This document shows positions 1 to 48,243 of a stretch of 48,243 bases of DNA, one piece after another. The position numbers and the translations under genes were made by a program. The stretch comes from a phage. Positions within the stretch are counted from its first letter, which is position 1. Each line of letters opens with the position of its first letter. The notes under the pieces were generated by a model, which worked only from the letters and a program-made list of their open reading frames with translations, made no database searches and had not been told where the DNA came from. The stretch lies in sequence record PZ150741.1. The stretch is one strand, 5' to 3'.

Positions 1-35
1 GGAGATGCAACAATACAAACACCAATAAAATTTAC

Positions 36-64
36 TTGCACACTAAGATAGAATATGCTACTAT
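36..64 (+). promoter_or_regulatory. sigma70-like promoter (TTGCAC-17 bp-TACTAT)
   Basis: -35 TTGCAC at 36-41, 17-bp spacer, -10 TACTAT at 59-64; followed by conserved leader AACGAGAGGAGAGG and ATG at 95. Confidence 0.6.
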
Positions 65-94
65 TCATTTACACAAACGAGAGGAGAGGCAGAT

Positions 95-244
95 ATGGTT
101 ACTTTGATGGTTATGGAGTTCGAAAACAGCACCGCAACTTACCGCGAGATGACTATGGCGCAGGCGTATCACCTGGCCTCAAACGGCAACTTCTACAAGG
201 CCCAAATCATCAACGAGTTCGGGGTAATTGACTATGAATTTTAA
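95..244 (+). CDS. hypothetical small protein (49 aa)
   Basis: ATG at 95 preceded by GAGGAGAGG Shine-Dalgarno; stop overlaps next start (ATGA); below the 60-aa ORF-track cutoff. Confidence 0.45.
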   Translation: MVTLMVMEFENSTATYREMTMAQAYHLASNGNFYKAQIINEFGVIDYEF

Positions 245-506
245 CAGTTACACCGTTACCGTTGATTTTGAGGGGCTGGAGCTGCCCCTCCCTAACAACT
301 ACCGGTATATCTCACGCGACTGTAACGGGTTTATTCAGGGGTGGCGGAACAAACCGACAGATACTGAGTTCGGGATGTCTGGCGGGGAAGAGTTGCCGAT
401 CACTTTCGGACATCAGAGTAGCAACGAAGAACTTAAAACCGTGATTCGTAAGTATCGCCGCCGCGGTAACACCGGACTTATAGCAATAACAGGCGCGGTT
501 GAATAA
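234..506 (+). CDS. hypothetical protein (90 aa)
   Basis: Track ORF 228-506; first ATG at 234 with GGGG upstream. Confidence 0.5.
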   Translation: MNFNSYTVTVDFEGLELPLPNNYRYISRDCNGFIQGWRNKPTDTEFGMSGGEELPITFGHQSSNEELKTVIRKYRRRGNTGLIAITGAVE

Positions 507-525
507 ACGAGAGGAGAGACAGAAG

Positions 526-744
526 ATGTTCCTGGAATGCAAATCCTATGAAGGCTATTGGGCGCTGACCAAAAACGACCTGTACCACCTCAAAGAAGAC
601 GGCGACGAGAGCCGCTGCTACATAATAGACGACAATGGCACTGAACTTGATGTCTATTACACCGGGTATGGTCGATGGGCGTTATTGGCGGACGATGACT
701 TTGTGTTCGAAGAATATAACGGAGAGGAGCCAGAAGATGAGTAA
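526..744 (+). CDS. hypothetical protein (72 aa)
   Basis: Track ORF 499-744; ATG at 526 preceded by AACGAGAGGAGAGACAGAAG leader/SD. Confidence 0.5.
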   Translation: MFLECKSYEGYWALTKNDLYHLKEDGDESRCYIIDDNGTELDVYYTGYGRWALLADDDFVFEEYNGEEPEDE

Positions 745-1339
745 CAAAAACGAAGTATTAGAATACCTGATTGACCAGCTACGGCAGCAGCTACCGGTAG
801 TAGATGTAATGGGTGAAATAAAACGGTGGAGCATAGACCGTAGTATTGCTGGCCGAGGTAACTATACCGAAGAGGAAAACGCCGTAATCGATGCTTACAT
901 CGGCCTGGAGCACAACCCATACAAGCAACAGTGCGAAGACCTGGCACATGAGGTGCAGTCACTCAAGAATCAGTTACGCGACGCTTCGGCGCTGGTGGCT
1001 GAGTTACAGAGCGACAACATTAAGAAATCTGAGCACATATCGCACCTGTCGGAACTGGTGGACGAGTTGATGGGGACTATAACGTTAATGAACGGGGACG
1101 TTGAGGCTTACAAAGTTCTACGCAAAGGTGGGTACGTGCCTGAGCAATCCGGTTGCCGTAAGGACGATACCCAGGAATGCGAGCATGAGTGGCGATGTGT
1201 GGTAGTTTTTGGGAATAGACTTGGGACCCCGTATTGCCGTAAATGTGGTGCGGCTAAACCTGAAGAATGCAAGCACGAATGGCAATTTTACGGAGTCGGG
1301 TTTCCTTGTATGTGCCTTAAATGCGGGTTAAAGAAATGA
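738..1339 (+). CDS. hypothetical protein, coiled-coil N-terminus and tandem Cys-rich zinc-ribbon-like C-terminus
   Basis: Track ORF 635-1339; ATG at 738 after GGAGAGGAG SD; C-terminus has two repeats of ECxHEW...CxKCG. Confidence 0.5.
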
Positions 1340-1539
1340 CCAGCATCCTTTTTATCTGGGTACTGTCTGCAGGTCAGATGCATCTGGCGGCATCAGAAAC
1401 GTTTTACTCGATGGAGGCGTGCCGGTCAGCGGCACGCGCCGCAGAGAACGCACACTTCCTGTTTCAGGGCGACAAGCCCAACGATTCAGAGGTACGCGCT
1501 ATCTGCTCACCTAAGCGACTTGGTAAACAGGAGAAGTGA
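1336..1539 (+). CDS. hypothetical small protein with hydrophobic signal-peptide-like N-terminus
   Basis: Track ORF 1321-1539; ATG at 1336 overlaps upstream stop (ATGA); N-terminus MTSILFIWVLSAGQMHLAAS. Confidence 0.4.
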   Translation: MTSILFIWVLSAGQMHLAASETFYSMEACRSAARAAENAHFLFQGDKPNDSEVRAICSPKRLGKQEK

Positions 1540-1541
1540 TT

Positions 1542-1790
1542 ATGGTTAAATTATACGCAGAGCGCGATTTAGAAATGCTCGACATGACTAACAATTACTA
1601 TTCAAGACATGTGATGGCTATGACGGAGGAAGGATTGAACAGTAAATCATCTATCGCTGCTGAGTTGGCGTACCGTGACTGGATTATTGATGAACAGCAA
1701 AAAGAGTTACAGAAATACAAAGACCAGTTCCCGGATTACGTCGAGTGCGCGAACTGTGGGTTGGTCACACATGTGGAAGGGGTAGAGTGA
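1542..1790 (+). CDS. hypothetical protein (82 aa)
   Basis: Track ORF 1536-1790; ATG at 1542 after AGGAGAAG. Confidence 0.45.
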   Translation: MVKLYAERDLEMLDMTNNYYSRHVMAMTEEGLNSKSSIAAELAYRDWIIDEQQKELQKYKDQFPDYVECANCGLVTHVEGVE

Positions 1791-1792
1791 TT

Positions 1793-2011
1793 ATGATATT
1801 CAGAGACCGTAGCAGCTTAAGAACACCGGATTGTCCTACGTTCGAGTTCGAAGACAAAGACGGAGATGTATGCTGTATTCAATTTTATAGAGACGATGAA
1901 GGTGAGTGCGGGCTTGTAGAGTTGCAGGTTTACAGTGAAACCGGTTGTGTTGTATTAAGTGCAGATGATGCGGAATCACTAGCTCGTAAGATACTTGAGG
2001 GCGTTAAATGA
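1793..2011 (+). CDS. hypothetical protein (72 aa)
   Basis: Track ORF 1745-2011; ATG at 1793 after GAAGGGG, follows upstream stop. Confidence 0.45.
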   Translation: MIFRDRSSLRTPDCPTFEFEDKDGDVCCIQFYRDDEGECGLVELQVYSETGCVVLSADDAESLARKILEGVK

Positions 2012-2301
2012 GCCTCGCAACTGACATCCTGAAACGAAGCGGCCTTGCGCCGCTGTCACCGAGAGCGAACACCCAAATATACAAGCGCCGCCGTAATGCG
2101 CTGTACCCCGAGATTCAGGCCAGACGCAAAGCTATCCGCGCCTGTGGATTCCAGAACGGGAAGGCCGTGAATCTCGGTGAGTTTAAAACACAGGAACGCG
2201 CAGCAATCGCTAACCGGTTATTTAATTACTGGAAATCGCTGGGGTACGATGATATTCCGACGAAACCACAGAGACGACAATACATCTGGAGACACAAATA
2301 A
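2008..2301 (+). CDS. hypothetical basic protein (97 aa)
   Basis: Track ORF; start overlaps upstream stop; Arg/Lys-rich. Confidence 0.45.
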   Translation: MSLATDILKRSGLAPLSPRANTQIYKRRRNALYPEIQARRKAIRACGFQNGKAVNLGEFKTQERAAIANRLFNYWKSLGYDDIPTKPQRRQYIWRHK

Positions 2302-2376
2302 ACAACTATTAGGATAATTCCTACCCGTGGTATCCTCCAGTTACTGCATACTTAATACGCACCTGGAGGATTCATC

Positions 2377-2685
2377 TTGGATAAATTTACTGAAACAGTG
2401 ACAGGCTGGCTTCTAGCTGCCGCGCTCGCCGGAGGGGTAATCGGACTACGACAACATAAGTCCGTTATTTCTGGCCCCACCGACGGCTTCTGCTTTATTG
2501 CTACTGGCTTCACTTGCGCCGTATTTGGTGCACCTCTTGCCGCTCAATGGTTCGGAATCACGGGCGACCGTGAAATCGCCGGGTTGGGCTTCATTATCGC
2601 TGTTCTCTGGATGCCTATCTATTCCCGTCTATCCAGTATCGTAGCCGGGGAATACATCGCACGTCGAGGAGGCACAGATGAATGA
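2377..2685 (+). CDS. holin-like membrane protein (about 3 TM segments)
   Basis: TTG start after GGAGGA; three hydrophobic segments; directly upstream of second membrane protein and endolysin. Confidence 0.45.
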   Translation: MDKFTETVTGWLLAAALAGGVIGLRQHKSVISGPTDGFCFIATGFTCAVFGAPLAAQWFGITGDREIAGLGFIIAVLWMPIYSRLSSIVAGEYIARRGGTDE

Positions 2686-2950
2686 GTTATTCTGGTTCGG
2701 CGGTATGCTGGCAATCGGGGGCACATCGCTGTTTAATGTGTACCACCCCAGCGTGGACGATGGGTTATTTGGTAGGGTGCTCTATATCCTGACAGCTATC
2801 GTCTGCGCCGCCGGATGTATCCACTTGCTACAGGGCAGCATGTCCCCGACGCTGCCTGAGACGTTAATCACATTAGTTGCGCTGCGCCAGATTCGCCAGG
2901 CGTGGTTGTCATACGGAGGACATAAGCGTGTCTCGAAATATTTCAGATAA
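2678..2950 (+). CDS. holin/antiholin-like membrane protein (2 TM segments)
   Basis: Two hydrophobic helices; overlaps both neighbours in the lysis cassette. Confidence 0.45.
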   Translation: MNELFWFGGMLAIGGTSLFNVYHPSVDDGLFGRVLYILTAIVCAAGCIHLLQGSMSPTLPETLITLVALRQIRQAWLSYGGHKRVSKYFR

Positions 2951-3416
2951 TGGGTTGCATTTTACCGCTGCGTTCGAGGGATTCCGCGGAACTGCGTATC
3001 GTGCTACGCCGAACGAGAAGTACCTGACTATAGGCTATGGAAGCTACGGTCCGCATGTTAAGGCGGGGCAAACCATCACGCCTGGTCAGGGCTTACTATT
3101 ACTTAATCGCGATATGGCTAAAGCCGTAGTTGCGGTTGATGCGGCGGCGCACCACTCATTGACACAGGCGCAGTTCGATGCAGTGTGCGACCTGGTGTAT
3201 AACGCGGGTGCCGGAGTGATTGCGGCTACTACTGGCACAGGTAAGGCACTGCGTTCTGGCGATATTGCGACACTGCGGGCTAAGCTGGCGCTGTTCATCA
3301 ACCAGAACGGCAAACCGTTACTTGGCTTACGTCGTCGCGTAGCTGGTCGCCTGGCGCTGTTCGACGGTAAACCGTGGCAGGAGGCGGAGGCTATTGGACG
3401 TGCGGTGAAAGGTTGA
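2928..3416 (+). CDS. endolysin, GH24 lysozyme (T4/P22 lysozyme-like)
   Basis: GTG at 2928 after GGAGGA; motifs ISDNG, FEGF...YLTIGYG, QFDAVCDLVYNAG, RRRVAGRLALF resemble P22 gp19/T4 e lysozymes. Confidence 0.85.
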   Translation: MSRNISDNGLHFTAAFEGFRGTAYRATPNEKYLTIGYGSYGPHVKAGQTITPGQGLLLLNRDMAKAVVAVDAAAHHSLTQAQFDAVCDLVYNAGAGVIAATTGTGKALRSGDIATLRAKLALFINQNGKPLLGLRRRVAGRLALFDGKPWQEAEAIGRAVKG

Positions 3417-3480
3417 CACATAAGACTAATCCGACGATACTTAAATCACCTCCTGCTCCATCCCTCTGCTCTCCAGTTTT

Positions 3481-3512
3481 ATCCCGGCCCTGACCCAGCC
3501 GGGATTTTTTTT
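3481..3512 (+). terminator. rho-independent terminator after lysis cassette
   Basis: Hairpin ATCCCGGC-CCTGACCCA-GCCGGGAT followed by T8 run. Confidence 0.8.
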
Positions 3513-3534
3513 ATCTATTTTCTGTAATGAATAG

Positions 3535-3563
3535 TTGACTATTACTCTGACCCCAATTATATT
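3535..3563 (+). promoter_or_regulatory. sigma70-like promoter (TTGACT-17 bp-TATATT)
   Basis: Immediately downstream of terminator; followed by AACGAGAACGGAG leader and ATG at 3598. Confidence 0.55.
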
Positions 3564-3597
3564 TACTTCATCGACAACGAGAACGGAGTAGAGAGAA

Positions 3598-3846
3598 ATG
3601 GGCAACGTATCGACGATAGAAATAACCGAAGAACTCGAAGATAAATGCATCGCATGGACTATGGATAATGACCCGGTTGCTATGTGTAAATTTCCAATGA
3701 AAATCACAGATACCGAAGCATTCAAAGACGCACAACTGATGGCACGCATCGCCGTTAGTAACCTGAGCAATAGCATTCCAGCGGACGCGTTCTGGTTCGC
3801 CGCAATGCAGACACTGAAAGCAGCTTATGCAGGAGAGAAGAAATGA
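3598..3846 (+). CDS. hypothetical protein (82 aa)
   Basis: Track ORF; strong SD GGAGTAGAGAGAA. Confidence 0.5.
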   Translation: MGNVSTIEITEELEDKCIAWTMDNDPVAMCKFPMKITDTEAFKDAQLMARIAVSNLSNSIPADAFWFAAMQTLKAAYAGEKK

Positions 3847-4046
3847 ACAACGTCACCGTTGGCGGCATTTATAAGAGTCGTCACTCTTGGAATGAGGGTG
3901 CAAGATTCATTGTAACCGCGGTTGGGTTGGACCACGTGCTTATCGCGGACCACCCATTGATAAAATTCAATGAATCCTATTTGGAATATTGTGTTGGTAG
4001 AAAGGAGTTCGAGACTAAATTTAAGTTTGCAGGAGAGAAGAAATGA
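3843..4046 (+). CDS. hypothetical protein (67 aa)
   Basis: Track ORF; ATGA overlap; SD AGGAGAGAAG. Confidence 0.5.
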   Translation: MNNVTVGGIYKSRHSWNEGARFIVTAVGLDHVLIADHPLIKFNESYLEYCVGRKEFETKFKFAGEKK

Positions 4047-4201
4047 GTGAACAAGGTCAAGTAAGCCAGCCACTACGAGTAGGCCGTAAAGTCAGTCGCA
4101 CCCCGTTCCCGACACGCGAGGAACTGATGAAACGTAACAGTTTCCCGGGGCCGGACAAGAACAAGTATCTCAATCGTATGTGGGGAGAGCGTAAAGAATG
4201 A
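4043..4201 (+). CDS. hypothetical small protein (52 aa)
   Basis: ATG at 4043 after AGGAGAGAAG; ATGA overlap with next gene; below track cutoff. Confidence 0.4.
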   Translation: MSEQGQVSQPLRVGRKVSRTPFPTREELMKRNSFPGPDKNKYLNRMWGERKE

Positions 4202-4368
4202 AAAAGTTAATTGCAGATGTTGAACTCGGTGATGTTATTCGTATTGATGACGACTACGGCGGCTACGACGTAGTGGTGAAGCACATCGAGTGGGATTCTA
4301 CGTTGCCATTTGTCACGATTAACCGTGAAATAATGTTCACTAAAACTGATTGGGTAGAGGTTCGATAA
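4198..4368 (+). CDS. hypothetical small protein (56 aa)
   Basis: ATG at 4198 after GGGGAGAG; below track cutoff. Confidence 0.4.
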   Translation: MKKLIADVELGDVIRIDDDYGGYDVVVKHIEWDSTLPFVTINREIMFTKTDWVEVR

Positions 4369-4541
4369 TGACTAACAACGAATACGAGAAACTTAGCGTA
4401 GAAGCGGCGACCGGTGAATCTGAAATAGCGTGGATTGACGCCAACATCGAGCACTACCTACGGCAAGTAGACATCCTTATGGAACGCCGCCGTGAACTGA
4501 TTAACCGCTTCAACCTGAACAAAGGTGACGCCAATGCCTAA
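4368..4541 (+). CDS. hypothetical protein (57 aa)
   Basis: Track ORF 4350-4541; ATG at 4368 overlaps upstream TAA. Confidence 0.45.
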   Translation: MTNNEYEKLSVEAATGESEIAWIDANIEHYLRQVDILMERRRELINRFNLNKGDANA

Positions 4542-4719
4542 AATCACAATTGCATCACTAGAGCGCCGTATTCTGGTGCTCGAGTCAGAGAAACAGACGT
4601 TAGGCGGTCAACTGTCGATTAACGGCGAGTTTCAACTGGAGGCGTTTAAGATGCTACTTGAACGCATGAAGGACGAGGAAGATTGGGCGCATTCCTTGCA
4701 AGACCTCTGGCAATACTAA
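4534..4719 (+). CDS. hypothetical coiled-coil protein (61 aa)
   Basis: Track ORF 4525-4719; ATG at 4534 after AAAGGTGA. Confidence 0.45.
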   Translation: MPKITIASLERRILVLESEKQTLGGQLSINGEFQLEAFKMLLERMKDEEDWAHSLQDLWQY

Positions 4720-4721
4720 AC

Positions 4722-4904
4722 ATGAAATCGCCTGAGCCAGTAGTTATCGATGGCGTCCTGTGGAAACCTTACTCGGTTAACCACATCGACGCCGACGGGA
4801 AGAAGTTCAGCTTCTACATTTTTGCAATTAGCCGTGAGCACGCCGCTTGTGTGGTCGATGATATACGAGAAACGGCGTGGCTCGGTGATGAGATAGTGGG
4901 GTGA
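4722..4904 (+). CDS. hypothetical protein (60 aa)
   Basis: Track ORF 4683-4904; ATG at 4722 just after upstream stop; TTG at 4683 is an alternative start. Confidence 0.4.
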   Translation: MKSPEPVVIDGVLWKPYSVNHIDADGKKFSFYIFAISREHAACVVDDIRETAWLGDEIVG

Positions 4905-4908
4905 GAGT

Positions 4909-4992
4909 ATGAATCTCGAGGTGGTTATCGGTCTGGTAGGTCTTAGCTACTTCATCGGGTTGTTGGTTGGCTTTCTGTGGGGTAGATACTAA
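4909..4992 (+). CDS. possible 27-aa single-TM peptide
   Basis: ATG at 4909, hydrophobic MNLEVVIGLVGLSYFIGLLVGFLWGRY, stop overlaps next start. Confidence 0.25.
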   Translation: MNLEVVIGLVGLSYFIGLLVGFLWGRY

Positions 4993-5273
4993 TGGCGCGT
5001 ACTGTTTCCGCGAGATTCACTGATATCGAATCCGCTATAGAAGAAGCCGTTTATTGTAGATTTTGCAACCCCTCCGCAGTACATAACTACGGAGTTATTG
5101 TTAAATACGGCAAGTTTGAGGTTAGAAGGGTGCGCGCCGACCGTCCGTACGAGTTTTTATGGACAACAGAAAGCCTCATCCCGCGGTGCCACATTTACAC
5201 AAGCGGTGCACATACGATTTTTGTAGACCTTAACAAGAAAGATATTACCGTCACTAAAGGAGAGACAAATTGA
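4992..5273 (+). CDS. hypothetical protein (93 aa)
   Basis: Track ORF; SD GGGGTAG upstream. Confidence 0.45.
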   Translation: MARTVSARFTDIESAIEEAVYCRFCNPSAVHNYGVIVKYGKFEVRRVRADRPYEFLWTTESLIPRCHIYTSGAHTIFVDLNKKDITVTKGETN

Positions 5274-5506
5274 TTACCAGCATCCCTGAACTGATTGAAG
5301 AGTACGGAAGTATGTCGGAGACCTGCCGACAAACCGGTATCTGCGAAATGACGATTGCCAAGTACAGCAAAGACGTGAACTGCGAGCGCCACGTAATCTA
5401 TAACAACCGTCTGATGACGCACGTTAAGACAAGCCCGGTGTTATTCACGCGCCGGGGTATCACTAAAACTGAGCAACGTATTACCAGAGGGGAGAGGGGG
5501 GAATGA
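5270..5506 (+). CDS. hypothetical protein, possible HTH
   Basis: Track ORF with non-ATG start; segment SETCRQTGICEMTIAKYS resembles helix-turn-helix; start uncertain. Confidence 0.35.
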   Translation: MITSIPELIEEYGSMSETCRQTGICEMTIAKYSKDVNCERHVIYNNRLMTHVKTSPVLFTRRGITKTEQRITRGERGE

Positions 5507-5609
5507 GACTGTTAATCGTCCCTAACGCCTGGGTTATTGCCGTAGCTAACGACCATTACGGCGGCGATGGTAAAAGAGCCTCACGACACGGCCTATACAA
5601 CTGATGCAA

Positions 5610-5630
5610 GCCCTCTACGGAGGGTTTTCT
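5610..5630 (+). terminator. weak terminator-like hairpin at early/late boundary
   Basis: CCCTC-TACG-GAGGG followed by TTTTCT. Confidence 0.35.
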
Positions 5631-5724
5631 GTACATCCCGCCCAATCCCCTTATATAATCCCTTTAGACGCGTAGGGCGCGTCTGGTGCGCTCTGATGGT
5701 CAGACGCATATGCAAGGGGATTCT

Positions 5725-6270
5725 ATGAAGCTGAAACTCAAGCAGCCATCGCCAGAGGTGGTGCAAGCTGCACATGAAGAAGCTGTTAGCGCAAACCGTC
5801 GCCGTAAACGACCGCGCGGTAAACAGAGCCTTTATCAATCATCCCGTAATTCCGCCGCGTTGTGGGACCCGGACTATTGCGACGCGTTAATCGAGTTCTT
5901 CGACCGCACGTCGTGGGAACTTGTGCCTACGTCTAAGGGCGACGAACGCCCGCTGATTCAGGATAAGCCACCATCACTGGCCCGCTTCGCCTTACACATC
6001 GGCGTCACTATACCGATTATTAAGCTGTGGTTGCGCGAGATTCCCGCATTTGCAGAAGCTTGGGAGACAGCACAGGCGCTGGAGGAGGCGTACTTCACTG
6101 AGACAGGCGCAGCAGGCATCTCTGCTACGTTCGCTGCCGCTAAGCTGGGCCTCAGCAAAGAGAAACCGGTGGAATCTACCGAAGAAACGGCACCGACCGA
6201 GATTGTTTTCAGTGTTGCAGAGCCTGTAGGTAAGATAGTAACAACGAACATGGGCGAGGCAGAGGAATGA
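5725..6270 (+). CDS. terS: terminase small subunit (putative)
   Basis: Immediately upstream of and ATGA-overlapping terL; ATG at 5725 after AAGGGGA; basic N-terminus and HTH-like segment. Confidence 0.55.
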   Translation: MKLKLKQPSPEVVQAAHEEAVSANRRRKRPRGKQSLYQSSRNSAALWDPDYCDALIEFFDRTSWELVPTSKGDERPLIQDKPPSLARFALHIGVTIPIIKLWLREIPAFAEAWETAQALEEAYFTETGAAGISATFAAAKLGLSKEKPVESTEETAPTEIVFSVAEPVGKIVTTNMGEAEE

Positions 6271-7517
6271 GTATTCAGCTATCCGCACCACAGGCTTTGT
6301 TTCTGAACTGCGATAACAAATACAAAGCCTACGTCGGCGGCTTCGGCAGCGGCAAGACATTTGTTGGCTGCCTTGACCTGCTTACGTTCATGCTCAAACA
6401 TCCCGGTACGCGCCTCGGATACTTTGGCCCTACATATCCGGCTATCCGTGACATCTTCTACCCGACATTCGAGGAAGCGGCTAACCTGCTTGGCCTTGAT
6501 GTGCTGGTTAAATCCGGCGACAAAGAAGTCGTGGTTACTCGCGGTAAGACGGTGCTCGGGACAGTTATCTGCCGTTCTATGGATAACCCGGGGTCTATCG
6601 TTGGTTTCAAAATCGCTGCTGCAGTCGTCGACGAGTTGGACGTACTGAGCCGCGAGAAGGCCGAACTGGCGTGGAACAAAATCGTAGCCCGTATGCGACT
6701 TGTTATTCCTGGCGTAATTAACCACATCTCCGTCACCACGACACCGGAAGGGTTCAAGTTCGTCTTCGCCAAGTTCAAAGATAACCCGACGCCGAGCTAC
6801 TCAATGGTGCAGGCATCAACTCACGAGAACGCGCGATTCCTGCCGTCTGACTACATTAGCTCGCTGACCGAGACTTACCCGGCGCAACTGATTAACGCGT
6901 ACCTGAATGGTGAGTTCGTCAACCTGACCTCCGGCAGCGTCTACTACGCCTACGACCGCCGTAAGCACCGCAGCAAAGAGACAATTCAACCTGGCGACAC
7001 GCTGTACATCGGGCAGGACTTCAACGTTACGAAGAACGCCAGCGCCGTTTATGTGCAGCGTAAAGACGGCTGGCACGCGGTAGCAGAGCTGAAAGGTCTG
7101 TTCGATACGCCGGATACTGTGCGCGTAATTACTGAGAAGTGGAAGTCACATGGGCACCGCATCGTCGTTTACCCTGACGCCAGCGGCAAGAACCGCAAGA
7201 CCAACTCGGCATCAATCTCTGATATCGCGTTACTCCAGCAGGCCGGGTTCGATGTTCGCGCTAAATCTGCCAACCCCCCGGTTAAAGACCGTGTTTTAGC
7301 CGTGAATACCGCACTGGAAAAAGGTAAGCTGTGGGTTAACGACCACTTATGCCCCGAGATAGCGAAGACGCTGGAGCAGCAGGCGTACGACGATAACGGC
7401 GAGCCGGCTAAAGACGGCGTTATTGACCATATGGCGGATGCTCTAGGCTATCCTGTAGTTTACGAGATGCCGGTGGTTAAACCAGTAATCAATACCCCAG
7501 TTCGTTTCGCACTTTAA
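6267..7517 (+). CDS. terL: terminase large subunit
   Basis: Walker A GGFGSGKT, Walker B VVDELD, acidic nuclease-domain residues in C-terminal half; 416 aa. Confidence 0.9.
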   Translation: MSIQLSAPQALFLNCDNKYKAYVGGFGSGKTFVGCLDLLTFMLKHPGTRLGYFGPTYPAIRDIFYPTFEEAANLLGLDVLVKSGDKEVVVTRGKTVLGTVICRSMDNPGSIVGFKIAAAVVDELDVLSREKAELAWNKIVARMRLVIPGVINHISVTTTPEGFKFVFAKFKDNPTPSYSMVQASTHENARFLPSDYISSLTETYPAQLINAYLNGEFVNLTSGSVYYAYDRRKHRSKETIQPGDTLYIGQDFNVTKNASAVYVQRKDGWHAVAELKGLFDTPDTVRVITEKWKSHGHRIVVYPDASGKNRKTNSASISDIALLQQAGFDVRAKSANPPVKDRVLAVNTALEKGKLWVNDHLCPEIAKTLEQQAYDDNGEPAKDGVIDHMADALGYPVVYEMPVVKPVINTPVRFAL

Positions 7518-7529
7518 GAGGATTATTCA

Positions 7530-9011
7530 ATGTTAACTATGAACGGTCAGAATCAGGGTGTTAAGACTAAACACCGGGAATGGCTGCATCACTTCGATAA
7601 ATGGCAGAAGGTGCGTCACGCGCTGGAAGGCGACCTTATTCGCTATCTTCGCAACGTCGGGAAGAATGAACCCGACCCGACCTACGCGGCCCAGCGCCAG
7701 GAAGAATACGAGAATGGCGCTATCTGCTACAACTTCACTAAACGTACCCTGGCGGGGATGGTCGGCAGTGTCATGCGCAAAGACCCTGAACAGATTATTC
7801 CGCCTGAACTTGAGTACCTGTTGCGCAATGCTGACGGTTCAGGCGTCGGGCTGTGGCAGCACGCGCAGGATACTTTGATGGAGATTGACTCGGTAGGCCG
7901 TGGCGGGTTGCTGGTGGACGCCCCGGAGACAGCAGCGGCAACGGCAGCAGAACAGAACGCTGGATTATTAAACCCGGTCATCGCATTCTACACCGCAGAG
8001 AACATCATAAACTGGCGACTGACCCGAGTCGGGTCAGTTAACCGTGTGACAATGGTCGTGTTGCGTGAGGCGTGGGAATACTCAGAACCGGGTGCAGAGT
8101 TCGAAACAAAGTTCGGTGAGCAATATCGTGTCCTTGACCTGATTGAAGGCCGCTACCGCCAGCGCATTTACCGCTTTGACGCTGAAGGTGGCGCTCAGGG
8201 GGATGTAATCGAAATATTCCCTGAACTTGGTGAACAGTTGCGCGGCAAAATCCCGTTCACGTTCATTGGGGCAAGCAACAACGATGCGACCATTGACGAT
8301 GCGCCTTTGCTGCCGTTGGCTGAGCTTAATATCGGGCATTTCCGCAACAGCGCAGACAATGAGGAGTCCAGTTTCGTTGTGGGTCAGCCCACTCTGTTCA
8401 TCGCCCCGGGTGGGAATATGAGCATGGAGCAATGGAAAGAAGCCAACCCACACGGGGTACGCATGGGGTCGCGTTCAGGCCATAACATCGGTGAGGGCGG
8501 CAACGCGTTTCTGGTTCAGGCAGGAGAGAACAACCTCGCCAAACAAAACATGCTGGATAAAGAGAATCAGGCAATCCAGATTGGCGCGCAGCTTATCACC
8601 CCGACGCAGCAAATCACCGCTGAATCGGCCCGTCTGCAACGTGGTGCTGACACGTCCGTTATGGCGACAATCGCGCGTAACGTAAGCATGGCGTACACCG
8701 ATGCGTTGCGCTGGGTGGCTGCGATGCTAGGGCTGCGTGAAGGTACAGAGGTTGAATTCAAGCTGAATATGGAGTTCTTCCTGCAACCGATGACCGCTCA
8801 GGACCGCGCTCAGTGGATGGCAGATATTAACGCAGGTCTGTTACCGGCTACCGCTTACTATGCTGCGTTGCGCAAGGCGGGTGTAACTGACTGGACGGAC
8901 GAGGATATTCAGAACGCTATTGAGGATGCACCTCTGCCGTTGGGTGCTGTTACCCAAGTATCCGGAGAAATTCCGCAGTCGGCGAAGCCACAGGTCACCA
9001 CTCAGCAGTAA
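7530..9011 (+). CDS. portal protein
   Basis: 493-aa ORF directly after terL and before MuF-like gene; canonical position and size. Confidence 0.75.
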   Translation: MLTMNGQNQGVKTKHREWLHHFDKWQKVRHALEGDLIRYLRNVGKNEPDPTYAAQRQEEYENGAICYNFTKRTLAGMVGSVMRKDPEQIIPPELEYLLRNADGSGVGLWQHAQDTLMEIDSVGRGGLLVDAPETAAATAAEQNAGLLNPVIAFYTAENIINWRLTRVGSVNRVTMVVLREAWEYSEPGAEFETKFGEQYRVLDLIEGRYRQRIYRFDAEGGAQGDVIEIFPELGEQLRGKIPFTFIGASNNDATIDDAPLLPLAELNIGHFRNSADNEESSFVVGQPTLFIAPGGNMSMEQWKEANPHGVRMGSRSGHNIGEGGNAFLVQAGENNLAKQNMLDKENQAIQIGAQLITPTQQITAESARLQRGADTSVMATIARNVSMAYTDALRWVAAMLGLREGTEVEFKLNMEFFLQPMTAQDRAQWMADINAGLLPATAYYAALRKAGVTDWTDEDIQNAIEDAPLPLGAVTQVSGEIPQSAKPQVTTQQ

Positions 9012-9021
9012 GTTCACCTAT

Positions 9022-9044
9022 AGCCCCGAAAGGGGCTTTCTTAT
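9022..9044 (+). terminator. hairpin AGCCCC-GAAA-GGGGCT plus T-rich tail
   Basis: Perfect 6-bp GC stem with GAAA tetraloop after portal stop. Confidence 0.5.
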
Positions 9045-9047
9045 AGT

Positions 9048-10124
9048 ATGCTATTAACTTTAGCGCCACAGGGTTTATCTATGAGCTTACTTACATCCCT
9101 AATCAGCCACCAGATTTGGCTGCAACGCACCGCATCAGGCGAGGTGAAAGACCTCGCACCGTTCATTCAGGAAATGCGAGACGAAATCAAACGGCAGGTG
9201 CTGTTGTTCGGTGACGACGGGCGAAGCACTGCGCGGCTGAATAAACTATTACGCGACCTGGAAGAAGCACTGACCGGACTTACAGGTGACTGGCAGACAA
9301 AGCTGATAGAAGACCTTAAGGAACTGGCGGCGTATGAAGCAGAGTGGAACGTAAAGACACTGGCAGCCAACGTAGATGCGGAATTTGTTACGCCTACCGC
9401 TGAACAGGTGTGGGCCGCTGCCGAGTTTCAGCCATTATCGTTAAGCGACAAGCCTGTTGACTTCACTAAGCTGATGTCGGGATGGGGTGAAACCGAAATA
9501 GCACGTCTTGTAACCGGCGTTAAGATGGGCTTTGTCCAAGGCCAGACTACACGGCAGATTGTTAAGAATGTTGTTGGCGCCGGCGGGCTGGCGGACATCA
9601 CTGAACGTAATGCAGCTACGGTAATCCGCACCGCGCTGTCTCACGTATCCAACGAAGCGCGTAACGAGACGTATAGGCAGAACGACGACATCATCGAGAA
9701 ATATGAATGGGTTTCGACGCTGGACAGCCGTACCAGTACGATTTGCAGGGCCAGAGATGGAATGACGTGGGAAATCGATAAAGGGCCGATACCCCCCGCC
9801 CATCCGAACTGTCGAAGTACCACTGCACCCGTAATAAGTTCTGAGTTCGACTTCCTCGATAAAGGGGCGAAACGCGCGGCTAAGGGCGCAGACGGCGGTA
9901 CTCAGGTAAGCGCAGATACCACTTATTACGAGTTCCTGAAACAGCAACCGGCGTGGTTTCAGGACCAGGCGCTCGGCCCTGTTCGCGGTAAGATTTTCCG
10001 TAACAGCGGTATATCGCCGGAAGAGTTTCGCGTAATATCTGTAGATGGTTTCGGGAATCCGCTCACGCTTAAGCAGATGGCGGAACTCGATAAACGTGTT
10101 GCTGATTATCTGAAAGGGGATTAA
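9048..10124 (+). CDS. head morphogenesis protein (Mu F / SPP1 gp7-like)
   Basis: Conserved C-terminal motif STICRARDG...PPAHPNCRST typical of the MuF family; position after portal. Confidence 0.8.
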   Translation: MLLTLAPQGLSMSLLTSLISHQIWLQRTASGEVKDLAPFIQEMRDEIKRQVLLFGDDGRSTARLNKLLRDLEEALTGLTGDWQTKLIEDLKELAAYEAEWNVKTLAANVDAEFVTPTAEQVWAAAEFQPLSLSDKPVDFTKLMSGWGETEIARLVTGVKMGFVQGQTTRQIVKNVVGAGGLADITERNAATVIRTALSHVSNEARNETYRQNDDIIEKYEWVSTLDSRTSTICRARDGMTWEIDKGPIPPAHPNCRSTTAPVISSEFDFLDKGAKRAAKGADGGTQVSADTTYYEFLKQQPAWFQDQALGPVRGKIFRNSGISPEEFRVISVDGFGNPLTLKQMAELDKRVADYLKGD

Positions 10125-10585
10125 TGATGGGCTTTTTCAAAGTAACTGATGTGCCGTCGCGTCGCGTAGTTCAGTACGCCCGAGTGTCTGGCTCCGGTGA
10201 GAACGTGGTGTTTATTGAAGATGAAAGCGTACTGGGTACACCTGTAGACGATATGCCGTTTGCAGATAAAACCGGTATTTCGCTGCCCGCGGCTGGTATG
10301 CTTTACGAGATTCCGTATCTGGCGGACGCTGGCGACGTGTATTTCTCTGCGCAACCGAAAGACACGGAACTGACGAACGGCAGCGCAACTATCACTGTCG
10401 AAGTTAAGGCAGGCAAAGCGCCATATGCGTTGACCTGGTACAAAGACGGTAAGGAAGTGGTAAACGCCCCGGAAGAGGCTTTGTCTCTGACGGTCAATTC
10501 GGCCGGTGAATACTTCGTTAAAGTCACAGATGCCGATGGAGTAGAGGCTGTGAGTAAAGCGGCGAAGGTTACTAAGCCAGAATGA
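10124..10585 (+). CDS. Ig-like domain protein (possible capsid decoration)
   Basis: C-terminal YALTWYKDGKEV...GEYFVKVTDADG pattern typical of I-set/Big-type Ig domains; ATGA overlap with MuF gene. Confidence 0.5.
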   Translation: MMGFFKVTDVPSRRVVQYARVSGSGENVVFIEDESVLGTPVDDMPFADKTGISLPAAGMLYEIPYLADAGDVYFSAQPKDTELTNGSATITVEVKAGKAPYALTWYKDGKEVVNAPEEALSLTVNSAGEYFVKVTDADGVEAVSKAAKVTKPE

Positions 10586-10586
10586 T

Positions 10587-10614
10587 AAAAGGCCCCTTTC
10601 GGGGCCTTAGTTTT
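10587..10614. terminator. bidirectional terminator AAGGCCCC-TTTC-GGGGCCTT
   Basis: 8-bp GC stem flanked by A-run and T-run; lies between convergent genes. Confidence 0.8.
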
Positions 10615-10837
10615 AAACTTCCACGTCTATCACCAAATCACCAGGCATGGTTATGACTATTTTATCGTTTTCATAGAACGGGCTAAGAGGCTCATTTTCA
10701 GACTGCAAACGTAAAGTTAGCTTTTTACCACCAAAATAATCTATGTAACGAACCCAGTACCACTCATCGAATACCTGTACCTTTTCTCCCGGGAGTACAT
10801 CTCTAGCTTTCTTTTGGTTCATAAATCTAATCGGCAT
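10613..10837 (-). CDS. hypothetical protein (74 aa), reverse-oriented accessory gene
   Basis: Track ORF with GGAGG SD; own promoter upstream and terminator downstream. Confidence 0.55.
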   Translation of the reverse strand: MPIRFMNQKKARDVLPGEKVQVFDEWYWVRYIDYFGGKKLTLRLQSENEPLSPFYENDKIVITMPGDLVIDVEV

Positions 10838-10863
10838 AAATACCTCCTGTTTAAGTTGGCTGA

Positions 10864-10892
10864 ATAGTACCCTATTATGTTGGGGTGCGCAA
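10864..10892 (-). promoter_or_regulatory. sigma70-like promoter (TTGCGC-17 bp-TACTAT) for 10613-10837
   Basis: Reverse complement reads TTGCGCACCCCAACATAATAGGGTACTAT; near-identical to promoters at 19711 and 42572. Confidence 0.65.
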
Positions 10893-10958
10893 ACTATTTA
10901 TTTACCCATTCCAGTTATTACACCAAAGTGTAAATGATGGAATAAACTATTCGAATAG

Positions 10959-10987
10959 TTGACTTTTCACTAAAAATGTGCTAAGCT
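10959..10987 (+). promoter_or_regulatory. possible promoter (TTGACT-17 bp-TAAGCT)
   Basis: Good -35, weaker -10; at the head of a 316-bp non-coding stretch. Confidence 0.3.
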
Positions 10988-11165
10988 CCACCTGAGCTTG
11001 TGAAGTATGAACAAGCGACCGCGGCGCGGGCAGGTAACGGAGCGGGACGTAAGTCCTGAGTGTAGTTACGCTGACGCGTTCGGAAGGGCCATACTCTATT
11101 GCTTGTGTGAAAAGTAACTGGTTTACTGAGATTACGCCGTTTCTATGTTTAAATGATAAGGGCTA

Positions 11166-11194
11166 GCGCCCCGCTTTATGGCGGGGCTTTACTT
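11166..11194 (+). terminator. terminator/attenuator-like hairpin GCCCCGC-TTTATG-GCGGGGC plus TTT
   Basis: 7-bp GC stem with short U tract about 20 nt upstream of spanin start. Confidence 0.45.
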
Positions 11195-11211
11195 ATCGAG
11201 AAAGGAGAAAC

Positions 11212-11601
11212 ATGGATCTTAAAGCAACTGTCGTAGCAGGAGCATGTTTCATCATCCTGGCTTACGCACACGGCATCTATCAATACCGAAGCGGCTGGAA
11301 CGAAGGCCGGGCGAATCTCGTTTCGCAGCAACAGCAGGAAGCACAAGCTGAGTTAGCGAAGAAAACACAACGGCAGCAGCAGGACGAATCAAAGGCCGCA
11401 GCCGCTGACAACGAAGGCAAGACGAAATCAGAGGTGATTACCCGTGAAGTCGTTAAGTACATTAAAACGCCTGGCCGCAGCGTGTGCACTTTCGATGATG
11501 CTCGTGTCCTGCTCAAGTCCCGCGCCGTCGCAAACGCCAATTCCATCCCCGGATATGACGATGATGCAGCCACCGTGCAAACTGGCGCCGCCAAGCAGTG
11601 A
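11212..11601 (+). CDS. i-spanin (Rz-like)
   Basis: N-terminal TM segment, Gln/Ala/Lys-rich coiled-coil region, and an embedded out-of-frame lipoprotein ORF. Confidence 0.6.
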   Translation: MDLKATVVAGACFIILAYAHGIYQYRSGWNEGRANLVSQQQQEAQAELAKKTQRQQQDESKAAAADNEGKTKSEVITREVVKYIKTPGRSVCTFDDARVLLKSRAVANANSIPGYDDDAATVQTGAAKQ

Positions 11602-11707
11602 TGCTGACGAGGATTTAGCTATCGATGTTCAGAATGCCGAATGTGCACGGCAACTGCGTCTGAAGGTGTTCATGTTGCAGGATTATGTGAGGAATATTCT
11701 GGAATAG
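11444..11707 (+). CDS. o-spanin (Rz1-like outer-membrane lipoprotein)
   Basis: GTG start after GAGGTGA; signal peptide ending in lipobox LVSC; Pro-rich mature region; overlaps i-spanin in a different frame. Confidence 0.6.
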   Translation: MKSLSTLKRLAAACALSMMLVSCSSPAPSQTPIPSPDMTMMQPPCKLAPPSSDADEDLAIDVQNAECARQLRLKVFMLQDYVRNILE

Positions 11708-11789
11708 TTGCCTTGCATGTTGGAATAATTTATTCTTGACATGTAAATCCGGGTGGCCCGGATTCCAACGTCCAGGGGACATACTGACT

Positions 11790-12491
11790 ATGAATCGTTT
11801 TTTACGTTATCCGTTCCAGGAAGAAGCTGGAGCAGAAGATAAAGCTGGCGGCGGTGACGCACCGAAAATGTTCACAGCCGAAGAAGTTCAGGCGCTGATT
11901 GAGAAAGAAGTTGCCGGGCTTAAGGCCAATCAGGAAGCTTTGCTGGCGGAGAAGAAAGAAGCCGCTCGTAGAGCAAAAGAGGCTGAAGAAGAACGGCAGC
12001 GCGCGCACCAGGAGGCGTTAAAAGCCGCTGGTAAGATGGACGAGTTCGAAAAGACGATTCGTAGCCAGTATGACCCGGTGTTAGCCGAGAAAGATGGTCG
12101 CATCTCCAGAATGGCAGAGCGCATCCTCGGCAGCGAACGTAAAGCGGTGTTAGGCTCTTTCGCAGGGGACTTTATTACCCCGGAAGCAGTAGACATTCTG
12201 GCTCCGTTCGTTAAGACTGAGTTCGAAGGCGATGATGTGGTTACTAAGTTTGTCGGCGCAGACGGTAACGTAATCACGACTGACCCGGAACAGTTCCGCA
12301 AATACCTGCGCGAACACAAAGCGTTTTCGCATTTGATTAAAGCAAATGCAGCTTCCGGCGGCGGGGCTTCCGGTAGCAAAGGCGGCGGGGCCGCACCAGC
12401 GTTTAAAGACATGAGTGAAGCGGAGCGTTTAGCTCTGTACAAATCGAACCCTGCCGAATTTGAACGGCAACTTAAAGCCCTGAGGAAATAA
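11790..12491 (+). CDS. capsid scaffolding protein
   Basis: Track ORF 11736-12491, likely start ATG 11790; highly charged coiled-coil sequence; immediately upstream of major capsid gene. Confidence 0.6.
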   Translation: MNRFLRYPFQEEAGAEDKAGGGDAPKMFTAEEVQALIEKEVAGLKANQEALLAEKKEAARRAKEAEEERQRAHQEALKAAGKMDEFEKTIRSQYDPVLAEKDGRISRMAERILGSERKAVLGSFAGDFITPEAVDILAPFVKTEFEGDDVVTKFVGADGNVITTDPEQFRKYLREHKAFSHLIKANAASGGGASGSKGGGAAPAFKDMSEAERLALYKSNPAEFERQLKALRK

Positions 12492-12493
12492 TA

Positions 12494-13543
12494 ATGGCAA
12501 TTACCACTATCGGCGATATCGTAACTGGCAACATTCCGGTTCTGGCGTCTTACATGACAGAAGACCCGGTAGAAAAAACCGCGTTCTTCCAGTCCGGTAT
12601 TCTGACCCCGACTCCGTACGCTGCTGAGATTGCCCGCGGCCCGTCCAACATCGCTAATATTCCTTTCTGGAAAGCGATTGACACTTCCATCGAGCCTAAC
12701 TACTCGAACGACGTATACCAGGACATCGCCACCCCGCGTAATGTCCAGACCGGCGAGATGATGGCCCGCGTTGCGTACCTGAACGAAGGTTTCGGCCAGG
12801 CGGATTTGACCGTTGAACTGACCAGCCAGAACCCGCTGCAATCCGTAGCGTCCCGTCTGGATAACTTCTGGCAGCGCCAGGCGCAACGCCGTCTGATTGC
12901 TACCGCGCTTGGCCTGTACAACGACAACGTGGCCGCTACCGACGCATACCACGAGCAGAACGACATGGTAATTGACGTGTCCGCTACTCTGGGCTTCGAC
13001 TCCGGCGCGTTCATCGATGCTACCCAGACTATGGGTGACGCTCTGATTGGCAACGGCGGCGAAGTGCTGGGTGCTATTGCTATGCACAGCTTTGTGTATG
13101 CGCAGGCACGTAAGCAGCAGCTTATTGACTTCATCCGTGACGCGGACAACAACACCATGTTCGCCACCTACCAGGGGTACCGCGTGATTGTTGACGACAG
13201 CATGACCGTAGTCGGTACTGGCCCGAGTCGTAAGTTCATTTCCATCATCTTCGGCAACGGCGCTATCGGTTATGGTGAAGGTAATCCGGTTAAACCGCTG
13301 CATTACGAGTACGAAGCGTCCCGCGGCAACGGCGGCGGCGTTGAAACCCTGTGGACCCGTAAGACCTGGCTGCTGCATCCGTTTGGCTACAGCTTCACCA
13401 GCGCAGTAATCACCGGTAACGGTACTGAGACTACCCCGCGCTCTGCTTCCTGGCAGGACCTGGCGAACGCCTCCAACTGGAACCGCGTTGTTGAGCGTAA
13501 GCATGTACCGATTGCCTTCCTGGTAACTGGTGTCGGTGCTTAA
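12494..13543 (+). CDS. major capsid protein
   Basis: 349-aa ORF immediately after scaffold gene, followed by strong terminator; size and position typical of HK97-fold capsid proteins. Confidence 0.75.
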   Translation: MAITTIGDIVTGNIPVLASYMTEDPVEKTAFFQSGILTPTPYAAEIARGPSNIANIPFWKAIDTSIEPNYSNDVYQDIATPRNVQTGEMMARVAYLNEGFGQADLTVELTSQNPLQSVASRLDNFWQRQAQRRLIATALGLYNDNVAATDAYHEQNDMVIDVSATLGFDSGAFIDATQTMGDALIGNGGEVLGAIAMHSFVYAQARKQQLIDFIRDADNNTMFATYQGYRVIVDDSMTVVGTGPSRKFISIIFGNGAIGYGEGNPVKPLHYEYEASRGNGGGVETLWTRKTWLLHPFGYSFTSAVITGNGTETTPRSASWQDLANASNWNRVVERKHVPIAFLVTGVGA

Positions 13544-13558
13544 GGTTAAGCTATAATC

Positions 13559-13586
13559 GAGAGGGACTTCGGTCCCTCTTTTCATT
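13559..13586 (+). terminator. hairpin GAGGGAC-TTCG-GTCCCTC plus T-run
   Basis: After major capsid gene; likely partial terminator for transcript abundance. Confidence 0.7.
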
Positions 13587-13602
13587 TACTAAGAGGTAAA
13601 TT

Positions 13603-13857
13603 ATGGCTAAGACCGGAAAAGGCTTACCGCGCAGCCTTGAGTACACCGATTTCAGTAGTGTTGTGCCAGAAGCAACGGTAGAAACCGCTGGACTGGTTAA
13701 GAAAGGCGCCGCAGTAACTAACATCGGCTCGCAAACCGTTACTGGTGAAGAGGCCGCCGCAGTTGCTACGTCCGCGCAGACCGCGGTTAACGCCGTAGGT
13801 ACTAAACTAAACGCACTTCTGGCGCAACTCCGCGCCGCCGGTGTAATCGCGTCCTGA
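13603..13857 (+). CDS. hypothetical virion-associated protein (84 aa)
   Basis: Track ORF; Ala/Thr/Val-rich. Confidence 0.4.
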   Translation: MAKTGKGLPRSLEYTDFSSVVPEATVETAGLVKKGAAVTNIGSQTVTGEEAAAVATSAQTAVNAVGTKLNALLAQLRAAGVIAS

Positions 13858-13868
13858 GGAGCTTAAAA

Positions 13869-14213
13869 ATGGTTGATGTAATTAAACGTCGTATTACCGG
13901 TGTGTCCGCCGATACCGTAGGCGCTAAAATCGATATGGCAAATATCGCCCCTGCGTCTTTTTCTACCCCACTCGCGGCGACTACCGCAGTAACTGCACCT
14001 AATGCACTAACCCTTACTGTTGAGGCAACTGGCGGGCTTACCCCGTACACTTACCAGTGGTACAAGAACAACAACGCTATTGCGGGCGCTACTGCGGCCA
14101 CATACACCAAAGCCGCCACTGTCGCATCTGCCGATTCCGGCACTTATAAAGTGGTTGTTCACGATGTGTATGGTAATATTATCTCCAGCAGCTCCGTAGT
14201 AACTGTGTCTTAA
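13869..14213 (+). CDS. Ig-like domain protein
   Basis: YTYQWYKNNNAIAG...SGTYKVVVHD pattern typical of I-set Ig domains. Confidence 0.5.
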   Translation: MVDVIKRRITGVSADTVGAKIDMANIAPASFSTPLAATTAVTAPNALTLTVEATGGLTPYTYQWYKNNNAIAGATAATYTKAATVASADSGTYKVVVHDVYGNIISSSSVVTVS

Positions 14214-14217
14214 TTAA

Positions 14218-14235
14218 ACGGCCCTTCGGGGCCGT
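14218..14235 (+). terminator. hairpin ACGGCCC-TTCG-GGGCCGT without U tract
   Basis: Perfect 7-bp stem after Ig-like gene; no T-run, so termination function uncertain. Confidence 0.3.
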
Positions 14236-14249
14236 AATAAGGAAAGGTC

Positions 14250-14429
14250 ATGGCAGATAATTACGTAATCCGCGAAAAGTACACCCACGTCGATATTGTT
14301 GATGGTCAGGTGATGCCAGTTCGCGGTGTTGTAGAAGCGGATGAACTGGTTGCGACCCAACCGGACAACGAAGAAGCACACAACAACGGCGGTGGTGCTA
14401 AGCGTCGTCGCCGTAAATCAGAGGAATAA
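14250..14429 (+). CDS. hypothetical small protein (59 aa) with basic C-terminus
   Basis: ATG at 14250 after GGAAAGG; ends 3 nt before next gene; below track cutoff. Confidence 0.4.
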   Translation: MADNYVIREKYTHVDIVDGQVMPVRGVVEADELVATQPDNEEAHNNGGGAKRRRRKSEE

Positions 14430-14432
14430 TTT

Positions 14433-14945
14433 ATGCCGCTAATCGTGGAAGATGGGTCAATAGTGCCTGACGCCGACAGTTACATTAGTCTGGCTGACGC
14501 CCGCGCGTTAGCGGCTAATTATGGTCTGGAGTTGCCTGCGGACGATACTGCCGCAGAGGTGGCCCTGCGAAACGGTGCTACTTATGTCGGGCTGGCAGAG
14601 CCGCAGATGTGTGGCCGTCGCGTATCCGCTGAACAGTCTCTGGCGTACCCTCGCACCGGGGTAACGTTAAACGGATTCCCGGTAGCGGATAATGTTATTC
14701 CGAAGCAGGTGATTCTTGCGCAGGTAATCGCCGCTGCTACATATGGTGCTGGTACGGAAGTGCGGGCCAACTCTGATGGGCGCTCTGTGCAGACTGAGCG
14801 TGTCGAGGGTGCGGTAACAGTGACCTACTTTAACAACGGCAACAGTGGCGCTACAACCGCGATTACCGCCGCGGACGACGCCTTACGCCCGTTACTGTGT
14901 GGCGGTCTTAGCAATGGCTTCTCGTTTAACGTGTACCGGGGTTAA
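14433..14945 (+). CDS. head-tail connector/adaptor protein (gp6-like, putative)
   Basis: N-terminal SYISLADARALAANYGLELPADD pattern resembles gp6-like connector proteins; position after capsid genes. Confidence 0.45.
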   Translation: MPLIVEDGSIVPDADSYISLADARALAANYGLELPADDTAAEVALRNGATYVGLAEPQMCGRRVSAEQSLAYPRTGVTLNGFPVADNVIPKQVILAQVIAAATYGAGTEVRANSDGRSVQTERVEGAVTVTYFNNGNSGATTAITAADDALRPLLCGGLSNGFSFNVYRG

Positions 14946-14947
14946 AA

Positions 14948-15562
14948 ATGGCGAAGACTAAATCAGAGATGTTCACCCTTATCGGCGCGAACCTCCCCGA
15001 TAACACCACTGGACTTATTACCCCAGAGAAGATACGCGAGGTGATGACGCAGATGGCCGACTCACCTATTTACGCCACTCCTGGCGTTAAAGAGGTTGAG
15101 GTTCTCCGTGCCGCGTCTACCGTAACACAAGCGCCGACCGCAGTAGATACAGCACTGCAGTTAAATTTCGGTGCTGCTCAGGGAAGTGCGTCTGACCCGG
15201 TAATGATTAATGCTGCGGGGCTGGTTACGTTCAACACCGCAGGTAACTACGCCGTGCGCATCAAGTTACAGGCGGGGCGCACGGGTGCTAGCGGAACGTC
15301 CATCCTGCTATCGCGGATTCTTCTTAACGGCGCTCAGTACGGTTCGCCCGCCGCTACAAAACTAGTCAGCGCCGACATAACAATCCCGATTGAGTCTCGC
15401 GTCGTTATTAACCCAACCGCGGGCCAGACGTTTGCAGTTCAGATTATGCGGGATAGCGCCGGAAGCAACTTCGGAGGCGTATACCCGCAAGCGGCTACCG
15501 TAACTGCATGGGGCACAGCACCGTCCGCATTACTGGTTATCTCTAGACTGGAGGCCGCCTGA
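14948..15562 (+). CDS. hypothetical structural protein (204 aa)
   Basis: Track ORF, tightly packed in head-tail joining region. Confidence 0.4.
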   Translation: MAKTKSEMFTLIGANLPDNTTGLITPEKIREVMTQMADSPIYATPGVKEVEVLRAASTVTQAPTAVDTALQLNFGAAQGSASDPVMINAAGLVTFNTAGNYAVRIKLQAGRTGASGTSILLSRILLNGAQYGSPAATKLVSADITIPIESRVVINPTAGQTFAVQIMRDSAGSNFGGVYPQAATVTAWGTAPSALLVISRLEAA

Positions 15563-15921
15563 TGAGCACCGCTTTCAGTAAACGTATGCAGGGCGTTGGT
15601 ACACGCCTGTTAACCAAATTCGGTAGCACAGTATCTCTTGTTCGTGCTGGCTCGAAAGTGTGGGACGAAGTTCTCGGTGAGTACGTCTGGTCCGCAGATG
15701 AAGTGTTACCGTTGAAGGCTGTTCCGGTTCCGGTTAATGCAGGACTGGTAAATGGTACGACGATTCAGGCTGGTGACATGATTGTTAAAGCTGATTACAG
15801 CGTCATTCCGAAGATGGAAGACAAGGTGCAATTCGGCGGCGAGCAATGGTCGGTCGTAGCCATCGAGATGAAGATGGTTAACGATGATGTCGTGGCGTAT
15901 TTTATTCAGGTGAGAAAATGA
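15562..15921 (+). CDS. head-tail joining protein (putative)
   Basis: Overlapping starts/stops with neighbours; size and position. Confidence 0.35.
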   Translation: MSTAFSKRMQGVGTRLLTKFGSTVSLVRAGSKVWDEVLGEYVWSADEVLPLKAVPVPVNAGLVNGTTIQAGDMIVKADYSVIPKMEDKVQFGGEQWSVVAIEMKMVNDDVVAYFIQVRK

Positions 15922-24269: not shown

Positions 24270-26815
24270 TCCTGCACTACACGCGAAACGCTGATGGCGC
24301 TTTCGACCGTACAAAACACGTCGGGATGCCGATGGAGTTTGTCGTTAACCGTATCCCTGACGGCGTGCCTGTGCGCGTCTACCTCGGCGAGATTGGTGAT
24401 GATACCGATGTAACTGACGATTTCGACGCGCTTAAAGATGAAGACGCTGTGTACCACATTATTGAGGGCGCAGGTAGCGGGGCGCTCGGTGCCGTTAGTA
24501 AGGTGTTCGGTTTTATCCTCAAGCCAATCGCTAAGTTGTTTGGGCTTAGCCAGACGTCTAACGCTAACTATACCGCGGTTAATAACCAGACAACATCACC
24601 GAACAACAGCCTAACCGACCGCTCCAACAAACCACGCCCGTATGAGCGGTCTTACGACATTTGCGGAACTGTGCAGACAATTCCTAACGACCTGATGCAG
24701 ACGTATAAGGCGTTCAACTCCACTGGTGCTTTGCTGGAGTATTCGTACTACGACGCGGGACGCGGGCATCTGCATATTGAGGCTGATGGTGTAACGGAAG
24801 GCGACACCCTGATAAGCGACATCACAGGCTCCTCTGTAGCCGTGTACGCACCGTATACTTCCCCGAACAATACCACATCTCCGCAGCTACAAATCGGCGA
24901 CGTCATTGACCAGAAACTCTATGTGACATACTCCAACGACGACGTTGACGGTATTGTACTAAAAGCGCCAAACGACATCGGGGCCAACCCAAGCGCCGGT
25001 GGCACAGCTAAACGTATTTCAACCACAGGCTACATCTATGACCCGTCGGGCGACTCTGCTTTTTCTGAATTTCTTAGCGTCGGCGATGTCGCGGTGCTGA
25101 GCAACTTTGACGTTAAGGACGTCACTAACCTGAACGGCTCGTTTGAGGTTTTATATGTCGACGACTTTGAGGTTCGGTTGTATGTCGGGAATATAGGTAA
25201 CTGGGGAAATCTTAATAGCGGAGAGACTTACGCACTTACAGAGCGTTCAGATACGTTTATCGGCCCGAGCAACACCTATGACGTATCCCTTACAGACTGG
25301 TATTACATGGTTCGCGGAGAGGTTGACCGTGTGCTCGCTAACGTCGCGGGGCAGAACGGCCTCTACAAATACGACGGTGGATATAACCGCACCAGCGTAA
25401 CTGTGGAACTCCAGTACCAAATGATTGATTCTCAGCGTAACCCGTTGAGCGATATTTACACGGTACGGGCTACAATTACGGGCAACAATACGGATTACGT
25501 CGGCACGTCCATTTATGGGCAGTTGCCTACTGCATCGCGTTTCCGCGCCCGTATGCGCCGTGTAACTAATTTCGATAAGGATTACGACGGGACCGTAAGT
25601 GATGAGATAACGTTCATCAACCTGTACGGGCAGTCTCTGGACACAACCCCGCATTACGGCAACCGAACTACCGTACATTGCGCCCGTAAACAGACACCGC
25701 GTGCGGCCAGTATTGACAACCCGGAACTGCGCATGATTGCCACCGAGATGTGCTACAAATACTTAGGTAGCGGCGTATTCGATACGGTAATGACCCCTAA
25801 TACGCAGGCGGTACAATCACTAATCCGCTTGGCTCGCGACCCCGCGGTGGGTAATCTGGAACTGACAACGGCAAACATGGACAAGTTACTTGCTGTTCAG
25901 GAAGAAATTGAGTCCTATTTCGGAAGTGAATTAGCTGGTCAGTTCTGCTACACATTTGACGACTACGACACAACCATGCAAGACATCGTTCAGACCATAG
26001 CGGAAGCTGTGTTCTGTACCGCGTACCGTAAAGGTGCGGATATTATGCTGCGCTTCGACCGTCCTGTCGCTGGGCCTGAAATGGTGTTCACCCACCGCAG
26101 TAAGACGACCGGTACGGAGAAATGGACGCGCACGTTCAATGATTCTACTACCTACGATAGCCTGTCGTTCTCGTACATAGACCCGGATACGAACGTACAG
26201 GAAACGATTTATATCCCGGAAGAACTCGGAGCGAACACCGAGGAATATGAATCGAAGGGCGTACGTAACTATCAGCAGGCATATTGGCTGGCGTGGCGAC
26301 GCTACCAGCGCAATGCATTAAGTAAAGTTGTCGTAGAGTTCGAAGCTACTGAAGAGGGGGCACTCGCCACACCGGGTGGCGTAATCAGTGTGGTCAAAGG
26401 CTCGCGTATCGCGCCGCAGGATGGCTATGTTGTTGCCGTTAATGGGCTTACGCTGACACTGTCACAGCCGGTTACGTTTACCCCCGGCGATGACCACTCC
26501 ATCATTCTTAAGAAGCGCGATGGTTCGGTGCAGAGTATCTCCGTTATCAAAGGAAGCCACGACCGCGAAGTGATTATGCTCTCTGCGCCGGAGGAGGCAA
26601 TCTACACGGGGAATAGCGCGCTAAAAACTGAGTTTTCATTCGGCAACGAAGCAAGGCATAATGCTCAGAAGATAGTTGTTTCTTCAATCGACCCGGGCGA
26701 CGACCGCACGGTCAAGATTACAGGCTACAACTATGACGACGGATTCTATAAATACGACGGCGTCGCGCCATACGGCAGCGGTTTCTCCGACGGATTCAGC
26801 AATGGCTTTAATTAA
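24260..26815 (+). CDS. tail tip / host-specificity protein (lambda J-like, putative)
   Basis: 851-aa ORF following M/L/K-like genes; start uncertain (TTG 24260 or ATG 24326). Confidence 0.5.
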   Translation: MAIILHYTRNADGAFDRTKHVGMPMEFVVNRIPDGVPVRVYLGEIGDDTDVTDDFDALKDEDAVYHIIEGAGSGALGAVSKVFGFILKPIAKLFGLSQTSNANYTAVNNQTTSPNNSLTDRSNKPRPYERSYDICGTVQTIPNDLMQTYKAFNSTGALLEYSYYDAGRGHLHIEADGVTEGDTLISDITGSSVAVYAPYTSPNNTTSPQLQIGDVIDQKLYVTYSNDDVDGIVLKAPNDIGANPSAGGTAKRISTTGYIYDPSGDSAFSEFLSVGDVAVLSNFDVKDVTNLNGSFEVLYVDDFEVRLYVGNIGNWGNLNSGETYALTERSDTFIGPSNTYDVSLTDWYYMVRGEVDRVLANVAGQNGLYKYDGGYNRTSVTVELQYQMIDSQRNPLSDIYTVRATITGNNTDYVGTSIYGQLPTASRFRARMRRVTNFDKDYDGTVSDEITFINLYGQSLDTTPHYGNRTTVHCARKQTPRAASIDNPELRMIATEMCYKYLGSGVFDTVMTPNTQAVQSLIRLARDPAVGNLELTTANMDKLLAVQEEIESYFGSELAGQFCYTFDDYDTTMQDIVQTIAEAVFCTAYRKGADIMLRFDRPVAGPEMVFTHRSKTTGTEKWTRTFNDSTTYDSLSFSYIDPDTNVQETIYIPEELGANTEEYESKGVRNYQQAYWLAWRRYQRNALSKVVVEFEATEEGALATPGGVISVVKGSRIAPQDGYVVAVNGLTLTLSQPVTFTPGDDHSIILKKRDGSVQSISVIKGSHDREVIMLSAPEEAIYTGNSALKTEFSFGNEARHNAQKIVVSSIDPGDDRTVKITGYNYDDGFYKYDGVAPYGSGFSDGFSNGFN

Positions 26816-26827
26816 AGAGGACTCTAT

Positions 26828-29194
26828 ATGTCAAGCGGATGCGGTGACGTTTTAAGCCTGGCGGATTTACAAACCGCCAAGAAGCACCAGATTTTTGAAG
26901 CTGAAGTTATCACAGGTAAATCTGGCGGAGTAGCCGGCGGTGCTGATATTGATTACGCGACAAACCAGGTTACAGGGCAGACCCAGAAGACGTTACCCGC
27001 CGTGTTGCGTGACGCGGGATTTTCTCCAGTGTCATGGGACTTTTCGACCGGCGGCACGCTAACTGTTAATGACCGCGACAAAGTTGTCTATGACCCGGTT
27101 AGCAAAACATGGTACTCGTACGCCGGCACTCTGCCTGTTACGGTTCCAGCTGGTTTTAACCCTGTGGGTAATGCGGATTGGAAACCGCAGACAGACCCCG
27201 ATTTGCGTCATGACATAAAAACTAACGGTCTTGACGGGGTTGTTATTACATCCGCAACGACGCAAGAAATATCCCTCCTTAATTTCACAAGTGGGAAAGT
27301 GCAGCTAACCGACAGAGACAATTGCTTGTTTGAAGTATTACCTCCTGGAACGGCAACGCCAGATGGGTATGCGTATTTGGGTATGCCTAACGGTTATGTT
27401 CTTGCGCTACTTGATTCAAATGGCTCTTACAATGTGCGCGGAGCTGGTGCTGTCGGAGATGGTTACAACGATGATGGTCTACCTATCGCAAGCCTTGTTA
27501 AAAGAGCGATGCAGACAAAAAAAGGGGATTTTGTATTTCCTGCAGTCGGCGCTGGGGAATCCTATGTCCTCAAGACCCCTGTAGATTTAATTTTTTCCAG
27601 TGCGACAATAGACCCGCCATCATTCACTTTTCGCGGGGTAGGTTCGGTTAATGGTCTCAGTATGCAGACTCGAATCGCCCACATTCGCGAAACGTACGGT
27701 ATAAAGCAGCGTAATATTGGAGCAACTTACCGTGACTTTCAGGCTATTGTATACTGCGGAGCACCTGCAAACATTATCAGCACCGGAGTTAACACCATTA
27801 CTCTGGACAGGAACCCATTCGGCGGAAATGGTGGCACCCCTGTAACATGGAATAGCACTGTTACTGCCGGAGATGGCACGCAGTATAGCTCTGGTTACGT
27901 CCAATTCGCGACAAACGCCGGTAGTTTTTATGCAAGCTCTTTCACGGATAATGGTGATGGAACATACACATTCGGCAATGTTAGACATGTAACATCTGCG
28001 TCAACCGACCTGACAACAAGCACACGAATTGTGCGTTTTTCATGCCGTGCACACTTTGAACCATCTGATGGCGGTAAATATCCAACCCCATCTGGTTATG
28101 CTGTTACCGCTGGTTTTATTTGGGCTGATACTCTTGAGAACATCCATATCGATCATGTTTGGTTTCTTCAACAGTTAAGATGTGTGGTACATGATTTGGG
28201 CGCTGGTGGCAGTGGTGATTCAGGGATAGGTAACATAGGTACTGTATCCAACGTAATCGTTGACGGGGCTTTCTCTTTTATGACCAACACCGATTTGTCG
28301 GCCTCGAGCGCACAGTCACTTAACGGCGGACATTTTTCCAACGTTCAGTTTTATTCTGTTAGGGCGCCATTTGTAGGGCGAAGAATACAGAATATTAACA
28401 TGGCTTCATTGCAATTATTTAGTTCAGATGGCCTGTTCTTTGCGCGTGATATTTCTCATGTGGCTATCCCAGGTGCAATATTGGGCTGGGACGGTACAAC
28501 AGGATTCTGTAAAAATATTGTTGTTTGTGAAAACATAGAAGATGCTAACTTCGGTTCATGTGTATTTGGGCGACACCAACACTCAACTCCAGTCATGACG
28601 TTTAACTCAGTTAACGGGCTATCTCTGGTCGGCGCAACACTCGGTACTGTATCTGAGGGTGCCACCGTCGGGGCGTGGATGTATGTAACAGGGAGCAACT
28701 ATAATATATCGGGGTTGAATATTTCAGTATCAATAGCGCACTTAACCGGTTCAGGAAGAAATGAATTGACGCTTTTAGCGGAAGATACGACAACAACTTC
28801 TGTTAACATGTTACGAAATAAATTTAGTTCTCGTGTTTATACAAATATCGCTAGAGACCTGAGAGATTACGACAGCACATCTGGTTTTTACGGTTATCTA
28901 TATTCAGGGGGCTCACCAAATGGTGGTTACAGCTTTGCTTTTAGTGTTGATGTATCTAGCTGGACACCATCTCTGAAAAGGAAGGCGATAAAACTTGGCG
29001 GGGCATTGACGTCTTCTGTGTCAAAAACTCTGCCAAGCGCCATAACTGAACCCGATAACGCTTCTGATTTTATAATAGATACCTCGTCTGTAGCACTTGG
29101 TTCTTACACGCTTACAGTATCAGGGTATACTTTAACCGCAGGAGTGCATGTGTTTAAGTGGGTCGGTTCATGGATACTGGTGTCCAGCAAATAA
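26828..29194 (+). CDS. tailspike / tail fiber protein with probable beta-helix receptor-binding domain
   Basis: 788-aa last late gene; N-terminal region resembles conserved siphovirus tailspike anchor domains; Gly/Ser/Thr/Asn-rich body. Confidence 0.55.
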   Translation: MSSGCGDVLSLADLQTAKKHQIFEAEVITGKSGGVAGGADIDYATNQVTGQTQKTLPAVLRDAGFSPVSWDFSTGGTLTVNDRDKVVYDPVSKTWYSYAGTLPVTVPAGFNPVGNADWKPQTDPDLRHDIKTNGLDGVVITSATTQEISLLNFTSGKVQLTDRDNCLFEVLPPGTATPDGYAYLGMPNGYVLALLDSNGSYNVRGAGAVGDGYNDDGLPIASLVKRAMQTKKGDFVFPAVGAGESYVLKTPVDLIFSSATIDPPSFTFRGVGSVNGLSMQTRIAHIRETYGIKQRNIGATYRDFQAIVYCGAPANIISTGVNTITLDRNPFGGNGGTPVTWNSTVTAGDGTQYSSGYVQFATNAGSFYASSFTDNGDGTYTFGNVRHVTSASTDLTTSTRIVRFSCRAHFEPSDGGKYPTPSGYAVTAGFIWADTLENIHIDHVWFLQQLRCVVHDLGAGGSGDSGIGNIGTVSNVIVDGAFSFMTNTDLSASSAQSLNGGHFSNVQFYSVRAPFVGRRIQNINMASLQLFSSDGLFFARDISHVAIPGAILGWDGTTGFCKNIVVCENIEDANFGSCVFGRHQHSTPVMTFNSVNGLSLVGATLGTVSEGATVGAWMYVTGSNYNISGLNISVSIAHLTGSGRNELTLLAEDTTTTSVNMLRNKFSSRVYTNIARDLRDYDSTSGFYGYLYSGGSPNGGYSFAFSVDVSSWTPSLKRKAIKLGGALTSSVSKTLPSAITEPDNASDFIIDTSSVALGSYTLTVSGYTLTAGVHVFKWVGSWILVSSK

Positions 29195-29195
29195 A

Positions 29196-29224
29196 ACTAA
29201 GGCCCCTTTCGGGGCCTTTTCTCT
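29196..29224. terminator. bidirectional terminator AAGGCCCC-TTTC-GGGGCCTT
   Basis: Third copy of the same hairpin; separates convergent late and replication blocks. Confidence 0.8.
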
Positions 29225-29360
29225 ACTCTTCTGTTAACTTCTCCAGTACAAACGCCAGTTGCGCATTAGCAGCATCTCTCTGTTGCCGTAGTCGTAGAAC
29301 CTCTTCCTCGAGTTCCTTGATACGTTTTTGCAATGCTGGAATCGGGGCTATGATGTTCAT
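29223..29360 (-). CDS. possible small coiled-coil protein (45 aa)
   Basis: ATG overlaps stop of Toprim gene (ATGA); ends at terminator; below track cutoff. Confidence 0.3.
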   Translation of the reverse strand: MNIIAPIPALQKRIKELEEEVLRLRQQRDAANAQLAFVLEKLTEE

Positions 29361-29872
29361 CTGGTAAATTTCCTCGCAAGATACGTTATTTCTTCTTTAC
29401 AAAGCTCATCAAGGTCGTTAGATACAAATCCTCTGGTGAATGTTTTGCTGAACTTTAATCCAGCTTTATCATTGTCCCCAGCGCACACCCAGTCATACGG
29501 CAAAAGTGACATTTGCTGCCGTAGGTCTGTTGGTATATTTGACCCAAGTGCGCTTACGGCATTGAACCCGCAATTCATCAAAGCAACAGCTTTAAATATG
29601 CTTTCGGTGACAAATACCACCCCGCTACTTGGCAGATACTCAAGTCCCCATAAACACGGCCTTGTTGTTCGGGTAAAGTACCGCGCGTCTTTAGGGTTTT
29701 TACAGTTCTTTTCCGCATGTGGCTTGTAATGCTGGTATCCTCGTAGCCTACCGTCAAAGCCCCACAAGTAGAATGTAGCGACGCCAGGGGCTAAGACTAC
29801 ACGTAAACGGTCTGCGTCAAAACCTCGTGACAGCAGATGCGCCTTAAGTAGAAACTCCTCACCGTCAGTCAT
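29357..29872 (-). CDS. Toprim-domain protein (primase/topoisomerase-like catalytic core)
   Basis: VFVTESIF Glu motif and CAGDNDKAG DxD motif at Toprim-typical spacing. Confidence 0.5.
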   Translation of the reverse strand: MTDGEEFLLKAHLLSRGFDADRLRVVLAPGVATFYLWGFDGRLRGYQHYKPHAEKNCKNPKDARYFTRTTRPCLWGLEYLPSSGVVFVTESIFKAVALMNCGFNAVSALGSNIPTDLRQQMSLLPYDWVCAGDNDKAGLKFSKTFTRGFVSNDLDELCKEEITYLARKFTR

Positions 29873-31293
29873 TTCTTACCTCGTCTCTTCATGTAATTAA
29901 GCAACTCTTCCTGTACCGATTTCTTCTCGTCTGTACGCGCGGCGACAACCTCGTCCAGCGTGTCTTTAGCCACGATGTGGTAGAGAAACACCGGGCGCTC
30001 GTGGCCCGCCTGTTTCTGGCGAACGGGGCCGATGCGCTCAACGACCTGCAAATAGTGCTCAAGGTTCCAGCCTTGCGAGATAAACGCCAGATGATGGCCG
30101 CCGTCCTGTAAATTCAAACCATGACCGGCTGACGCAGGGTGAACGCACAAAATCTCGATTTCACCACGGTTCCACGCTTCCATCTGCTTATTACCCTTAG
30201 CGCCTTTGGCAAACGCCTGCGCCTGTGGGAATCGCTTAAGGATGCGCTCAAGTTCGTGCTTGAACTGATAGGCCACCAGTAACGGTGCACCCTGTAGCTC
30301 CTCAACAATCGACTCCAGCGCATCCAGTTTCGTGTCGTGAACTTTCTCCCAGTCTTTGGTCGCTTCTCCGTCTGGCCCTGACACATACACGGCACCGGAC
30401 GCAATCTGCAGGCACTTCGACGTCTTCGCCGCAGCGTTAGCCGCTTCGACTTCCCCGCTCTCCAGTTCCGCGAATAACTTCTCCTCCATATCGATGTACG
30501 CCTGACGCGCTTTCTTCGGCAGGTCGATTTCAACCGGCACAATAATCGGCGCTTCGCAACCGAACCACTCTGCGGCGTCAATCGTAAGACTAATGTCCTT
30601 CATCTTCTGGTGAATTTCATTATCTGCGCCTGGGCGTGCATGATATTCACGCGCCATAGCTGACTTACCTTTCTGGACAGAGTTAAACCAGCGGTCGGTG
30701 AATGCCGTATATGAAGAACCGAGGCGCTCGCCTGCGTCAATAAACCAGTTCTGACCCCACAGGTCTTTGAGGCCGTTTGGTGATGGTGTGCCTGTCAGGT
30801 TAATGAACCGCTTAACCTTTCCGAACGCCACTTTGCTGAGCGCCTTAGCCCGCTTGCTACCCCCTGAACGGCTACGGAATGATTTTAGCTTCGTACTCTC
30901 GTCGGCGACGATAACCGTAAAAGGCCAGTCGTCTTTGCCGTAGTAGTCAATCAGCCACTCGATAACTTCGTAGTTAGTGCACACCACGTTAGCGTCTGAC
31001 TCCAGCGCCGCAATACGGCGTTTCTCCGAACCCGTTGCATCGACGACACGCAGGCACGGGAAACCCCACTTAGTTTGTTCTGCAGGCCACGTACCGGACG
31101 CAACACGTAACGGGGCGAGGATTAACACGCGGTCCTCTTCCGTAAGCTGACCGTTGCGGAACAGGCGGTTTAATGTCCACAGTACGCTGCCAGTCTTCCC
31201 GGCACCCATGCTCGCCCATATGTTGCAGCGATGGTGTTGCAACATGAACGAAGTCATGAGCTTCTGATATTCGCGCCTTTGAAACTTACCCAT
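29869..31293 (-). CDS. SNF2/DEAD-like superfamily 2 helicase
   Basis: Walker A MGAGKTGS, DExx box VADEST, C-terminal HPASAGHGLNLQ helicase motif VI-like. Confidence 0.8.
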   Translation of the reverse strand: MGKFQRREYQKLMTSFMLQHHRCNIWASMGAGKTGSVLWTLNRLFRNGQLTEEDRVLILAPLRVASGTWPAEQTKWGFPCLRVVDATGSEKRRIAALESDANVVCTNYEVIEWLIDYYGKDDWPFTVIVADESTKLKSFRSRSGGSKRAKALSKVAFGKVKRFINLTGTPSPNGLKDLWGQNWFIDAGERLGSSYTAFTDRWFNSVQKGKSAMAREYHARPGADNEIHQKMKDISLTIDAAEWFGCEAPIIVPVEIDLPKKARQAYIDMEEKLFAELESGEVEAANAAAKTSKCLQIASGAVYVSGPDGEATKDWEKVHDTKLDALESIVEELQGAPLLVAYQFKHELERILKRFPQAQAFAKGAKGNKQMEAWNRGEIEILCVHPASAGHGLNLQDGGHHLAFISQGWNLEHYLQVVERIGPVRQKQAGHERPVFLYHIVAKDTLDEVVAARTDEKKSVQEELLNYMKRRGKK

Positions 31294-32203
31294 TTACCAC
31301 CCCCATGAACGCCTTTATAAATTCAGCGGCTACTTGCGGGACGATGGCATTGCCGTAACCGCGCAATCGTCCCACTCTGGCGGGTATCCCATTAGCCAGC
31401 GGGAATGTGCCGGGTTCAACTGGCCGGAATTTCCCATCCCGGCAGCCGAGCCAGTCAGCATCTGACCAGAAGCCGTGATACGAATTGGTTGCGTTATCGC
31501 CGCCGCTTGTGCCACGTCTTGAGGTCCACCCTTCCTCTGAATCTCTGATAGCGCCCCCTCTAGTGTTCTCACGTTCTTTTCCCCGTCCGCACTGCGAGGA
31601 GTAGGCCAATTCGCTTTCCACACTTCCCGCCCCAACAGGCTGTTGGTAGGCACATTCAGGCATTCCTTCCCGTCTTTGTGGTCGCGCGTTGTTGGCGTCG
31701 GCCAATTCGTGCGCACCAAAGAAGAGTCGTTCTCTTTTGTGCGGAGCGCCGACGCTACAAGCTGGGAGTACGGCAAACCCGACGGCGTAGTCTTCTCCTT
31801 CCAGGTGAGCTTGTAAATCGCACATCCACGATTTTGCAATTGCTGGTGCAACCTGTTCCCCAAAGAGGACTGGAGGGCGGCACTCGCTGATGAGGTCGAG
31901 GAAAACTGGCGCGAGGTGTCTCGGGTCGAACTGCCCGAGTTGTTTTCCCGCCGCGCTAAACGGTTGGCAAGGCGGGCTTCCCGTCCAGAGAGGCGTATCT
32001 TCCGAAACTCCCGCAAGTCTGAGCGCGAGAGGCCAGCCGCCGATACCAGCGAAAAAATGACACTGGGTGAATCCGTCAAGGTCTTCTGGTCTAATTTCGG
32101 TAATGCTTCTTTCATCTACAACTCCAAAAGGTATATGACCCTGTTTTATTAGTTCGCGCAGCCACGCGGCTGCGCCTTTATCCCATTCGTTGTAATAGTT
32201 CAT
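31286..32203 (-). CDS. DNA (cytosine-5)-methyltransferase, compact
   Basis: Motif I FFAGIGGW, motif IV PPCQPFSAAG, ENV-like FGEQV, motif X YGNAIVPQVA. Confidence 0.75.
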   Translation of the reverse strand: MNYYNEWDKGAAAWLRELIKQGHIPFGVVDERSITEIRPEDLDGFTQCHFFAGIGGWPLALRLAGVSEDTPLWTGSPPCQPFSAAGKQLGQFDPRHLAPVFLDLISECRPPVLFGEQVAPAIAKSWMCDLQAHLEGEDYAVGFAVLPACSVGAPHKRERLFFGAHELADANNARPQRREGMPECAYQQPVGAGSVESELAYSSQCGRGKERENTRGGAIRDSEEGWTSRRGTSGGDNATNSYHGFWSDADWLGCRDGKFRPVEPGTFPLANGIPARVGRLRGYGNAIVPQVAAEFIKAFMGVVNG

Positions 32204-32391
32204 TTCGCCACCAGAACTAACTCTTTACGCCCGAATGCCGTAACGTTGCCCGTTACATCTTCGATAACCAGTTTACCGTTCGACTCGACGTACACCGTAT
32301 CAACGGCAACCGGCTGGCGGGTTTTAACGTTGAAAATCATGTCGCCTGGTACGATGTCACGTGCCGGTTTGCGGTCATATTCGTGTTTCAT
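32200..32391 (-). CDS. hypothetical small protein (63 aa)
   Basis: Track ORF, overlapping stop/start with methyltransferase gene. Confidence 0.45.
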   Translation of the reverse strand: MKHEYDRKPARDIVPGDMIFNVKTRQPVAVDTVYVESNGKLVIEDVTGNVTAFGRKELVLVAK

Positions 32392-32405
32392 TTCTCAATT
32401 CCTTA

Positions 32406-32699
32406 TCAGTATATTAATTCGTTTATTTTCTTATCCAGAGATTCTTTTGAGTAAAAGAAACCCATGTGTCTTCCTTTAAATACGAGCCTGTACACATTTT
32501 CCCCGTCTTCGGTAATAGAAAGGAAAACCTTACAACTAGTTCGGAACTCTCTTACTTTGTCACCAAACGCCAATTGCTCCCATTTTACTAAAGGAAATTC
32601 TTTTAACATATTAGTGTACAAGTCATTCGCGGTAGCCACTAAACCCGCATCTAACAGTACGGCGATTCTCTGTGCGTAATCTAAAAGGACCTTATTCAT
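32406..32699 (-). CDS. hypothetical protein (97 aa)
   Basis: Track ORF immediately downstream of near-consensus promoter. Confidence 0.5.
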   Translation of the reverse strand: MNKVLLDYAQRIAVLLDAGLVATANDLYTNMLKEFPLVKWEQLAFGDKVREFRTSCKVFLSITEDGENVYRLVFKGRHMGFFYSKESLDKKINELIY

Positions 32700-32729
32700 T
32701 TCTCAATTCCTTATATTGTTGGTGTACGG

Positions 32730-33014
32730 TTAACTATAATAGTTAGCTATTATGTCGTCAACCTGTTTAAACGAACCAACGACAAAAACATTCGCGCCAC
32801 GTTTACGCATCCGCTCATGTTCACGTAACTGGTGCGGGTCTGGCTTCGTGTTTTCATCTTTCTTAACCTCGACAAACCAGACGATGCCGTCGGGGAGGAT
32901 TACCAGCAGGTCGGGAGCGCCGGAGCGCCCCTCGTAGGAGAGTTTGCGAACGAGGCCCCCCAGGGCCTCGAATCGCTCTTTTGCGTATTTCTGTATTTTG
33001 CCTTCCGGGGTCAT
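32730..33014 (-). CDS. VRR-NUC domain nuclease (PD-(D/E)XK)
   Basis: Track ORF 32730-33029; motif PDLLVILPDG...FVEVKK; start probably ATG 33014. Confidence 0.6.
   Translation of the reverse strand: MTPEGKIQKYAKERFEALGGLVRKLSYEGRSGAPDLLVILPDGIVWFVEVKKDENTKPDPHQLREHERMRKRGANVFVVGSFKQVDDIIANYYS
32733..32761 (-). promoter_or_regulatory. sigma70-like promoter (TTGACG-17 bp-TATAGT)
   Basis: Reverse complement TTGACGACATAATAGCTAACTATTATAGT; member of leftward early promoter family. Confidence 0.65.
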
Positions 33015-33163
33015 GAGCGCAGAACCCAAGTAAGGAAAGCCCCTCCTAGAACGGCAACACCGACAAACTTAAAGAACAGGCCATAACAGAACATCGCAGC
33101 TATTCCAGCGCCGAGTAACAGTGCGAGCATGGCTACTATCGTCCAAAATACAAACATCGTCAT
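33011..33163 (-). CDS. possible 50-aa membrane peptide
   Basis: ATG at 33163; hydrophobic throughout; stop overlaps VRR-NUC start; below track cutoff. Confidence 0.25.
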   Translation of the reverse strand: MTMFVFWTIVAMLALLLGAGIAAMFCYGLFFKFVGVAVLGGAFLTWVLRS

Positions 33164-33245
33164 AATACACACCCCTCACGTTTTGTATGCTCAACCCCAC
33201 AGCGCGGGCAGATTCGGCAGTCTTCTTCATAAAACCAGTAAATTT

Positions 33246-33377
33246 TCATTCCAGCACCCACAGATAAATTGCGATGAACATGCCCAATATGGCAACCATC
33301 ATGCCGTATTGACCCTCGTGACAGTAGACACCGGCGGCGAATCCTGCCAGTACCGCGATAATCAGTTTACTTGGCAT
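33246..33377 (-). CDS. possible 43-aa membrane peptide
   Basis: ATG at 33377 overlaps 3' end of polymerase gene; hydrophobic. Confidence 0.2.
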   Translation of the reverse strand: MPSKLIIAVLAGFAAGVYCHEGQYGMMVAILGMFIAIYLWVLE

Positions 33378-35670
33378 AACGCTTCATCTCCGCACCTTCC
33401 GCTACAAGAGGGAACCCTTCGGCCCATTCCGGTAATTCGCACATCAACCGCCCAAGCTCTGCAACATTGTATTCCGGTGTATCTGGTGTCTCGCAGATAA
33501 TTTCGTCGTGTACGTGAAGCACAATCGGATAGCCGTTAGCTTCTACATTCAGCAGCGCATTAGCCAGCAAATCACGGCACAGCGCCTGAGTGCAGTTTTC
33601 CACCAGTTTACCGGAGTAGGTGTACTGGAAGCCCCACTGACGGGTTAACTGGTTTTCTCCCTGGTACTTGATACGCACGTTAGTAGACACCTTTCCGTCT
33701 TCGTCTGTCTCTTTCGACACGCTTAACCCGACTCCGGGGTATGACATAACACGACCCGACGGCAACGTCATGCGCAGCCACCAGCCAGCGACTTTGTTGC
33801 CGTTGGTGTCTGTCTCCACGTTGCGCGAAAACTTAACGCCGCGTGGCCCTGCGGTGAACTCTTTACCTGGATTGCGGATAGCTGCCATAGCCGCATCTTC
33901 AATATCTCGCCAGAACGCTACTGTTTCAGGGTGGGACTCACGCCACATGCGCTTGATAGCGTCGCAGGTACGCCACACTTTCTTATCAAGAATATACGAT
34001 GGCCGGTCATCCTTTTCACCCGGACGCGGTGGTCGCTTTGCCTCCTGAATACGCGCCCACTCATACCCACGTGCTGTAGCAGCCCAGATGTGGTCGGGGA
34101 AAGTCCCATCCATTGTTTTTGCCATATCAACAAGGTTTAAGCCGAGGTTTTTAGCAAACTGAACGAAAGCGCCAACGCCGCCTGCGTAGCCGAGGCCAAG
34201 TTCGCAGGCTTTACCAATCTGGCGCAGGTCACTACGGCTTTCGAGAATGTAATCAGGGTCCATGCCGAACATCTTACCCGCGGTTACGCAGTAAATATCC
34301 AATCCCGCACGGAACGTATCGAGCGCGGTTTCTTCTCCCGCCAGCCATGCCAAACCGCGACCTTCAACGTTAGAGTAATCAGCTACGACAAACTTATGCC
34401 CGGCTTCCGGTATGATGCAGCTACGCACCGTCGATGCCGTTAGCTTGGCTACATCGAAACGGCGGTGTGCTCGGCCTTTAAACAACAGGTCGATTCCGTA
34501 GGACAACGGGTGTGTTACTCTCCACCAGTCCTTCTCCGACATCCAGTCATAACGTACTTTCTTCTTTTTATTCTTAGGGTCGTCGTGATAATACCCGCGC
34601 GCCAGGTTCTGCGGCTGAAAGCCTTTACCCGCAAACCGTAACGTACGCTTAGCCCCGCCATACTGGATACAACCGCGACGGCGGTCGTCCGACGAACGGC
34701 CCAACAGAAGCGGGTTATATTTCGTTGACGCGGTGGACGCGGCCCCGAGGCGCATTTCGATAATCATACGAGCGTCGTCCGGTAAATCATCATCCGCAAG
34801 CAGGTCATTCAGAGTCGACTTCTGCGCATTGTGGATGCGGTGCGCTGGCGCAAGTTCACGTAGAATCGGCAGAAAGTCTTTACCAGTAAGCGAGCCGCCG
34901 TACTTACGCTGGGCTTCTTCCTGTAACTGCGCCTTGTGTTTCTCTACCGCTTCAATCGCTGCTTCTGCAAGCGCGACGTCAACCTTAAACCCGCGGTCGT
35001 TAATTAACTGGTCCAGCTCCAGTACACGGTCTTCGAACTCAGAGTTACCCCAACGCGGCAGCTTATGGAAGACTTCACGCATTGCGGTGATGTCGCTCAC
35101 AGCGTACTTGATGAATAGTGCCCACTCGTCAGGGTGCGTTTCGGCGGTGTAGCGTCTGATTTTGTAGTTCTTCGGTGTCGGTTTAGAGAAACGCTTAATC
35201 AGTGCCTTTCCGCGTTTATCTTTCGCGTTGTCTGCAGACACGCCCAGCACTTCACACAACGCATCGAGTGACCCAGGCAGCGCGTGACGAAACGCCCAAA
35301 TCATCGTATCAATGGTGTTGCTTACCGGAATATCAAAACCCCAGCAGTGCTTCATGATTAACCTATCGAACATTGAGCCGTTGTGCCACACCATCTTAAC
35401 GCGGCTGTTTGGCTTAACCAGGCGGCGCAAGGCGCGGTGTAAATCCCCCGGCATGTCGCTGCCGTCGGTGCAATCCCATATCTGTACCGGCTCGTCGTCA
35501 AAAGCATAAGTACAGATGAGCACTTCGGTGGTTGGGTGCTCCGCGTAAGCGTATGAGCCGACTTTCTTCAAATCGGCTTCGGAGAATGTTTCAAAGTCCA
35601 GGTATAAGTAGCTCATTTCTTTTTCCTTAAATCCAGTGCCTTTGTTTCGCTTAATCTTATTTTCATACAA
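33367..35670 (-). CDS. family A DNA polymerase with 3'-5' exonuclease domain
   Basis: Exo I YLDFET; motif A ADYSNVEGR; motif B RQIGKACELGLGYAGG; motif C HVHDE; alternative start ATG 35616. Confidence 0.9.
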   Translation of the reverse strand: MYENKIKRNKGTGFKEKEMSYLYLDFETFSEADLKKVGSYAYAEHPTTEVLICTYAFDDEPVQIWDCTDGSDMPGDLHRALRRLVKPNSRVKMVWHNGSMFDRLIMKHCWGFDIPVSNTIDTMIWAFRHALPGSLDALCEVLGVSADNAKDKRGKALIKRFSKPTPKNYKIRRYTAETHPDEWALFIKYAVSDITAMREVFHKLPRWGNSEFEDRVLELDQLINDRGFKVDVALAEAAIEAVEKHKAQLQEEAQRKYGGSLTGKDFLPILRELAPAHRIHNAQKSTLNDLLADDDLPDDARMIIEMRLGAASTASTKYNPLLLGRSSDDRRRGCIQYGGAKRTLRFAGKGFQPQNLARGYYHDDPKNKKKKVRYDWMSEKDWWRVTHPLSYGIDLLFKGRAHRRFDVAKLTASTVRSCIIPEAGHKFVVADYSNVEGRGLAWLAGEETALDTFRAGLDIYCVTAGKMFGMDPDYILESRSDLRQIGKACELGLGYAGGVGAFVQFAKNLGLNLVDMAKTMDGTFPDHIWAATARGYEWARIQEAKRPPRPGEKDDRPSYILDKKVWRTCDAIKRMWRESHPETVAFWRDIEDAAMAAIRNPGKEFTAGPRGVKFSRNVETDTNGNKVAGWWLRMTLPSGRVMSYPGVGLSVSKETDEDGKVSTNVRIKYQGENQLTRQWGFQYTYSGKLVENCTQALCRDLLANALLNVEANGYPIVLHVHDEIICETPDTPEYNVAELGRLMCELPEWAEGFPLVAEGAEMKRYAK

Positions 35671-35783
35671 TCACGGCAAATCCACACATGCCGGTATCCT
35701 GCCCGGTACTTATCCGCGTACCACGGAAGCGGTTTCATATAGCGATAAACGTGCTTACAGAAAAACATTATTTTCGACCCTTA

Positions 35784-35809
35784 GTAAAAAGGCCCAATGA
35801 AGGGCCTTA
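35784..35809 (-). terminator. attenuator-type hairpin between SSB-like and polymerase genes
   Basis: On minus strand AAGGCCC-TTCATT-GGGCCTT followed by TTTTTA. Confidence 0.55.
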
Positions 35810-35827
35810 GTTAAATTGATTCAGATA

Positions 35828-36457
35828 TTAACGGCGGCGACGTTCGCGGCGCGGTGCTTCATCTTCTTCGTCGTCTTCCAGGTCGTCAGTGCTCGCCACT
35901 ACACTGGAGCCTCCGAAGCGTTTACCTTCACCCATATACTTGATGCCGAGGATGGTAGCGCACAGGTTTTTCCAATCTTTGTGCCACCATAACTCTACAG
36001 ATACGTTTGCGACACATCCGCTATATACCTGCTCACCTTCTATTTCCTTCCCATCGATGTTGAAATCAGGCTCGGTTTGTTTTTCGCCTTTAGCCGATGT
36101 CATAATCACCGGTTGACGGTTGTTAGTAGCGCGGAAATACAGACCTTCTTCAAAATCATCAATCGGATTATCTCGCATCGCCAGGTCACGGACACAGCAT
36201 TTATCTGCATGGTGGTCTACGCCGTAGTTGGCCTTCATCCATTTCTCGGCAGCAGCTGCCCCGATTGCCTCCGTTACAACTTCCATCGCGGTATCGTAAA
36301 GCGCATCGATTTGAGGGTGGTCAGGCTGCATAAGAACCGTAACCTGATATTTACCCTTAATCAGTTTACCAGTTTTCTTGTCCTCAGAGTCGGCAGCACG
36401 TTCGAATACGTTAACCCAGGCAGTGTTTACTTTACGCAGATTCAGTTTAATACCCAT
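35828..36457 (-). CDS. ssDNA-binding-like protein (DUF2815-like) with acidic C-terminal tail
   Basis: 209 aa; C-terminus DDLEDDEEDE; co-located with DUF2800-like nuclease and polymerase. Confidence 0.5.
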   Translation of the reverse strand: MGIKLNLRKVNTAWVNVFERAADSEDKKTGKLIKGKYQVTVLMQPDHPQIDALYDTAMEVVTEAIGAAAAEKWMKANYGVDHHADKCCVRDLAMRDNPIDDFEEGLYFRATNNRQPVIMTSAKGEKQTEPDFNIDGKEIEGEQVYSGCVANVSVELWWHKDWKNLCATILGIKYMGEGKRFGGSSVVASTDDLEDDEEDEAPRRERRRR

Positions 36458-36523
36458 CTTGATTTCTCGCTTTTCAGTTTATATTTCAAAGTTTACTCCG
36501 GGAACTGCCCGGCCAGTGATTTA

Positions 36524-36552
36524 ACTATAATAGCTTACTATTCAGGTGTCAA
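36524..36552 (-). promoter_or_regulatory. sigma70 consensus promoter (TTGACA-17 bp-TATAGT)
   Basis: Reverse complement TTGACACCTGAATAGTAAGCTATTATAGT; palindrome CCGGGCAGTTCCCGG in the leader. Confidence 0.7.
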
Positions 36553-36556
36553 CACT

Positions 36557-37831
36557 TTATTCCAAATCTTCTTCACTAACCCGATTCCATTCAGGACGCT
36601 TGTCGTCTGCCGTCGCGACACATGGTGAACCGGGCTTACGCGTAATGAAGTCTTTTAGTTCTTCTTCCGGTATTACTTTAACGGCCTCGGTAGGCGTCAT
36701 GAGCACGTCTTTAGTCAGCTTGTAACCATATTTCTCGTATACCGCCTCGGCATCCTTCCACGCACGATTACCCGGGCGACCTTCAACCAGCTTGTACCCA
36801 GGAACTTTCTTACCGGAATGCAACGCGGTGGCCATCGCTTTCTCGACCTTGTCGATGTGCTGGCGCAACAACGGCAGCTTCTCATACTCGACTACGAGTT
36901 GCTCCGGCGTCAGTTCCAGCGCAAAGTCATCTTCAAGTTCTTCCGCCAGTACAGAATTAACGGTTCTTGTACGCGCGGCGCACTGTTCTGAGAACCGACA
37001 CCACTGACAACCATCGACAGACGGCTTGAAGTCCGTCGCTTTCAGGTTCTTTTTACCACGGAAATAAGCATCAAGCGCTAACAGCGCGCGTTTCTGTGCG
37101 AACTTAGCAAACAGTTCCAGACCTTCGACCGAGATGTCCCATTCCGACGCACCGCCCGCGTACGGCTGGAAGATGACCAGACGAACAACCGTGATGTTAT
37201 AACGTCTCTTGAGTCGGCGATAAACACCGAGAGCGTAAAGCATAAGCTGCTTGTTTTCTTTCGCTTCGACACGATGTCGTCCTGTTTTCAGGTCGCCAAT
37301 AATTAGCATGTGCTCGTCAGTGTTAGCCAGTTCCTGAACGGCAACAAGGTCAGCGGTCCCGAAGGTCTCTAAATCGTCTTCCTCACCTTCTTCACCATCA
37401 GCAGGTACTTTGTAGCCCGGATGCAACACCTCAGTAAGATTGACACGCATCTCGAGTTTGGCGTAAGTCGCTACATCGATAATCGGTTTGCAGTAGCCGG
37501 TGTACTTGCGCACCTGCTCAATCATGTCAGCCGTAATCAGTACCGCACCTTTCATCGGGCTGATTAGCGCCTTAATCTGGCCTTTACCCTCGTCCAGCAC
37601 GTAAGCACCAACTTCGCGCTCTAACGGCAACGCAGTGCCTTTGATGTACTGGTTAAGGTGCATCTCAGCTATGGTGTGCATTGCCGTGCCTAATACAGCG
37701 GCTTTACCGGACGTGTTAGGAATATCTTTTTCACAGGCCAGTGATGCGGCGCAGCTTAGCCACTTTTTAGCCCCCGATGGTGACAGTAAGGCGTGCACAT
37801 CATTATTTCCGCCGCGTTCTTTTAGAATCAT
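36557..37831 (-). CDS. Cas4-like PD-(D/E)XK exonuclease (DUF2800-like)
   Basis: N-terminal HALLSPSGAKKWLSC motif; C-terminal Cys cluster CQWCRFSEQC. Confidence 0.6.
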   Translation of the reverse strand: MILKERGGNNDVHALLSPSGAKKWLSCAASLACEKDIPNTSGKAAVLGTAMHTIAEMHLNQYIKGTALPLEREVGAYVLDEGKGQIKALISPMKGAVLITADMIEQVRKYTGYCKPIIDVATYAKLEMRVNLTEVLHPGYKVPADGEEGEEDDLETFGTADLVAVQELANTDEHMLIIGDLKTGRHRVEAKENKQLMLYALGVYRRLKRRYNITVVRLVIFQPYAGGASEWDISVEGLELFAKFAQKRALLALDAYFRGKKNLKATDFKPSVDGCQWCRFSEQCAARTRTVNSVLAEELEDDFALELTPEQLVVEYEKLPLLRQHIDKVEKAMATALHSGKKVPGYKLVEGRPGNRAWKDAEAVYEKYGYKLTKDVLMTPTEAVKVIPEEELKDFITRKPGSPCVATADDKRPEWNRVSEEDLE

Positions 37832-37977
37832 TCCGTAATCTCCACAATACGCGCATTAGTGAAACTGCGTTCGAAGCCGAATGTATAGAAGACATGCCGC
37901 GCTTCCTCAAGATGGGCGTAACGGCTATGTTCCTGGTCTTTACCGTCTATTTCTACGACTATCGCGTATCTTGTCAT
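37828..37977 (-). CDS. possible small protein (49 aa)
   Basis: ATGA-coupled at both ends to neighbouring genes; below track cutoff. Confidence 0.3.
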   Translation of the reverse strand: MTRYAIVVEIDGKDQEHSRYAHLEEARHVFYTFGFERSFTNARIVEITE

Positions 37978-38246
37978 ACCCTGTTCTCCCACTGGTCAAT
38001 TAAATGTCTGGTCTGGTGCTGGCAATGCATAGCCCACCCATACATCGACTCGAAGACATAAAAGTCGGGTTTGGTGAAAGTCGTGCGCTTAATCTGCGAC
38101 ACGTGGCGGCCTATATCTTTAGGCCGTGGTACTTTACCTAAGTACGCCATCTCTTCCATCTGGTGCGTGCCGGACGGCGCACGTAACAGCCATAGCGCCT
38201 CTGTGTTATCCCGCCTGTCTACGGCGCGGTAGAGTTGGTAAATCAT
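37974..38246 (-). CDS. hypothetical protein (90 aa)
   Basis: Track ORF. Confidence 0.45.
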   Translation of the reverse strand: MIYQLYRAVDRRDNTEALWLLRAPSGTHQMEEMAYLGKVPRPKDIGRHVSQIKRTTFTKPDFYVFESMYGWAMHCQHQTRHLIDQWENRV

Positions 38247-38578
38247 TTATCCACCTCATGCGTTCTCAAGAAGACAATCATAGCGGCGCGTAGAGGGTTT
38301 TTGCCGATAACGCATTCGTCTCCAACGTAAATCATACTGGTGGCGTCTCCGGTAATGCCGTCAATAACCGCATTATCCGGTAAAGCAATCCATTCTGAAT
38401 CGGTAGCTACAATCGAGATGTTGTTGCCGGTGATAACATGCCATGCGTCTTCCACGCGGTTGCAATAATCAACATCACCAGAAGCTAATTCCATCTGATG
38501 CCCACGAGAAACATCACCGTATAGCGCGCGGCTAACTCGTGCGTTAATCTCTATGTCTGTTAAATTTTCATATTTCAT
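38243..38578 (-). CDS. hypothetical protein (111 aa), DUF2591/NinX-like (tentative)
   Basis: Track ORF; weak recollected resemblance only. Confidence 0.4.
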   Translation of the reverse strand: MKYENLTDIEINARVSRALYGDVSRGHQMELASGDVDYCNRVEDAWHVITGNNISIVATDSEWIALPDNAVIDGITGDATSMIYVGDECVIGKNPLRAAMIVFLRTHEVDK

Positions 38579-38589
38579 ATTTCCGACCC

Positions 38590-38614
38590 TCAGTTAAAGC
38601 GGCCCGAAGGCCGC
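38590..38614 (-). terminator. hairpin GCGGCC-TTCG-GGCCGC plus T-rich tail (minus strand)
   Basis: Between the acidic protein gene and downstream operon genes. Confidence 0.5.
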
Positions 38615-38621
38615 GAGATAA

Positions 38622-39083
38622 TTATTCTTCTTCGAAATACTTGTTCTTGATTGCCGTCAGGCGTTCCAGGTATTCAGCCAGGTCTTCATCTTTAATCGCA
38701 GCAATCTTCATCTTCTTACCGGTGAACTCTTCCAGCAGCTCGTCAGAATCATCACACGCGGCATCGCTCGGACCTTCATTAATCGCATCGTCGATAGCCT
38801 GAATCTGGTCGCGCAGAGACTGGTAATCTACTTCTTCTTTCTCTTCTTCCGGCTCTGGTGTAGGTTCCTCTACTTTAGCTTTACGCGGCTTGCGTTTTGG
38901 CTTCTCTTCTTCTGCTGGTTTAGTGTCAACTATGTCTTCACCTTCGGCCGGGATTTCTTTCGTTGCAACAGTAGGCTCGATTGTTGCAGTTTCCGCAACG
39001 ACAACCTGTTTTGCACTGTTCGCGGCAATCAGTTCATGTGCAACTACGAAACGTTCCAGTAACACCAAGAATTTCTCTAACAT
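38622..39083 (-). CDS. highly acidic Glu/Asp-rich protein, first gene of a leftward early operon
   Basis: 153 aa with roughly 45 Asp+Glu versus about 20 Lys+Arg; immediately downstream of consensus promoter. Confidence 0.55.
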   Translation of the reverse strand: MLEKFLVLLERFVVAHELIAANSAKQVVVAETATIEPTVATKEIPAEGEDIVDTKPAEEEKPKRKPRKAKVEEPTPEPEEEKEEVDYQSLRDQIQAIDDAINEGPSDAACDDSDELLEEFTGKKMKIAAIKDEDLAEYLERLTAIKNKYFEEE

Positions 39084-39114
39084 TTGTTTCTCTCCTCTCG
39101 TTTGGTATGGGCTA

Positions 39115-39143
39115 ACTATAATAGCGAACTATTCACATGTCAA
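39115..39143 (-). promoter_or_regulatory. sigma70 consensus promoter (TTGACA-17 bp-TATAGT)
   Basis: Reverse complement TTGACATGTGAATAGTTCGCTATTATAGT. Confidence 0.7.
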
Positions 39144-39165
39144 TGGGCTTTTCTAAAATAATTAA

Positions 39166-39176
39166 TATGGTACTAT
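39166..39176 (+). promoter_or_regulatory. possible extended -10 promoter (TGGTACTAT) for HTH gene
   Basis: TG-n-TACTAT about 30 nt upstream of ATG 39208; no clear -35. Confidence 0.3.
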
Positions 39177-39207
39177 TCACATATCAACTGACTAAGGAGT
39201 AACTGAC

Positions 39208-39423
39208 ATGCAACCATCTGAACTAGGCATCCGTGTAGAACAACGCCGCAAAGAACTCGGCATCTCCCAGCGCCGTCTGGCGGTCCTGGCCGGGGTTTCC
39301 CAGGGCGCAATTAACCAACTTGCACTTGGAGTAACTCAGGACGTCCGCCCGGCGACGCTGTTTAAACTGGCGGAAGTTCTGCAAGTAGACGCTAAGTGGC
39401 TGGCGTTCGGTGAAGGGGCTTAA
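39208..39423 (+). CDS. XRE/Cro-type HTH transcriptional regulator
   Basis: LGISQRRLAVLAGVSQGAINQL HTH signature; AAGGAG SD. Confidence 0.7.
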   Translation: MQPSELGIRVEQRRKELGISQRRLAVLAGVSQGAINQLALGVTQDVRPATLFKLAEVLQVDAKWLAFGEGA

Positions 39424-39440
39424 CGCCCCTTTCTTTTTAC

Positions 39441-41681
39441 CTATTCCAAATCTTCCTCTGTAACTATCAGCATTTCATTCGGTTCGTATATTGTCTTCGG
39501 TCTTAATCTGTCACCCATCTTTTCCGGTATCCGGTATGTACCGGGAATAACCTCGCCGTTAACATCACACCCTAGCATCAACTCACCGTCCTTCAGCATC
39601 TTCTCAAGATGGTGGTTGGTTATGGCGTGGTCGCCGGAGTTCGCTACTATCTGCCGTTGGGTAAAACCTCGTCCGGTGTCGTCGGACTGTTGCAGGTCTT
39701 CCAGCGCGGCGAGTATTGATTCCTTACGCCCTTCATCCTTCCCACGTTTTACGGCATTCTTTACGTTTTCCTTACCTTCCTTTGTCAGCCCTTCTTCGCG
39801 CTCTTTCTCCTCGTCAGTTTTGAACGGCTCGAAACCCCACGGCATCAACACAAGCGCCTTGTGCGGCTCAGGCAGGTCCAGGTTTACGATTGTGCCGTAC
39901 TCCTCGGTGCTACCCAGGAACTCAACCGCACGGTACTCTTTTGGCGGCGGGGCTTCACGGAACTGTACGGACTCCAGAACCATACCGACAGTTTTCTGTT
40001 GAGGCCCGTGCTTAAATTTCGAGTGGTATACGTTTATCTGACGGTCGGTTGCACGTTCGATTGTCAGTTCCACGTCGACGCCCGCATACAGCGCCCCACT
40101 GCCACGGGCTTTCTTTCCGCCTTTCGGCGTATGGTGAACAACGCCCACCGCGGCTTTAGTCGCATCGCGTACTTCTTTCAGGATGGCGATAACTTTACCC
40201 ATGCCGATTGCCGTCGATGAACTGTTCTCGTCGAACTTATCAATTGTCAGGGCCAGCGTCTGGTTAAGGGTGTCGAACGCGACCATTCCGATAGGTTCAT
40301 CCCCGGCAGTTTCGCGCATGAGCTTAATCAGGCTTTTCAGTTTGCCGACTTCGCCCATATCGATGACATGTACATAATCTTTACCTTCCGCGCCATATTT
40401 AGCCGCGAGTGCATCGATACGTGTACGTGTGGCTGCACCACCCTCACCATCGATATAGAAATGGTGACAACGCTGGGTATCCGCCCCCGCAAACCGGTAA
40501 CCAGCGGCGCTGAGATACATCATACCCAGCGTATAGAACGATTTGTACGTGCCAGATTCCCCGACGATATCCCAGATACAATCCGACGGCATGTACCCTT
40601 CGACGACGAAATCAGCCTTTACCGGTTCCGGTAATTCGTCCTCCTCTGAGTCCTCGTCGTCTTCCAGGTCGTCCAGGCTGCATGAGACGGATTCACGCGC
40701 ACCCCAACCGATGGCCTCTGCCACTTCACTGAATGGCAGCCCGGTCGCATCGCACGCGTACTTCCACACCTCTTTCGGCGACATGCCTTCGGTTGCCGTA
40801 ATGTCGGTGTCGTGAATCATGGTTACGTTCGGAGCTTCATATCCCTCGCGCGGGAAGCACAGCAGGAAGTCGTCCGGGCGCGGTGTCGGGTCGCTGTAGT
40901 TTTCTGCGTGTTCTGGCGTAGCTGGCATTTTCAGTCCGCGGGGTGTCATGACACCGCCGTACTCGAACGCCAGTGCTTCGAACGCATCCGTAAACGCGGT
41001 GCGCAGTTCTTCCGGTATCTGGTAATCCGATGCGCTGCTAACGTCAACGGCGGGGATGCCTTCCAGTAACTCGTCCGGGTCAATCAGGTCGTTGCGGCGC
41101 GACCAGATAACCTGAGAGCCAACCGGCGGCAGGTACATCGGCTGCGACAGAGTAAAACCGCTGCGGTCGGCGCCCATGCCTTTGAAGAAGTGTTCCAGCA
41201 GCCCATGACGAACACGGGTGATGTCGCCACCCTCAACCGGACGGCCCAGCGGCATGACGACGCGAAAGCGCGGGGACTCATCGGTATGGGATGCCGTGGT
41301 GTAGAGGCACATAGCCCGGCGGCTGCGCTTAACCAGGCGCACCGCTTCCTGGTACTCTTCCGGTGTTGCGCTGTCGAAGTCCAGATACGCCAGCGACGAT
41401 TTGCTTACAGAAGCGTCGCAGCGGTATAAAAAGCCTTTGCGCGCTTGCTTAAAGTCACCAGTTTCCGGGTCTTTTACGGTGCTGTGTGTAGAGTCACACG
41501 CGGCGGTGATATAGCCGGGCGCAGTCTTAGGGTTAACCCCATCGCGAACGGCATCGAGCGGCTGAATTAACTCTTTCAGGTCGTCCAGTGTTGCCGTGTG
41601 TGTGGTTCTGACGTTTATATCCTTTTTCTCTGCTCTCGCGTTGCGACGTGACCACGAGTAGGATAAAATTGCATCGGACAT
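39441..41681 (-). CDS. primase-helicase (N-terminal primase-like region plus RecA/DnaB-like NTPase)
   Basis: Walker A GESGTYKS and downstream acidic Walker B-like VAFD; 746 aa, large N-terminal domain; placement in replication block. Confidence 0.55.
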   Translation of the reverse strand: MSDAILSYSWSRRNARAEKKDINVRTTHTATLDDLKELIQPLDAVRDGVNPKTAPGYITAACDSTHSTVKDPETGDFKQARKGFLYRCDASVSKSSLAYLDFDSATPEEYQEAVRLVKRSRRAMCLYTTASHTDESPRFRVVMPLGRPVEGGDITRVRHGLLEHFFKGMGADRSGFTLSQPMYLPPVGSQVIWSRRNDLIDPDELLEGIPAVDVSSASDYQIPEELRTAFTDAFEALAFEYGGVMTPRGLKMPATPEHAENYSDPTPRPDDFLLCFPREGYEAPNVTMIHDTDITATEGMSPKEVWKYACDATGLPFSEVAEAIGWGARESVSCSLDDLEDDEDSEEDELPEPVKADFVVEGYMPSDCIWDIVGESGTYKSFYTLGMMYLSAAGYRFAGADTQRCHHFYIDGEGGAATRTRIDALAAKYGAEGKDYVHVIDMGEVGKLKSLIKLMRETAGDEPIGMVAFDTLNQTLALTIDKFDENSSSTAIGMGKVIAILKEVRDATKAAVGVVHHTPKGGKKARGSGALYAGVDVELTIERATDRQINVYHSKFKHGPQQKTVGMVLESVQFREAPPPKEYRAVEFLGSTEEYGTIVNLDLPEPHKALVLMPWGFEPFKTDEEKEREEGLTKEGKENVKNAVKRGKDEGRKESILAALEDLQQSDDTGRGFTQRQIVANSGDHAITNHHLEKMLKDGELMLGCDVNGEVIPGTYRIPEKMGDRLRPKTIYEPNEMLIVTEEDLE

Positions 41682-41739
41682 GTTGTATTTCCTTCAGCAA
41701 GTAATTTGGCCTCGGCGTTCACCGCGTCGGGGCTTTCTT

Positions 41740-41973
41740 TTATTCCAGGTCTTCTAAAGTAGCGGTCATTCCGCGAACTTCGGCAACGGCGCTATATTTC
41801 CCGCCAACGTTTTTCACGACACCGGATTTAACCAGAACACGTAACGACCCTTCAATAATGGCGGAACTATAGTACTTAAAATAACTACGGCGCAAGTCGA
41901 TAACACTGCACGACCCTTTTTTACGTGTTAACGAAACGACTGCTGTGAATACTCGTGACTGGAACTCGGTCAT
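41740..41973 (-). CDS. hypothetical protein (77 aa)
   Basis: Track ORF; ATGA-coupled to upstream HTH gene. Confidence 0.45.
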   Translation of the reverse strand: MTEFQSRVFTAVVSLTRKKGSCSVIDLRRSYFKYYSSAIIEGSLRVLVKSGVVKNVGGKYSAVAEVRGMTATLEDLE

Positions 41974-42140
41974 TTCACGTTCTCCTTAATCCACGCTTCC
42001 ACTTTCTCCGGGTCGAACGTACCTGGCTGCCGGCGGCCCATAATGCGAATACAACAATCCGGGAACTTTCCACTCTTTAACCAGTTATTCAGCGTGCGAC
42101 GGGTAACCCCGATACGCTCAGCTACCTCATTCTGCGTCAT
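41970..42140 (-). CDS. AlpA/excisionase-like HTH DNA-binding protein (56 aa)
   Basis: MTQNEVAERIGVTRRTLNNWLKSGKFP resembles AlpA-family HTH; first gene after leftward promoter; below track cutoff. Confidence 0.55.
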   Translation of the reverse strand: MTQNEVAERIGVTRRTLNNWLKSGKFPDCCIRIMGRRQPGTFDPEKVEAWIKENVK

Positions 42141-42172
42141 TCTCAAACCCTCATCATCAGTTAACGAAACAA

Positions 42173-42201
42173 AGTATACATTGCGAATAATGGGAAATCA
42201 A
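42173..42201 (-). promoter_or_regulatory. sigma70-like promoter (TTGATT-17 bp-TATACT) for leftward operon
   Basis: Reverse complement gives TTGATT, 17-bp spacer, TATACT about 30 nt upstream of ATG 42140. Confidence 0.5.
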
Positions 42202-42475
42202 ACATAATCGCACCTATTGACATTATGAAAATCTTCGTTTAAGGTGCTTCTATATCTTAGTTACTTTGATTCCTGTTCACCTTGTAAATCCGCTTAAACC
42301 GTGCGTTAAGCAAAGGGTTAAGCGCAAGTTTACTGAACATGAGAATTATTGTAACTTTCCTTCCTAAGTATCTCAGGTTGCCCTGGGCGAGCTATATTCT
42401 CATCGGCAGCATATCTCTTAAGTATCTGATTTTCTTAAAGTGCCGTAGATTCGCAACCGTAAAAATGTAACCCTT

Positions 42476-42506
42476 ACCGGGCAGGCTTAAGGCCTGCCCT
42501 TTAGTT
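42476..42506 (+). terminator. terminator hairpin GGGCAGGC-TTAAG-GCCTGCCC plus TTTAGTT inside control region
   Basis: 8-bp perfect stem plus T-rich tail; no annotated upstream + strand gene. Confidence 0.5.
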
Positions 42507-42571
42507 ACCAAGTAATAAGAATAAAGGCACAACCTTCCCTAAAGAATCACAACGGCAACGTAACTATTCTC

Positions 42572-42600
42572 TTGCACACCCCAACATAATAGGATACTAT
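42572..42600 (+). promoter_or_regulatory. sigma70-like promoter (TTGCAC-17 bp-TACTAT)
   Basis: TTGCACACCCCAACATAATAGGATACTAT; followed by AACGAGACAGAGGAG leader and ATG 42635. Confidence 0.65.
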
Positions 42601-42634
42601 TCACTTATCGAAACGAGACAGAGGAGTGAGGGTT

Positions 42635-42820
42635 ATGTTTAAGAAGGGTCAGTTGGTGAAAACGAAAGATTACGGTTATTACGGTGTTATCGAACAAATT
42701 TCAAATGATGTTATCGGGATGTACTACATCTATATACCTGACGGGCGTTTCGGTAAGTGGTGCTTTGGCGATGAGATAACACTAATCGGCAACAATTTTA
42801 AATTCAAAGGGGCGAAGTGA
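42635..42820 (+). CDS. hypothetical small protein (61 aa)
   Basis: Track ORF 42626-42820; ATG at 42635 after GAGGAGTGAGGG. Confidence 0.5.
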   Translation: MFKKGQLVKTKDYGYYGVIEQISNDVIGMYYIYIPDGRFGKWCFGDEITLIGNNFKFKGAK

Positions 42821-43059
42821 TGCAAATCATAATTACAGATAACACAGTTTCCTACGAAAAAGGTGACGACGATACTTTGGAAAGCATAGGTGTAAATATA
42901 GGTGACGTTTTCGAGGTGCTTGGTCCTGTATCAGGCGGATGGTGGATTAAGGTTGGGCGCTACAAAGTTCCGGTAAGTAAAGCCGAAGCGGAAATACACA
43001 CAACGGCATCGAATCACGATGCTCGTGCCGACGACTCTGAGGGAGGTTGCCGTGAATAA
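42820..43059 (+). CDS. hypothetical protein (79 aa)
   Basis: Track ORF 42817-43059; ATG 42820 overlaps upstream stop. Confidence 0.45.
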   Translation: MQIIITDNTVSYEKGDDDTLESIGVNIGDVFEVLGPVSGGWWIKVGRYKVPVSKAEAEIHTTASNHDARADDSEGGCRE

Positions 43060-43119
43060 TTACCCGTTTATTTTAATCATCAGCGCCGTTTATGCGGTGC
43101 ACGCGTTGTGGGGGTTGTT

Positions 43120-43263
43120 ATGAGAGAAGCATTTGAACGGTGGGCCGTCGTCGAGGGGCTGCCGGTTAACAAGGGTTCAAAGAAAGAGTACCTGAACGTC
43201 AAGACGCGTCTCGCGTGGCGGGCGTGGAAAGCCGGGGTGTTGTCTGTGATGAATAAGGGGTGA
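43120..43263 (+). CDS. hypothetical small protein (47 aa)
   Basis: ATG at 43120; Trp/Arg-rich; below track cutoff. Confidence 0.3.
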   Translation: MREAFERWAVVEGLPVNKGSKKEYLNVKTRLAWRAWKAGVLSVMNKG

Positions 43264-43266
43264 GAT

Positions 43267-43464
43267 ATGAGTGAATGGATTAAGTGCAGTGAGCGGATGC
43301 CAGGTGATTTTGAAGATGTTCTGGTTACTGATGGGGTCTATGTAGAAGTTATGTGGTTAGATTGTGATGGGTATTGGGATAGTCGGGTAGAGTCGTGGGC
43401 GGTTACGGTGGACCGGGAAGATATAACACACTGGATGCCGTTACCAGAGCCGCCGGAAGTGTGA
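43267..43464 (+). CDS. hypothetical protein, DUF551-like (tentative)
   Basis: Track ORF; C-terminal WMPLPEPP resembles small phage DUF551 proteins. Confidence 0.45.
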   Translation: MSEWIKCSERMPGDFEDVLVTDGVYVEVMWLDCDGYWDSRVESWAVTVDREDITHWMPLPEPPEV

Positions 43465-43495
43465 TGTTCAATAGTTTGGGATTTTACTGAGTGAC

Positions 43496-43530
43496 TTACG
43501 CTGCTACACAGCAGCGTATCATTTTTCTCA
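43496..43530 (+). terminator. rho-independent terminator ACGCTGC-TACACA-GCAGCGT plus T-runs
   Basis: 7-bp stem followed by ATCATTTTTCTCATTTTT; immediately upstream of repeat/promoter. Confidence 0.7.
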
Positions 43531-43611
43531 TTTTTGTTCTATTTCACGAAACGCAACAATTGAAGCTACTATTGCAGGAGATGCAACAATACAAACACCA
43601 ATAAAATTTAC

Positions 43612-43640
43612 TTGCACACTAAGATAGAATATGCTACTAT
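43612..43640 (+). promoter_or_regulatory. sigma70-like promoter, copy of 36-64
   Basis: Duplicate within repeat. Confidence 0.6.
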
Positions 43641-43670
43641 TCATTTACACAAACGAGAGGAGAGGCAGAT

Positions 43671-43820
43671 ATGGTTACTTTGATGGTTATGGAGTTCGAA
43701 AACAGCACCGCAACTTACCGCGAGATGACTATGGCGCAGGCGTATCACCTGGCCTCAAACGGCAACTTCTACAAGGCCCAAATCATCAACGAGTTCGGGG
43801 TAATTGACTATGAATTTTAA
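43671..43820 (+). CDS. hypothetical small protein (copy of 95-244)
   Basis: Duplicate within repeat. Confidence 0.45.
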   Translation: MVTLMVMEFENSTATYREMTMAQAYHLASNGNFYKAQIINEFGVIDYEF

Positions 43821-44082
43821 CAGTTACACCGTTACCGTTGATTTTGAGGGGCTGGAGCTGCCCCTCCCTAACAACTACCGGTATATCTCACGCGACTGTA
43901 ACGGGTTTATTCAGGGGTGGCGGAACAAACCGACAGATACTGAGTTCGGGATGTCTGGCGGGGAAGAGTTGCCGATCACTTTCGGACATCAGAGTAGCAA
44001 CGAAGAACTTAAAACCGTGATTCGTAAGTATCGCCGCCGCGGTAACACCGGACTTATAGCAATAACAGGCGCGGTTGAATAA
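43810..44082 (+). CDS. hypothetical protein (copy of 234-506)
   Basis: Duplicate within repeat. Confidence 0.5.
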   Translation: MNFNSYTVTVDFEGLELPLPNNYRYISRDCNGFIQGWRNKPTDTEFGMSGGEELPITFGHQSSNEELKTVIRKYRRRGNTGLIAITGAVE

Positions 44083-44101
44083 ACGAGAGGAGAGACAGAA
44101 G

Positions 44102-44320
44102 ATGTTCCTGGAATGCAAATCCTATGAAGGCTATTGGGCGCTGACCAAAAACGACCTGTACCACCTCAAAGAAGACGGCGACGAGAGCCGCTGCTACATA
44201 ATAGACGACAATGGCACTGAACTTGATGTCTATTACACCGGGTATGGTCGATGGGCGTTATTGGCGGACGATGACTTTGTGTTCGAAGAATATAACGGAG
44301 AGGAGCCAGAAGATGAGTAA
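44102..44320 (+). CDS. hypothetical protein (copy of 526-744)
   Basis: Duplicate within repeat. Confidence 0.5.
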   Translation: MFLECKSYEGYWALTKNDLYHLKEDGDESRCYIIDDNGTELDVYYTGYGRWALLADDDFVFEEYNGEEPEDE

Positions 44321-44915
44321 CAAAAACGAAGTATTAGAATACCTGATTGACCAGCTACGGCAGCAGCTACCGGTAGTAGATGTAATGGGTGAAATAAAAC
44401 GGTGGAGCATAGACCGTAGTATTGCTGGCCGAGGTAACTATACCGAAGAGGAAAACGCCGTAATCGATGCTTACATCGGCCTGGAGCACAACCCATACAA
44501 GCAACAGTGCGAAGACCTGGCACATGAGGTGCAGTCACTCAAGAATCAGTTACGCGACGCTTCGGCGCTGGTGGCTGAGTTACAGAGCGACAACATTAAG
44601 AAATCTGAGCACATATCGCACCTGTCGGAACTGGTGGACGAGTTGATGGGGACTATAACGTTAATGAACGGGGACGTTGAGGCTTACAAAGTTCTACGCA
44701 AAGGTGGGTACGTGCCTGAGCAATCCGGTTGCCGTAAGGACGATACCCAGGAATGCGAGCATGAGTGGCGATGTGTGGTAGTTTTTGGGAATAGACTTGG
44801 GACCCCGTATTGCCGTAAATGTGGTGCGGCTAAACCTGAAGAATGCAAGCACGAATGGCAATTTTACGGAGTCGGGTTTCCTTGTATGTGCCTTAAATGC
44901 GGGTTAAAGAAATGA
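44314..44915 (+). CDS. zinc-ribbon-like protein (copy of 738-1339)
   Basis: Duplicate within repeat. Confidence 0.5.
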
Positions 44916-45115
44916 CCAGCATCCTTTTTATCTGGGTACTGTCTGCAGGTCAGATGCATCTGGCGGCATCAGAAACGTTTTACTCGATGGAGGCGTGCCG
45001 GTCAGCGGCACGCGCCGCAGAGAACGCACACTTCCTGTTTCAGGGCGACAAGCCCAACGATTCAGAGGTACGCGCTATCTGCTCACCTAAGCGACTTGGT
45101 AAACAGGAGAAGTGA
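44912..45115 (+). CDS. hypothetical small protein (copy of 1336-1539)
   Basis: Duplicate within repeat. Confidence 0.4.
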   Translation: MTSILFIWVLSAGQMHLAASETFYSMEACRSAARAAENAHFLFQGDKPNDSEVRAICSPKRLGKQEK

Positions 45116-45117
45116 TT

Positions 45118-45366
45118 ATGGTTAAATTATACGCAGAGCGCGATTTAGAAATGCTCGACATGACTAACAATTACTATTCAAGACATGTGATGGCTATGAC
45201 GGAGGAAGGATTGAACAGTAAATCATCTATCGCTGCTGAGTTGGCGTACCGTGACTGGATTATTGATGAACAGCAAAAAGAGTTACAGAAATACAAAGAC
45301 CAGTTCCCGGATTACGTCGAGTGCGCGAACTGTGGGTTGGTCACACATGTGGAAGGGGTAGAGTGA
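45118..45366 (+). CDS. hypothetical protein (copy of 1542-1790)
   Basis: Duplicate within repeat. Confidence 0.45.
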   Translation: MVKLYAERDLEMLDMTNNYYSRHVMAMTEEGLNSKSSIAAELAYRDWIIDEQQKELQKYKDQFPDYVECANCGLVTHVEGVE

Positions 45367-45368
45367 TT

Positions 45369-45587
45369 ATGATATTCAGAGACCGTAGCAGCTTAAGAAC
45401 ACCGGATTGTCCTACGTTCGAGTTCGAAGACAAAGACGGAGATGTATGCTGTATTCAATTTTATAGAGACGATGAAGGTGAGTGCGGGCTTGTAGAGTTG
45501 CAGGTTTACAGTGAAACCGGTTGTGTTGTATTAAGTGCAGATGATGCGGAATCACTAGCTCGTAAGATACTTGAGGGCGTTAAATGA
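45369..45587 (+). CDS. hypothetical protein (copy of 1793-2011)
   Basis: Duplicate within repeat. Confidence 0.45.
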   Translation: MIFRDRSSLRTPDCPTFEFEDKDGDVCCIQFYRDDEGECGLVELQVYSETGCVVLSADDAESLARKILEGVK

Positions 45588-45877
45588 GCCTCGCAACTGA
45601 CATCCTGAAACGAAGCGGCCTTGCGCCGCTGTCACCGAGAGCGAACACCCAAATATACAAGCGCCGCCGTAATGCGCTGTACCCCGAGATTCAGGCCAGA
45701 CGCAAAGCTATCCGCGCCTGTGGATTCCAGAACGGGAAGGCCGTGAATCTCGGTGAGTTTAAAACACAGGAACGCGCAGCAATCGCTAACCGGTTATTTA
45801 ATTACTGGAAATCGCTGGGGTACGATGATATTCCGACGAAACCACAGAGACGACAATACATCTGGAGACACAAATAA
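45584..45877 (+). CDS. hypothetical basic protein (copy of 2008-2301)
   Basis: Duplicate within repeat. Confidence 0.45.
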   Translation: MSLATDILKRSGLAPLSPRANTQIYKRRRNALYPEIQARRKAIRACGFQNGKAVNLGEFKTQERAAIANRLFNYWKSLGYDDIPTKPQRRQYIWRHK

Positions 45878-45952
45878 ACAACTATTAGGATAATTCCTAC
45901 CCGTGGTATCCTCCAGTTACTGCATACTTAATACGCACCTGGAGGATTCATC

Positions 45953-46261
45953 TTGGATAAATTTACTGAAACAGTGACAGGCTGGCTTCTAGCTGCCGCG
46001 CTCGCCGGAGGGGTAATCGGACTACGACAACATAAGTCCGTTATTTCTGGCCCCACCGACGGCTTCTGCTTTATTGCTACTGGCTTCACTTGCGCCGTAT
46101 TTGGTGCACCTCTTGCCGCTCAATGGTTCGGAATCACGGGCGACCGTGAAATCGCCGGGTTGGGCTTCATTATCGCTGTTCTCTGGATGCCTATCTATTC
46201 CCGTCTATCCAGTATCGTAGCCGGGGAATACATCGCACGTCGAGGAGGCACAGATGAATGA
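45953..46261 (+). CDS. holin-like membrane protein (copy of 2377-2685)
   Basis: Duplicate within repeat. Confidence 0.45.
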   Translation: MDKFTETVTGWLLAAALAGGVIGLRQHKSVISGPTDGFCFIATGFTCAVFGAPLAAQWFGITGDREIAGLGFIIAVLWMPIYSRLSSIVAGEYIARRGGTDE

Positions 46262-46526
46262 GTTATTCTGGTTCGGCGGTATGCTGGCAATCGGGGGCAC
46301 ATCGCTGTTTAATGTGTACCACCCCAGCGTGGACGATGGGTTATTTGGTAGGGTGCTCTATATCCTGACAGCTATCGTCTGCGCCGCCGGATGTATCCAC
46401 TTGCTACAGGGCAGCATGTCCCCGACGCTGCCTGAGACGTTAATCACATTAGTTGCGCTGCGCCAGATTCGCCAGGCGTGGTTGTCATACGGAGGACATA
46501 AGCGTGTCTCGAAATATTTCAGATAA
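46254..46526 (+). CDS. holin/antiholin-like membrane protein (copy of 2678-2950)
   Basis: Duplicate within repeat. Confidence 0.45.
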   Translation: MNELFWFGGMLAIGGTSLFNVYHPSVDDGLFGRVLYILTAIVCAAGCIHLLQGSMSPTLPETLITLVALRQIRQAWLSYGGHKRVSKYFR

Positions 46527-46990
46527 TGGGTTGCATTTTACCGCTGCGTTCGAGGGATTCCGGAACTGCGTATCGTGCTACGCCGAACGAGAAGTACCTG
46601 ACTATAGGCTATGGAAGCTACGGTCCGCATGTTAAGGCGGGGCAAACCATCACGCCTGGTCAGGGCTTACTATTACTTAATCGCGATATGGCTAAAGCCG
46701 TAGTTGCGGTTGATGCGGCGGCGCACCACTCATTGACACAGGCGCAGTTCGATGCAGTGTGCGACCTGGTGTATAACGCGGGTGCCGGAGTGATTGCGGC
46801 TACTACTGGCACAGGTAAGGCACTGCGTTCTGGCGATATTGCGACACTGCGGGCTAAGCTGGCGCTGTTCATCAACCAGAACGGCAAACCGTTACTTGGC
46901 TTACGTCGTCGCGTAGCTGGTCGCCTGGCGCTGTTCGACGGTAAACCGTGGCAGGAGGCGGAGGCTATTGGACGTGCGGTGAAAGGTTGA
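46504..46990 (+). pseudogene. endolysin copy disrupted by 2-bp deletion (frameshift)
   Basis: Relative to 2928-3416, CGCG becomes CG at 46561; reading frame breaks after FEGFR; track splits it into 46453-46635 and 46526-46990. Confidence 0.8.
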
Positions 46991-47054
46991 CACATAAGAC
47001 TAATCCGACGATACTTAAATCACCTCCTGCTCCATCCCTCTGCTCTCCAGTTTT

Positions 47055-47085
47055 ATCCCGGCCCTGACCCAGCCGGGATTTTTTT
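47055..47085 (+). terminator. terminator copy with T7 instead of T8
   Basis: Same hairpin as 3481-3512, one T shorter. Confidence 0.8.
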
Positions 47086-47107
47086 ATCTATTTTCTGTAA
47101 TGAATAG

Positions 47108-47136
47108 TTGACTATTACTCTGACCCCAATTATATT
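47108..47136 (+). promoter_or_regulatory. sigma70-like promoter, copy of 3535-3563
   Basis: Duplicate within repeat. Confidence 0.55.
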
Positions 47137-47170
47137 TACTTCATCGACAACGAGAACGGAGTAGAGAGAA

Positions 47171-47419
47171 ATGGGCAACGTATCGACGATAGAAATAACC
47201 GAAGAACTCGAAGATAAATGCATCGCATGGACTATGGATAATGACCCGGTTGCTATGTGTAAATTTCCAATGAAAATCACAGATACCGAAGCATTCAAAG
47301 ACGCACAACTGATGGCACGCATCGCCGTTAGTAACCTGAGCAATAGCATTCCAGCGGACGCGTTCTGGTTCGCCGCAATGCAGACACTGAAAGCAGCTTA
47401 TGCAGGAGAGAAGAAATGA
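47171..47419 (+). CDS. hypothetical protein (copy of 3598-3846)
   Basis: Duplicate within repeat. Confidence 0.5.
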   Translation: MGNVSTIEITEELEDKCIAWTMDNDPVAMCKFPMKITDTEAFKDAQLMARIAVSNLSNSIPADAFWFAAMQTLKAAYAGEKK

Positions 47420-47619
47420 ACAACGTCACCGTTGGCGGCATTTATAAGAGTCGTCACTCTTGGAATGAGGGTGCAAGATTCATTGTAACCGCGGTTGGGT
47501 TGGACCACGTGCTTATCGCGGACCACCCATTGATAAAATTCAATGAATCCTATTTGGAATATTGTGTTGGTAGAAAGGAGTTCGAGACTAAATTTAAGTT
47601 TGCAGGAGAGAAGAAATGA
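47416..47619 (+). CDS. hypothetical protein (copy of 3843-4046)
   Basis: Duplicate within repeat. Confidence 0.5.
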   Translation: MNNVTVGGIYKSRHSWNEGARFIVTAVGLDHVLIADHPLIKFNESYLEYCVGRKEFETKFKFAGEKK

Positions 47620-47774
47620 GTGAACAAGGTCAAGTAAGCCAGCCACTACGAGTAGGCCGTAAAGTCAGTCGCACCCCGTTCCCGACACGCGAGGAACTGA
47701 TGAAACGTAACAGTTTCCCGGGGCCGGACAAGAACAAGTATCTCAATCGTATGTGGGGAGAGCGTAAAGAATGA
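47616..47774 (+). CDS. hypothetical small protein (copy of 4043-4201)
   Basis: Duplicate within repeat. Confidence 0.4.
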   Translation: MSEQGQVSQPLRVGRKVSRTPFPTREELMKRNSFPGPDKNKYLNRMWGERKE

Positions 47775-47941
47775 AAAAGTTAATTGCAGATGTTGAACTC
47801 GGTGATGTTATTCGTATTGATGACGACTACGGCGGCTACGACGTAGTGGTGAAGCACATCGAGTGGGATTCTACGTTGCCATTTGTCACGATTAACCGTG
47901 AAATAATGTTCACTAAAACTGATTGGGTAGAGGTTCGATAA
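47771..47941 (+). CDS. hypothetical small protein (copy of 4198-4368)
   Basis: Duplicate within repeat. Confidence 0.4.
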   Translation: MKKLIADVELGDVIRIDDDYGGYDVVVKHIEWDSTLPFVTINREIMFTKTDWVEVR

Positions 47942-48114
47942 TGACTAACAACGAATACGAGAAACTTAGCGTAGAAGCGGCGACCGGTGAATCTGAAATA
48001 GCGTGGATTGACGCCAACATCGAGCACTACCTACGGCAAGTAGACATCCTTATGGAACGCCGCCGTGAACTGATTAACCGCTTCAACCTGAACAAAGGTG
48101 ACGCCAATGCCTAA
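47941..48114 (+). CDS. hypothetical protein (copy of 4368-4541)
   Basis: Duplicate within repeat. Confidence 0.45.
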   Translation: MTNNEYEKLSVEAATGESEIAWIDANIEHYLRQVDILMERRRELINRFNLNKGDANA

Positions 48115-48243
48115 AATCACAATTGCATCACTAGAGCGCCGTATTCTGGTGCTCGAGTCAGAGAAACAGACGTTAGGCGGTCAACTGTCGATTAACGGCG
48201 AGTTTCAACTGGAGGCGTTTAAGATGCTACTTGAACGCATGAA
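48107..48243 (+). CDS. hypothetical protein, 3'-truncated by window end (copy of 4534-4719)
   Basis: Duplicate within repeat; ORF runs off the window. Confidence 0.4.
   Translation, partial: MPKITIASLERRILVLESEKQTLGGQLSINGEFQLEAFKMLLERM

Follow-up and report, generated by a model that had tools for sequence, protein, structure and literature searches.

The promoter at 36524 to 36552 on the minus strand of the phage sequence PZ150741.1 is one of several, dispersed along the same DNA, that have bases in common beyond those required for recognition of the -35 and -10 hexamers. The question raised by this locus is what the shared bases are kept for. The whole stretch of DNA analyzed (the window, 48,243 bp) corresponds to a Kagunavirus-type siphophage of the Guernseyvirinae, ∼90% identical to the Escherichia coli phages Bas73, NTEC3, and SCS92. 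Guernseyvirinae (Kagunavirus and Jerseyvirus) are often isolated for therapy and food safety, and more than 500 of their genomes were present in the collection searched; a literature search found no transcriptome, transcription start site, binding, or footprint study of the group.

Positions 1 to 4670 of the window are repeated at 43577 to 48243 with 99.94% identity, leaving a unique genome of 43,576 bp. The window is therefore a wrapped or terminally redundant assembly. Two differences separate the end copies, namely, a T-run at 3505 (T8/T7) and, at 2985-2986, a 2-bp indel that alters the endolysin frame in one of them; these point to sequencing error or population heterogeneity rather than to a true long terminal repeat. 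Because the ends repeat, the sites at 36 and 3535 each appear twice in the window, with duplicates at 43612 to 43640 and 47108 to 47136.

Promoter sites and a shared 14-bp dyad

The first-pass annotation had listed eight sites with a 17-bp spacer, and all of them were found where it had placed them and on the strands it had given. Its description of these sites as near-consensus sigma70 promoters held for P36524 and P39115 (11 of 12 consensus bases) and for P32733 and P3535 (10 of 12), but not for P36, P10864, P19711, and P42572, which match at 7 of 12 positions. The three promoters that we group as class B are all on the minus strand. P36524 (TTGACA-N17-TATAGT) heads the genes for a Gp2.5-like SSB and the DNA polymerase; P39115 (39115 to 39143; TTGACA-N17-TATAGT) heads those for a 153-aa ORF, NinX, and an exonuclease; and P32733 (32733 to 32761; TTGACG-N17-TATAGT) heads those for a 97-aa ORF, a methyltransferase, and a helicase. 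Each of them contains a palindrome of the form AATAG-N4-CTATT (AATAGCTTACTATT at 36529-36542, and its counterparts at 39120-39133 and 32738-32751) centered at -18.5, so placed that the -10 hexamer TATAGT begins at the last T of CTATT. P32733 and its dyad lie within the last ∼10 codons of the VRR-NUC nuclease gene (32730-33029), where coding and regulatory roles overlap. The 66-nt 5' untranslated region of the SSB gene (36455-36518, minus strand) contains a hairpin, CCGGG-CAGTT-CCCGG, that is also found in Salmonella phage Jersey and whose stability is not above that of shuffled sequences (z = 0.22).

In class A the element is flipped with respect to class B. This class includes P42572 (42572 to 42600, plus strand; TTGCAC-N17-TACTAT), which heads small early ORFs; P10864 (10864 to 10892, minus strand; TTGCGC-N17-TACTAT), which heads a lone leftward 74-aa ORF in the structural region; and P19711 (19711 to 19739, minus strand; TTGCGC-N17-TACTAT), which heads the superinfection-immunity (Imm) and SbcD-like exonuclease genes. 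Their dyads (42588-42601, 10863-10876, and 19710-19723, respectively) are centered at -12.5, and the -10 hexamer is made of two N4 bases plus CTAT. The fourth member, P36 (36 to 64, plus strand; TTGCAC-N17-TACTAT), heads small ORFs, holins, and the endolysin, and its dyad (AATATGCTACTATT at 52-65) has one mismatch in the window and is perfect in 27 of 30 relatives. The class A hexamers, TTGCRC and TACTAT, have 3 of 6 and 4 of 6 consensus bases, respectively, with TTG and TAnnAT kept. Upstream of the dyad, class A promoters also share a nonpalindromic stretch, TTGCRCACCCCAAYAT (10877-10892, 19724-19739, and 42572-42587), which Kagunavirus keeps and Jersey and Tsm2 lack; common ancestry or a second factor might account for it. 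P3535 (3535 to 3563, plus strand; TTGACT-N17-TATATT), which heads small ORFs and the terminase and portal genes, constitutes class C. Its dyad, AATAGTTGACTATT at 3530-3543, has the form AATAG-TTGA-CTATT, contains the -35, and is centered at -33.5; in most relatives it carries one mismatch (ACTAG).

The first-pass annotation had missed the two end duplicates and two further sites. P39164 (39148 to 39176, plus strand), the promoter of the Cro-like gene described below, has no -35 and an extended -10, TGG-TACTAT, with a one-mismatch dyad (AATATGGTACTATT at 39164-39177) centered at -12.5; P39115 lies back-to-back with it. P10954 (10954 to 10987, plus strand; TTGACT-N17-TGn-TAAGCT) is a doubtful member of the family whose one-mismatch dyad, AATAGTTGACTTTT at 10954-10967, lies over the -35 and is degenerate in Jersey. 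Both of these promoters have a TGn extended -10, and the spacing is 17 bp in all ten sites. A further doubtful one-mismatch dyad, TATAGTATGCTATT at 9042-9055 (plus strand), directly follows a terminator (9022-9037) and overlaps the annotated start of the head morphogenesis gene; it contains the ATG annotated as that start in relatives, and may mark either an internal restart promoter or a miscalled start.

At nine of the ten sites, the distance from the end of the -10 to the start codon of the co-oriented ORF is 15 to 66 nt; at P10954 it is 224 nt, with a terminator in between. The leaders that follow most promoters of the family (for instance, 65-90, 39084-39110, and 42601-42625) share ACACCAACAA or (C)GAAACGAGA(G/C)AG(A)GGAG before the start codons, which suggests a common leader and ribosome-binding design. 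The description of these promoters as early holds only in part, in that the units headed include replication, lysis, packaging, and single-gene (moron-like) units besides the small-gene ones.

The spacer sequence shared beyond the needs of the -35 and -10, to which the first-pass annotation had drawn attention, is real and far above chance, and it is better described as the 14-bp dyad AATAG-N4-CTATT. Seven perfect copies were found in the unique genome (starting at 3530, 10863, 19710, 32738, 36529, 39120, and 42588), where 0.02 to 0.04 would be expected; the full window contains eight, against 0.02 expected, a number attained in none of 100 shuffles. Seven of the eight sites noted earlier carry a perfect dyad, and that at 36 has one mismatch. 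One-mismatch copies start at 52 (P36), 39164, 10954, and 9042; two others, at 2297 and 25906, have no promoter context and look like chance matches. When all 5-Nx-5 palindromes were counted, the dyad ranked first in the window, Bas73, fBC-Eco01, and Jersey, with 7, 7, 7, and 4 perfect copies, respectively, compared to an expectation of ∼0.04. It was also the top palindrome in a 19-kb viral contig (L038; 5 copies). The runners-up were the stems of a conserved terminator hairpin.

Only the family-specific motif is enriched, not generic sigma70-like sequence: a generic sigma70 scan gave 12 matches in positions 1 to 20000, compared to 17.8 expected from dinucleotide shuffles, and 20 in positions 30000 to 48243, compared to 17.0. 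Two candidate promoters contain no dyad. One, for the tail operon, has a TGn-TAGAAT element (TG-C-TAGAAT at 19745-19754, plus strand) back-to-back with P19711, and the other, for the AlpA/primase operon, lies at 42201-42173 on the minus strand. GTGCTARNNT was considered as a late-promoter motif and rejected; its only two matches, the 19745-19754 site and 10978, are both upstream of late operons, with ∼2.7 expected by chance. Two alternative readings, CATAAT as the -10 of class A and a promoter running rightward on the strand opposite to class B, were likewise discarded on inspection by eye, as neither has a usable -35.

The repeat itself is already in the literature. For fBC-Eco01, a PHIRE consensus, tgAATAGTa-ccTATTat-T, was credited to a phage RNA polymerase (PMC9825357), and seven PHIRE promoters were listed, uninterpreted, for VB_EcoS-Golestan (PMC7203180). 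The dyad and the PHIRE promoters of these two phages are the same element at the same genome positions; six of the seven fBC-Eco01 "phage promoters" are this dyad. That the elements serve a phage-encoded RNA polymerase agrees with the label they carry both in that study (PMC9825357) and in the fBC-Eco01 GenBank record. Nevertheless, this reading is almost certainly wrong: the annotations of Bas73, Jersey, and fBC-Eco01 include no gene for an RNA polymerase or a sigma factor, and none emerged from Pfam and PHROGs screens of ∼23 small or uncharacterized proteins of the window. All the ORFs of at least ∼750 aa match, by position and size, the tape-measure, tail, tailspike, DNA polymerase, and helicase-primase genes of relatives, and both the register and the orientation of the element vary with respect to the gene that follows. 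In the Jersey GenBank record, some of the dyad sites are labeled as sigma70 promoters. Thus, the published RNA polymerase reading is contradicted by gene content, and what is new with respect to the PHIRE papers is the dyad symmetry, the multiple registers, the selective conservation, and the link to a Cro-like gene.

Registers and conservation of the half-sites

The simplest account of the repeat would involve no separate factor. Promoter cassettes would have been duplicated or homogenized and kept for the host RNA polymerase, and AT-rich sequence that resembles a -10 on both strands would yield the dyad as a by-product. The CTATT half-site supplies -10 bases in every class, so that part of its conservation is promoter function, and the stretch TTGCRCACCCCAAYAT of class A looks like common ancestry, in line with such cassettes. 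Against them stands the placement of the dyad, which recurs in either orientation and at three or four registers, one of them covering the -35. Besides the -12.5, -18.5, and -33.5 positions of classes A, B, and C, a fourth register, -15.5, occurs in Jersey (16957) and Tsm2 (21072). With so many registers and both orientations, contacts of RNA polymerase alone do not explain the dyad, and the arrangement fits a site for a symmetric dimer. The dyad has, moreover, been kept across phage genera whose flanking sequences have diverged.

Conservation was studied on orthologous sites taken from 38 viral-contig loci plus three whole genomes (Bas73, Jersey, and fBC-Eco01). In this compilation, which took in only sites with no more than two dyad mismatches, the half-sites varied by 0 to 1.4% and the flanks by 2 to 27%. 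The N4 core varied by 6 to 17% at four of the seven compiled sites, and by 0 to 1% at P3535, where N4 is the -35, and at P39164. The comparison was repeated for the control region of the Cro-like gene with 36 unique sequences anchored on the cro start codon alone. There, the dyad half-sites varied by 0 and 0.6%, the -35 hexamer by 0%, and the -10 hexamer by 0.5%, whereas variability reached 11.8% in the N4 core and 21.5% in the 4 bp that separate the dyad from the -35. Constraint on the spacer half-site is therefore as tight as on the -35 and -10 hexamers, while the bases next to it drift. For class B, this means that AATAG is invariant within a spacer whose neighboring bases vary by 12 to 21%, which the cassette account leaves unexplained; sigma70 makes, to our knowledge, no base-specific contacts in the spacer. 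Overall, we consider it unlikely that the dyad is a mere by-product of promoter duplication. A role at the RNA level was also discarded, as the predicted transcripts would start downstream of the dyad and the genome gave no Rfam match.

The genome thus carries about ten host-type promoters of mixed strength, all embedding one 14-bp dyad that is under selection of its own. The first-pass annotation had suggested that the conserved spacer could be an operator for a phage regulator, an idea that gains from the registers and orientations and from the near-invariant half-sites in ∼36 relatives. We consider it probable that the dyad is a protein-binding operator.

Candidate binders of the dyad

Two phage proteins had been put forward as regulators, and the evidence favors the first of them, a 71-aa Cro-like protein encoded at 39208-39423 on the plus strand (Pfam HTH_3, E = 1.2e-12). 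Its gene is a single-gene unit with its own promoter that ends at a terminator (39412-39432) and lies on the opposite strand between two leftward operons; the 125-bp divergent control region upstream contains two dyads. Among solved structures, the closest in sequence is phage 434 Cro, also of 71 aa (top PDB match with phmmer, E = 4.9e-7). An AlphaFold2 model (pLDDT 78.5) has five helices, and a Foldseek search with it returned 434 Cro first (2cro; TM 0.77/0.83), followed by the DNA-binding domains of the 434 and P22 repressors. The 434 Cro and repressor proteins bind 14-bp dyads in which the outer bases are conserved and the center is variable and uncontacted, as seen in the complexes 3cro (with OR1) and 2or1. 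Likeness to 434 Cro in both sequence and fold, presence in every related genome examined, and a site at its own promoter are what recommend this protein. At that promoter, the mismatch in the P39164 dyad (AATAT for AATAG) is kept in all 38 loci, and the TG of the extended -10 results from it. In Jersey, the promoter of the Cro-like gene contains only a half-site, and in Tsm2 it contains none.

A homologue of the Cro-like gene was present in every Guernseyvirinae genome examined, and tblastn detected homologues in 568 phage records, with identities of 93 to 100% in Kagunavirus, ∼51% in Jerseyvirus, and 39 to 42% in outliers. In Bas73 (PQ850603.1), the gene is present at 34027-34239 (94% identical) and unannotated, a 31-codon ORF on the opposite strand just upstream being annotated instead. 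The dyad is found where the recognition helix begins with VSQ, that is, in Kagunavirus (VSQGAINQL), Jersey (VSQSLITHL), and Tsm2 (VSQGMLNHL), all three having the same dyad; it is absent in SenTO17, VLCpiS11a, and Scapp, in which the helix has diverged. The covariation of helix and operator is suggestive but not clean. Jersey, with a protein of only 51% identity and a different helix, uses the same dyad, whereas SenTO17 lacks it in spite of a fairly similar helix, and the pattern tracks phylogeny, so that shared ancestry confounds the link. The dyad-less SenTO17, VLCpiS11a, and Scapp yielded no replacement palindrome. Nor did a large protein search provide an independent lineage with the same recognition helix, as every match was a relative with 77% identity or more, encoded on a contig of Kagunavirus size; a scan of viral contigs gave 37 close relatives plus one 40% match with no dyad. 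Two other phages were set aside as comparisons: Klebsiella phage RCIP0098 is a lambdoid temperate phage and irrelevant here, and Serratia phage eta, which forms unstable lysogens, has only structural genes in common with this group and different repeats.

The second protein put forward, a 56-aa AlpA-like HTH_17 protein (41970-42140, minus strand), is disfavored. It is conserved in Kagunavirus and Jersey (75 to 100% identity) and is also found in L038. The genome has many terminators inside its operons, and AlpA-type antiterminators recognize an element between the -35 and the -10 (PMC9371919). This protein, or another one not recognized as DNA binding, might act either as a repressor or as an antiterminator of the Q/AlpA type loaded at the promoter. 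The AlpA protein of Pseudomonas aeruginosa, however, exceeds 140 aa, needs an N-terminal ring segment, and acts as a monomer on an asymmetric 6-bp element (PMC9371919). That of the window is a bare 56-aa HTH_17 domain, and the site is a symmetric 14-mer. Furthermore, Serratia phage Tsm2 has no AlpA-like gene (as judged by tblastn and a Pfam screen of its early proteins) and yet keeps the dyad in both class A and class B contexts. Binding of the dyad by this or some other phage protein thus seems distinctly unlikely.

A transcription factor of the hosts (E. coli, Salmonella, and Serratia), through which the phage would sense host state, would explain why the dyad is conserved in phages from three enterobacterial genera despite the divergence of the phage HTH proteins to 42 to 51% identity. 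We know of no enterobacterial regulator with an AATAG-N4-CTATT consensus; OxyR recognizes ATAG-N7-CTAT, whose spacing differs from that of the dyad. SenTO17, in addition, infects Salmonella and has lost the dyad, and a host factor is, in our view, very improbable. With these alternatives weighed, the Cro-like protein is the putative binder of the dyad, an assignment that we hold with somewhat more confidence than doubt.

A predicted Cro-type circuit

In the explanation that we propose, promoters of the host sigma70 type in a virulent Kagunavirus incorporate a 14-bp operator with two-fold symmetry. A dimer of the 71-aa 434-Cro-like protein would sit on the two half-sites, whose centers are 9 bp apart, as on the example TGAATAGTAAGCTATTAT. 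The predicted operators cover the -10 in class A, the spacer plus the first -10 base in class B, and the -35 in class C; given this overlap, their occupancy would block the host RNA polymerase. As the Cro-like protein accumulated, the small-gene, replication, lysis/packaging, and moron units would be turned down, and the weaker, one-mismatch site at P39164 would provide negative autoregulation. Taken as a whole, with binding, the identity of the binder, and repression all inferred, this repressor-operator explanation has in our judgment a slightly better than even chance of being correct.

The proposed regulator resembles 434 Cro in length (71 aa), sequence, and five-helix fold, and retains Gln at position 1 of the recognition helix. 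The sites likewise resemble the 434 operators in their length (14 bp), their two-fold symmetry, the conservation of the outer bases around a variable center, and their overlap with core promoter elements. They differ in the half-site, which is AATAG here and ACAA in 434, and in being single and dispersed, whereas those of 434 (OR1-3 and OL1-3) form tandem triplets. Unlike 434, moreover, the phage described here is virulent, with no cI partner, integrase, or bistable switch, and binding is predicted; the annotated genes of the relatives Bas73, Jersey, and fBC-Eco01 include neither cI nor an integrase, nor any other lysogeny gene. The Cro turn-down of lambda during lytic growth offers a second parallel, as here too a small early HTH protein made from a promoter under its own control would lower transcription from early promoters by occupying operators over the -10 and -35. 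Compared to lambda, the proposed regulon adds replication, lysis/packaging, and moron promoters, with operators at three or four registers.

A short repressor site repeated many times along a genome is also known from the cluster A mycobacteriophages, whose stoperators are the sites of L5 gp71. Stoperators are asymmetric 13-mers of temperate phages that are oriented with transcription, lie mostly off promoters, and halt elongation. The dyads, in contrast, are symmetric, are located on promoters, and occur in both orientations.

Apart from the dyads, the window contains conserved terminators. A near-identical bidirectional hairpin, AAGGCCCCTTTCGGGGCCTT, occurs at 10587-10612, 17898-17923, and 29197-29222, with variants at 9022-9037 and 35787-35812. 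It marks each boundary between the rightward structural operons and the leftward units and ranks second in palindrome enrichment in every relative examined. P10954 heads a leader with a terminator, followed by the capsid-to-tail-tube genes: in this region (10959-11200, plus strand), a strong terminator hairpin (11168-11187) closes the leader of ∼190 nt immediately upstream of the Rz, scaffold, and capsid genes. The folding of the leader is better than that of all 200 shuffles (z = -2.68), and it has no Rfam match. It is conserved in Bas73 and fBC-Eco01 and recognizable in Jersey, with compensatory changes in the terminator stem. Its layout resembles that of lambda PR'-tR', which by analogy hints at antitermination control of the late genes; no Q-like protein was identified for it.

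A further step is to regard the ∼10 operators as graded by half-site match, N4 composition, and register, which would set the order and depth of shut-off and make the system a genome-wide Cro regulon rather than a local switch. We put this forward tentatively, as a possibility that we would not bet on. If it holds true, a single 71-aa Cro-like protein would program most units of a virulent siphophage in which no RNA polymerase, sigma factor, or cI was detected, and the tail and primase operons, whose candidate promoters have no site, would escape shut-off. No general concept of phage regulation is changed by these results. The promoters, operators, and repressor would form a compact and portable set, usable in phage engineering. 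For the Guernseyvirinae, the probable Cro-type operator reading brings a corrected annotation of the repeat and a testable model of temporal control in a virulent phage that would depend on the host RNA polymerase only.

Follow-up and report, generated by a model that had tools for sequence, protein, structure and literature searches.

A 434-Cro-type protein without a CI partner in a strictly lytic Kagunavirus and a 14-bp palindrome at sigma70-type promoters as its putative operator

The Cro protein of phage 434 (PDB 2cro, 3cro and 1zug) is a single five-helix helix-turn-helix (HTH) domain of 71 aa that acts at a 14-bp dyad operator with a non-conserved centre (ACAA-N6-TTGT), placed over divergent and own promoters, and it belongs to a PRM/PR switch with a cI partner and a three-site OR. 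In lambdoid temperate phages cro stands ahead of the replication genes, and a cro beside cI is found, for instance, in Klebsiella phage RCIP0098, whose cro-cI intergenic region contains two perfect 434-type 14-bp operators. Other small HTH regulators are the Aca repressors, encoded in the same operon as an acr gene and typically immediately downstream of it, and the controller (C) proteins of restriction-modification systems (C.AhdI, C.BclI and C.Esp1396I), which are encoded next to an endonuclease and a methyltransferase gene and autoregulate in a concentration-dependent manner through paired palindromic boxes. Members of the Guernseyvirinae (Kagunavirus, Jerseyvirus, Cornellvirus) are among the commonest isolates for therapy and biocontrol of E. 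coli and Salmonella, and the "transcriptional repressor" gene of these phages is regularly flagged in safety assessments.

The whole stretch of DNA analyzed here (the window; record PZ150741.1, 48,243 nucleotides) is the genome, of about 43.6 kb and presented with overlapping ends, of a Kagunavirus, a strictly lytic phage whose host is E. coli. The non-structural ORFs scanned in the window include neither an integrase nor a two-domain repressor of the CI type, neither is annotated in the relatives compared, and neither is reported in the papers on close relatives, so that the absence of an integrase or CI-like partner claimed in the initial annotation holds. An RNA polymerase gene was likewise absent from the scanned ORFs and from the relatives' annotations, and an Rfam scan revealed no known RNA family anywhere in the window.

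The HTH gene (Table 1) starts with an ATG, and its product matches the Pfam family HTH_3 (PF01381) along residues 11-65 at 48.1 bits (E 1.2e-12; cut-off 23); the HTH_31 and HTH_19 profiles also exceed threshold, and the PHROGs matches are 'transcriptional repressor/regulator' families. The best sequence match in the PDB was 434 Cro (E 4.9e-7 in a full-length alignment, residues 6-68 of the query pairing with 4-64), the 434 repressor giving an E value of 1.2e-5. The AF2 model (pLDDT 84), which deserves moderate confidence because it was built from a single sequence, shows five helices (5-17, 21-28, 32-39, 48-57 and 62-66), and its top Foldseek match in the PDB was 2cro (TM 0.72-0.78). The HTH domain fills essentially all 71 aa, which leaves no room for the C-terminal oligomerization or S24 peptidase domain of a CI-type repressor. 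A 71-aa XRE-type protein on the + strand, as first annotated, is thus confirmed, and its description as Cro-like is supported in silico, with 434 Cro as the best PDB match by both sequence and fold. Position 39166, given at first as the start of the feature, precedes the ORF and would belong to its promoter or 5' UTR.

The HTH gene forms a monocistronic unit between a predicted promoter and a terminator of its own, and no same-strand gene lies upstream. Its ribosome-binding site is invariant in 37 related loci, and its 5' UTR is predicted to be unstructured. The 35 distinct Kagunavirus alleles encode only 14 protein variants, with 12, 2 and 51 variable sites at the first, second and third codon positions, respectively (of 71 each); variation affects only 14 of the 60 nucleotides preceding the ATG, as compared with 51 of the 71 third-codon positions. 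Judged by this variation, the HTH gene is real and strongly conserved, and it is under strong purifying selection. It has no co-directional neighbor, both flanking genes lying on the opposite strand, which is not the context of an XRE-type antitoxin (HipB/HigA-like). In the published RNA-seq of Kagunavirus vB_Eco_K1B4 the HTH homologue is transcribed during infection in the 'middle' class, and hence it is not among the earliest-peaking genes; that class is very broad (42 of 57 genes), and the assignment is neutral toward a turn-down role, neither supporting nor contradicting it.

A large protein search with the HTH protein retrieved only Kagunavirus-type proteins of at least 77% identity, and the single 40% match in IMG/VR came from an unrelated temperate phage with a high GC content. 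The query does not differ in its HTH and recognition helix (LSQRRLA..GVSQGAINQLALG) from variants with an overall identity of only 77-86%, of which one was examined and has kept the same putative operators. In the phage collection tblastn gave XRE matches in 568 records, and the closest homologue outside the subfamily was the RCIP0098 cro.

The control region between the acidic-protein gene and the HTH gene is 124 bp long and harbors two copies, O1 and O2, of the 14-bp palindrome AATAG-N4-CTATT. Promoters were assigned here as consensus matches. The strong leftward promoter P_L is predicted to drive the acidic-protein, NinX-like and exonuclease genes, and the HTH gene diverges from it, so that the bidirectional control region shared with the promoter of this leftward replication-gene operon, proposed before, is indeed present. 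The half-sites of O1 are invariant in the 37 loci, and its central 4 bp vary (CGAA, CTAA, TGAA, CAAA, CGAG or CTAG). Each of the 37 Kagunavirus loci has O2 at -44 relative to the ATG, and the sole variable position of this palindrome is the 'n' of the TGn element. The extended -10 sequence under O2 is, from its context, the probable promoter of the HTH gene, and the distance of 16-17 nt between TACTAT and the ribosome-binding site is kept in Jerseyvirus and Cornellvirus.

With 7 perfect copies in 43.6 kb, AATAG-N4-CTATT ranks first among the gapped palindromes of the genome, and 25 matches were counted at up to one mismatch, where 2.8 are expected. With 5-bp arms and a 4-bp centre, it has the geometry of a Cro-type operator. 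A search for palindromic operators common to other promoters, suggested in the initial annotation as a check, was positive: besides the copies at P_L and at the -10 of the HTH gene, the palindrome overlaps about eight further sigma70-type promoters elsewhere in the genome. It is present in five of the seven strongest sigma70-like promoters, and neither the helicase-operon promoter nor the one ahead of the terminase/structural genes has a copy. Relative to the core promoter elements (-35, spacer and -10) it adopts three registers (classes A, B and C) in both orientations, and it therefore behaves as an element independent of the promoter. Across the 37 Kagunavirus loci the half-sites show no variation at O1 and O2 and a single exception at the SSB-promoter site, and the centres vary; invariant arms around a drifting centre are the signature of a dimer site and not of sigma70 contacts. 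We infer from these features that the palindromes at P_L, at the HTH promoter and elsewhere are operators for the HTH protein.

Table 1. Features of the HTH locus and copies of the palindrome in the window (positions as in the 48,243-nucleotide stretch)
Feature	Coordinates	Strand	Remarks
Gene of the acidic 153-aa protein, phrog_3127	38622..39083	-	First gene of the P_L operon; 74% identical in SE2, 40-44% in Cornellvirus
Leftward promoter P_L, TTGACA-17-TATAGT	39115..39143	-	11/12 consensus match; kept in Jerseyvirus and Cornellvirus
Operator-like palindrome O1, AATAGCGAACTATT	39120..39133	.	Perfect; in P_L spacer and -10 edge
Alternative HTH promoter candidate, TTCACA-16-TAAAAT	39132..39159	+	Consensus scan 10/12; poorly conserved in Jerseyvirus SE2
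Operator-like palindrome O2, AATATGGTACTATT	39164..39177	.	One mismatch to AATAG-N4-CTATT; covers -10 of the HTH gene's own predicted promoter
Probable HTH promoter, extended -10 TGgTACTAT	39168..39176	+	Poor -35; class B register; aligns with class B promoters 42572-42600, 43628, 10863 and 19710
Ribosome-binding site AAGGAG	39194..39199	+	8 nt before the HTH ATG; read from sequence
71-aa XRE/HTH_3 protein, 434 Cro homologue	39208..39423	+	Single five-helix domain without C-terminal domain; ORF, Pfam, PDB match, AF2/Foldseek, codon-position variability
Intrinsic terminator of the HTH transcript	39412..39440	+	Hairpin 39412-39432, 8-bp GC stem, stop codon in loop, UUUCUUUUU tail
Helicase-primase gene	39441..41681	-	Converges on the HTH gene; AAA_25 domain; annotated helicase-primase in relatives
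58-aa DNA-binding protein, HTH_17/excisionase-like	41970..42146	-	Another small DNA-binding protein; heads the helicase operon; rival candidate for palindrome binding
Palindrome, class A	36529..36542	.	In promoter TTGACA-17-TATAGT upstream of SSB/DNA polymerase genes; kept in nearly all loci whose flank extends there
Palindrome, class A	32738..32751	.	In leftward promoter TTGACG-17-TATAGT; palindrome and consensus scan
Palindrome, class B	42588..42601	.	Over -10 of rightward promoter TTGCAC-17-TACTAT (42572-42600), driving a run of small rightward genes
One-mismatch palindrome AATATGCTACTATT, class B	43628..43641	.	Over -10 of rightward TTGCAC-17-TACTAT with TGn; second copy at 52-65 from assembly overlap
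Perfect palindrome, class C	3530..3543	.	Contains -35 (TTGACT) of rightward TTGACT-17-TATATT, downstream of lysozyme gene; duplicate at 47103-47116
Perfect palindrome, class B	10863..10876	.	Over -10 of leftward promoter for small gene 10613-10837
Perfect palindrome, class B	19710..19723	.	Over -10 of leftward promoter for superinfection-immunity-like and exonuclease genes
Weak copy AATAGTTGACTTTT, class C	10954..10967	.	One mismatch; contains -35 of rightward promoter candidate

The residue-DNA contacts of the 434 repressor are established structural knowledge. In the recognition helix of the HTH protein the equivalents of Gln28 and Gln33 of the 434 repressor are kept and that of Gln29 is lost, and the half-site AATAG agrees with the 434 half-site ACAAG at positions 1, 4 and 5, with mismatches at positions 2-3; as a pointer to the operator this resemblance is only suggestive.

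The motif, written tgAATAGTa-ccTATTat-T, has been reported as a promoter consensus from PHIRE-type repeat finding (PMC9825357). Its reading as a phage RNA-polymerase promoter, made in published genome papers, was rejected, since every site lies within a sigma70-type -35/-10 frame and no RNA polymerase gene was found in the scanned ORFs or the relatives' annotations, which makes such a promoter very unlikely. A site for a host transcription factor was likewise discarded: the consensus sequences of CRP, Fur, Cra and TrpR are unlike the motif, and the motif differs between two Salmonella-infecting genera. A 16-bp direct repeat, ACTATTCACATRTCAA, was also considered as the operator and rejected, because wider searches delimited AATAG-N4-CTATT as the conserved unit, the remainder being flanking -35 or transcribed sequence.

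The XRE protein was found in all three genera compared, and it is the only recognizable sequence-specific regulator common to them. Jerseyvirus shows the same divergent layout, in which one putative operator lies over P_L and the other over the HTH gene's own -10, and so does Cornellvirus with an altered motif, which was defined after inspection of the data from 4-5 sites. Jerseyvirus and Cornellvirus both infect Salmonella and their motifs differ, indicating that the motif tracks the phage lineage rather than the host. In Cornellvirus the HTH gene heads a rightward array of genes; a hairpin comes next, and after it a co-directional helicase-primase gene. A simple inversion of the helicase module was rejected, because the Cornellvirus helicase-primase is only 33% identical and over the C-terminal half only, which looks like a module replacement and not a clean inversion.

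The palindrome could be a real operator with a different binder, either the HTH_17 protein, which is the leading candidate, or an unrecognized phage protein, the XRE protein having its target elsewhere. The core palindrome is common to Kagunavirus and Jerseyvirus, in which the HTH_17 proteins are 88% identical and the XRE proteins only 51%, with different recognition helices (SQGAINQL vs SQSLITHL), and this pattern, taken alone, would fit HTH_17 as the binder at least as well. By its supplementary coordinates, the 'early' HTH gene of the vB_Eco_K1B4 RNA-seq is the HTH_17 homologue, one of only four 'early' genes, and the promoter of the HTH_17 gene itself lacks the palindrome. However, HTH_17 is absent from Cornellvirus, where the homologous promoters still bear a related dyad-like motif, and the Cornellvirus ORFs sampled from the early and accessory regions contained no other HTH. 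Excisionase/AlpA-like winged-helix proteins of 58 aa, such as HTH_17, usually function as activators or antiterminators or recognize direct repeats, and dimeric binding to a 14-bp palindrome is not typical of them. The geometry of the palindrome suits a dimer of the 434-Cro type, and the XRE gene's own promoter bears a copy in all three genera. A different binder is, on balance, unlikely. We consider it distinctly improbable that the palindrome is instead an intrinsic or inherited promoter module, formed by promoters copied from one ancestor or by overlapping -10-like hexamers on both strands, with the HTH protein regulating something else or little. Its recovery as a promoter consensus by PHIRE-type finders (PMC9825357), the -10-like hexamers TACTAT and TATTAT in its arms and the similarity of the flanking bases among some sites would be accounted for in that way, but not the three registers relative to -35/-10 in both orientations, nor arms that stay invariant while the centre drifts.

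Two further explanations concern the locus itself. The HTH and helicase-primase genes converge, as first annotated, and a gap of 17 bp separates the HTH stop codon from the end of the helicase-primase gene, so that transcriptional interference between the HTH unit and the convergent helicase operon might tune one or both, with the protein secondary. The stem of the terminator is conserved in relatives and its loop is variable. The U-tract is present only on the + strand, and hence the hairpin should stop HTH transcripts and not leftward ones, which are expected to cross the HTH gene in antisense and enter P_L; a bidirectional terminator between the convergent genes was rejected for the same reason. 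Nevertheless, the co-directional genes of Cornellvirus indicate that the convergent arrangement is not conserved, some Kagunaviruses have an extra gene between the HTH and helicase-primase genes, and the HTH protein shows strong purifying selection and an invariant recognition helix. Interference as the main role is thus very unlikely, and the earlier suggestion that convergent transcription dampens helicase read-through finds no support in the strand-specific U-tract and the Cornellvirus gene order. Equally remote is a dedicated Aca-like regulator that would mainly tame the strong promoter of an early anti-defence gene, the acidic 153-aa protein being a possible DNA mimic. The small HTH gene does adjoin a near-consensus promoter whose first gene encodes a highly acidic protein, and relatives are mosaic at the 5' end of that gene, a pattern often seen with counter-defence genes. 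But the acidic protein matches no family of known function in Pfam and PHROGs profile searches, the HTH gene is divergent and monocistronic, neither within that operon nor downstream of any candidate anti-defence gene, the putative operator is found at about ten promoters, replication genes included, and the closest HTH homologues are Cro proteins and repressors of lambdoid phages. The label Aca-like given at first is therefore not sustained.

Our preferred reading, to which we assign a probability of about 0.6, is that the HTH protein is an autoregulated, genome-wide repressor of the 434-Cro type that acts on early/middle promoters through the 14-bp palindrome and without a CI partner. Host sigma70 RNA polymerase would transcribe the HTH gene from the weak extended -10 element TGgTACTAT, with almost no -35, and the transcript would end at its own intrinsic terminator. 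A dimer of the protein would then bind the palindrome: at O1 it would block P_L and switch off the acidic-protein/exonuclease operon, and at higher concentration it would occupy O2 over its own -10, resulting in negative autoregulation. Binding at about eight other promoters would extend the control to replication genes, small rightward genes and leftward accessory genes, and the helicase-operon and terminase/structural promoters, which lack the palindrome, would escape. The net effect would be a feedback or turn-down of early/middle promoters during lytic growth, i.e. the lytic half of the lambda/434 Cro role. The identity of the binder, the order in which the sites fill and the effect on timing are in this model what we infer from sequence. 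Somewhat less secure, and a little short of an even chance, is the wider proposal that Guernseyvirinae run most host-polymerase promoters through a single orphan Cro-type protein and one 14-bp operator, used in three registers at about ten promoters including its own, with the helicase and structural promoters escaping. Such a one-protein circuit for early/middle shut-off would derive from a temperate-type immunity region minus CI, and operator and protein would have co-diverged between genera.

If the preferred reading is true, the HTH gene would be a regulator of timing or feedback in the lytic cycle and not a lysogeny function, the published "phage RNA-polymerase promoter" motif would be an operator over host sigma70 promoters, and the phages would offer a compact, portable repressor/operator pair with a graded set of natural promoters. 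The conceptual novelty is small, since the Cro-type design is familiar and this type of regulator is already known; new here are the two palindromes in the 124-bp control region and their genome-wide copies.

Compared with the Aca repressors, the HTH protein is similar in being a small HTH protein that would repress a very strong early promoter via inverted repeats and autoregulate, but its gene does not follow an acr gene within one operon, its putative operator is genome-wide and an attached gene of known anti-defence function is lacking; the PDB sequence matches contained no Aca structure, and neither did the top 50 PDB fold matches as judged by their descriptions. Size, fold (by Foldseek matches), paired palindromic boxes and a predicted concentration-dependent autoregulation are shared with the C proteins, which differ in having an adjacent restriction-modification pair, the neighbors here being the acidic-protein and helicase-primase genes and the only methylase found, a C5 methylase (31286-32203), being 7 kb away in another operon. 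The resemblance to lambdoid Cro (45% identity to that of RCIP0098) includes, in Cornellvirus, the position of the homologue at the head of a rightward array, like cro ahead of the replication genes; unlike in lambdoid phages, the helicase module in the window and in Jerseyvirus points the opposite way, the HTH gene is an isolated single-gene unit and lysogeny genes are absent. The locus departs from 434 in that a cI partner, a PRM/PR switch and a three-site OR are all absent, the divergent neighbor with which the putative operators are shared encodes the acidic protein, two local sites 44 bp apart are accompanied by about eight dispersed genome-wide, the half-site is AATAG instead of ACAA, the recognition helix is QGAINQ instead of QQSIQL, and the phage is strictly lytic, with operator binding predicted from the DNA sequence. 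With 434 Cro it nevertheless shares the length of 71 aa, the single five-helix HTH domain as the best match in sequence and fold, and a candidate 14-bp dyad operator with a non-conserved centre over the divergent and own promoters.

The HTH gene is real and conserved, and it codes for a 434-Cro-type regulator in a lytic phage. Its product matches the Pfam family HTH_3 with 48.1 bits (threshold 23), its PHROGs matches are transcriptional repressor or regulator families, and GenBank labels vary among 'transcriptional repressor', 'Cro', 'XRE family regulator' and 'DicA'; no experimental work on the gene was found in the literature. By sequence, the nearest relative of known structure is phage 434 Cro, which has the same length (71 aa) and aligns along its full length (E 4.9e-7); the 434 repressor, P22 c2 and HipB-type domains come next in the PDB. 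A single-sequence AlphaFold2 model (five helices, pLDDT 84) has 2cro as its best fold match in the PDB (TM 0.72-0.78, 40% identity). Among 35 distinct alleles from IMG/VR Kagunavirus contigs, the variable sites by codon position were 12, 2 and 51 of 71 each, and only 14 protein variants were encoded, which marks it as a real gene under purifying selection. A tblastn search of the phage collection revealed the XRE protein throughout the Guernseyvirinae, with identities of 93-100% in Kagunavirus, about 51% in Jerseyvirus and about 40% in Cornellvirus; beyond the Guernseyvirinae, the matches were Cro or repressor genes of temperate phages. In Klebsiella phage RCIP0098, a cro gene beside cI encodes a protein with 45% identity, and the cI-cro spacer holds two perfect 434-type operators (ACAA-N6-TTGT).

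Numerous Kagunavirus phages of Escherichia (Guernseyvirinae) share 91-93% DNA identity with the region; both their annotations and the literature treat these relatives as lytic and lacking lysogeny genes. Bases 1-4670 are repeated as the last stretch of the window (43577-48243), and therefore the window represents a circularly permuted genome of ~43.6 kb assembled with overlapping ends. The two copies of the overlap are distinguished by a CG indel (2985-2986) in a Phage_lysozyme ORF, which consequently has the coordinates 2877-3416 near the left end of the window and 46526-46990 near the right end, and at 3505 in a terminator tail (T8 vs T7), reflecting either population heterogeneity or sequencing error. 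The leftward replication operon includes a 305-aa ORF (31286-32203, - strand) with a C-5 cytosine DNA methylase domain, probably an orphan enzyme protecting the phage from restriction. The 9-mer AACGGCAAC has 12 occurrences (raw count) in the unique genome, the majority of them on the + strand, and is also among the commonest 9-mers of Jerseyvirus SE2 and Cornellvirus SP-031 (loci L044 and L045); coding bias or a Chi-like signal are candidate causes.

Coordinates of the HTH gene, its neighbours and the palindromic sites (window numbering)
Feature	Coordinates	Strand	Remarks
HTH ORF	39208-39423	+	71 aa
Ribosome-binding site	8 nt 5' of HTH ATG	+	AAGGAG
Acidic-protein gene	38622-39083	-	153 aa, very acidic, phrog_3127; starts 124 bp left of the HTH gene
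P_L (leftward promoter)	39143-39115	-	TTGACA-17-TATAGT, 11/12 consensus match; drives the acidic-protein gene
O1	39120-39133		AATAGCGAACTATT; perfect palindrome copy in the P_L spacer
O2	39164-39177		AATATGGTACTATT; one mismatch
Hairpin between HTH and helicase-primase genes	39412-39432		HTH stop codon inside the loop
Helicase-primase gene	39441-41681	-	ends 17 bp past the HTH stop codon
HTH_17/excisionase-like gene	41970-42146	-	58 aa; first gene of the helicase operon
Class A sites	39120, 36529, 32738		TTGAC(A/G)-N4-palindrome; -10 TATAGT begins at the last T; leftward replication operons
Class B sites	42588, 43628 (duplicated at 52), 10863, 19710		TTGCRC-N10-palindrome; -10 TACTAT inside the right arm
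Class C sites	3530; 10954 (weakly)		-35 TTGACT inside the palindrome

As the initial annotation had described, the HTH gene diverges from the acidic-protein promoter and converges on the 3' end of the helicase-primase gene. The phrog_3127 family carries no functional assignment; among the Kagunavirus genomes (L002-L038) the 5' end of the acidic-protein gene is mosaic and the adjacent control region almost invariant. The hairpin that follows the HTH gene has a UUUCUUUUU tail on the + strand only and is predicted to be a one-directional terminator serving the HTH transcript. This orientation gives no support to the proposal that convergent transcription dampens read-through from the helicase operon, whose transcripts should, if anything, run antisense through the HTH gene. 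An Aca-like arrangement, as also suggested, is not supported either: the HTH gene is a monocistronic unit that diverges from the acidic-protein gene instead of following it, and its operator is not private to P_L.

The most likely role of the HTH protein is that of an autoregulated repressor with 14-bp operators over its own promoter, the divergent P_L and about eight others. A search for palindromes shared with other promoters, an approach put forward in the initial annotation, recovered AATAG-N4-CTATT in O1, O2 and about eight further promoters. It has 7 perfect copies, more than any other gapped palindrome of the genome, and at up to one mismatch it has 25 matches vs 2.8 expected, a number reached by no shuffle. 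Every good copy overlaps a sigma70-type promoter, in three different registers (classes A to C), and the palindrome is carried by five of the seven strongest promoter matches; the last base of O1 is also the first base of the P_L -10. Since the symmetry is kept while the palindrome slides relative to the -35 and -10 elements, it is not a sigma70 contact and looks like a repressor site. The promoters devoid of the palindrome include a weaker candidate for the helicase operon (42201-42173, 9/12) and the one just 5' of the terminase and structural genes. The latter, one of the seven strongest matches (TGTACA-18-TATAAT, -10 at 5654-5659), is immediately followed by a hairpin, GACGCG-TAGGG-CGCGTC (5667-5683), an arrangement also present in Cornellvirus SP-031 (L045) around 19456, and the element at 5630-5683 may be a leader controlling the late operon. 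Between the helicase-operon candidate and a class B rightward promoter (42572-42600) lies a gene-poor gap of ~480 bp (42147-42625) with a strong terminator-like hairpin at 42479-42499 (+); Rfam gave no match in this gap, which could harbor a replication origin or a small RNA.

Concerning the promoter of the HTH gene itself, O2 aligns base for base with the class B promoters from the palindrome through the ribosome-binding site. The -35 of this candidate is degenerate, and the single O2 mismatch creates a TGn before TACTAT, i.e. an extended -10 (TGgTACTAT, 39168-39176), the 'n' being the only variable position of the O2 palindrome in 37 related loci. A promoter scan reported instead TTCACA-16-TAAAAT. 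Both remain candidates, and the extended -10 appears preferable because of the class B alignment, the TGn, the near-invariance and the distance of 16-17 nt to the ribosome-binding site, which is kept in Jerseyvirus and Cornellvirus.

In the 37 Kagunavirus loci, O1 (at -88/-89 from the ATG) and O2 (at -44) are always present and their arms never change, while the O1 centre takes six different sequences; the palindrome at the SSB promoter (36529) follows the same pattern of fixed arms and varying centre. Conservation in the control region far exceeds that of the synonymous sites of the adjacent HTH gene. The helix-turn-helix and its recognition helix are identical in protein variants of only 77-86% overall identity, and the operators are unchanged in L038, the one such variant whose locus was examined.

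Binding of the palindrome by the XRE protein is inferred from these sequence comparisons, and the only other recognisable DNA-binding protein here, HTH_17, has to be considered as the binder. In Jerseyvirus SE2 the same core palindrome lies at seven positionally equivalent promoters, one of them over P_L and another, weaker site over the HTH-promoter -10 (TTGCGT-17-TACTAT), and yet the XRE recognition helices differ (SQGAINQL in Kagunavirus vs SQSLITHL in Jerseyvirus), whereas HTH_17 is much better conserved between these genera (88% identical). On this comparison alone HTH_17 would be a serious rival; however, its counterpart is absent from Cornellvirus, where the sampled ORFs yielded no substitute HTH, whereas all three genera encode the XRE protein. 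The AATAG-N4-CTATT palindrome was not found in Cornellvirus SP-031; a related motif defined post hoc, A(A/T)TAC-N4-CTAAT, occurs there at four promoters, P_L among them (4 sites vs 0.1 expected), and has no sites in the other two genomes. Because Jerseyvirus and Cornellvirus share the host Salmonella, the binder would more likely be a phage factor than a host factor. HTH_17 itself is a candidate activator, antiterminator or repressor.

RNA-seq of the Kagunavirus phage vB_Eco_K1B4 classed the XRE homologue (_004, 3386-3601, +, 216 bp, flanked by a 471-bp gene on the - strand and by the helicase gene) as 'middle', and the HTH_17 homologue (_008, 6308-6490, -) as one of only four 'early' genes. 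The XRE gene is thus expressed and not among the earliest-peaking transcripts; this timing, within the very coarse classes of that study, is consistent with a weak promoter lacking a -35 and with a role in turning genes down later.

Cornellvirus also bears on the gene order. Its HTH gene heads a rightward gene array and is followed by a hairpin and a helicase-primase gene (a distant relative, 33% identity over the C-terminal half), so that the convergent layout is a rearrangement specific to a lineage; in Cornellvirus the gene is placed much as cro is in lambdoid phages. SP-031 (L041/L045) also shows a strong promoter match on the - strand at ~11380-11434 (TTGACT-18-TATACT), directed leftward from just 5' of the helicase-primase gene and facing the HTH 3' end; if real, it would imply that the HTH gene is transcribed in antisense in Cornellvirus too.

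The HTH gene is an uncharacterised member of a very well-known regulator type, and the new point is that a repeat published as a 'phage promoter' is reread as an operator regulon. The 434 repressor contacts its half-site, ACAAG, through Gln28, Gln29 and Gln33. The equivalents of Gln28 and Gln33 are kept in the Kagunavirus helix and that of Gln29 is lost, and AATAG and ACAAG have positions 1, 4 and 5 in common but not positions 2-3, a correspondence that offers a possible structural rationalisation, by analogy with 434, of how the XRE protein would recognise its operators.

Follow-up and report, generated by a model that had tools for sequence, protein, structure and literature searches.

A conserved, structured unit in the non-coding gap between the divergent early operons of a Kagunavirus-like phage: a candidate early RNA

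Results

Locus and conservation

The window analysed here is the whole 48,243-nucleotide stretch of sequence record PZ150741.1, from a Kagunavirus-like (Guernseyvirinae) E. coli phage, in which 42147–42634 forms a non-coding gap between divergent early operons. The gap extends from just after the start codon of a leftward helix-turn-helix (HTH) gene, at 42146, to the base preceding the ATG of the first rightward early gene (gene 1), at 42635. An earlier note on this DNA had described a region of about 490 bp free of open reading frames, and the description stands: the only ORFs present encode 33–46 aa and are not kept in relatives, and no ORF of at least 30 aa occurs on either strand of the gap in Jersey-type relatives. 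All the features that the note listed were found again where it had placed them. The features used below are as follows.

42173–42201, minus strand: leftward sigma70 promoter of the HTH / p77 / primase-helicase operon (−35 TTGATT 42201–42196, spacer 17, −10 TATACT 42178–42173)
42217–42245, plus strand: candidate sigma70 promoter of the non-coding unit (−35 TTGACA 42217–42222, spacer 17, −10 TAAGGT 42240–42245)
42257–42359, plus strand: 5' domain, a rod-like hairpin of about 100 nt (P1, P2, P3, CCUU bulge, P4, P5/P6)
42259–42264 and 42351–42356, plus strand: P1 of the 5' domain, AGUUAC/GUAACU
42360–42438, plus strand: central sequence-conserved block (C/U-rich linker UUCCUUCCU, two repeat copies, short helix)
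42362–42373 and 42416–42427, plus strand: direct repeat, copies 1 and 2
42377–42382 and 42405–42410, plus strand: weakly supported central-block helix, GUUGCC/GGCAGC
42419–42431, minus strand: IHF-core-like motif AATCAGATACTTA, the reverse complement of repeat copy 2 plus GATT
42440–42530, plus strand: 3' module a, an extended hairpin of about 90 nt
42440–42452 and 42519–42530, plus strand: outer strands of module a, GUGCC-GUAG-AUUC/GAAU-AAA-GGCAC
42467–42471 and 42504–42508, plus strand: inner helix of module a, GUAAC/GUUAC, enclosing the tip
42479–42508, plus strand: GC-rich tip hairpin GGGCAGGC-UUAAG-GCCUGCCC followed by UUUAGUUAC, with a terminator-like score
42441–42446 and 42552–42557, plus strand: alternative long-range closing helix UGCCGU/ACGGCA, with AGAUUC/GAAUC (the latter at 42544–42548)
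42572–42600, plus strand: rightward early promoter of a phage promoter family (−35 TTGCAC, spacer 17, −10 TACTAT)

Counterparts of the gap were matched in about 400–450 phage genomes, including related E. coli and Salmonella phages; across more than 400 of these genomes it measures 490–900 bp and is either unannotated or carries spurious small ORFs. Between genera, 42360–42530 is 90–96% identical, higher than any neighbouring gene (helicase 67–74%, p77 70–80%, HTH gene 85–88%). Querying 5,426 E. coli genomes with the element returned no match, which speaks against a host or prophage origin, and a metagenome scan added 12 loci only, with little new diversity. A covariance-model search, proposed in the earlier note, was carried out as a permissive Rfam 15 cmscan of both strands of 41000–44000 and placed no family at its gathering threshold; the best match, Hrs12, scored 23.2 bits where its threshold is 70 (E = 1.2), with nothing else near. 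Neither a tRNA nor a tmRNA was found. A literature search returned no mapping of a transcript, origin or pac site for the gap region; the sole transcriptomic study of a Kagunavirus is at gene level (PMC12645636), and a genome-reduction study (CiPGr, phage seszw) concerns a Skatevirus and is not relevant here. Since the unit encodes no protein and is nonetheless conserved, in part as structure and in part as exact sequence, it is very probably functional, as a non-coding RNA or as a control or replication element.

Promoters

The leftward promoter claimed in the earlier note is borne out by a promoter scan (9/12 matches) and by hexamers that do not vary across 25 Kaguna and Jersey sequences in which the spacer does; in one relative, PVP-SE2, a promoter is annotated at this site. 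Back to back with it stands the candidate rightward promoter, also present as the note had proposed. Its −35 box is a full consensus match (6/6), and its −10 box matches at 3/6 positions, keeping A2 and T6; it is absent from the scan list because of this 3/6 match. In relatives CACCTATTGACAT is invariant and the spacer variable, with −10 boxes TAAGGT (Kaguna), TAAGTT (Jersey) and TAAGCT (Snoke), and L088-type phages carry TTGAAA-18-TATAAT at the same position. This pattern of kept hexamers and changing spacer is that of a real promoter and supports function, with a presumed transcription start near A42252.

The rightward early promoter scores under the scan threshold and is confirmed as a member of a seven-copy family, TTGCRCAC-N7-ATAATAGGnTACTATTCA: ATAATAGGnTACTATTCA occurs at 7 unique sites phage-wide (0.04 expected by chance), and four copies share the upstream TTGCRCAC, each followed by a ribosome-binding site and a gene. 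A PHIRE analysis of Kagunavirus fBC-Eco01 gave this consensus as well (PMC9825357). The promoter lies about 35 nt upstream of the first early ATG, and the early genes own a complete, self-sufficient family promoter. A minus-strand antisense promoter considered at 42376–42348 was rejected, its hexamers not being conserved.

A covarying 5' hairpin

All 36 distinct variants of the 5' domain reach one topology when folded independently, with the CCUU bulge conserved and the distal P5/P6 hypervariable (column identity 0.76 in the distal part, as against 0.95–0.97 in the flanks). Between phages the sequence has diverged past blastn detection and the hairpin is retained; covariance model R1, trained on Kaguna sequences only, detects the Jersey domains end to end. 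Across 29 distinct Kaguna and Jersey sequences, 98.1% of cells are paired, compared with 27–43% when partners are slid, and 11 of 29 pairs show double-sided changes; compensated cells number 99, against 35.9 ± 4.3 in shuffles, and 0/500 shuffles reach the score. In these counts the Jersey sequences were aligned by a model that never saw them, alignment A5 being fitted to the model, and the sample consists of related sequences with few independent lineages, roughly 6–8 distal-stem types plus the genus split. The Kaguna type on its own gives 98.9% of cells paired, five compensated pairs and no one-sided change. With a fold z-score of −3.8, the domain also ranks near the top for stability among 100-nt windows of the rightward arm.

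Compensatory substitutions in two genera thus maintain the hairpin, so it folds as a single strand. The TTAAGC/CTTAAG motifs that the earlier note had listed as repeats turn out to be arms and loops of the covarying helices. As to the strand, consensus folding, comparison of minimum free energies and G-U counts on strand-specific predictions did not discriminate; the one informative test was the count of non-Watson-Crick cells within covariation-supported helices, where 26 G-U against 3 A-C cells favours a plus-strand RNA, an asymmetry that goes back to essentially two fixed events.

Central block and IHF-like motif

The central block is conserved in sequence, at 90–91% identity between the window and Jersey phages. 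The earlier note had placed a direct repeat at about 42365 and 42418, and it holds up: TAAGTATCT occurs exactly twice in the whole genome, at 42365 and 42419, as part of a 12–15-nt repeat, TCYTWAGTATCT(GA), whose spacing of 53–54 bp is kept in both genera. The GUUGCC/GGCAGC helix between the copies shows one-sided changes only (U-G to C-G, U-A to U-G). Tandem Repeats Finder gave no array in the region, unlike what is expected of type III antitoxin-like or other tandem-repeat RNAs, whose units measure about 34–45 nt.

Overlapping repeat copy 2 on the minus strand is the region's single match to the IHF core WATCARNNNNTTR (0.08 expected; 7 in the genome), preceded on that strand by the A/T-rich tract CTTTAAGAAA. 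The motif is perfect in 5 of 10 distinct forms (45 loci), where changes fall only at W and N positions, and carries one mismatch in the other five (8 loci). By consensus match, A/T tract included, 42419–42431 qualifies as a putative IHF site.

Module a and its tip hairpin

Module a takes the same fold in 23/23 distinct variants folded independently, at 90–96% nucleotide identity between genera. A colinear tandem paralogue, module b, occurs in Jersey phages; it shares the closing helices of module a and has a tip unrelated to that of module a (where the MAFFT structural alignment of the two modules is shifted by one column). The closing motif occurs once in the window's genome and does not recur in its early operon. 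Because the closing stems are conserved rather than covarying, we can only infer that they pair in RNA; with stems invariant and loops variable, recognition of the DNA sequence fits as well as RNA structure.

The earlier note had called the tip an orphan terminator. A hairpin with a T tail is indeed present (GGGCAGGC-TTAAG-GCCTGCCC at 42479–42499, then TTTAGTTAC): its stem has nine pairs, seven of them G-C, and its tail UUUAGUUA passes a terminator scan that found 6 terminator-like sites versus 3.1 ± 1.8 in shuffles. The simple-terminator part of the claim does not stand, the hairpin being the tip of a structure of about 90 nt whose 3' strand lies beyond the T tract. The tail is weak, with three T, then AG, then TT, and doubles as one strand of the GUAAC/GUUAC helix. 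The position of the tip hairpin is conserved, and it is retained with at least four unrelated sequences; its variants are GGGCAGGT/ACCTGCCC (compensated), GGGTGGGC/GCCCACCC, GGTGCC/GGCACC (Snoke) and CACTTGCC/GGCAAG.G (module b); CCCUUUAGUUAC, which scores as terminator-like, is invariant in every module-a variant. The U tract is absent in L005/L015 and Jersey module-b variants and interrupted or missing in Snoke, and three Jersey phages lack the hairpin segment entirely. Termination is therefore not a conserved property.

The alternative helix UGCCGU/ACGGCA is the sole closing helix possible in Snoke-type and L005/L015-type variants, and ends 14 nt upstream of the −35 box of the early promoter. 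It could form in RNA only when transcription reads through past the tip hairpin.

Discussion

A structured early RNA as the preferred reading

The explanation we prefer, and to which we give about an even chance of being right, is a structured early non-coding RNA with a leaky 3' hairpin and a rightward transcription unit of its own. Host RNA polymerase would start near 42252 right after infection and produce the structured RNA; a fraction of polymerases would stop at the tip hairpin and its UUU (about 42503–42508), leaving an RNA of about 255 nt, and the remainder would read through, so that the extended 3' hairpin closes and transcription enters the early operon. The RNA would be assembled from exchangeable modules, with at least three kinds of 5' hairpin and at least four kinds of 3' hairpin. 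The non-coding transcript of about 250 nt that the earlier note had suggested thus agrees in outline with the promoter pattern, the covarying 5' hairpin, the G-U bias and the lack of an ORF; what falls away is its end at a simple terminator.

Most likely such an RNA would act locally with the adjacent regulatory and replication module and not by pairing with phage mRNAs. Among 170 phage translation starts, none pairs with it better than with shuffled seeds, and a U tail of three U only is likewise not the long tail by which base-pairing small RNAs engage Hfq. Complementarity of 42463–42477 to the start region of gene 1 was set aside, being found only in the window and L014 and showing no covariation.

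Alternative explanations

The same transcript may instead be a cis-acting leader of the rightward early operon, in which case 42217 would be an upstream early promoter of a structured RNA of about 385 nt, and the long hairpins would be attenuator, processing (RNase III-type) or stabilising elements and not the end of a small RNA. We consider this unlikely. Transcription must pass the T tract before the closing strand GAAU-AAA-GGCAC and the universal UGCCGU/ACGGCA helix, both downstream of it, can form, the module-b and L005/L015 hairpins have no U tract, Jersey phages with module b only have nothing terminator-like between the 42217-type promoter and gene 1, and such hairpins recur along the Jersey early transcript, as modules a and b and a third one ahead of gene 2. 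However, the early genes have their complete family promoter close to the start codon, CCCUUUAGUUAC is invariant with its terminator-like score, RNA pairing of the non-covarying closing stems is unproven, and the window's own early operon has no further copy of the closing motif. Two other elements were considered and rejected. The RfaH ops element GGCGGTAGnnTG is not matched, as the motif T-G-C-C-G-T-A-G-A-T-T-C has C at ops position 4; G4, G5, A7 and G8 are required for RfaH recruitment, which G4C abolishes in vitro (PMC5995543), and module b lacks ops T6 as well. A Q / AlpA cassette likewise found no counterpart: the neighbouring 58-aa HTH protein hits only PF12728 (HTH_17) and an excisionase domain, with no significant Phage_AlpA match and no PDB match with E below 0.3.

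A replication origin, in which the invariant 3' block with its IHF bend would be the DNA start site for replication by the T7-like primase-helicase and Pol A, and the promoter and structured transcript would activate or prime it as in the T7 origin, T4 R-loop origins or ColE1 RNA II, is in our view improbable. The gap adjoins the replication operon, no DNA in its neighbourhood is conserved more strongly, and the 5' rod always accompanies a window-type primase N-terminal domain and p77, being replaced where these are Snoke-type (in Snoke the helicase, annotated as T7 gp4-like, which we counted for an origin, is 32% identical and p77 is missing, with TerS, TerL and portal 94–97% identical). An IHF-core match at a universally kept motif points the same way, as does the distal stem-loop, hypervariable with its structure retained; the specificity loops of priming and copy-control RNAs are likewise hypervariable in sequence and kept in structure. 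The lowest GC content of the genome and the minimum of cumulative GC skew also lie here. Against this, the skew minimum, which the earlier note had offered as a check, coincides exactly with the switch of coding strand; the linked blocks are all contiguous, so that the linkage of 5' rod and helicase may be plain mosaicism; recombinant L015 pairs a window-type helicase with a different 3' module, recombinant L088 combines a chimeric helicase, module a and a different 5' hairpin, and SETP3-like phages lack module a. In addition, p77 is only a generic winged helix (best PDB E-value 6e-3; five single-sequence models disagree). The iteron-like origin of the earlier note fares worse: such origins have at least three direct repeats of about 17–22 bp beside an A/T-rich unwinding element, often with DnaA boxes, and the region holds two copies of a 12–15-nt repeat only, with no iterons, tandem repeats, exact DnaA boxes or GATC sites, the A/T-rich stretch of the gap being the back-to-back promoter pair. 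A P4-type iteron, TGTTCACC, occurs in the region as a single, unclustered copy.

Two readings at the level of DNA alone seem more remote still. For an operator, there is only a small chance that the repeats and inverted repeats bind the HTH_17 protein, winged-helix p77 or a Cro-like protein to control the divergent promoters, any RNA being incidental. Three small DNA-binding proteins are encoded nearby, the direct repeat is conserved with a spacing of about five turns, GTAAC/GTTAC motifs recur near promoters, and the module-a stems are invariant with variable loops; but operators do not evolve in the manner of a 100-nt hairpin that keeps 11 compensated pairs despite divergence past blastn, the conserved block lies 110–290 bp from either divergent promoter, and the HTH protein type tracks the left promoter region and not module a. 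Least probable of those weighed here is a packaging-initiation (pac) region or genome terminus, with the core TAAGTnnCTGAtt and TGCCGTAGrTT, IHF-bent, read by the small terminase. IHF is used by P1 pac and lambda cosB, and Snoke, with a TerS that is 94% identical, retains the core. Four Jerseyvirus records, all from one project, are opened within the block, at the equivalents of about 42373, 42413, 42437 and 42460, bracketing the IHF-like site and not oriented on the type phage, whose record begins at terS; we also counted in its favour that Jerseyviruses are reported to use pac-type headful packaging (PMC10783031). These break points differ among the four records, however, and may be artefacts of assembly or coverage where the DNA is structured. 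P1- or P22-like pac sites usually lie in or beside terS; the present region is 6.6 kb upstream of that gene and has no GATC clusters, celemicas lacks a terminal repeat, and the promoter and covarying hairpin would be left unexplained. PhageTerm at 651x coverage gave no obvious termini for Kagunavirus fBC-Eco01 (PMC9825357), which we counted against a pac site.

Comparison with known phage RNAs

The structured early RNA that we favour has partial counterparts. In lambda, PR'-6S RNA-tR' is a short constitutive leader RNA whose terminator precedes the lysis and structural genes, where modification by Q brings about read-through. Shared with it are a sigma70 promoter, a non-coding RNA of about 200–250 nt, a hairpin with U residues, a position upstream of the long rightward arm (small, lysis and structural genes) and a small DNA-binding protein next door. 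In contrast to lambda, the search for a Q-like or AlpA-like antiterminator came up empty (the HTH protein is generic PF12728 and matches no solved structure significantly), a separate promoter serves the downstream genes, and the present RNA is strongly structured and conserved, with a U tract that is weak or absent in some variants.

With ColE1 RNA II, the T7 primary origin and the T4 R-loop origins, the unit has in common a host-type promoter beside replication genes, a structured 5' RNA with a stem-loop that is hypervariable in sequence and constant in structure, and a phage genome that also encodes a T7-like primase-helicase and a family A polymerase. It differs in that no conserved antisense partner promoter is present, neither R-loop-forming G/C tracts nor a primosome assembly site could be recognised, and the linkage to the replication module, known here from sequence, may be mere adjacency.

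Lambda oop, P22 sar, P1/P7 c4 and P4 CI RNA are also short non-coding transcripts with their own promoter and a 3' hairpin in an early regulatory region. Those RNAs, from temperate phages, either lie antisense to neighbouring genes or are processed from them, whereas the present unit belongs to a virulent phage, overlaps no gene, would be much longer at about 255 nt, and is complementary to phage translation starts no better than chance. The T7 early RNase III hairpins and HK022 put RNAs resemble it in being promoter-proximal and in having extended hairpins with internal loops repeated on the early transcript (a, b and the third hairpin in Jersey phages); the window itself has only one such module, and the likeness is one of description.

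Significance

We regard it as doubtful that the locus is a transcript-dependent origin of a kind so far undescribed in virulent siphoviruses that use host RNA polymerase. If it were, a sigma70-made RNA with a hypervariable specificity stem-loop, together with an IHF-bent block, would start or license replication by the T7-like primase-helicase and family A polymerase of the phage, and the exchangeable hairpin modules would set replicon specificity among co-infecting relatives.

Guernseyvirinae (Kagunavirus, Jerseyvirus) are among the commonest E. coli and Salmonella phage isolates, are used in therapy and biocontrol cocktails, and are now in the BASEL reference collection. Their gap combines a covarying RNA hairpin of about 100 nt with DNA conserved more strongly than any other in the early region, and offers a concrete candidate for an early regulatory RNA, an origin, or both. 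The analysis supplies a seed alignment for a new RNA family, and for genome engineering it carries a warning that deletion or "refactoring" of the gap is likely to be harmful.

Genomic context of the control region

The window covers the whole ~43.6-kb genome of a Kagunavirus-like siphovirus (Guernseyvirinae) and then wraps around for another 4.7 kb. One 4.67-kb segment thus stands at both ends: positions 1-4670 and 43577-48243 are 99.94% identical and differ by 3 nt in length. The unit genome is therefore ~43,576 bp, and features in this segment are counted twice by whole-window scans. The non-coding gap at 42147-42634 (the element) sits at the divergence point of two genome arms, and every feature listed there by the earlier note was found in place. 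Its claim that the gap lacks real ORFs also stands: those present are short and unconserved, and no ORF of ≥30 aa occurs on either strand in Jersey-type sequences.

Features of the element and its flanks
Left of element, - strand: primase-helicase, 746 aa
Left of element, - strand: p77, 77 aa, phrog_5169
Left of element, - strand: 58-aa HTH_17 protein
42173-42201, - strand: leftward promoter, TTGATT-17-TATACT
42217-42245, + strand: candidate internal promoter, TTGACA-17-TAAGGT
42257-42359, + strand: 5′ domain, rod-like hairpin with helices P1 (AGUUAC/GUAACU), P2 and P3, conserved CCUU bulge, P4, and variable distal P5/P6
42360-42438, + strand: central block
42440-42530, + strand: module a, extended hairpin GUGCC-GUAG-AUUC ... 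GUAAC ... tip ... GUUAC ... GAAU-AAA-GGCAC
42572-42600, + strand: rightward promoter, TTGCAC-17-TACTAT
Right of element, + strand: small early genes, then lysis, packaging, and structural genes

DNA related to the element occurs in 396-450 phage records, chiefly Escherichia Kagunavirus and Salmonella Jerseyvirus; the Jerseyvirus gap is longer, at about 600-1,230 bp. Two Kagunavirus contigs (L011 and L013) carry a ~140-bp insertion directly upstream of the HTH gene (columns at window 42135-42141), which creates one more small leftward ORF, either fused with the HTH gene start or overlapping it. On the other side, the first early gene opens with ~8 codons (window 42635-42660; ATGTTTAAGAAGGGTCAGTTGGT, MFKKGQLV) that are kept in Kagunaviruses and Jerseyviruses (L001-L025 gene starts), while its remainder has diverged past alignment; these codons may be part of the control element or mark a recombination boundary.

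Covariation in the 5′ domain

The topology of the 5′ domain is identical in 36 of 36 distinct variants, each folded alone, and its pairs show compensatory changes, as in P4, where one position is A-U, G-C, or U-A and another A-U, G-U, or G-C. Among 16 Kagunavirus-type sequences, 98.9% of cells are paired, against 29-40% with slid partners; five pairs have double-sided changes and none one-sided changes, and the covariation score was reached by 0 of 500 shuffles. A covariance model built from those 16 sequences only recovers the Jersey-type domains over their full length, scoring 27-32 bits; blastn gave no alignment of those domains to the window. Across 29 distinct Kaguna- and Jersey-type sequences, which represent few independent lineages and whose alignment was fitted to the covariance model, 98.1% of cells are paired (27-43% when slid), 11 of 29 pairs are compensated, and compensated cells number 99 against 35.9 ± 4.3 in shuffles (0/500). 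The distal part is hypervariable among close Kagunavirus relatives, with a column identity of 0.76 versus 0.95-0.97 in the flanks and 15 distinct versions in 16 sequences.

Single-sequence and consensus folding did not separate the strands, and Watson-Crick covariation is itself strand-symmetric. Non-Watson-Crick cells in the covariation-supported helices comprise 26 G-U versus 3 A-C, including two fixed G-U pairs, one shared by 14 Kagunaviruses and the other by 12 Jerseyviruses; this excess, amounting to only ~2 evolutionary events, favours the + strand, in line with the promoter orientation. Jersey-type loci carry a small perfect palindrome just past the −10 box (GUAACUU-C-AAGUUAC; e.g., L018, extracted-sequence ~150-170) that is not found in Kagunaviruses. 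It comprises the first bases predicted to be transcribed, competes with P1 (AAGUUACUU/AAGUAACUU), and is possibly an alternative 5′ structure.

Central block and 3′ modules

Between the window and Jerseyviruses, central block and module a share 90-96% identity, higher than the HTH gene (85-88%), p77 (70-80%), or the helicase (67-74%); the early genes could not be aligned. The strong hairpin with T tail described in the earlier note, GGGCAGGC-TTAAG-GCCTGCCC at 42479-42499 followed by TTTAGTTAC, is present, but it forms the tip of the extended hairpin of module a, a fold adopted independently by 23 of 23 distinct variants. The U tract after this tip reads UUU-AG-UU in the window, is interrupted in the related phage Snoke, and is absent in L005/L015 types and in module b. 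Termination here would be at best partial, and is probably not the hairpin's conserved function.

Module b, a colinear tandem paralogue in Jerseyviruses, has the same closing helices around an unrelated tip (CACUUGCC/GGCAAG.G); three Jerseyviruses (L017, L024, L025) have module b only. In Snoke and L005/L015 types the sole closing helix is UUGCCGU/ACGGCAA, extending to just upstream of the early promoter. The stems of module a are invariant and its internal loops variable, so that pairing of its closing stems as RNA is something we can only infer. A third extended inverted repeat in Jerseyviruses, ACGGCAAAAGATTC ... GAATCTTGG ... TTGCCGT, lies immediately ahead of the second rightward gene's RBS (L018 ~830-900, L024 ~645-715, L002 ~785-850, L023 ~590-655, in coordinates of the extracted intergenic sequences) and shares with both modules the closing-stem motifs GGCA/UGCC and GAUUC/GAAUC.

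Promoters and transcription units

Alignment of 25 relatives shows invariant hexamers and variable spacers in both divergent promoters. Within the candidate internal promoter CACCTATTGACAT is invariant among relatives; the −10 box reads TAAGGT (Kagunaviruses), TAAGTT (Jerseyviruses), or TAAGCT (Snoke type), and L088-type phages have TTGAAA-18-TATAAT at this position. The rightward early promoter is one of seven unique copies of a family spread over the phage genome, TTGCRCAC-N7-ATAATAGGnTACTATTCA (0.04 copies expected by chance); each copy is followed by an RBS and a gene.

Copies of the promoter family
42586, 43626 (=50), 39118, 39162, 36527: + strand
10861, 19708: - strand, driving - strand genes inside the structural arm

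Its highly conserved spacer holds a palindrome (AATAG..CTATT), which suggests binding of an extra factor; an identical consensus in Kagunavirus fBC-Eco01 was ascribed to a phage polymerase (PMC9825357).

Two further terminator-like hairpins were observed on the + strand. One (43497-43518; clean 9-bp stem, then TCATTTTTCT) marks the end of a first group of rightward early genes, ~0.9 kb in length; an A/T-rich stretch and another family promoter (43626) come after it, within 43520-43640, so that the rightward arm is divided into several transcription units. The other (41708-41734; 11 pairs, then TTCTTTTATT) lies between the - strand p77 and helicase genes and may be a bidirectional terminator or a chance match.

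Modularity and linkage

At least five architectures were distinguished: the window type; L005/L015, differing from it in the 3′ module; L088/L043, with another promoter and 5′ hairpin and the same module a; Snoke, with all parts different; and Jersey, with modules a and b or b only. Snoke shares 94% amino-acid identity with the window in TerS, 97% in TerL and portal, 96% in Cro, and 86% in the HTH protein, against 32% in the primase-helicase, and has no p77 counterpart. Wherever the rod-like 5′ domain occurs, p77 and a primase N-terminal domain of the window type occur with it. L088 is recombinant; in L088 and L043 (IMG/VR contigs) the primase-helicase is chimeric, with a Snoke-type N-terminal part and residues ~354-746 94% identical to the window protein, which indicates recombination within the gene at the primase/helicase domain boundary. 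Because all of these blocks are contiguous, their linkage may be functional or plain mosaicism.

A short core, TAAGTnnCTGA(tt) plus TGCCG-purine-rich-TT, is kept in window, Snoke, L005/L015, and Jersey forms; the L088/L043 type retains only the TGCCGTAGATT half. On the - strand, the first half matches the IHF core consensus (putative site), the sole such match in the region (0.08 expected); half of its forms vary at degenerate positions only.

Candidate identities and competing interpretations

The covariance-model search proposed earlier matched the element to no Rfam family. Neither a tRNA nor a tmRNA was found, nor any derivation from E. coli. TGCCGTAG is similar to the RfaH ops element, except that position 4 is C; this substitution abolishes RfaH recruitment (PMC5995543). 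The HTH protein has a generic HTH_17 or excisionase-type domain and is not an AlpA or Q antiterminator, and p77 models as a generic winged helix. Complementarity of conserved single-stranded segments to 170 phage translation starts was no better than chance.

The reading with the best support, at about even confidence, is an early non-coding RNA that is structured, modular, and transcribed as a unit of its own. Transcription would start from the promoter at 42217-42245 and run through the covarying 5′ hairpin into an invariant core; the 3′ hairpin that closes this core would stop only a fraction of the transcription. In outline, the ~250-nt transcript envisaged previously is favoured by promoter pattern and covariation. 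The main rivals either modify this reading or could hold alongside it. One of them, a leader or attenuator acting in cis on the early operon, is a minority possibility; the early genes have a promoter of their own, the rightward one, and the stretch from upstream promoter to hairpin looks like a separate unit. A transcription-activated origin, with the invariant block acting as DNA, is unlikely. The iteron-type origin once suggested is not supported: TAAGTATCT has exactly two genome copies (42365 and 42419), TGTTCACC is single-copy, and tandem repeats, DnaA boxes, and GATC are absent; the cumulative GC-skew minimum coincides with the gene strand switch and carries no independent information on an origin. 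A pure operator region is very unlikely.

A pac or terminus site is the least probable. Four Jerseyvirus records from one project (NC_073217, pink; NC_073201, dunkel; MT074473, blauehaus; NC_073202, celemicas) are linearised within the conserved block, with starts equivalent to window ~42373, 42413, 42437, and 42460 that differ and bracket the IHF-like site; the type phage record begins at terS, and these were therefore not oriented on it. Given these starts, a packaging or terminus reading retains a low probability; they are explained equally well by a break in assembly or coverage where the DNA is structured. Celemicas has no terminal repeat, pac-type headful packaging is reported for Jerseyviruses (PMC10783031), and PhageTerm found no obvious termini in Kagunavirus fBC-Eco01 (PMC9825357).

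No description of the element was found in the published literature. It would fall among the non-coding RNAs or structured leaders of phage control regions, and its significance would be greater if the link to replication were true.

Follow-up and report, generated by a model that had tools for sequence, protein, structure and literature searches.

A 4.67-kb terminal repeat in a K1G-like Kagunavirus genome probably reflects headful packaging from a near-fixed pac site

Main finding and identity of the phage

We found that the window, the whole 48,243-nucleotide stretch of phage DNA analysed here, begins and ends with the same 4.67-kb sequence, and this repeat probably reflects real terminal redundancy rather than random assembler overshoot. 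In the reading that we consider likely, a K1G-like Kagunavirus packages its DNA by a pac-headful mechanism with a near-fixed start, the window approximates a first-headful molecule, and the two indels that distinguish the repeat copies are errors. The window would then probably represent a real first-headful chromosome of approximately 48.3 kb with a redundancy of approximately 10.7%, derived from a long-read assembly. Headful terminal redundancy is already known biology, and no new mechanism is implied.

Judged by its similarity to database records, the window is the genome of a K1G-like Kagunavirus (Guernseyvirinae), an E. coli phage, and the favoured reading takes it with the same good likelihood to be virulent. 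Many Kagunavirus records matched at approximately 88-92% identity over 72-85% of the query, and no species-level match (at least 95% over the whole genome) was seen in nucleotide searches tiling almost all of the window. A 40-mer spanning the junction had no exact counterpart in viral, metagenomic or genomic contig collections, and megablast with 40000-48243 returned nothing from complete E. coli genomes and, from PLSDB, only CP088689, an entry labelled "plasmid" with 88% identity. The 234-aa ORF, TerL and the endolysin likewise had no exact protein match. The window was co-linear with the circular genome of K1G (43,587 bp) and with fEg-Eco19 for 1.107 turns, and the records of both phages lack a terminal repeat. 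Among the matches listed, the unit genomes of relatives ranged from 40.6 to 45.8 kb; all were smaller than 48.2 kb, which they would have to be if they shared a head capacity of approximately 48 kb.

Extent and boundaries of the terminal repeat

Bases 1-4670 recurred at 43577-48243 with 4,667 matching positions, no mismatches and two gaps in both a self-BLAST (99.94% identity, E = 0) and a base-by-base walk. The spacing of the copies gives a unit length of 43,576 bp, and the window holds approximately 1.1 genome copies. The direct repeat at both window ends and the genome size of approximately 43.6 kb described in the first-pass annotation were thus borne out. The features of the repeat are as follows:

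1-4670, + strand: left repeat copy, the correct-looking one, which matches fEg-Eco19 and EC3-1 at both indel sites; it carries small early-type ORFs, two holins, an endolysin, a terminator and further small ORFs
2377-2685 and 2678-2950, + strand: the two holins inside the left repeat copy, named from the annotation of relatives
4525-4719, + strand: small ORF of 64 aa (phrog_9023), inside which the right limit of the repeat and the window end fall
43577-48243, + strand: right repeat copy, three bases shorter than the left and carrying both deletions

Position 1/43577 sits in a 206-nt gap between an ORF at 43267-43464 and the ATG at 43671, while the right limit (4670/48243) falls within ORF 4525-4719, a position that could result either from a headful cut made regardless of sequence or from an end placed arbitrarily. 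The earlier statement that the repeat does not end at gene boundaries is therefore correct for the right limit and incorrect for the left, which is intergenic. Relatives were continuous across both 43576|43577 and 4670|4671, so the limits of the repeat simply coincide with the window ends. The repeat had also been thought to be possibly longer; it is bounded by the window ends on both sides, and that suggestion would need a source record that extends past the window. The same sequence is present at both ends of the linear molecule and in a single copy in the unit map of relatives. A tandem duplication in a larger genome was ruled out, as all K1G genes are already present in one unit and the limits of the repeat match the two ends of the window.

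The window start and the mapped pac terminus of fEg-Eco19

PhageTerm analysis of fEg-Eco19 (OL539727) returned the classes Redundant, Left = 1, Right = Distributed, Permuted = Yes, Forward and Headful (pac), with a pac peak of T = 0.65 and p = 2e-25 at which the record was re-started (PMC9038960 supplement); the restriction digests of this phage are said to agree with headful pac packaging (PMC9038960). Upon alignment, base 1 of the fEg-Eco19 record corresponded to window position 43544 and its last base to 43543. The window start thus lies 33 nt downstream of the homologous pac terminus, and its strand is that of the "Forward" packaging; around the site, approximately 7 of 170 positions differ from fEg-Eco19. 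The elements around this site are as follows:

43497-43525, + strand: intrinsic-terminator-like hairpin with a T-rich tail (TACGCTGCT-acac-AGCAGCGTA), just upstream of the pac position, identified by scan and in the sequence
43544-43576, + strand: the 33 nt from the homologous pac terminus to the recurrence of the window start; the cut falls between 43543 and 43544, TTGTTCTATT|TCACGAAACGCAACAAT
43553-43560 and 43583-43590, + strand: two direct GCAACAAT octamers, 30 nt apart, which flank the window-start position; the second is also found at 7-14

A random linearisation point would fall within 33 nt on either side of the terminus in approximately 67/43,576 cases (0.15%), or half of that if orientation is counted; the fEg-Eco19 start was spotted after the matches among 491 related records had been viewed, and it was the only start seen there that had been set from termini data. 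The alignment suggests that the window start is not arbitrary, and the left end looks like a real, nearly fixed physical end. We infer that both ends of this sequence are those of a physical DNA molecule, with 4.67 kb as its true redundancy, on the assumption that the 33-nt offset arose through bases lost from the end during assembly or through a cut at a slightly different position. By homology only, packaging would proceed from one specific pac site and away from that end. A scattered second end would be consistent with a right end that lies inside ORF 4525-4719 without a conserved break and with the distributed right end and permutation assigned to fEg-Eco19.

The octamer GCAACAAT occurs six times in the window, compared with 1.7 expected, and two of these copies lie at 43553-43590; we infer only that it may be a candidate terminase recognition element. 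In Shashou, Sciku and Snoke, the hairpin at 43497-43525 bears the annotation "terminator". The 200 nt around the octamers and the junction were 93-97% conserved in more than 60 Kagunavirus records, and this region was intact in a single stretch in 130 records, lying in the record interior in the 60 listed. It was also conserved in relatives with a TerL only 54% or 40% identical, so a terminator/promoter function may explain this conservation better than pac does. A promoter-like TTGCAC-N17-TACTAT was seen by eye only at 43612-43640, where the scan reported none.

Terminase genes

Both terminase subunits are encoded downstream of the left repeat copy:

5725-6270, + strand: small terminase subunit, 181 aa from the ATG (phrog_3064 "terminase", E = 3e-73)
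6267-7517, + strand: large terminase subunit, 416 aa (Pfam Terminase_6N, 1.6e-19; Terminase_6C, 4e-11)

The small subunit shares 178 of 181 residues with gp18 of fEg-Eco19, and the large subunit (TerL) is 98.1% identical to the TerL proteins of both fEg-Eco19 and K1G. TerL also matched the PBSX-type family TIGR01547 below cut-off; Terminase_6N/6C and TIGR01547 are not specific to one packaging strategy. A sequence search of both subunits against PDB chains returned chance matches only and no solved terminase. The nearest TerL proteins outside the family belong to Dhillonvirus phages (41%), which are predicted headful packagers; all non-family relatives were at most 41% identical, and no classical model phage was among them. 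The strongest terminase argument for a headful lineage appears to be the 98% identity to the fEg-Eco19 terminase. The pac position lies approximately 5.7 kb upstream of terS, which is atypical for classical pac phages and counts against packaging from pac as proposed below.

Proposed packaging scheme

In Guernseyvirinae, read data have led to classification as headful/pac or as lacking fixed termini for fEg-Eco19 (PMC9038960), Shashou (PMC6776780) and fBC-Eco01 (PMC9825357). Under the favoured reading, the phage would replicate to concatemers, which would be packaged by a headful mechanism from pac. A nearly fixed intergenic cut would be made at 43543|43544, and packaging would run rightward through the small early ORFs, the lysis cassette, terS/terL, the structural genes and finally the leftward replication genes. 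It would stop at a full head of approximately 48.3 kb, or 110.7% of the 43,576-bp unit, and the last 4.67 kb would repeat the first 4.67 kb because packaging continued past one unit. This redundancy would allow the injected DNA to circularise by recombination. The window itself probably came from virion DNA in which first-headful molecules dominated, put together by a long-read or overlap-type assembler; its start 33 nt inside the pac end would be expected if the contig had lost a few tens of terminal bases, and its right end would be the headful cut inside a gene. The two repeat copies would represent one locus, and the missing CG and T would be consensus errors in a thinly covered right end.

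The first-pass proposal of terminal redundancy in a headful-packaged genome of approximately 43.6 kb was supported by the 1.107 turns of co-linearity with K1G and by the termini data of relatives. Its description of the genome as circularly permuted with approximately 10.7% redundancy needs a partial correction: the headful redundancy stands, but with a start 33 nt from the pac terminus the population is probably much less permuted.

Differences between the two repeat copies

A base walk confirmed the two indels at 2985-2988/46561 and 3505-3512/47079-47085. The sites and the affected gene are as follows:

2928-3416, + strand: intact endolysin of 162 aa that starts with GTG; it overlaps the end of holin 2, an arrangement shared by relatives
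2985-2988, + strand: CGCG of the left copy, which reads CCGCGG at 2984-2989; the right copy reads CCGG at 46560-46563 (CG at 46561-46562)
3505-3512, + strand: T8 run that forms the tail of the terminator downstream of the endolysin, read as T7 in the right copy (47079-47085)
46504-46990, + strand: frameshifted endolysin copy, with a GTG at 46504, loss of frame after codon 19 and a stop at codon 44

At the CG site, fEg-Eco19 has CCGCGG and EC3-1 has CCGGGG, six bases each like the left copy. The T8 tract, directly 3' of the hairpin CCCGGC-N9-GCCGGG (3483-3503), is the only homopolymer of at least eight bases in the unit genome. As the left copy agrees with these relatives at both sites, it is the right copy that has lost bases in each case. 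The intact endolysin matched Pfam Phage_lysozyme (E = 2.5e-25) and was 93.8% identical to the fEg-Eco19 lysin, whereas the missing CG breaks the endolysin frame after 19 codons in the right copy. There, a 154-aa ORF at 46526-46990 begins with 12 residues out of frame, and the conserved FEGF segment of the N-terminus is missing from it. Across the whole window, this endolysin copy was the one conserved gene with a frameshift.

From these comparisons, both indels are probably consensus errors in the right copy and not heterogeneity. The earlier attribution to assembly or read errors held, as both are deletions relative to the family consensus, one breaking the endolysin frame and the other falling in the longest homopolymer. 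With only two errors, the chance probability that both fall in the right copy is 0.25. The indels could instead be real if the sequenced molecule were a terminal-redundancy heterozygote or the population carried two alleles, and nothing in the sequence alone forbids this; such heterozygotes occur in headful phages, as reportedly found in Streisinger's T4 work. We nevertheless regard real indels as highly improbable. The copies show zero substitutions over 4,667 bp, both changes are deletions in low-complexity contexts, one of them inactivates the endolysin while the other lies in the single longest homopolymer of the genome, and the left copy carries the family consensus at both sites.

Alternative origins of the ends

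The same repeat could arise from pure assembler overshoot, in which a permuted or circular genome was assembled 4.67 kb past its start and left untrimmed, so that the ends and the length are arbitrary. The underlying biology, a headful Kagunavirus, would be the same as in the favoured reading. The overlap begins with the first base of the window and stops with the last, its copies differ by changes of the sequencing-error type, as in an assembler artefact, and the right end lies within a gene. In addition, the Kagunavirus fBC-Eco01 had no termini detectable by PhageTerm (PMC9825357), and recent Kagunavirus genomes are often Flye nanopore assemblies. However, the linearisation point of the window does not appear arbitrary, as the position homologous to the mapped pac terminus is 33 nt from the start and the orientation is that of packaging, a placement with a chance of approximately 0.1-0.15%. 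A head could also plausibly hold the total of 48.2 kb, which slightly exceeds the largest genome among the matches listed (45.8 kb). We therefore consider overshoot a clearly less likely origin of the ends, although one that deserves some weight.

Far less probable is a fixed direct terminal repeat (DTR) of approximately 4.67 kb in the style of T5 or SPO1, with both boundaries defined and a non-permuted genome. The ends are identical in form, the left end is near a mapped terminus, and the T value of fEg-Eco19, 0.65, is higher than a pac phage would usually give. However, PhageTerm gave fEg-Eco19 a single forward peak, no reverse-strand peak, a distributed right end and a permuted genome; Shashou was classed as pac (PMC6776780), and fBC-Eco01 was without termini (PMC9825357). 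The right boundary of the window repeat lies inside ORF 4525-4719, which relatives cross without a shared break, and the K1G and fEg-Eco19 records carry no repeat. With the evidence from fEg-Eco19 as its basis, our analysis points to neither the defined boundaries nor the absence of permutation that a fixed DTR entails. Literature searches found no report of a Kagunavirus DTR or of a measured redundancy.

Comparison with known packaging systems

The closest system is that of fEg-Eco19, which has the same genome plan, approximately 90% nucleotide identity over the aligned parts and a nearly identical intergenic pac region. In contrast, its record is of unit length (45,805 bp) without a repeated end, while the window shows redundancy and a shorter unit of 43,576 bp; if both shared one head capacity, the redundancy of fEg-Eco19 would be approximately 5%, compared with approximately 10.7% in the window phage. 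The classical pac phages P22, P1 and SPP1 likewise start at pac, package in one direction and make a sequence-independent headful cut past one unit, producing terminally redundant DNA, and their redundancy varies inversely with genome size. Classical redundancies are approximately 3-4% for P22, SPP1 and T4 and approximately 10% for P1, and the 10.7% of the window phage is at the high end of these values. Unlike in P22, P1 and SPP1, the pac position in the window is intergenic and is not within or beside terS, from which it is separated by the distance given above. The T value of 0.65 in fEg-Eco19 also differs from the classical pattern, as it suggests mostly first headfuls and hence limited permutation.

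End overlaps left by long-read or overlap assemblers resemble the window in that the start recurs over several kb at the contig end with few homopolymer or short-repeat indels; in contrast to such overlaps, the window start adjoins a mapped packaging terminus and is not arbitrary. The Morganella phage Mecenats66 packages by headful from a preferred initiation site (PMC9503643). It shares a single dominant read-start and a non-specific second headful cut, but the phage and its terminase are unrelated, and the extent of redundancy was not determined there, compared with 4.67 kb from the window.

Implications

If the ends are physical, they would set a head capacity of approximately 48.3 kb and a redundancy of approximately 10.7% for the genus. 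Kagunaviruses are in use as small synthetic-biology chassis (PMC11990801), and the head-capacity figure is useful for engineering in that it sets how much DNA can be inserted. We tentatively raise the possibility, which we think doubtful, that Kagunaviruses with this terminase package almost exclusively one headful per initiation, giving a fixed left end and a variable redundancy of approximately 4.7 kb. If true, this would be a hybrid of pac-headful and DTR ends, with initiation by a precise cut 5.7 kb upstream of terS, where a conserved intergenic region serves as terminator/promoter, and the window would provide the first explicit size measurement in the genus. For curation, we recommend a genome unit of 43,576 bp that keeps the left copy as the correct one; the right copy otherwise introduces a spurious truncated endolysin and duplicated gene calls.

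Repeat at the window ends and relatives of the phage

A self-comparison of the window revealed that bases 1-4670 (the left copy) recur at 43577-48243 (the right copy). The alignment has 4,667 matching positions, two gaps and not one mismatch, giving a unit length of 43,576 bp. A base-by-base walk agreed with this comparison, and the end repeat reported in the first-pass annotation is real. The repeat spans the first to the last window base, so that the window ends, rather than an internal feature, define its limits. The repeated segment contains small ORFs, two holins, the endolysin, a terminator and further small ORFs upstream of terS.

Megablast searches with three stretches tiling almost all of the window returned Kagunavirus and Jerseyvirus records by the hundred. 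In the best matches, 72-85% of the query aligned at about 88-92% identity, and no record was near-identical. Judged by sequence, the window represents a siphophage of E. coli that is K1G-like and belongs to Kagunavirus, a genus of the subfamily Guernseyvirinae. It was co-linear for 1.107 turns with the circular genome of K1G (43,587 bp) and with fEg-Eco19 (OL539727; 45,805 bp), whose lysis region aligned twice to the window, with one match at each end; on comparison with the window, the terminal repeat was absent from both records. One alignment of the relative EC3-1 spanned -460 to +100 about the 43576/43577 junction, which other relatives also crossed, and the 4670/4671 junction was likewise crossed by alignments of relatives. 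The 200 nt about 43577 showed 93-97% identity in more than 60 Kagunavirus records and were unbroken in 130 records; in the 60 records listed, they were internal to the record. As the relatives are uninterrupted across both junctions, the repeated segment is a normal region of the unit genome, present there in single copy.

We also observed that CP088689.1 (PLSDB; 44,086 bp), filed as a non-mobilizable plasmid of an E. coli isolate from human blood, matched the last 8.2 kb of the window in two places (88% identity, 31% of the query); the lysozyme and small ORFs are among the matched parts. The record is also as long as a Kagunavirus genome, and it seems to be a phage genome submitted as a plasmid.

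Window start and the mapped packaging terminus

The fEg-Eco19 record was re-started by its authors at the physical end found by PhageTerm (PMC9038960). Their analysis returned Ends Redundant, Left = 1, Right = Distributed, Permuted = Yes, Orientation Forward and Headful (pac), with a PhageTerm value (T) of 0.65 at +1 (p = 2e-25) and minor starts 4-8 nt upstream; according to the authors, restriction digests agreed with PhageTerm (PMC9038960). Base 1 of fEg-Eco19 fell on window position 43544 and its final base on 43543. The window start, which corresponds to 43577, is thus 33 nt downstream of the position matching the packaging start (pac) and has the same strand orientation as packaging. Between the two phages, the small terminase subunit (TerS) was identical at 178 of 181 residues, the large subunit (TerL) was 98.1% identical, and about 7 of 170 positions differed in the pac-site region. 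Because the terminases and the site region are near-identical, the same cut would be expected in the window's phage. The chance that a random linearisation falls within +/-33 nt of the pac position is about 0.15%, or half of that with orientation counted, and the window start does not appear to be arbitrary.

Features around the pac-equivalent position
43465-43670, intergenic gap with the pac-equivalent position
43497-43525, terminator hairpin in this gap
43553-43560 and 43583-43590 (the second also at 7-14), two copies of the octamer GCAACAAT, 30 nt apart, in this gap
start of the rightward early/lysis gene block, in this gap

The intergenic region was 93-97% conserved, above the flanking mosaic small-ORF regions, and was present in 445 records, Salmonella Jerseyviruses included. 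GCAACAAT is a candidate for an element linked to the terminase. The pac region was also conserved in Kagunaviruses and Jerseyviruses with a TerL only 54% or 40% identical, and transcription signals probably account for its conservation no less than packaging does. Directly after the second GCAACAAT, positions 14-17 and 43590-43593 form a mosaic breakpoint or insertion hot spot; several relatives, among them vB_VIPECOTPH05A, ZCEC5 and Bas73, have an additional stretch of about 150-160 nt at this point, and many relatives' alignments begin at window base 17-19.

The Pfam families of TerL were not specific to one packaging strategy, no PDB sequence match to the terminase was found, and the nearest TerL relatives outside Guernseyvirinae belonged to Dhillonvirus (41% identity). 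TerL (6267-7517) was 95-99% identical in 74 records, only about 54% identical in most Jerseyviruses and several Kagunaviruses (Bas74, Bas75, Golestan, EM1), and about 40% identical and Dhillonvirus-like in Kagunavirus BCH953P1. The terminase module appears to be mosaic within Guernseyvirinae, so a packaging site mapped in one Kagunavirus may not hold for others or transfer genus-wide.

Differences between the two copies

The base-by-base walk placed the two indels at the positions proposed in the first-pass annotation.

CGCG at 2985-2988 (left copy), CG at 46561-46562 (right copy)
T8 at 3505-3512 (left copy), T7 at 47079-47085 (right copy), directly 3' of a G+C-rich hairpin

At both sites, the left copy had the same length as fEg-Eco19 and EC3-1 (CCGCGG or CCGGGG; T8), and the right copy was 2 bases shorter than the relatives at the CG site and 1 base shorter at the T tract. 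The left-copy endolysin, starting at GTG 2928, encodes a 162-aa lysozyme (Pfam Phage_lysozyme, E=2.5e-25) that is 93.8% identical to the fEg-Eco19 lysin. In the right copy, its reading frame was broken past codon 19, and a 154-aa ORF from 46526 opened with 12 out-of-frame residues; a tblastn comparison of the ORFs of three relatives with the whole window revealed this to be the sole frameshift among conserved genes. No homopolymer in the 43.6-kb unit other than the T8 tract reaches 8 bases, and both deletions, one in a dinucleotide repeat and one in this longest homopolymer, lie only in the last 4.7 kb. This pattern is the signature of a consensus built from homopolymer-sensitive reads at a contig end with thin coverage. 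The left-copy lengths, the right-copy frameshift and the complete lack of substitutions bear out the earlier suggestion of sequence errors, and both lie in the right copy. The genome is best used as the 43,576-bp unit with the left copy as the trusted sequence, and the right copy's gene calls, which are duplicates or broken, should be disregarded.

To our knowledge, de Bruijn-graph short-read assembly cannot yield an imperfect overlap of several kb and leaves exact overlaps of k-mer length; the overlap found here therefore implies a long-read or overlap assembler.

Packaging model

The window is most likely explained by headful pac packaging with a linear contig of the first headful. Phage DNA would be made as concatemers, cut by the terminase at the pac position (43543/43544) and translocated rightward until a full head brought about a sequence-independent cut after about 48.3 kb (110.7% of the unit); after injection, recombination between the 4.67-kb redundant ends would then allow the DNA to circularise. 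If such virion DNA were assembled from long reads, the outcome would be a linear contig reaching from the pac end, or nearly so, to the headful end, and this is just how the window looks. By analogy, the high T in fEg-Eco19 suggests that first headfuls dominate. Both ends of the window sequence may be physical ends, with the 33 missing bases presumably lost in assembly, and about 48.3 kb can serve as a provisional head capacity for Kagunavirus. Consistent with a headful mechanism, the related unit genomes in the megablast match lists (40.6-45.8 kb) were all shorter than 48.2 kb, and other members of Guernseyvirinae have been classed as pac/headful or as lacking fixed termini. The co-linear relatives with a single copy and the pac-mapped fEg-Eco19 support the original reading as headful terminal redundancy. 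What the window shows is the terminal redundancy usual for headful phages, exposed by the assembly mode; both the biology and the genus were already known.

If the assembler had overrun a permuted or circular genome at random, all of this biology would be the same and the ends and the 4.67-kb figure would be meaningless, but the coincidence of the window start with the pac position makes this rather unlikely. We consider a fixed direct terminal repeat highly improbable, as fEg-Eco19 has a single-strand peak and a distributed right end, and the right boundary of the repeat falls inside the ORF at 4525-4719, where no break is conserved. True heterozygosity between the copies is equally hard to credit, given that their differences are purely of the error type.

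Other repeats and terminators

Three copies of a conserved element of about 33 nt, TGAATAGTA(C/T)CCTATTAT(G/A)TTGGGGTG(C/T)GCAAG, were found in intergenic positions of the window. A terminator hairpin, AAATAAAACTAAGGCCCCTTTCGGGGCCTTTT, was present in two near-identical copies.

10861-10892 (+), conserved element ahead of the Rz/scaffold/capsid genes
19707-19739 (+), conserved element ahead of the tail chaperone/tape-measure genes
42572-42603 (-), conserved element ahead of the leftward early genes
17892-17929, terminator hairpin after the tail gene (16723-17895)
29191-29228, terminator hairpin after the tailspike gene (26828-29194)

The conserved element is also repeated in K1G and fEg-Eco19 and is probably a shared promoter or operator.

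Follow-up and report, generated by a model that had tools for sequence, protein, structure and literature searches.

The E. coli phage PBEC131 encodes the endolysin EC340. This PF00959 protein of 162 aa proved muralytic in a zymogram (PMC8886149). Its engineered form, mtEC340M, has a crystal structure (PDB 8hp8). In Kagunavirus phages such as GertrudWoker_Bas73 (Bas73 from here on), NTEC3 and K1G, the lysis genes form a holin-holin-endolysin cassette. The genomes of these phages are about 41–44 kb long (PMC11990801).

The packaging of several relatives has been described. Shashou is reported to use pac packaging (PMC6776780), and the Jerseyvirus SeF1 headful packaging (PMC9409062). For the Kagunavirus fBC-Eco01 no termini could be identified (PMC9825357). 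Assemblies of circularly permuted genomes show identical contig ends, of which the right-hand copy is removed before annotation (PMC9409062).

Here we analyse a window of 48,243 bp, by which we mean the whole stretch of DNA under study. The gene order of its lysis cassette is that of Bas73, NTEC3 and K1G, the proteins are 93–99% identical, and the hairpin and T-tract downstream of the endolysin are conserved. Kagunavirus records carry the lysis locus once, whereas the window writes it twice, through a 4.67-kb overlap of its two ends. The endolysin is intact in the left copy and broken in the right copy. The most probable explanation, in our view, is that the differences in the right copy are a consensus or assembly artefact in an untrimmed overlap, and that the left gene is the real endolysin; the technical cause is one that we infer.

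Nucleotide similarity and synteny place the phage in the genus Kagunavirus (Guernseyvirinae). Over the 1.1-kb lysis region its DNA is 88–90% identical to many members of the genus. The same level of identity holds across 81–87% of a 24.3-kb query in comparisons with fEg-Eco19, K1G and K1ind1-3. The gene order is collinear with that of Bas73, whose record is circular, 43,856 bp long and without a repeat. A scan of genome_contigs for a near-identical phage found nothing; the closest relatives at the DNA level reach no more than about 90% identity.

The window begins and ends with a direct repeat, to which no strand is assigned. The left copy (1–4670) contains small genes and the holin-holin-endolysin cassette. 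The right copy (43577–48243) reaches the last base of the contig. In blastn the two copies (4670 and 4667 nt) are 99.94% identical, with 0 mismatches and 2 gap openings. A MAFFT alignment of the two ends gives the same two gaps, and both are deletions in the right copy. The repeat starts exactly at base 1 and ends exactly at the last base. According to tblastn, its right boundary at 4670 (the equivalent of the contig end, 48243) falls inside a conserved small gene, a homologue of Bas73_0077 aligned at 4534–4707. Its left boundary at 43577 falls inside another, a homologue of Bas73_0061 aligned at 43464–43589.

Without one copy of the repeat the window has a unit length of 43,573 bp, which fits the 40.8–45.8 kb of the listed relatives. 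If the window were one headful, then 48.2 kb would be packaged for a 43.6-kb genome, a redundancy of about 10.7%. Overlapping ends of this sort are well known from assemblies of circularly permuted genomes. An untrimmed circular overlap, or one headful, accounts for the 4,670-bp repeat more plausibly than a fixed terminal repeat does.

In headful packaging as well as in packaging with direct terminal repeats, both terminal copies stand for one locus of the replicating genome. Because relatives are reported to package by headful, the unit length fits and the boundaries lie within conserved genes, we treat the left and right copies as a single locus. It follows from what is known about packaging that a difference between the two consensus sequences is not a heritable trait of a left as opposed to a right gene.

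The first of the two gaps lies in the endolysin gene. In the MAFFT placement the left copy has a CG at 2985–2986 that the right copy lacks after 46560. Around this site the left copy reads GGGATTCCGCGGAACTG, with CGCG at 2985–2988, and the right copy reads GGGATTCCGGAACTG, two bases fewer. On the left the CGCG sits in the 10-nt palindrome TTCCGCGGAA (2982–2991, no strand), which is also a CCGCGG (SacII-type) site and occurs once in the whole window. On the right, alignment places the contracted palindrome TTCCGGAA, one CG shorter, at 46558–46565 (no strand). The left codons at the site are TTC GAG GGA TTC CGC GGA, which encode FEGFRG. An earlier note on this DNA had described the right copy as lacking one CG of a CGCG run just past FEGFR, and direct reading and MAFFT agree on this.

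The second gap was not in the earlier note. It changes a run of eight T on the left (T8, 3505–3512) to seven on the right (T7, 47079–47085), in the T-tract of a terminator-like hairpin 3' of the endolysin. No other homopolymer in the entire 48-kb window reaches the length of this T8. Each of the two indels shortens a tandem repeat by one unit, from (CG)2 to CG and from T8 to T7. On the right copy they lie 520 bp apart and 1.2–1.7 kb from the contig end. The final 1,165 nt of the right copy show zero differences from the left copy.

The left copy carries a complete cassette on the plus strand. A 102-aa holin gene (2377–2685; phrog_2359 holin, E = 4.3e-29), whose product is 93% identical to the Bas73 holin, is followed by a second, 90-aa holin gene (2678–2950; phrog_2508 holin, E = 3.8e-34). 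The third gene is the endolysin (2928–3416), a GH24 phage lysozyme with a GTG start and a catalytic Glu17, as identified with PF00959, 8hp8 and an alignment to T4 lysozyme. Direct reading bears out the earlier description of this gene as one continuous frame of 162 codons, from GTG 2928 to the stop at 3416. A GGAGG Shine-Dalgarno sequence (2915–2919) lies 8 nt 5' of the GTG. At the end of the second holin gene the stop codon shares bases with an ATG in another reading frame, forming TAATG at 2948–2952 on the left and 46524–46528 on the right. On the left this start opens just a 25-codon ORF within the endolysin gene.

Downstream of the endolysin, folding recovers a hairpin with an 8-bp stem and a 9-nt loop, followed by the T8 (3481–3512, plus strand; −13.8 kcal/mol, z = −2.8). 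A consensus terminator scan had missed it, as the loop limit of the scan is 8 nt. The counterpart in the right copy, found by alignment and folding, ends in T7 (47055–47085, plus strand). A minus-strand ORF at 3441–3776 was treated as spurious. Its length changes with the T-tract, from 111 aa at T8 to 98 aa at T7 in the right copy. It matches no PHROG, and in Bas73 the interval between the endolysin and the next gene contains no annotated gene.

Against PF00959 (Phage_lysozyme) the left endolysin scores 89.7 bits, with a cut-off of 22.3, and covers profile positions 2–121 of 125. It also matches endolysin PHROGs. Compared to mtEC340M (8hp8) it is collinear over its full length from residue 1 (E = 2.8e-97). 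The alignment with 8hp8 begins VSRNIS...FTAAFEGFRGTAYRATPNEKYLTIGYG; the 8hp8 chain has 161 aa and the left endolysin 162 aa. Identity to EC340/8hp8 is about 93%, and the roughly 7% of differing residues are in part engineered substitutions of mtEC340M. EC340 does not have the 2-bp deletion found in the right copy of the window.

T4 lysozyme, the GH24 prototype, is 25% identical to the left endolysin. In a BLASTP alignment E17 pairs with the catalytic E11 of T4 lysozyme and T34 with T26, and the left endolysin has an insertion of two residues before the TIGYG motif. The second acidic residue of the E-8-D/C-5-T motif, D20 in T4 lysozyme, is replaced by Ala26, and the spacing to the Thr is 7 instead of 5. 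An Ala at this position is common to all listed homologues (...YRAT..., n=120). By analogy with EC340, a close homologue that is nevertheless active in a zymogram, we read Ala26 as a trait of the subfamily and not as a defect. The true gene is most likely the left copy, a soluble GH24 muramidase endolysin that starts at GTG 2928 and whose activity is predicted from the ~93% identical EC340. As such it is a typical EC340-type GH24 endolysin, of the kind carried by Kagunavirus and Jerseyvirus phages.

The right copy of the gene spans 46504–46990. These 487 nt are not divisible by 3. As the earlier note had reported, translation yields two ORFs instead of one, a 43-aa stub and a 154-aa ORF, both on the plus strand. 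The first 20 residues of the stub (46504–46635) are native and include the Glu; another 23, out of frame, follow before the stop (VSRNISDNGLHFTAAFEGFRNCVSCYAEREVPDYRLWKLRSAC*). It has no Pfam match. The 154-aa ORF (46526–46990) starts at ATG 46526 with MGCILPLRSRDSGTAYRAT..., that is with 11 foreign residues, and continues with endolysin residues 21/22–162. It appears on the right because the 2-bp deletion joins the TAATG start to the lysozyme frame. Where E17 stands in the left copy, this ORF carries MGCILPLRSRDS. It scores 79.6 bits against PF00959, over profile positions 10–121 only, while the left copy starts at 2. In the left copy the catalytic Glu is on the same chain as the domain; in the right copy it is not. 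Read literally, the right allele would be null, with E17 separated from the rest of the domain.

To place the two copies we turned to homologues and public contigs. The homologue search returned 808 endolysins at E ≤ 1e-20, and the site was inspected in the best 120 of these 808, which are 157–168 aa long. Among these listed matches, 120/120 are collinear in a single frame (...NG[LI]xF..A[FW]E[GQD]FRGTAY...), and E17 is invariant. The peptides specific to the right copy, GCILP and RSRDSG, occur in none of the 120. Public contigs were searched with identical flanks and a pattern that permitted 0–2 bases at the site. This gave nine contig matches (five from IMG/VR and four metagenomic, one of them shared, so that eight are independent), all with the 31-nt CGCG form. 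The 29-nt form, with the CG deleted, was found in 0/9 of these matches. The CGCG frame is kept in phage Bas73 too.

The hairpin and its T-tract are conserved in 10/10 related loci, with T8 in eight and T9 in two. None of these ten loci has a T7 tract. Relative to the relatives examined, both states of the right copy thus appear as unique, derived contractions by one unit. The exact endolysin products, the left one with an M or V start as well as the right ones, are absent from a collection of 15 billion proteins.

The earlier note had favoured a sequencing or assembly indel in the right copy. We come to the same view, since the CGCG frame is found in all homologues examined and in 8hp8, and since both contractions lie on the right and are absent from relatives. 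That the right copy is the erroneous one is also indicated by the loss of the catalytic Glu from its product and by the fact that a Kagunavirus packaging by headful has one such locus.

We propose the following explanation. The window would represent a single Kagunavirus genome, 43,573 bp per unit, whose two ends overlap by 4,670 bp. The overlap may be the untrimmed circular or concatemer overlap of a long-read-type assembly, or it may reflect a single headful of a chromosome that is circularly permuted and terminally redundant. In both cases the consensus of the same single-copy locus would have been called twice, independently, once as the left copy and once as the right. The missing CG and the T7 would be deletion errors of consensus calling at short tandem repeats. 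At a duplicated contig end, reads would be split between two identical targets, and polishing would presumably be weakest there. A described overlap of this kind, the one in PMC9409062, is 77 bp long and comes from SPAdes k-mers, whereas that of the window is 4,670 bp long and contains two indels. The length and the indels point to long reads or to molecules of virion length.

How accurate the contig is elsewhere bears on this explanation. We searched the window with the 81 annotated Bas73 proteins by tblastn. Across the entire window, the right-copy endolysin alone is divided between two frames (1 and 2). Single-frame alignments cover about 31.5 kb of the 38.9-kb unique region. A generally indel-prone assembly was rejected, as no other split gene occurs in these ~31.5 kb. 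By this measure the contig as a whole is accurate, and indels are detectable only in its duplicated right end.

This accuracy also counts against an artefact: the rest of the right copy is flawless and the interior is free of frameshifts, so the sequence is not generally error-ridden. Furthermore, sequencing errors more typically miscount homopolymers than drop 2 bp from a dinucleotide repeat. Polymerase slippage in vivo would give exactly these two changes. The enrichment of indels at the right end is suggestive, with two events only.

The strongest competitor of an artefact is a real minority haplotype. A 2-bp deletion caused by slippage would knock out the endolysin, linked to the T7 520 bp downstream, and the haplotype would be kept in the population by complementation during co-infection. 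We consider this unlikely. It could have entered the contig by two routes, which share that low probability between them. Either the assembler circled the genome and took the haplotype on its second pass, or the contig consists of virion-length molecules that are heterozygous in their terminal redundancy. Both differences are on one copy, 520 bp apart, as they would be on a linked haplotype, and replication slippage makes both kinds of change. With a contig that is accurate elsewhere and has no other split genes, two errors within 520 bp are also somewhat unexpected. The pattern is in fact equally expected from a minority haplotype picked up on the second pass of the assembler, and two events do not separate these readings.

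Other observations speak against such a haplotype. The product that bears the domain is without the catalytic Glu, and a phage with this allele should be unable to lyse on its own and should stay rare. Neither state of the right copy occurs in any relative examined. Moreover, the clustering of errors at a duplicated contig end has a simple technical cause. The more specific claim that both ends are faithful to real DNA, with the endolysin-null haplotype (CCGCGG to CCGG, T8 to T7) carried by a sizeable sub-population or by individual heterozygote virions, is slightly more doubtful still. If the ends were faithful, then 48.2 kb would be the true headful size.

Alternatively, the 4.67-kb repeat might be a true, fixed direct terminal repeat of the T5 or T7 type, with a right endolysin that has decayed to a pseudogene. 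The contig does begin and end with the repeat, as this reading would have it. However, in phages with fixed direct terminal repeats (T7, T3, T5) the terminal copies are regenerated from one copy of the concatemer at each packaging, so a difference between them is not inheritable. The 0 substitutions in 4.67 kb speak against independent divergence of the two copies as well. The relatives, at 40.8–45.8 kb, are without such a repeat and are reported to be pac or headful phages or to have no termini, and the boundaries of the repeat cut conserved genes. Judged by these termini and boundaries, the repeat is most likely not a fixed one of the T7/T5 type, and we regard a decayed second gene as very improbable.

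It is less probable again that the left copy is the wrong one, with a spurious CG insertion, and that the CG form is the true reading of the endolysin. In favour of this possibility one can cite the symmetry of the argument alone, and the start of the 154-aa ORF, which overlaps the holin stop (TAATG) and resembles a coupled start. But the CGCG frame is shared by 120/120 listed homologues, eight independent contigs, Bas73 and the crystal structure 8hp8. The CG form, on the other hand, is without the catalytic Glu, and its GCILP and RSRDSG peptides are in no listed homologue.

Finally, expression of the right copy by programmed +1 or −2 frameshifting, or a phase-variable lysis switch made of the CG and T tracts, has a negligible probability: we found no support for recoding or phase variation, a slippery motif is absent at TTC CGG AAC, RNA folding around the site is no stronger than in shuffled controls (z = +0.8 and +1.0), the listed homologues (120/120) and the window's own left copy use a single frame, the CG tract, with only two units, falls short of a contingency locus and does not vary among the eight independent related contigs, and the T8 tract is intergenic.

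Returning to the artefact as the preferred reading, the "broken" second endolysin is most likely one and the same gene, which appears twice because the contig ends overlap, and nothing new. It matters mainly as quality control. The contig is to be trimmed to 43,573 bp, and the endolysin is to be annotated from the left copy. From an untrimmed contig, annotation pipelines would list the lysis gene as pseudogenised or duplicated and overstate the genome size. Should the variant prove to be real, the lytic phage stock would be carrying a lysis-defective cheater allele, a minor case that is relevant to phage-therapy preparations and conceptually not new.

Several other features of the genome are apparent in the same window. 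GATC is strongly depleted, with 5 sites observed (398, 11215, 16947, 28151 and 43974) and 161 ± 12 expected from dinucleotide-preserving shuffles. The unit genome has four. The motif is also scarce in relatives: Bas73 has eight GATC in 43.9 kb, and partial loci have 0–4. This scarcity suggests that the whole family avoids a host system that targets GATC.

A homologue of a DNA methyltransferase lies at 31286–32203 on the minus strand. It is 305 aa long, compared to 264 aa in Bas73, and 73% identical to the Bas73 protein over a gapped alignment of 304 columns, while its neighbours are 97–99% identical. Judged by this comparison, the gene looks locally divergent or mosaic.

Opposite the scaffold and major capsid genes, on the minus strand, lies a 551-aa ORF (11930–13585). 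TTA, CTA and TCA, the antisense stops in the codon-aligned frame, are not used as codons in the capsid gene, and the longest antisense ORF in the same region of Bas73 has 303 aa. We rejected the ORF as a gene, and take it for a by-product of codon bias.

The gene after the tape measure (22895–23395, plus strand) encodes 166 aa, compared to 466 aa in Bas73 (17504–18904), and residues 1–162 alone align. Bas73 seems to carry an extension or insertion of 300 aa there that is absent from the phage of the window.

Homologues of the Rz-like spanins annotated in Bas73 form an overlapping pair on the plus strand (11212–11601 and 11564–11707), 92% and 96% identical to their counterparts. Their neighbours are head-morphogenesis genes; the holin-holin-endolysin cassette is about 8 kb away, and the terminal repeat does not include the pair.
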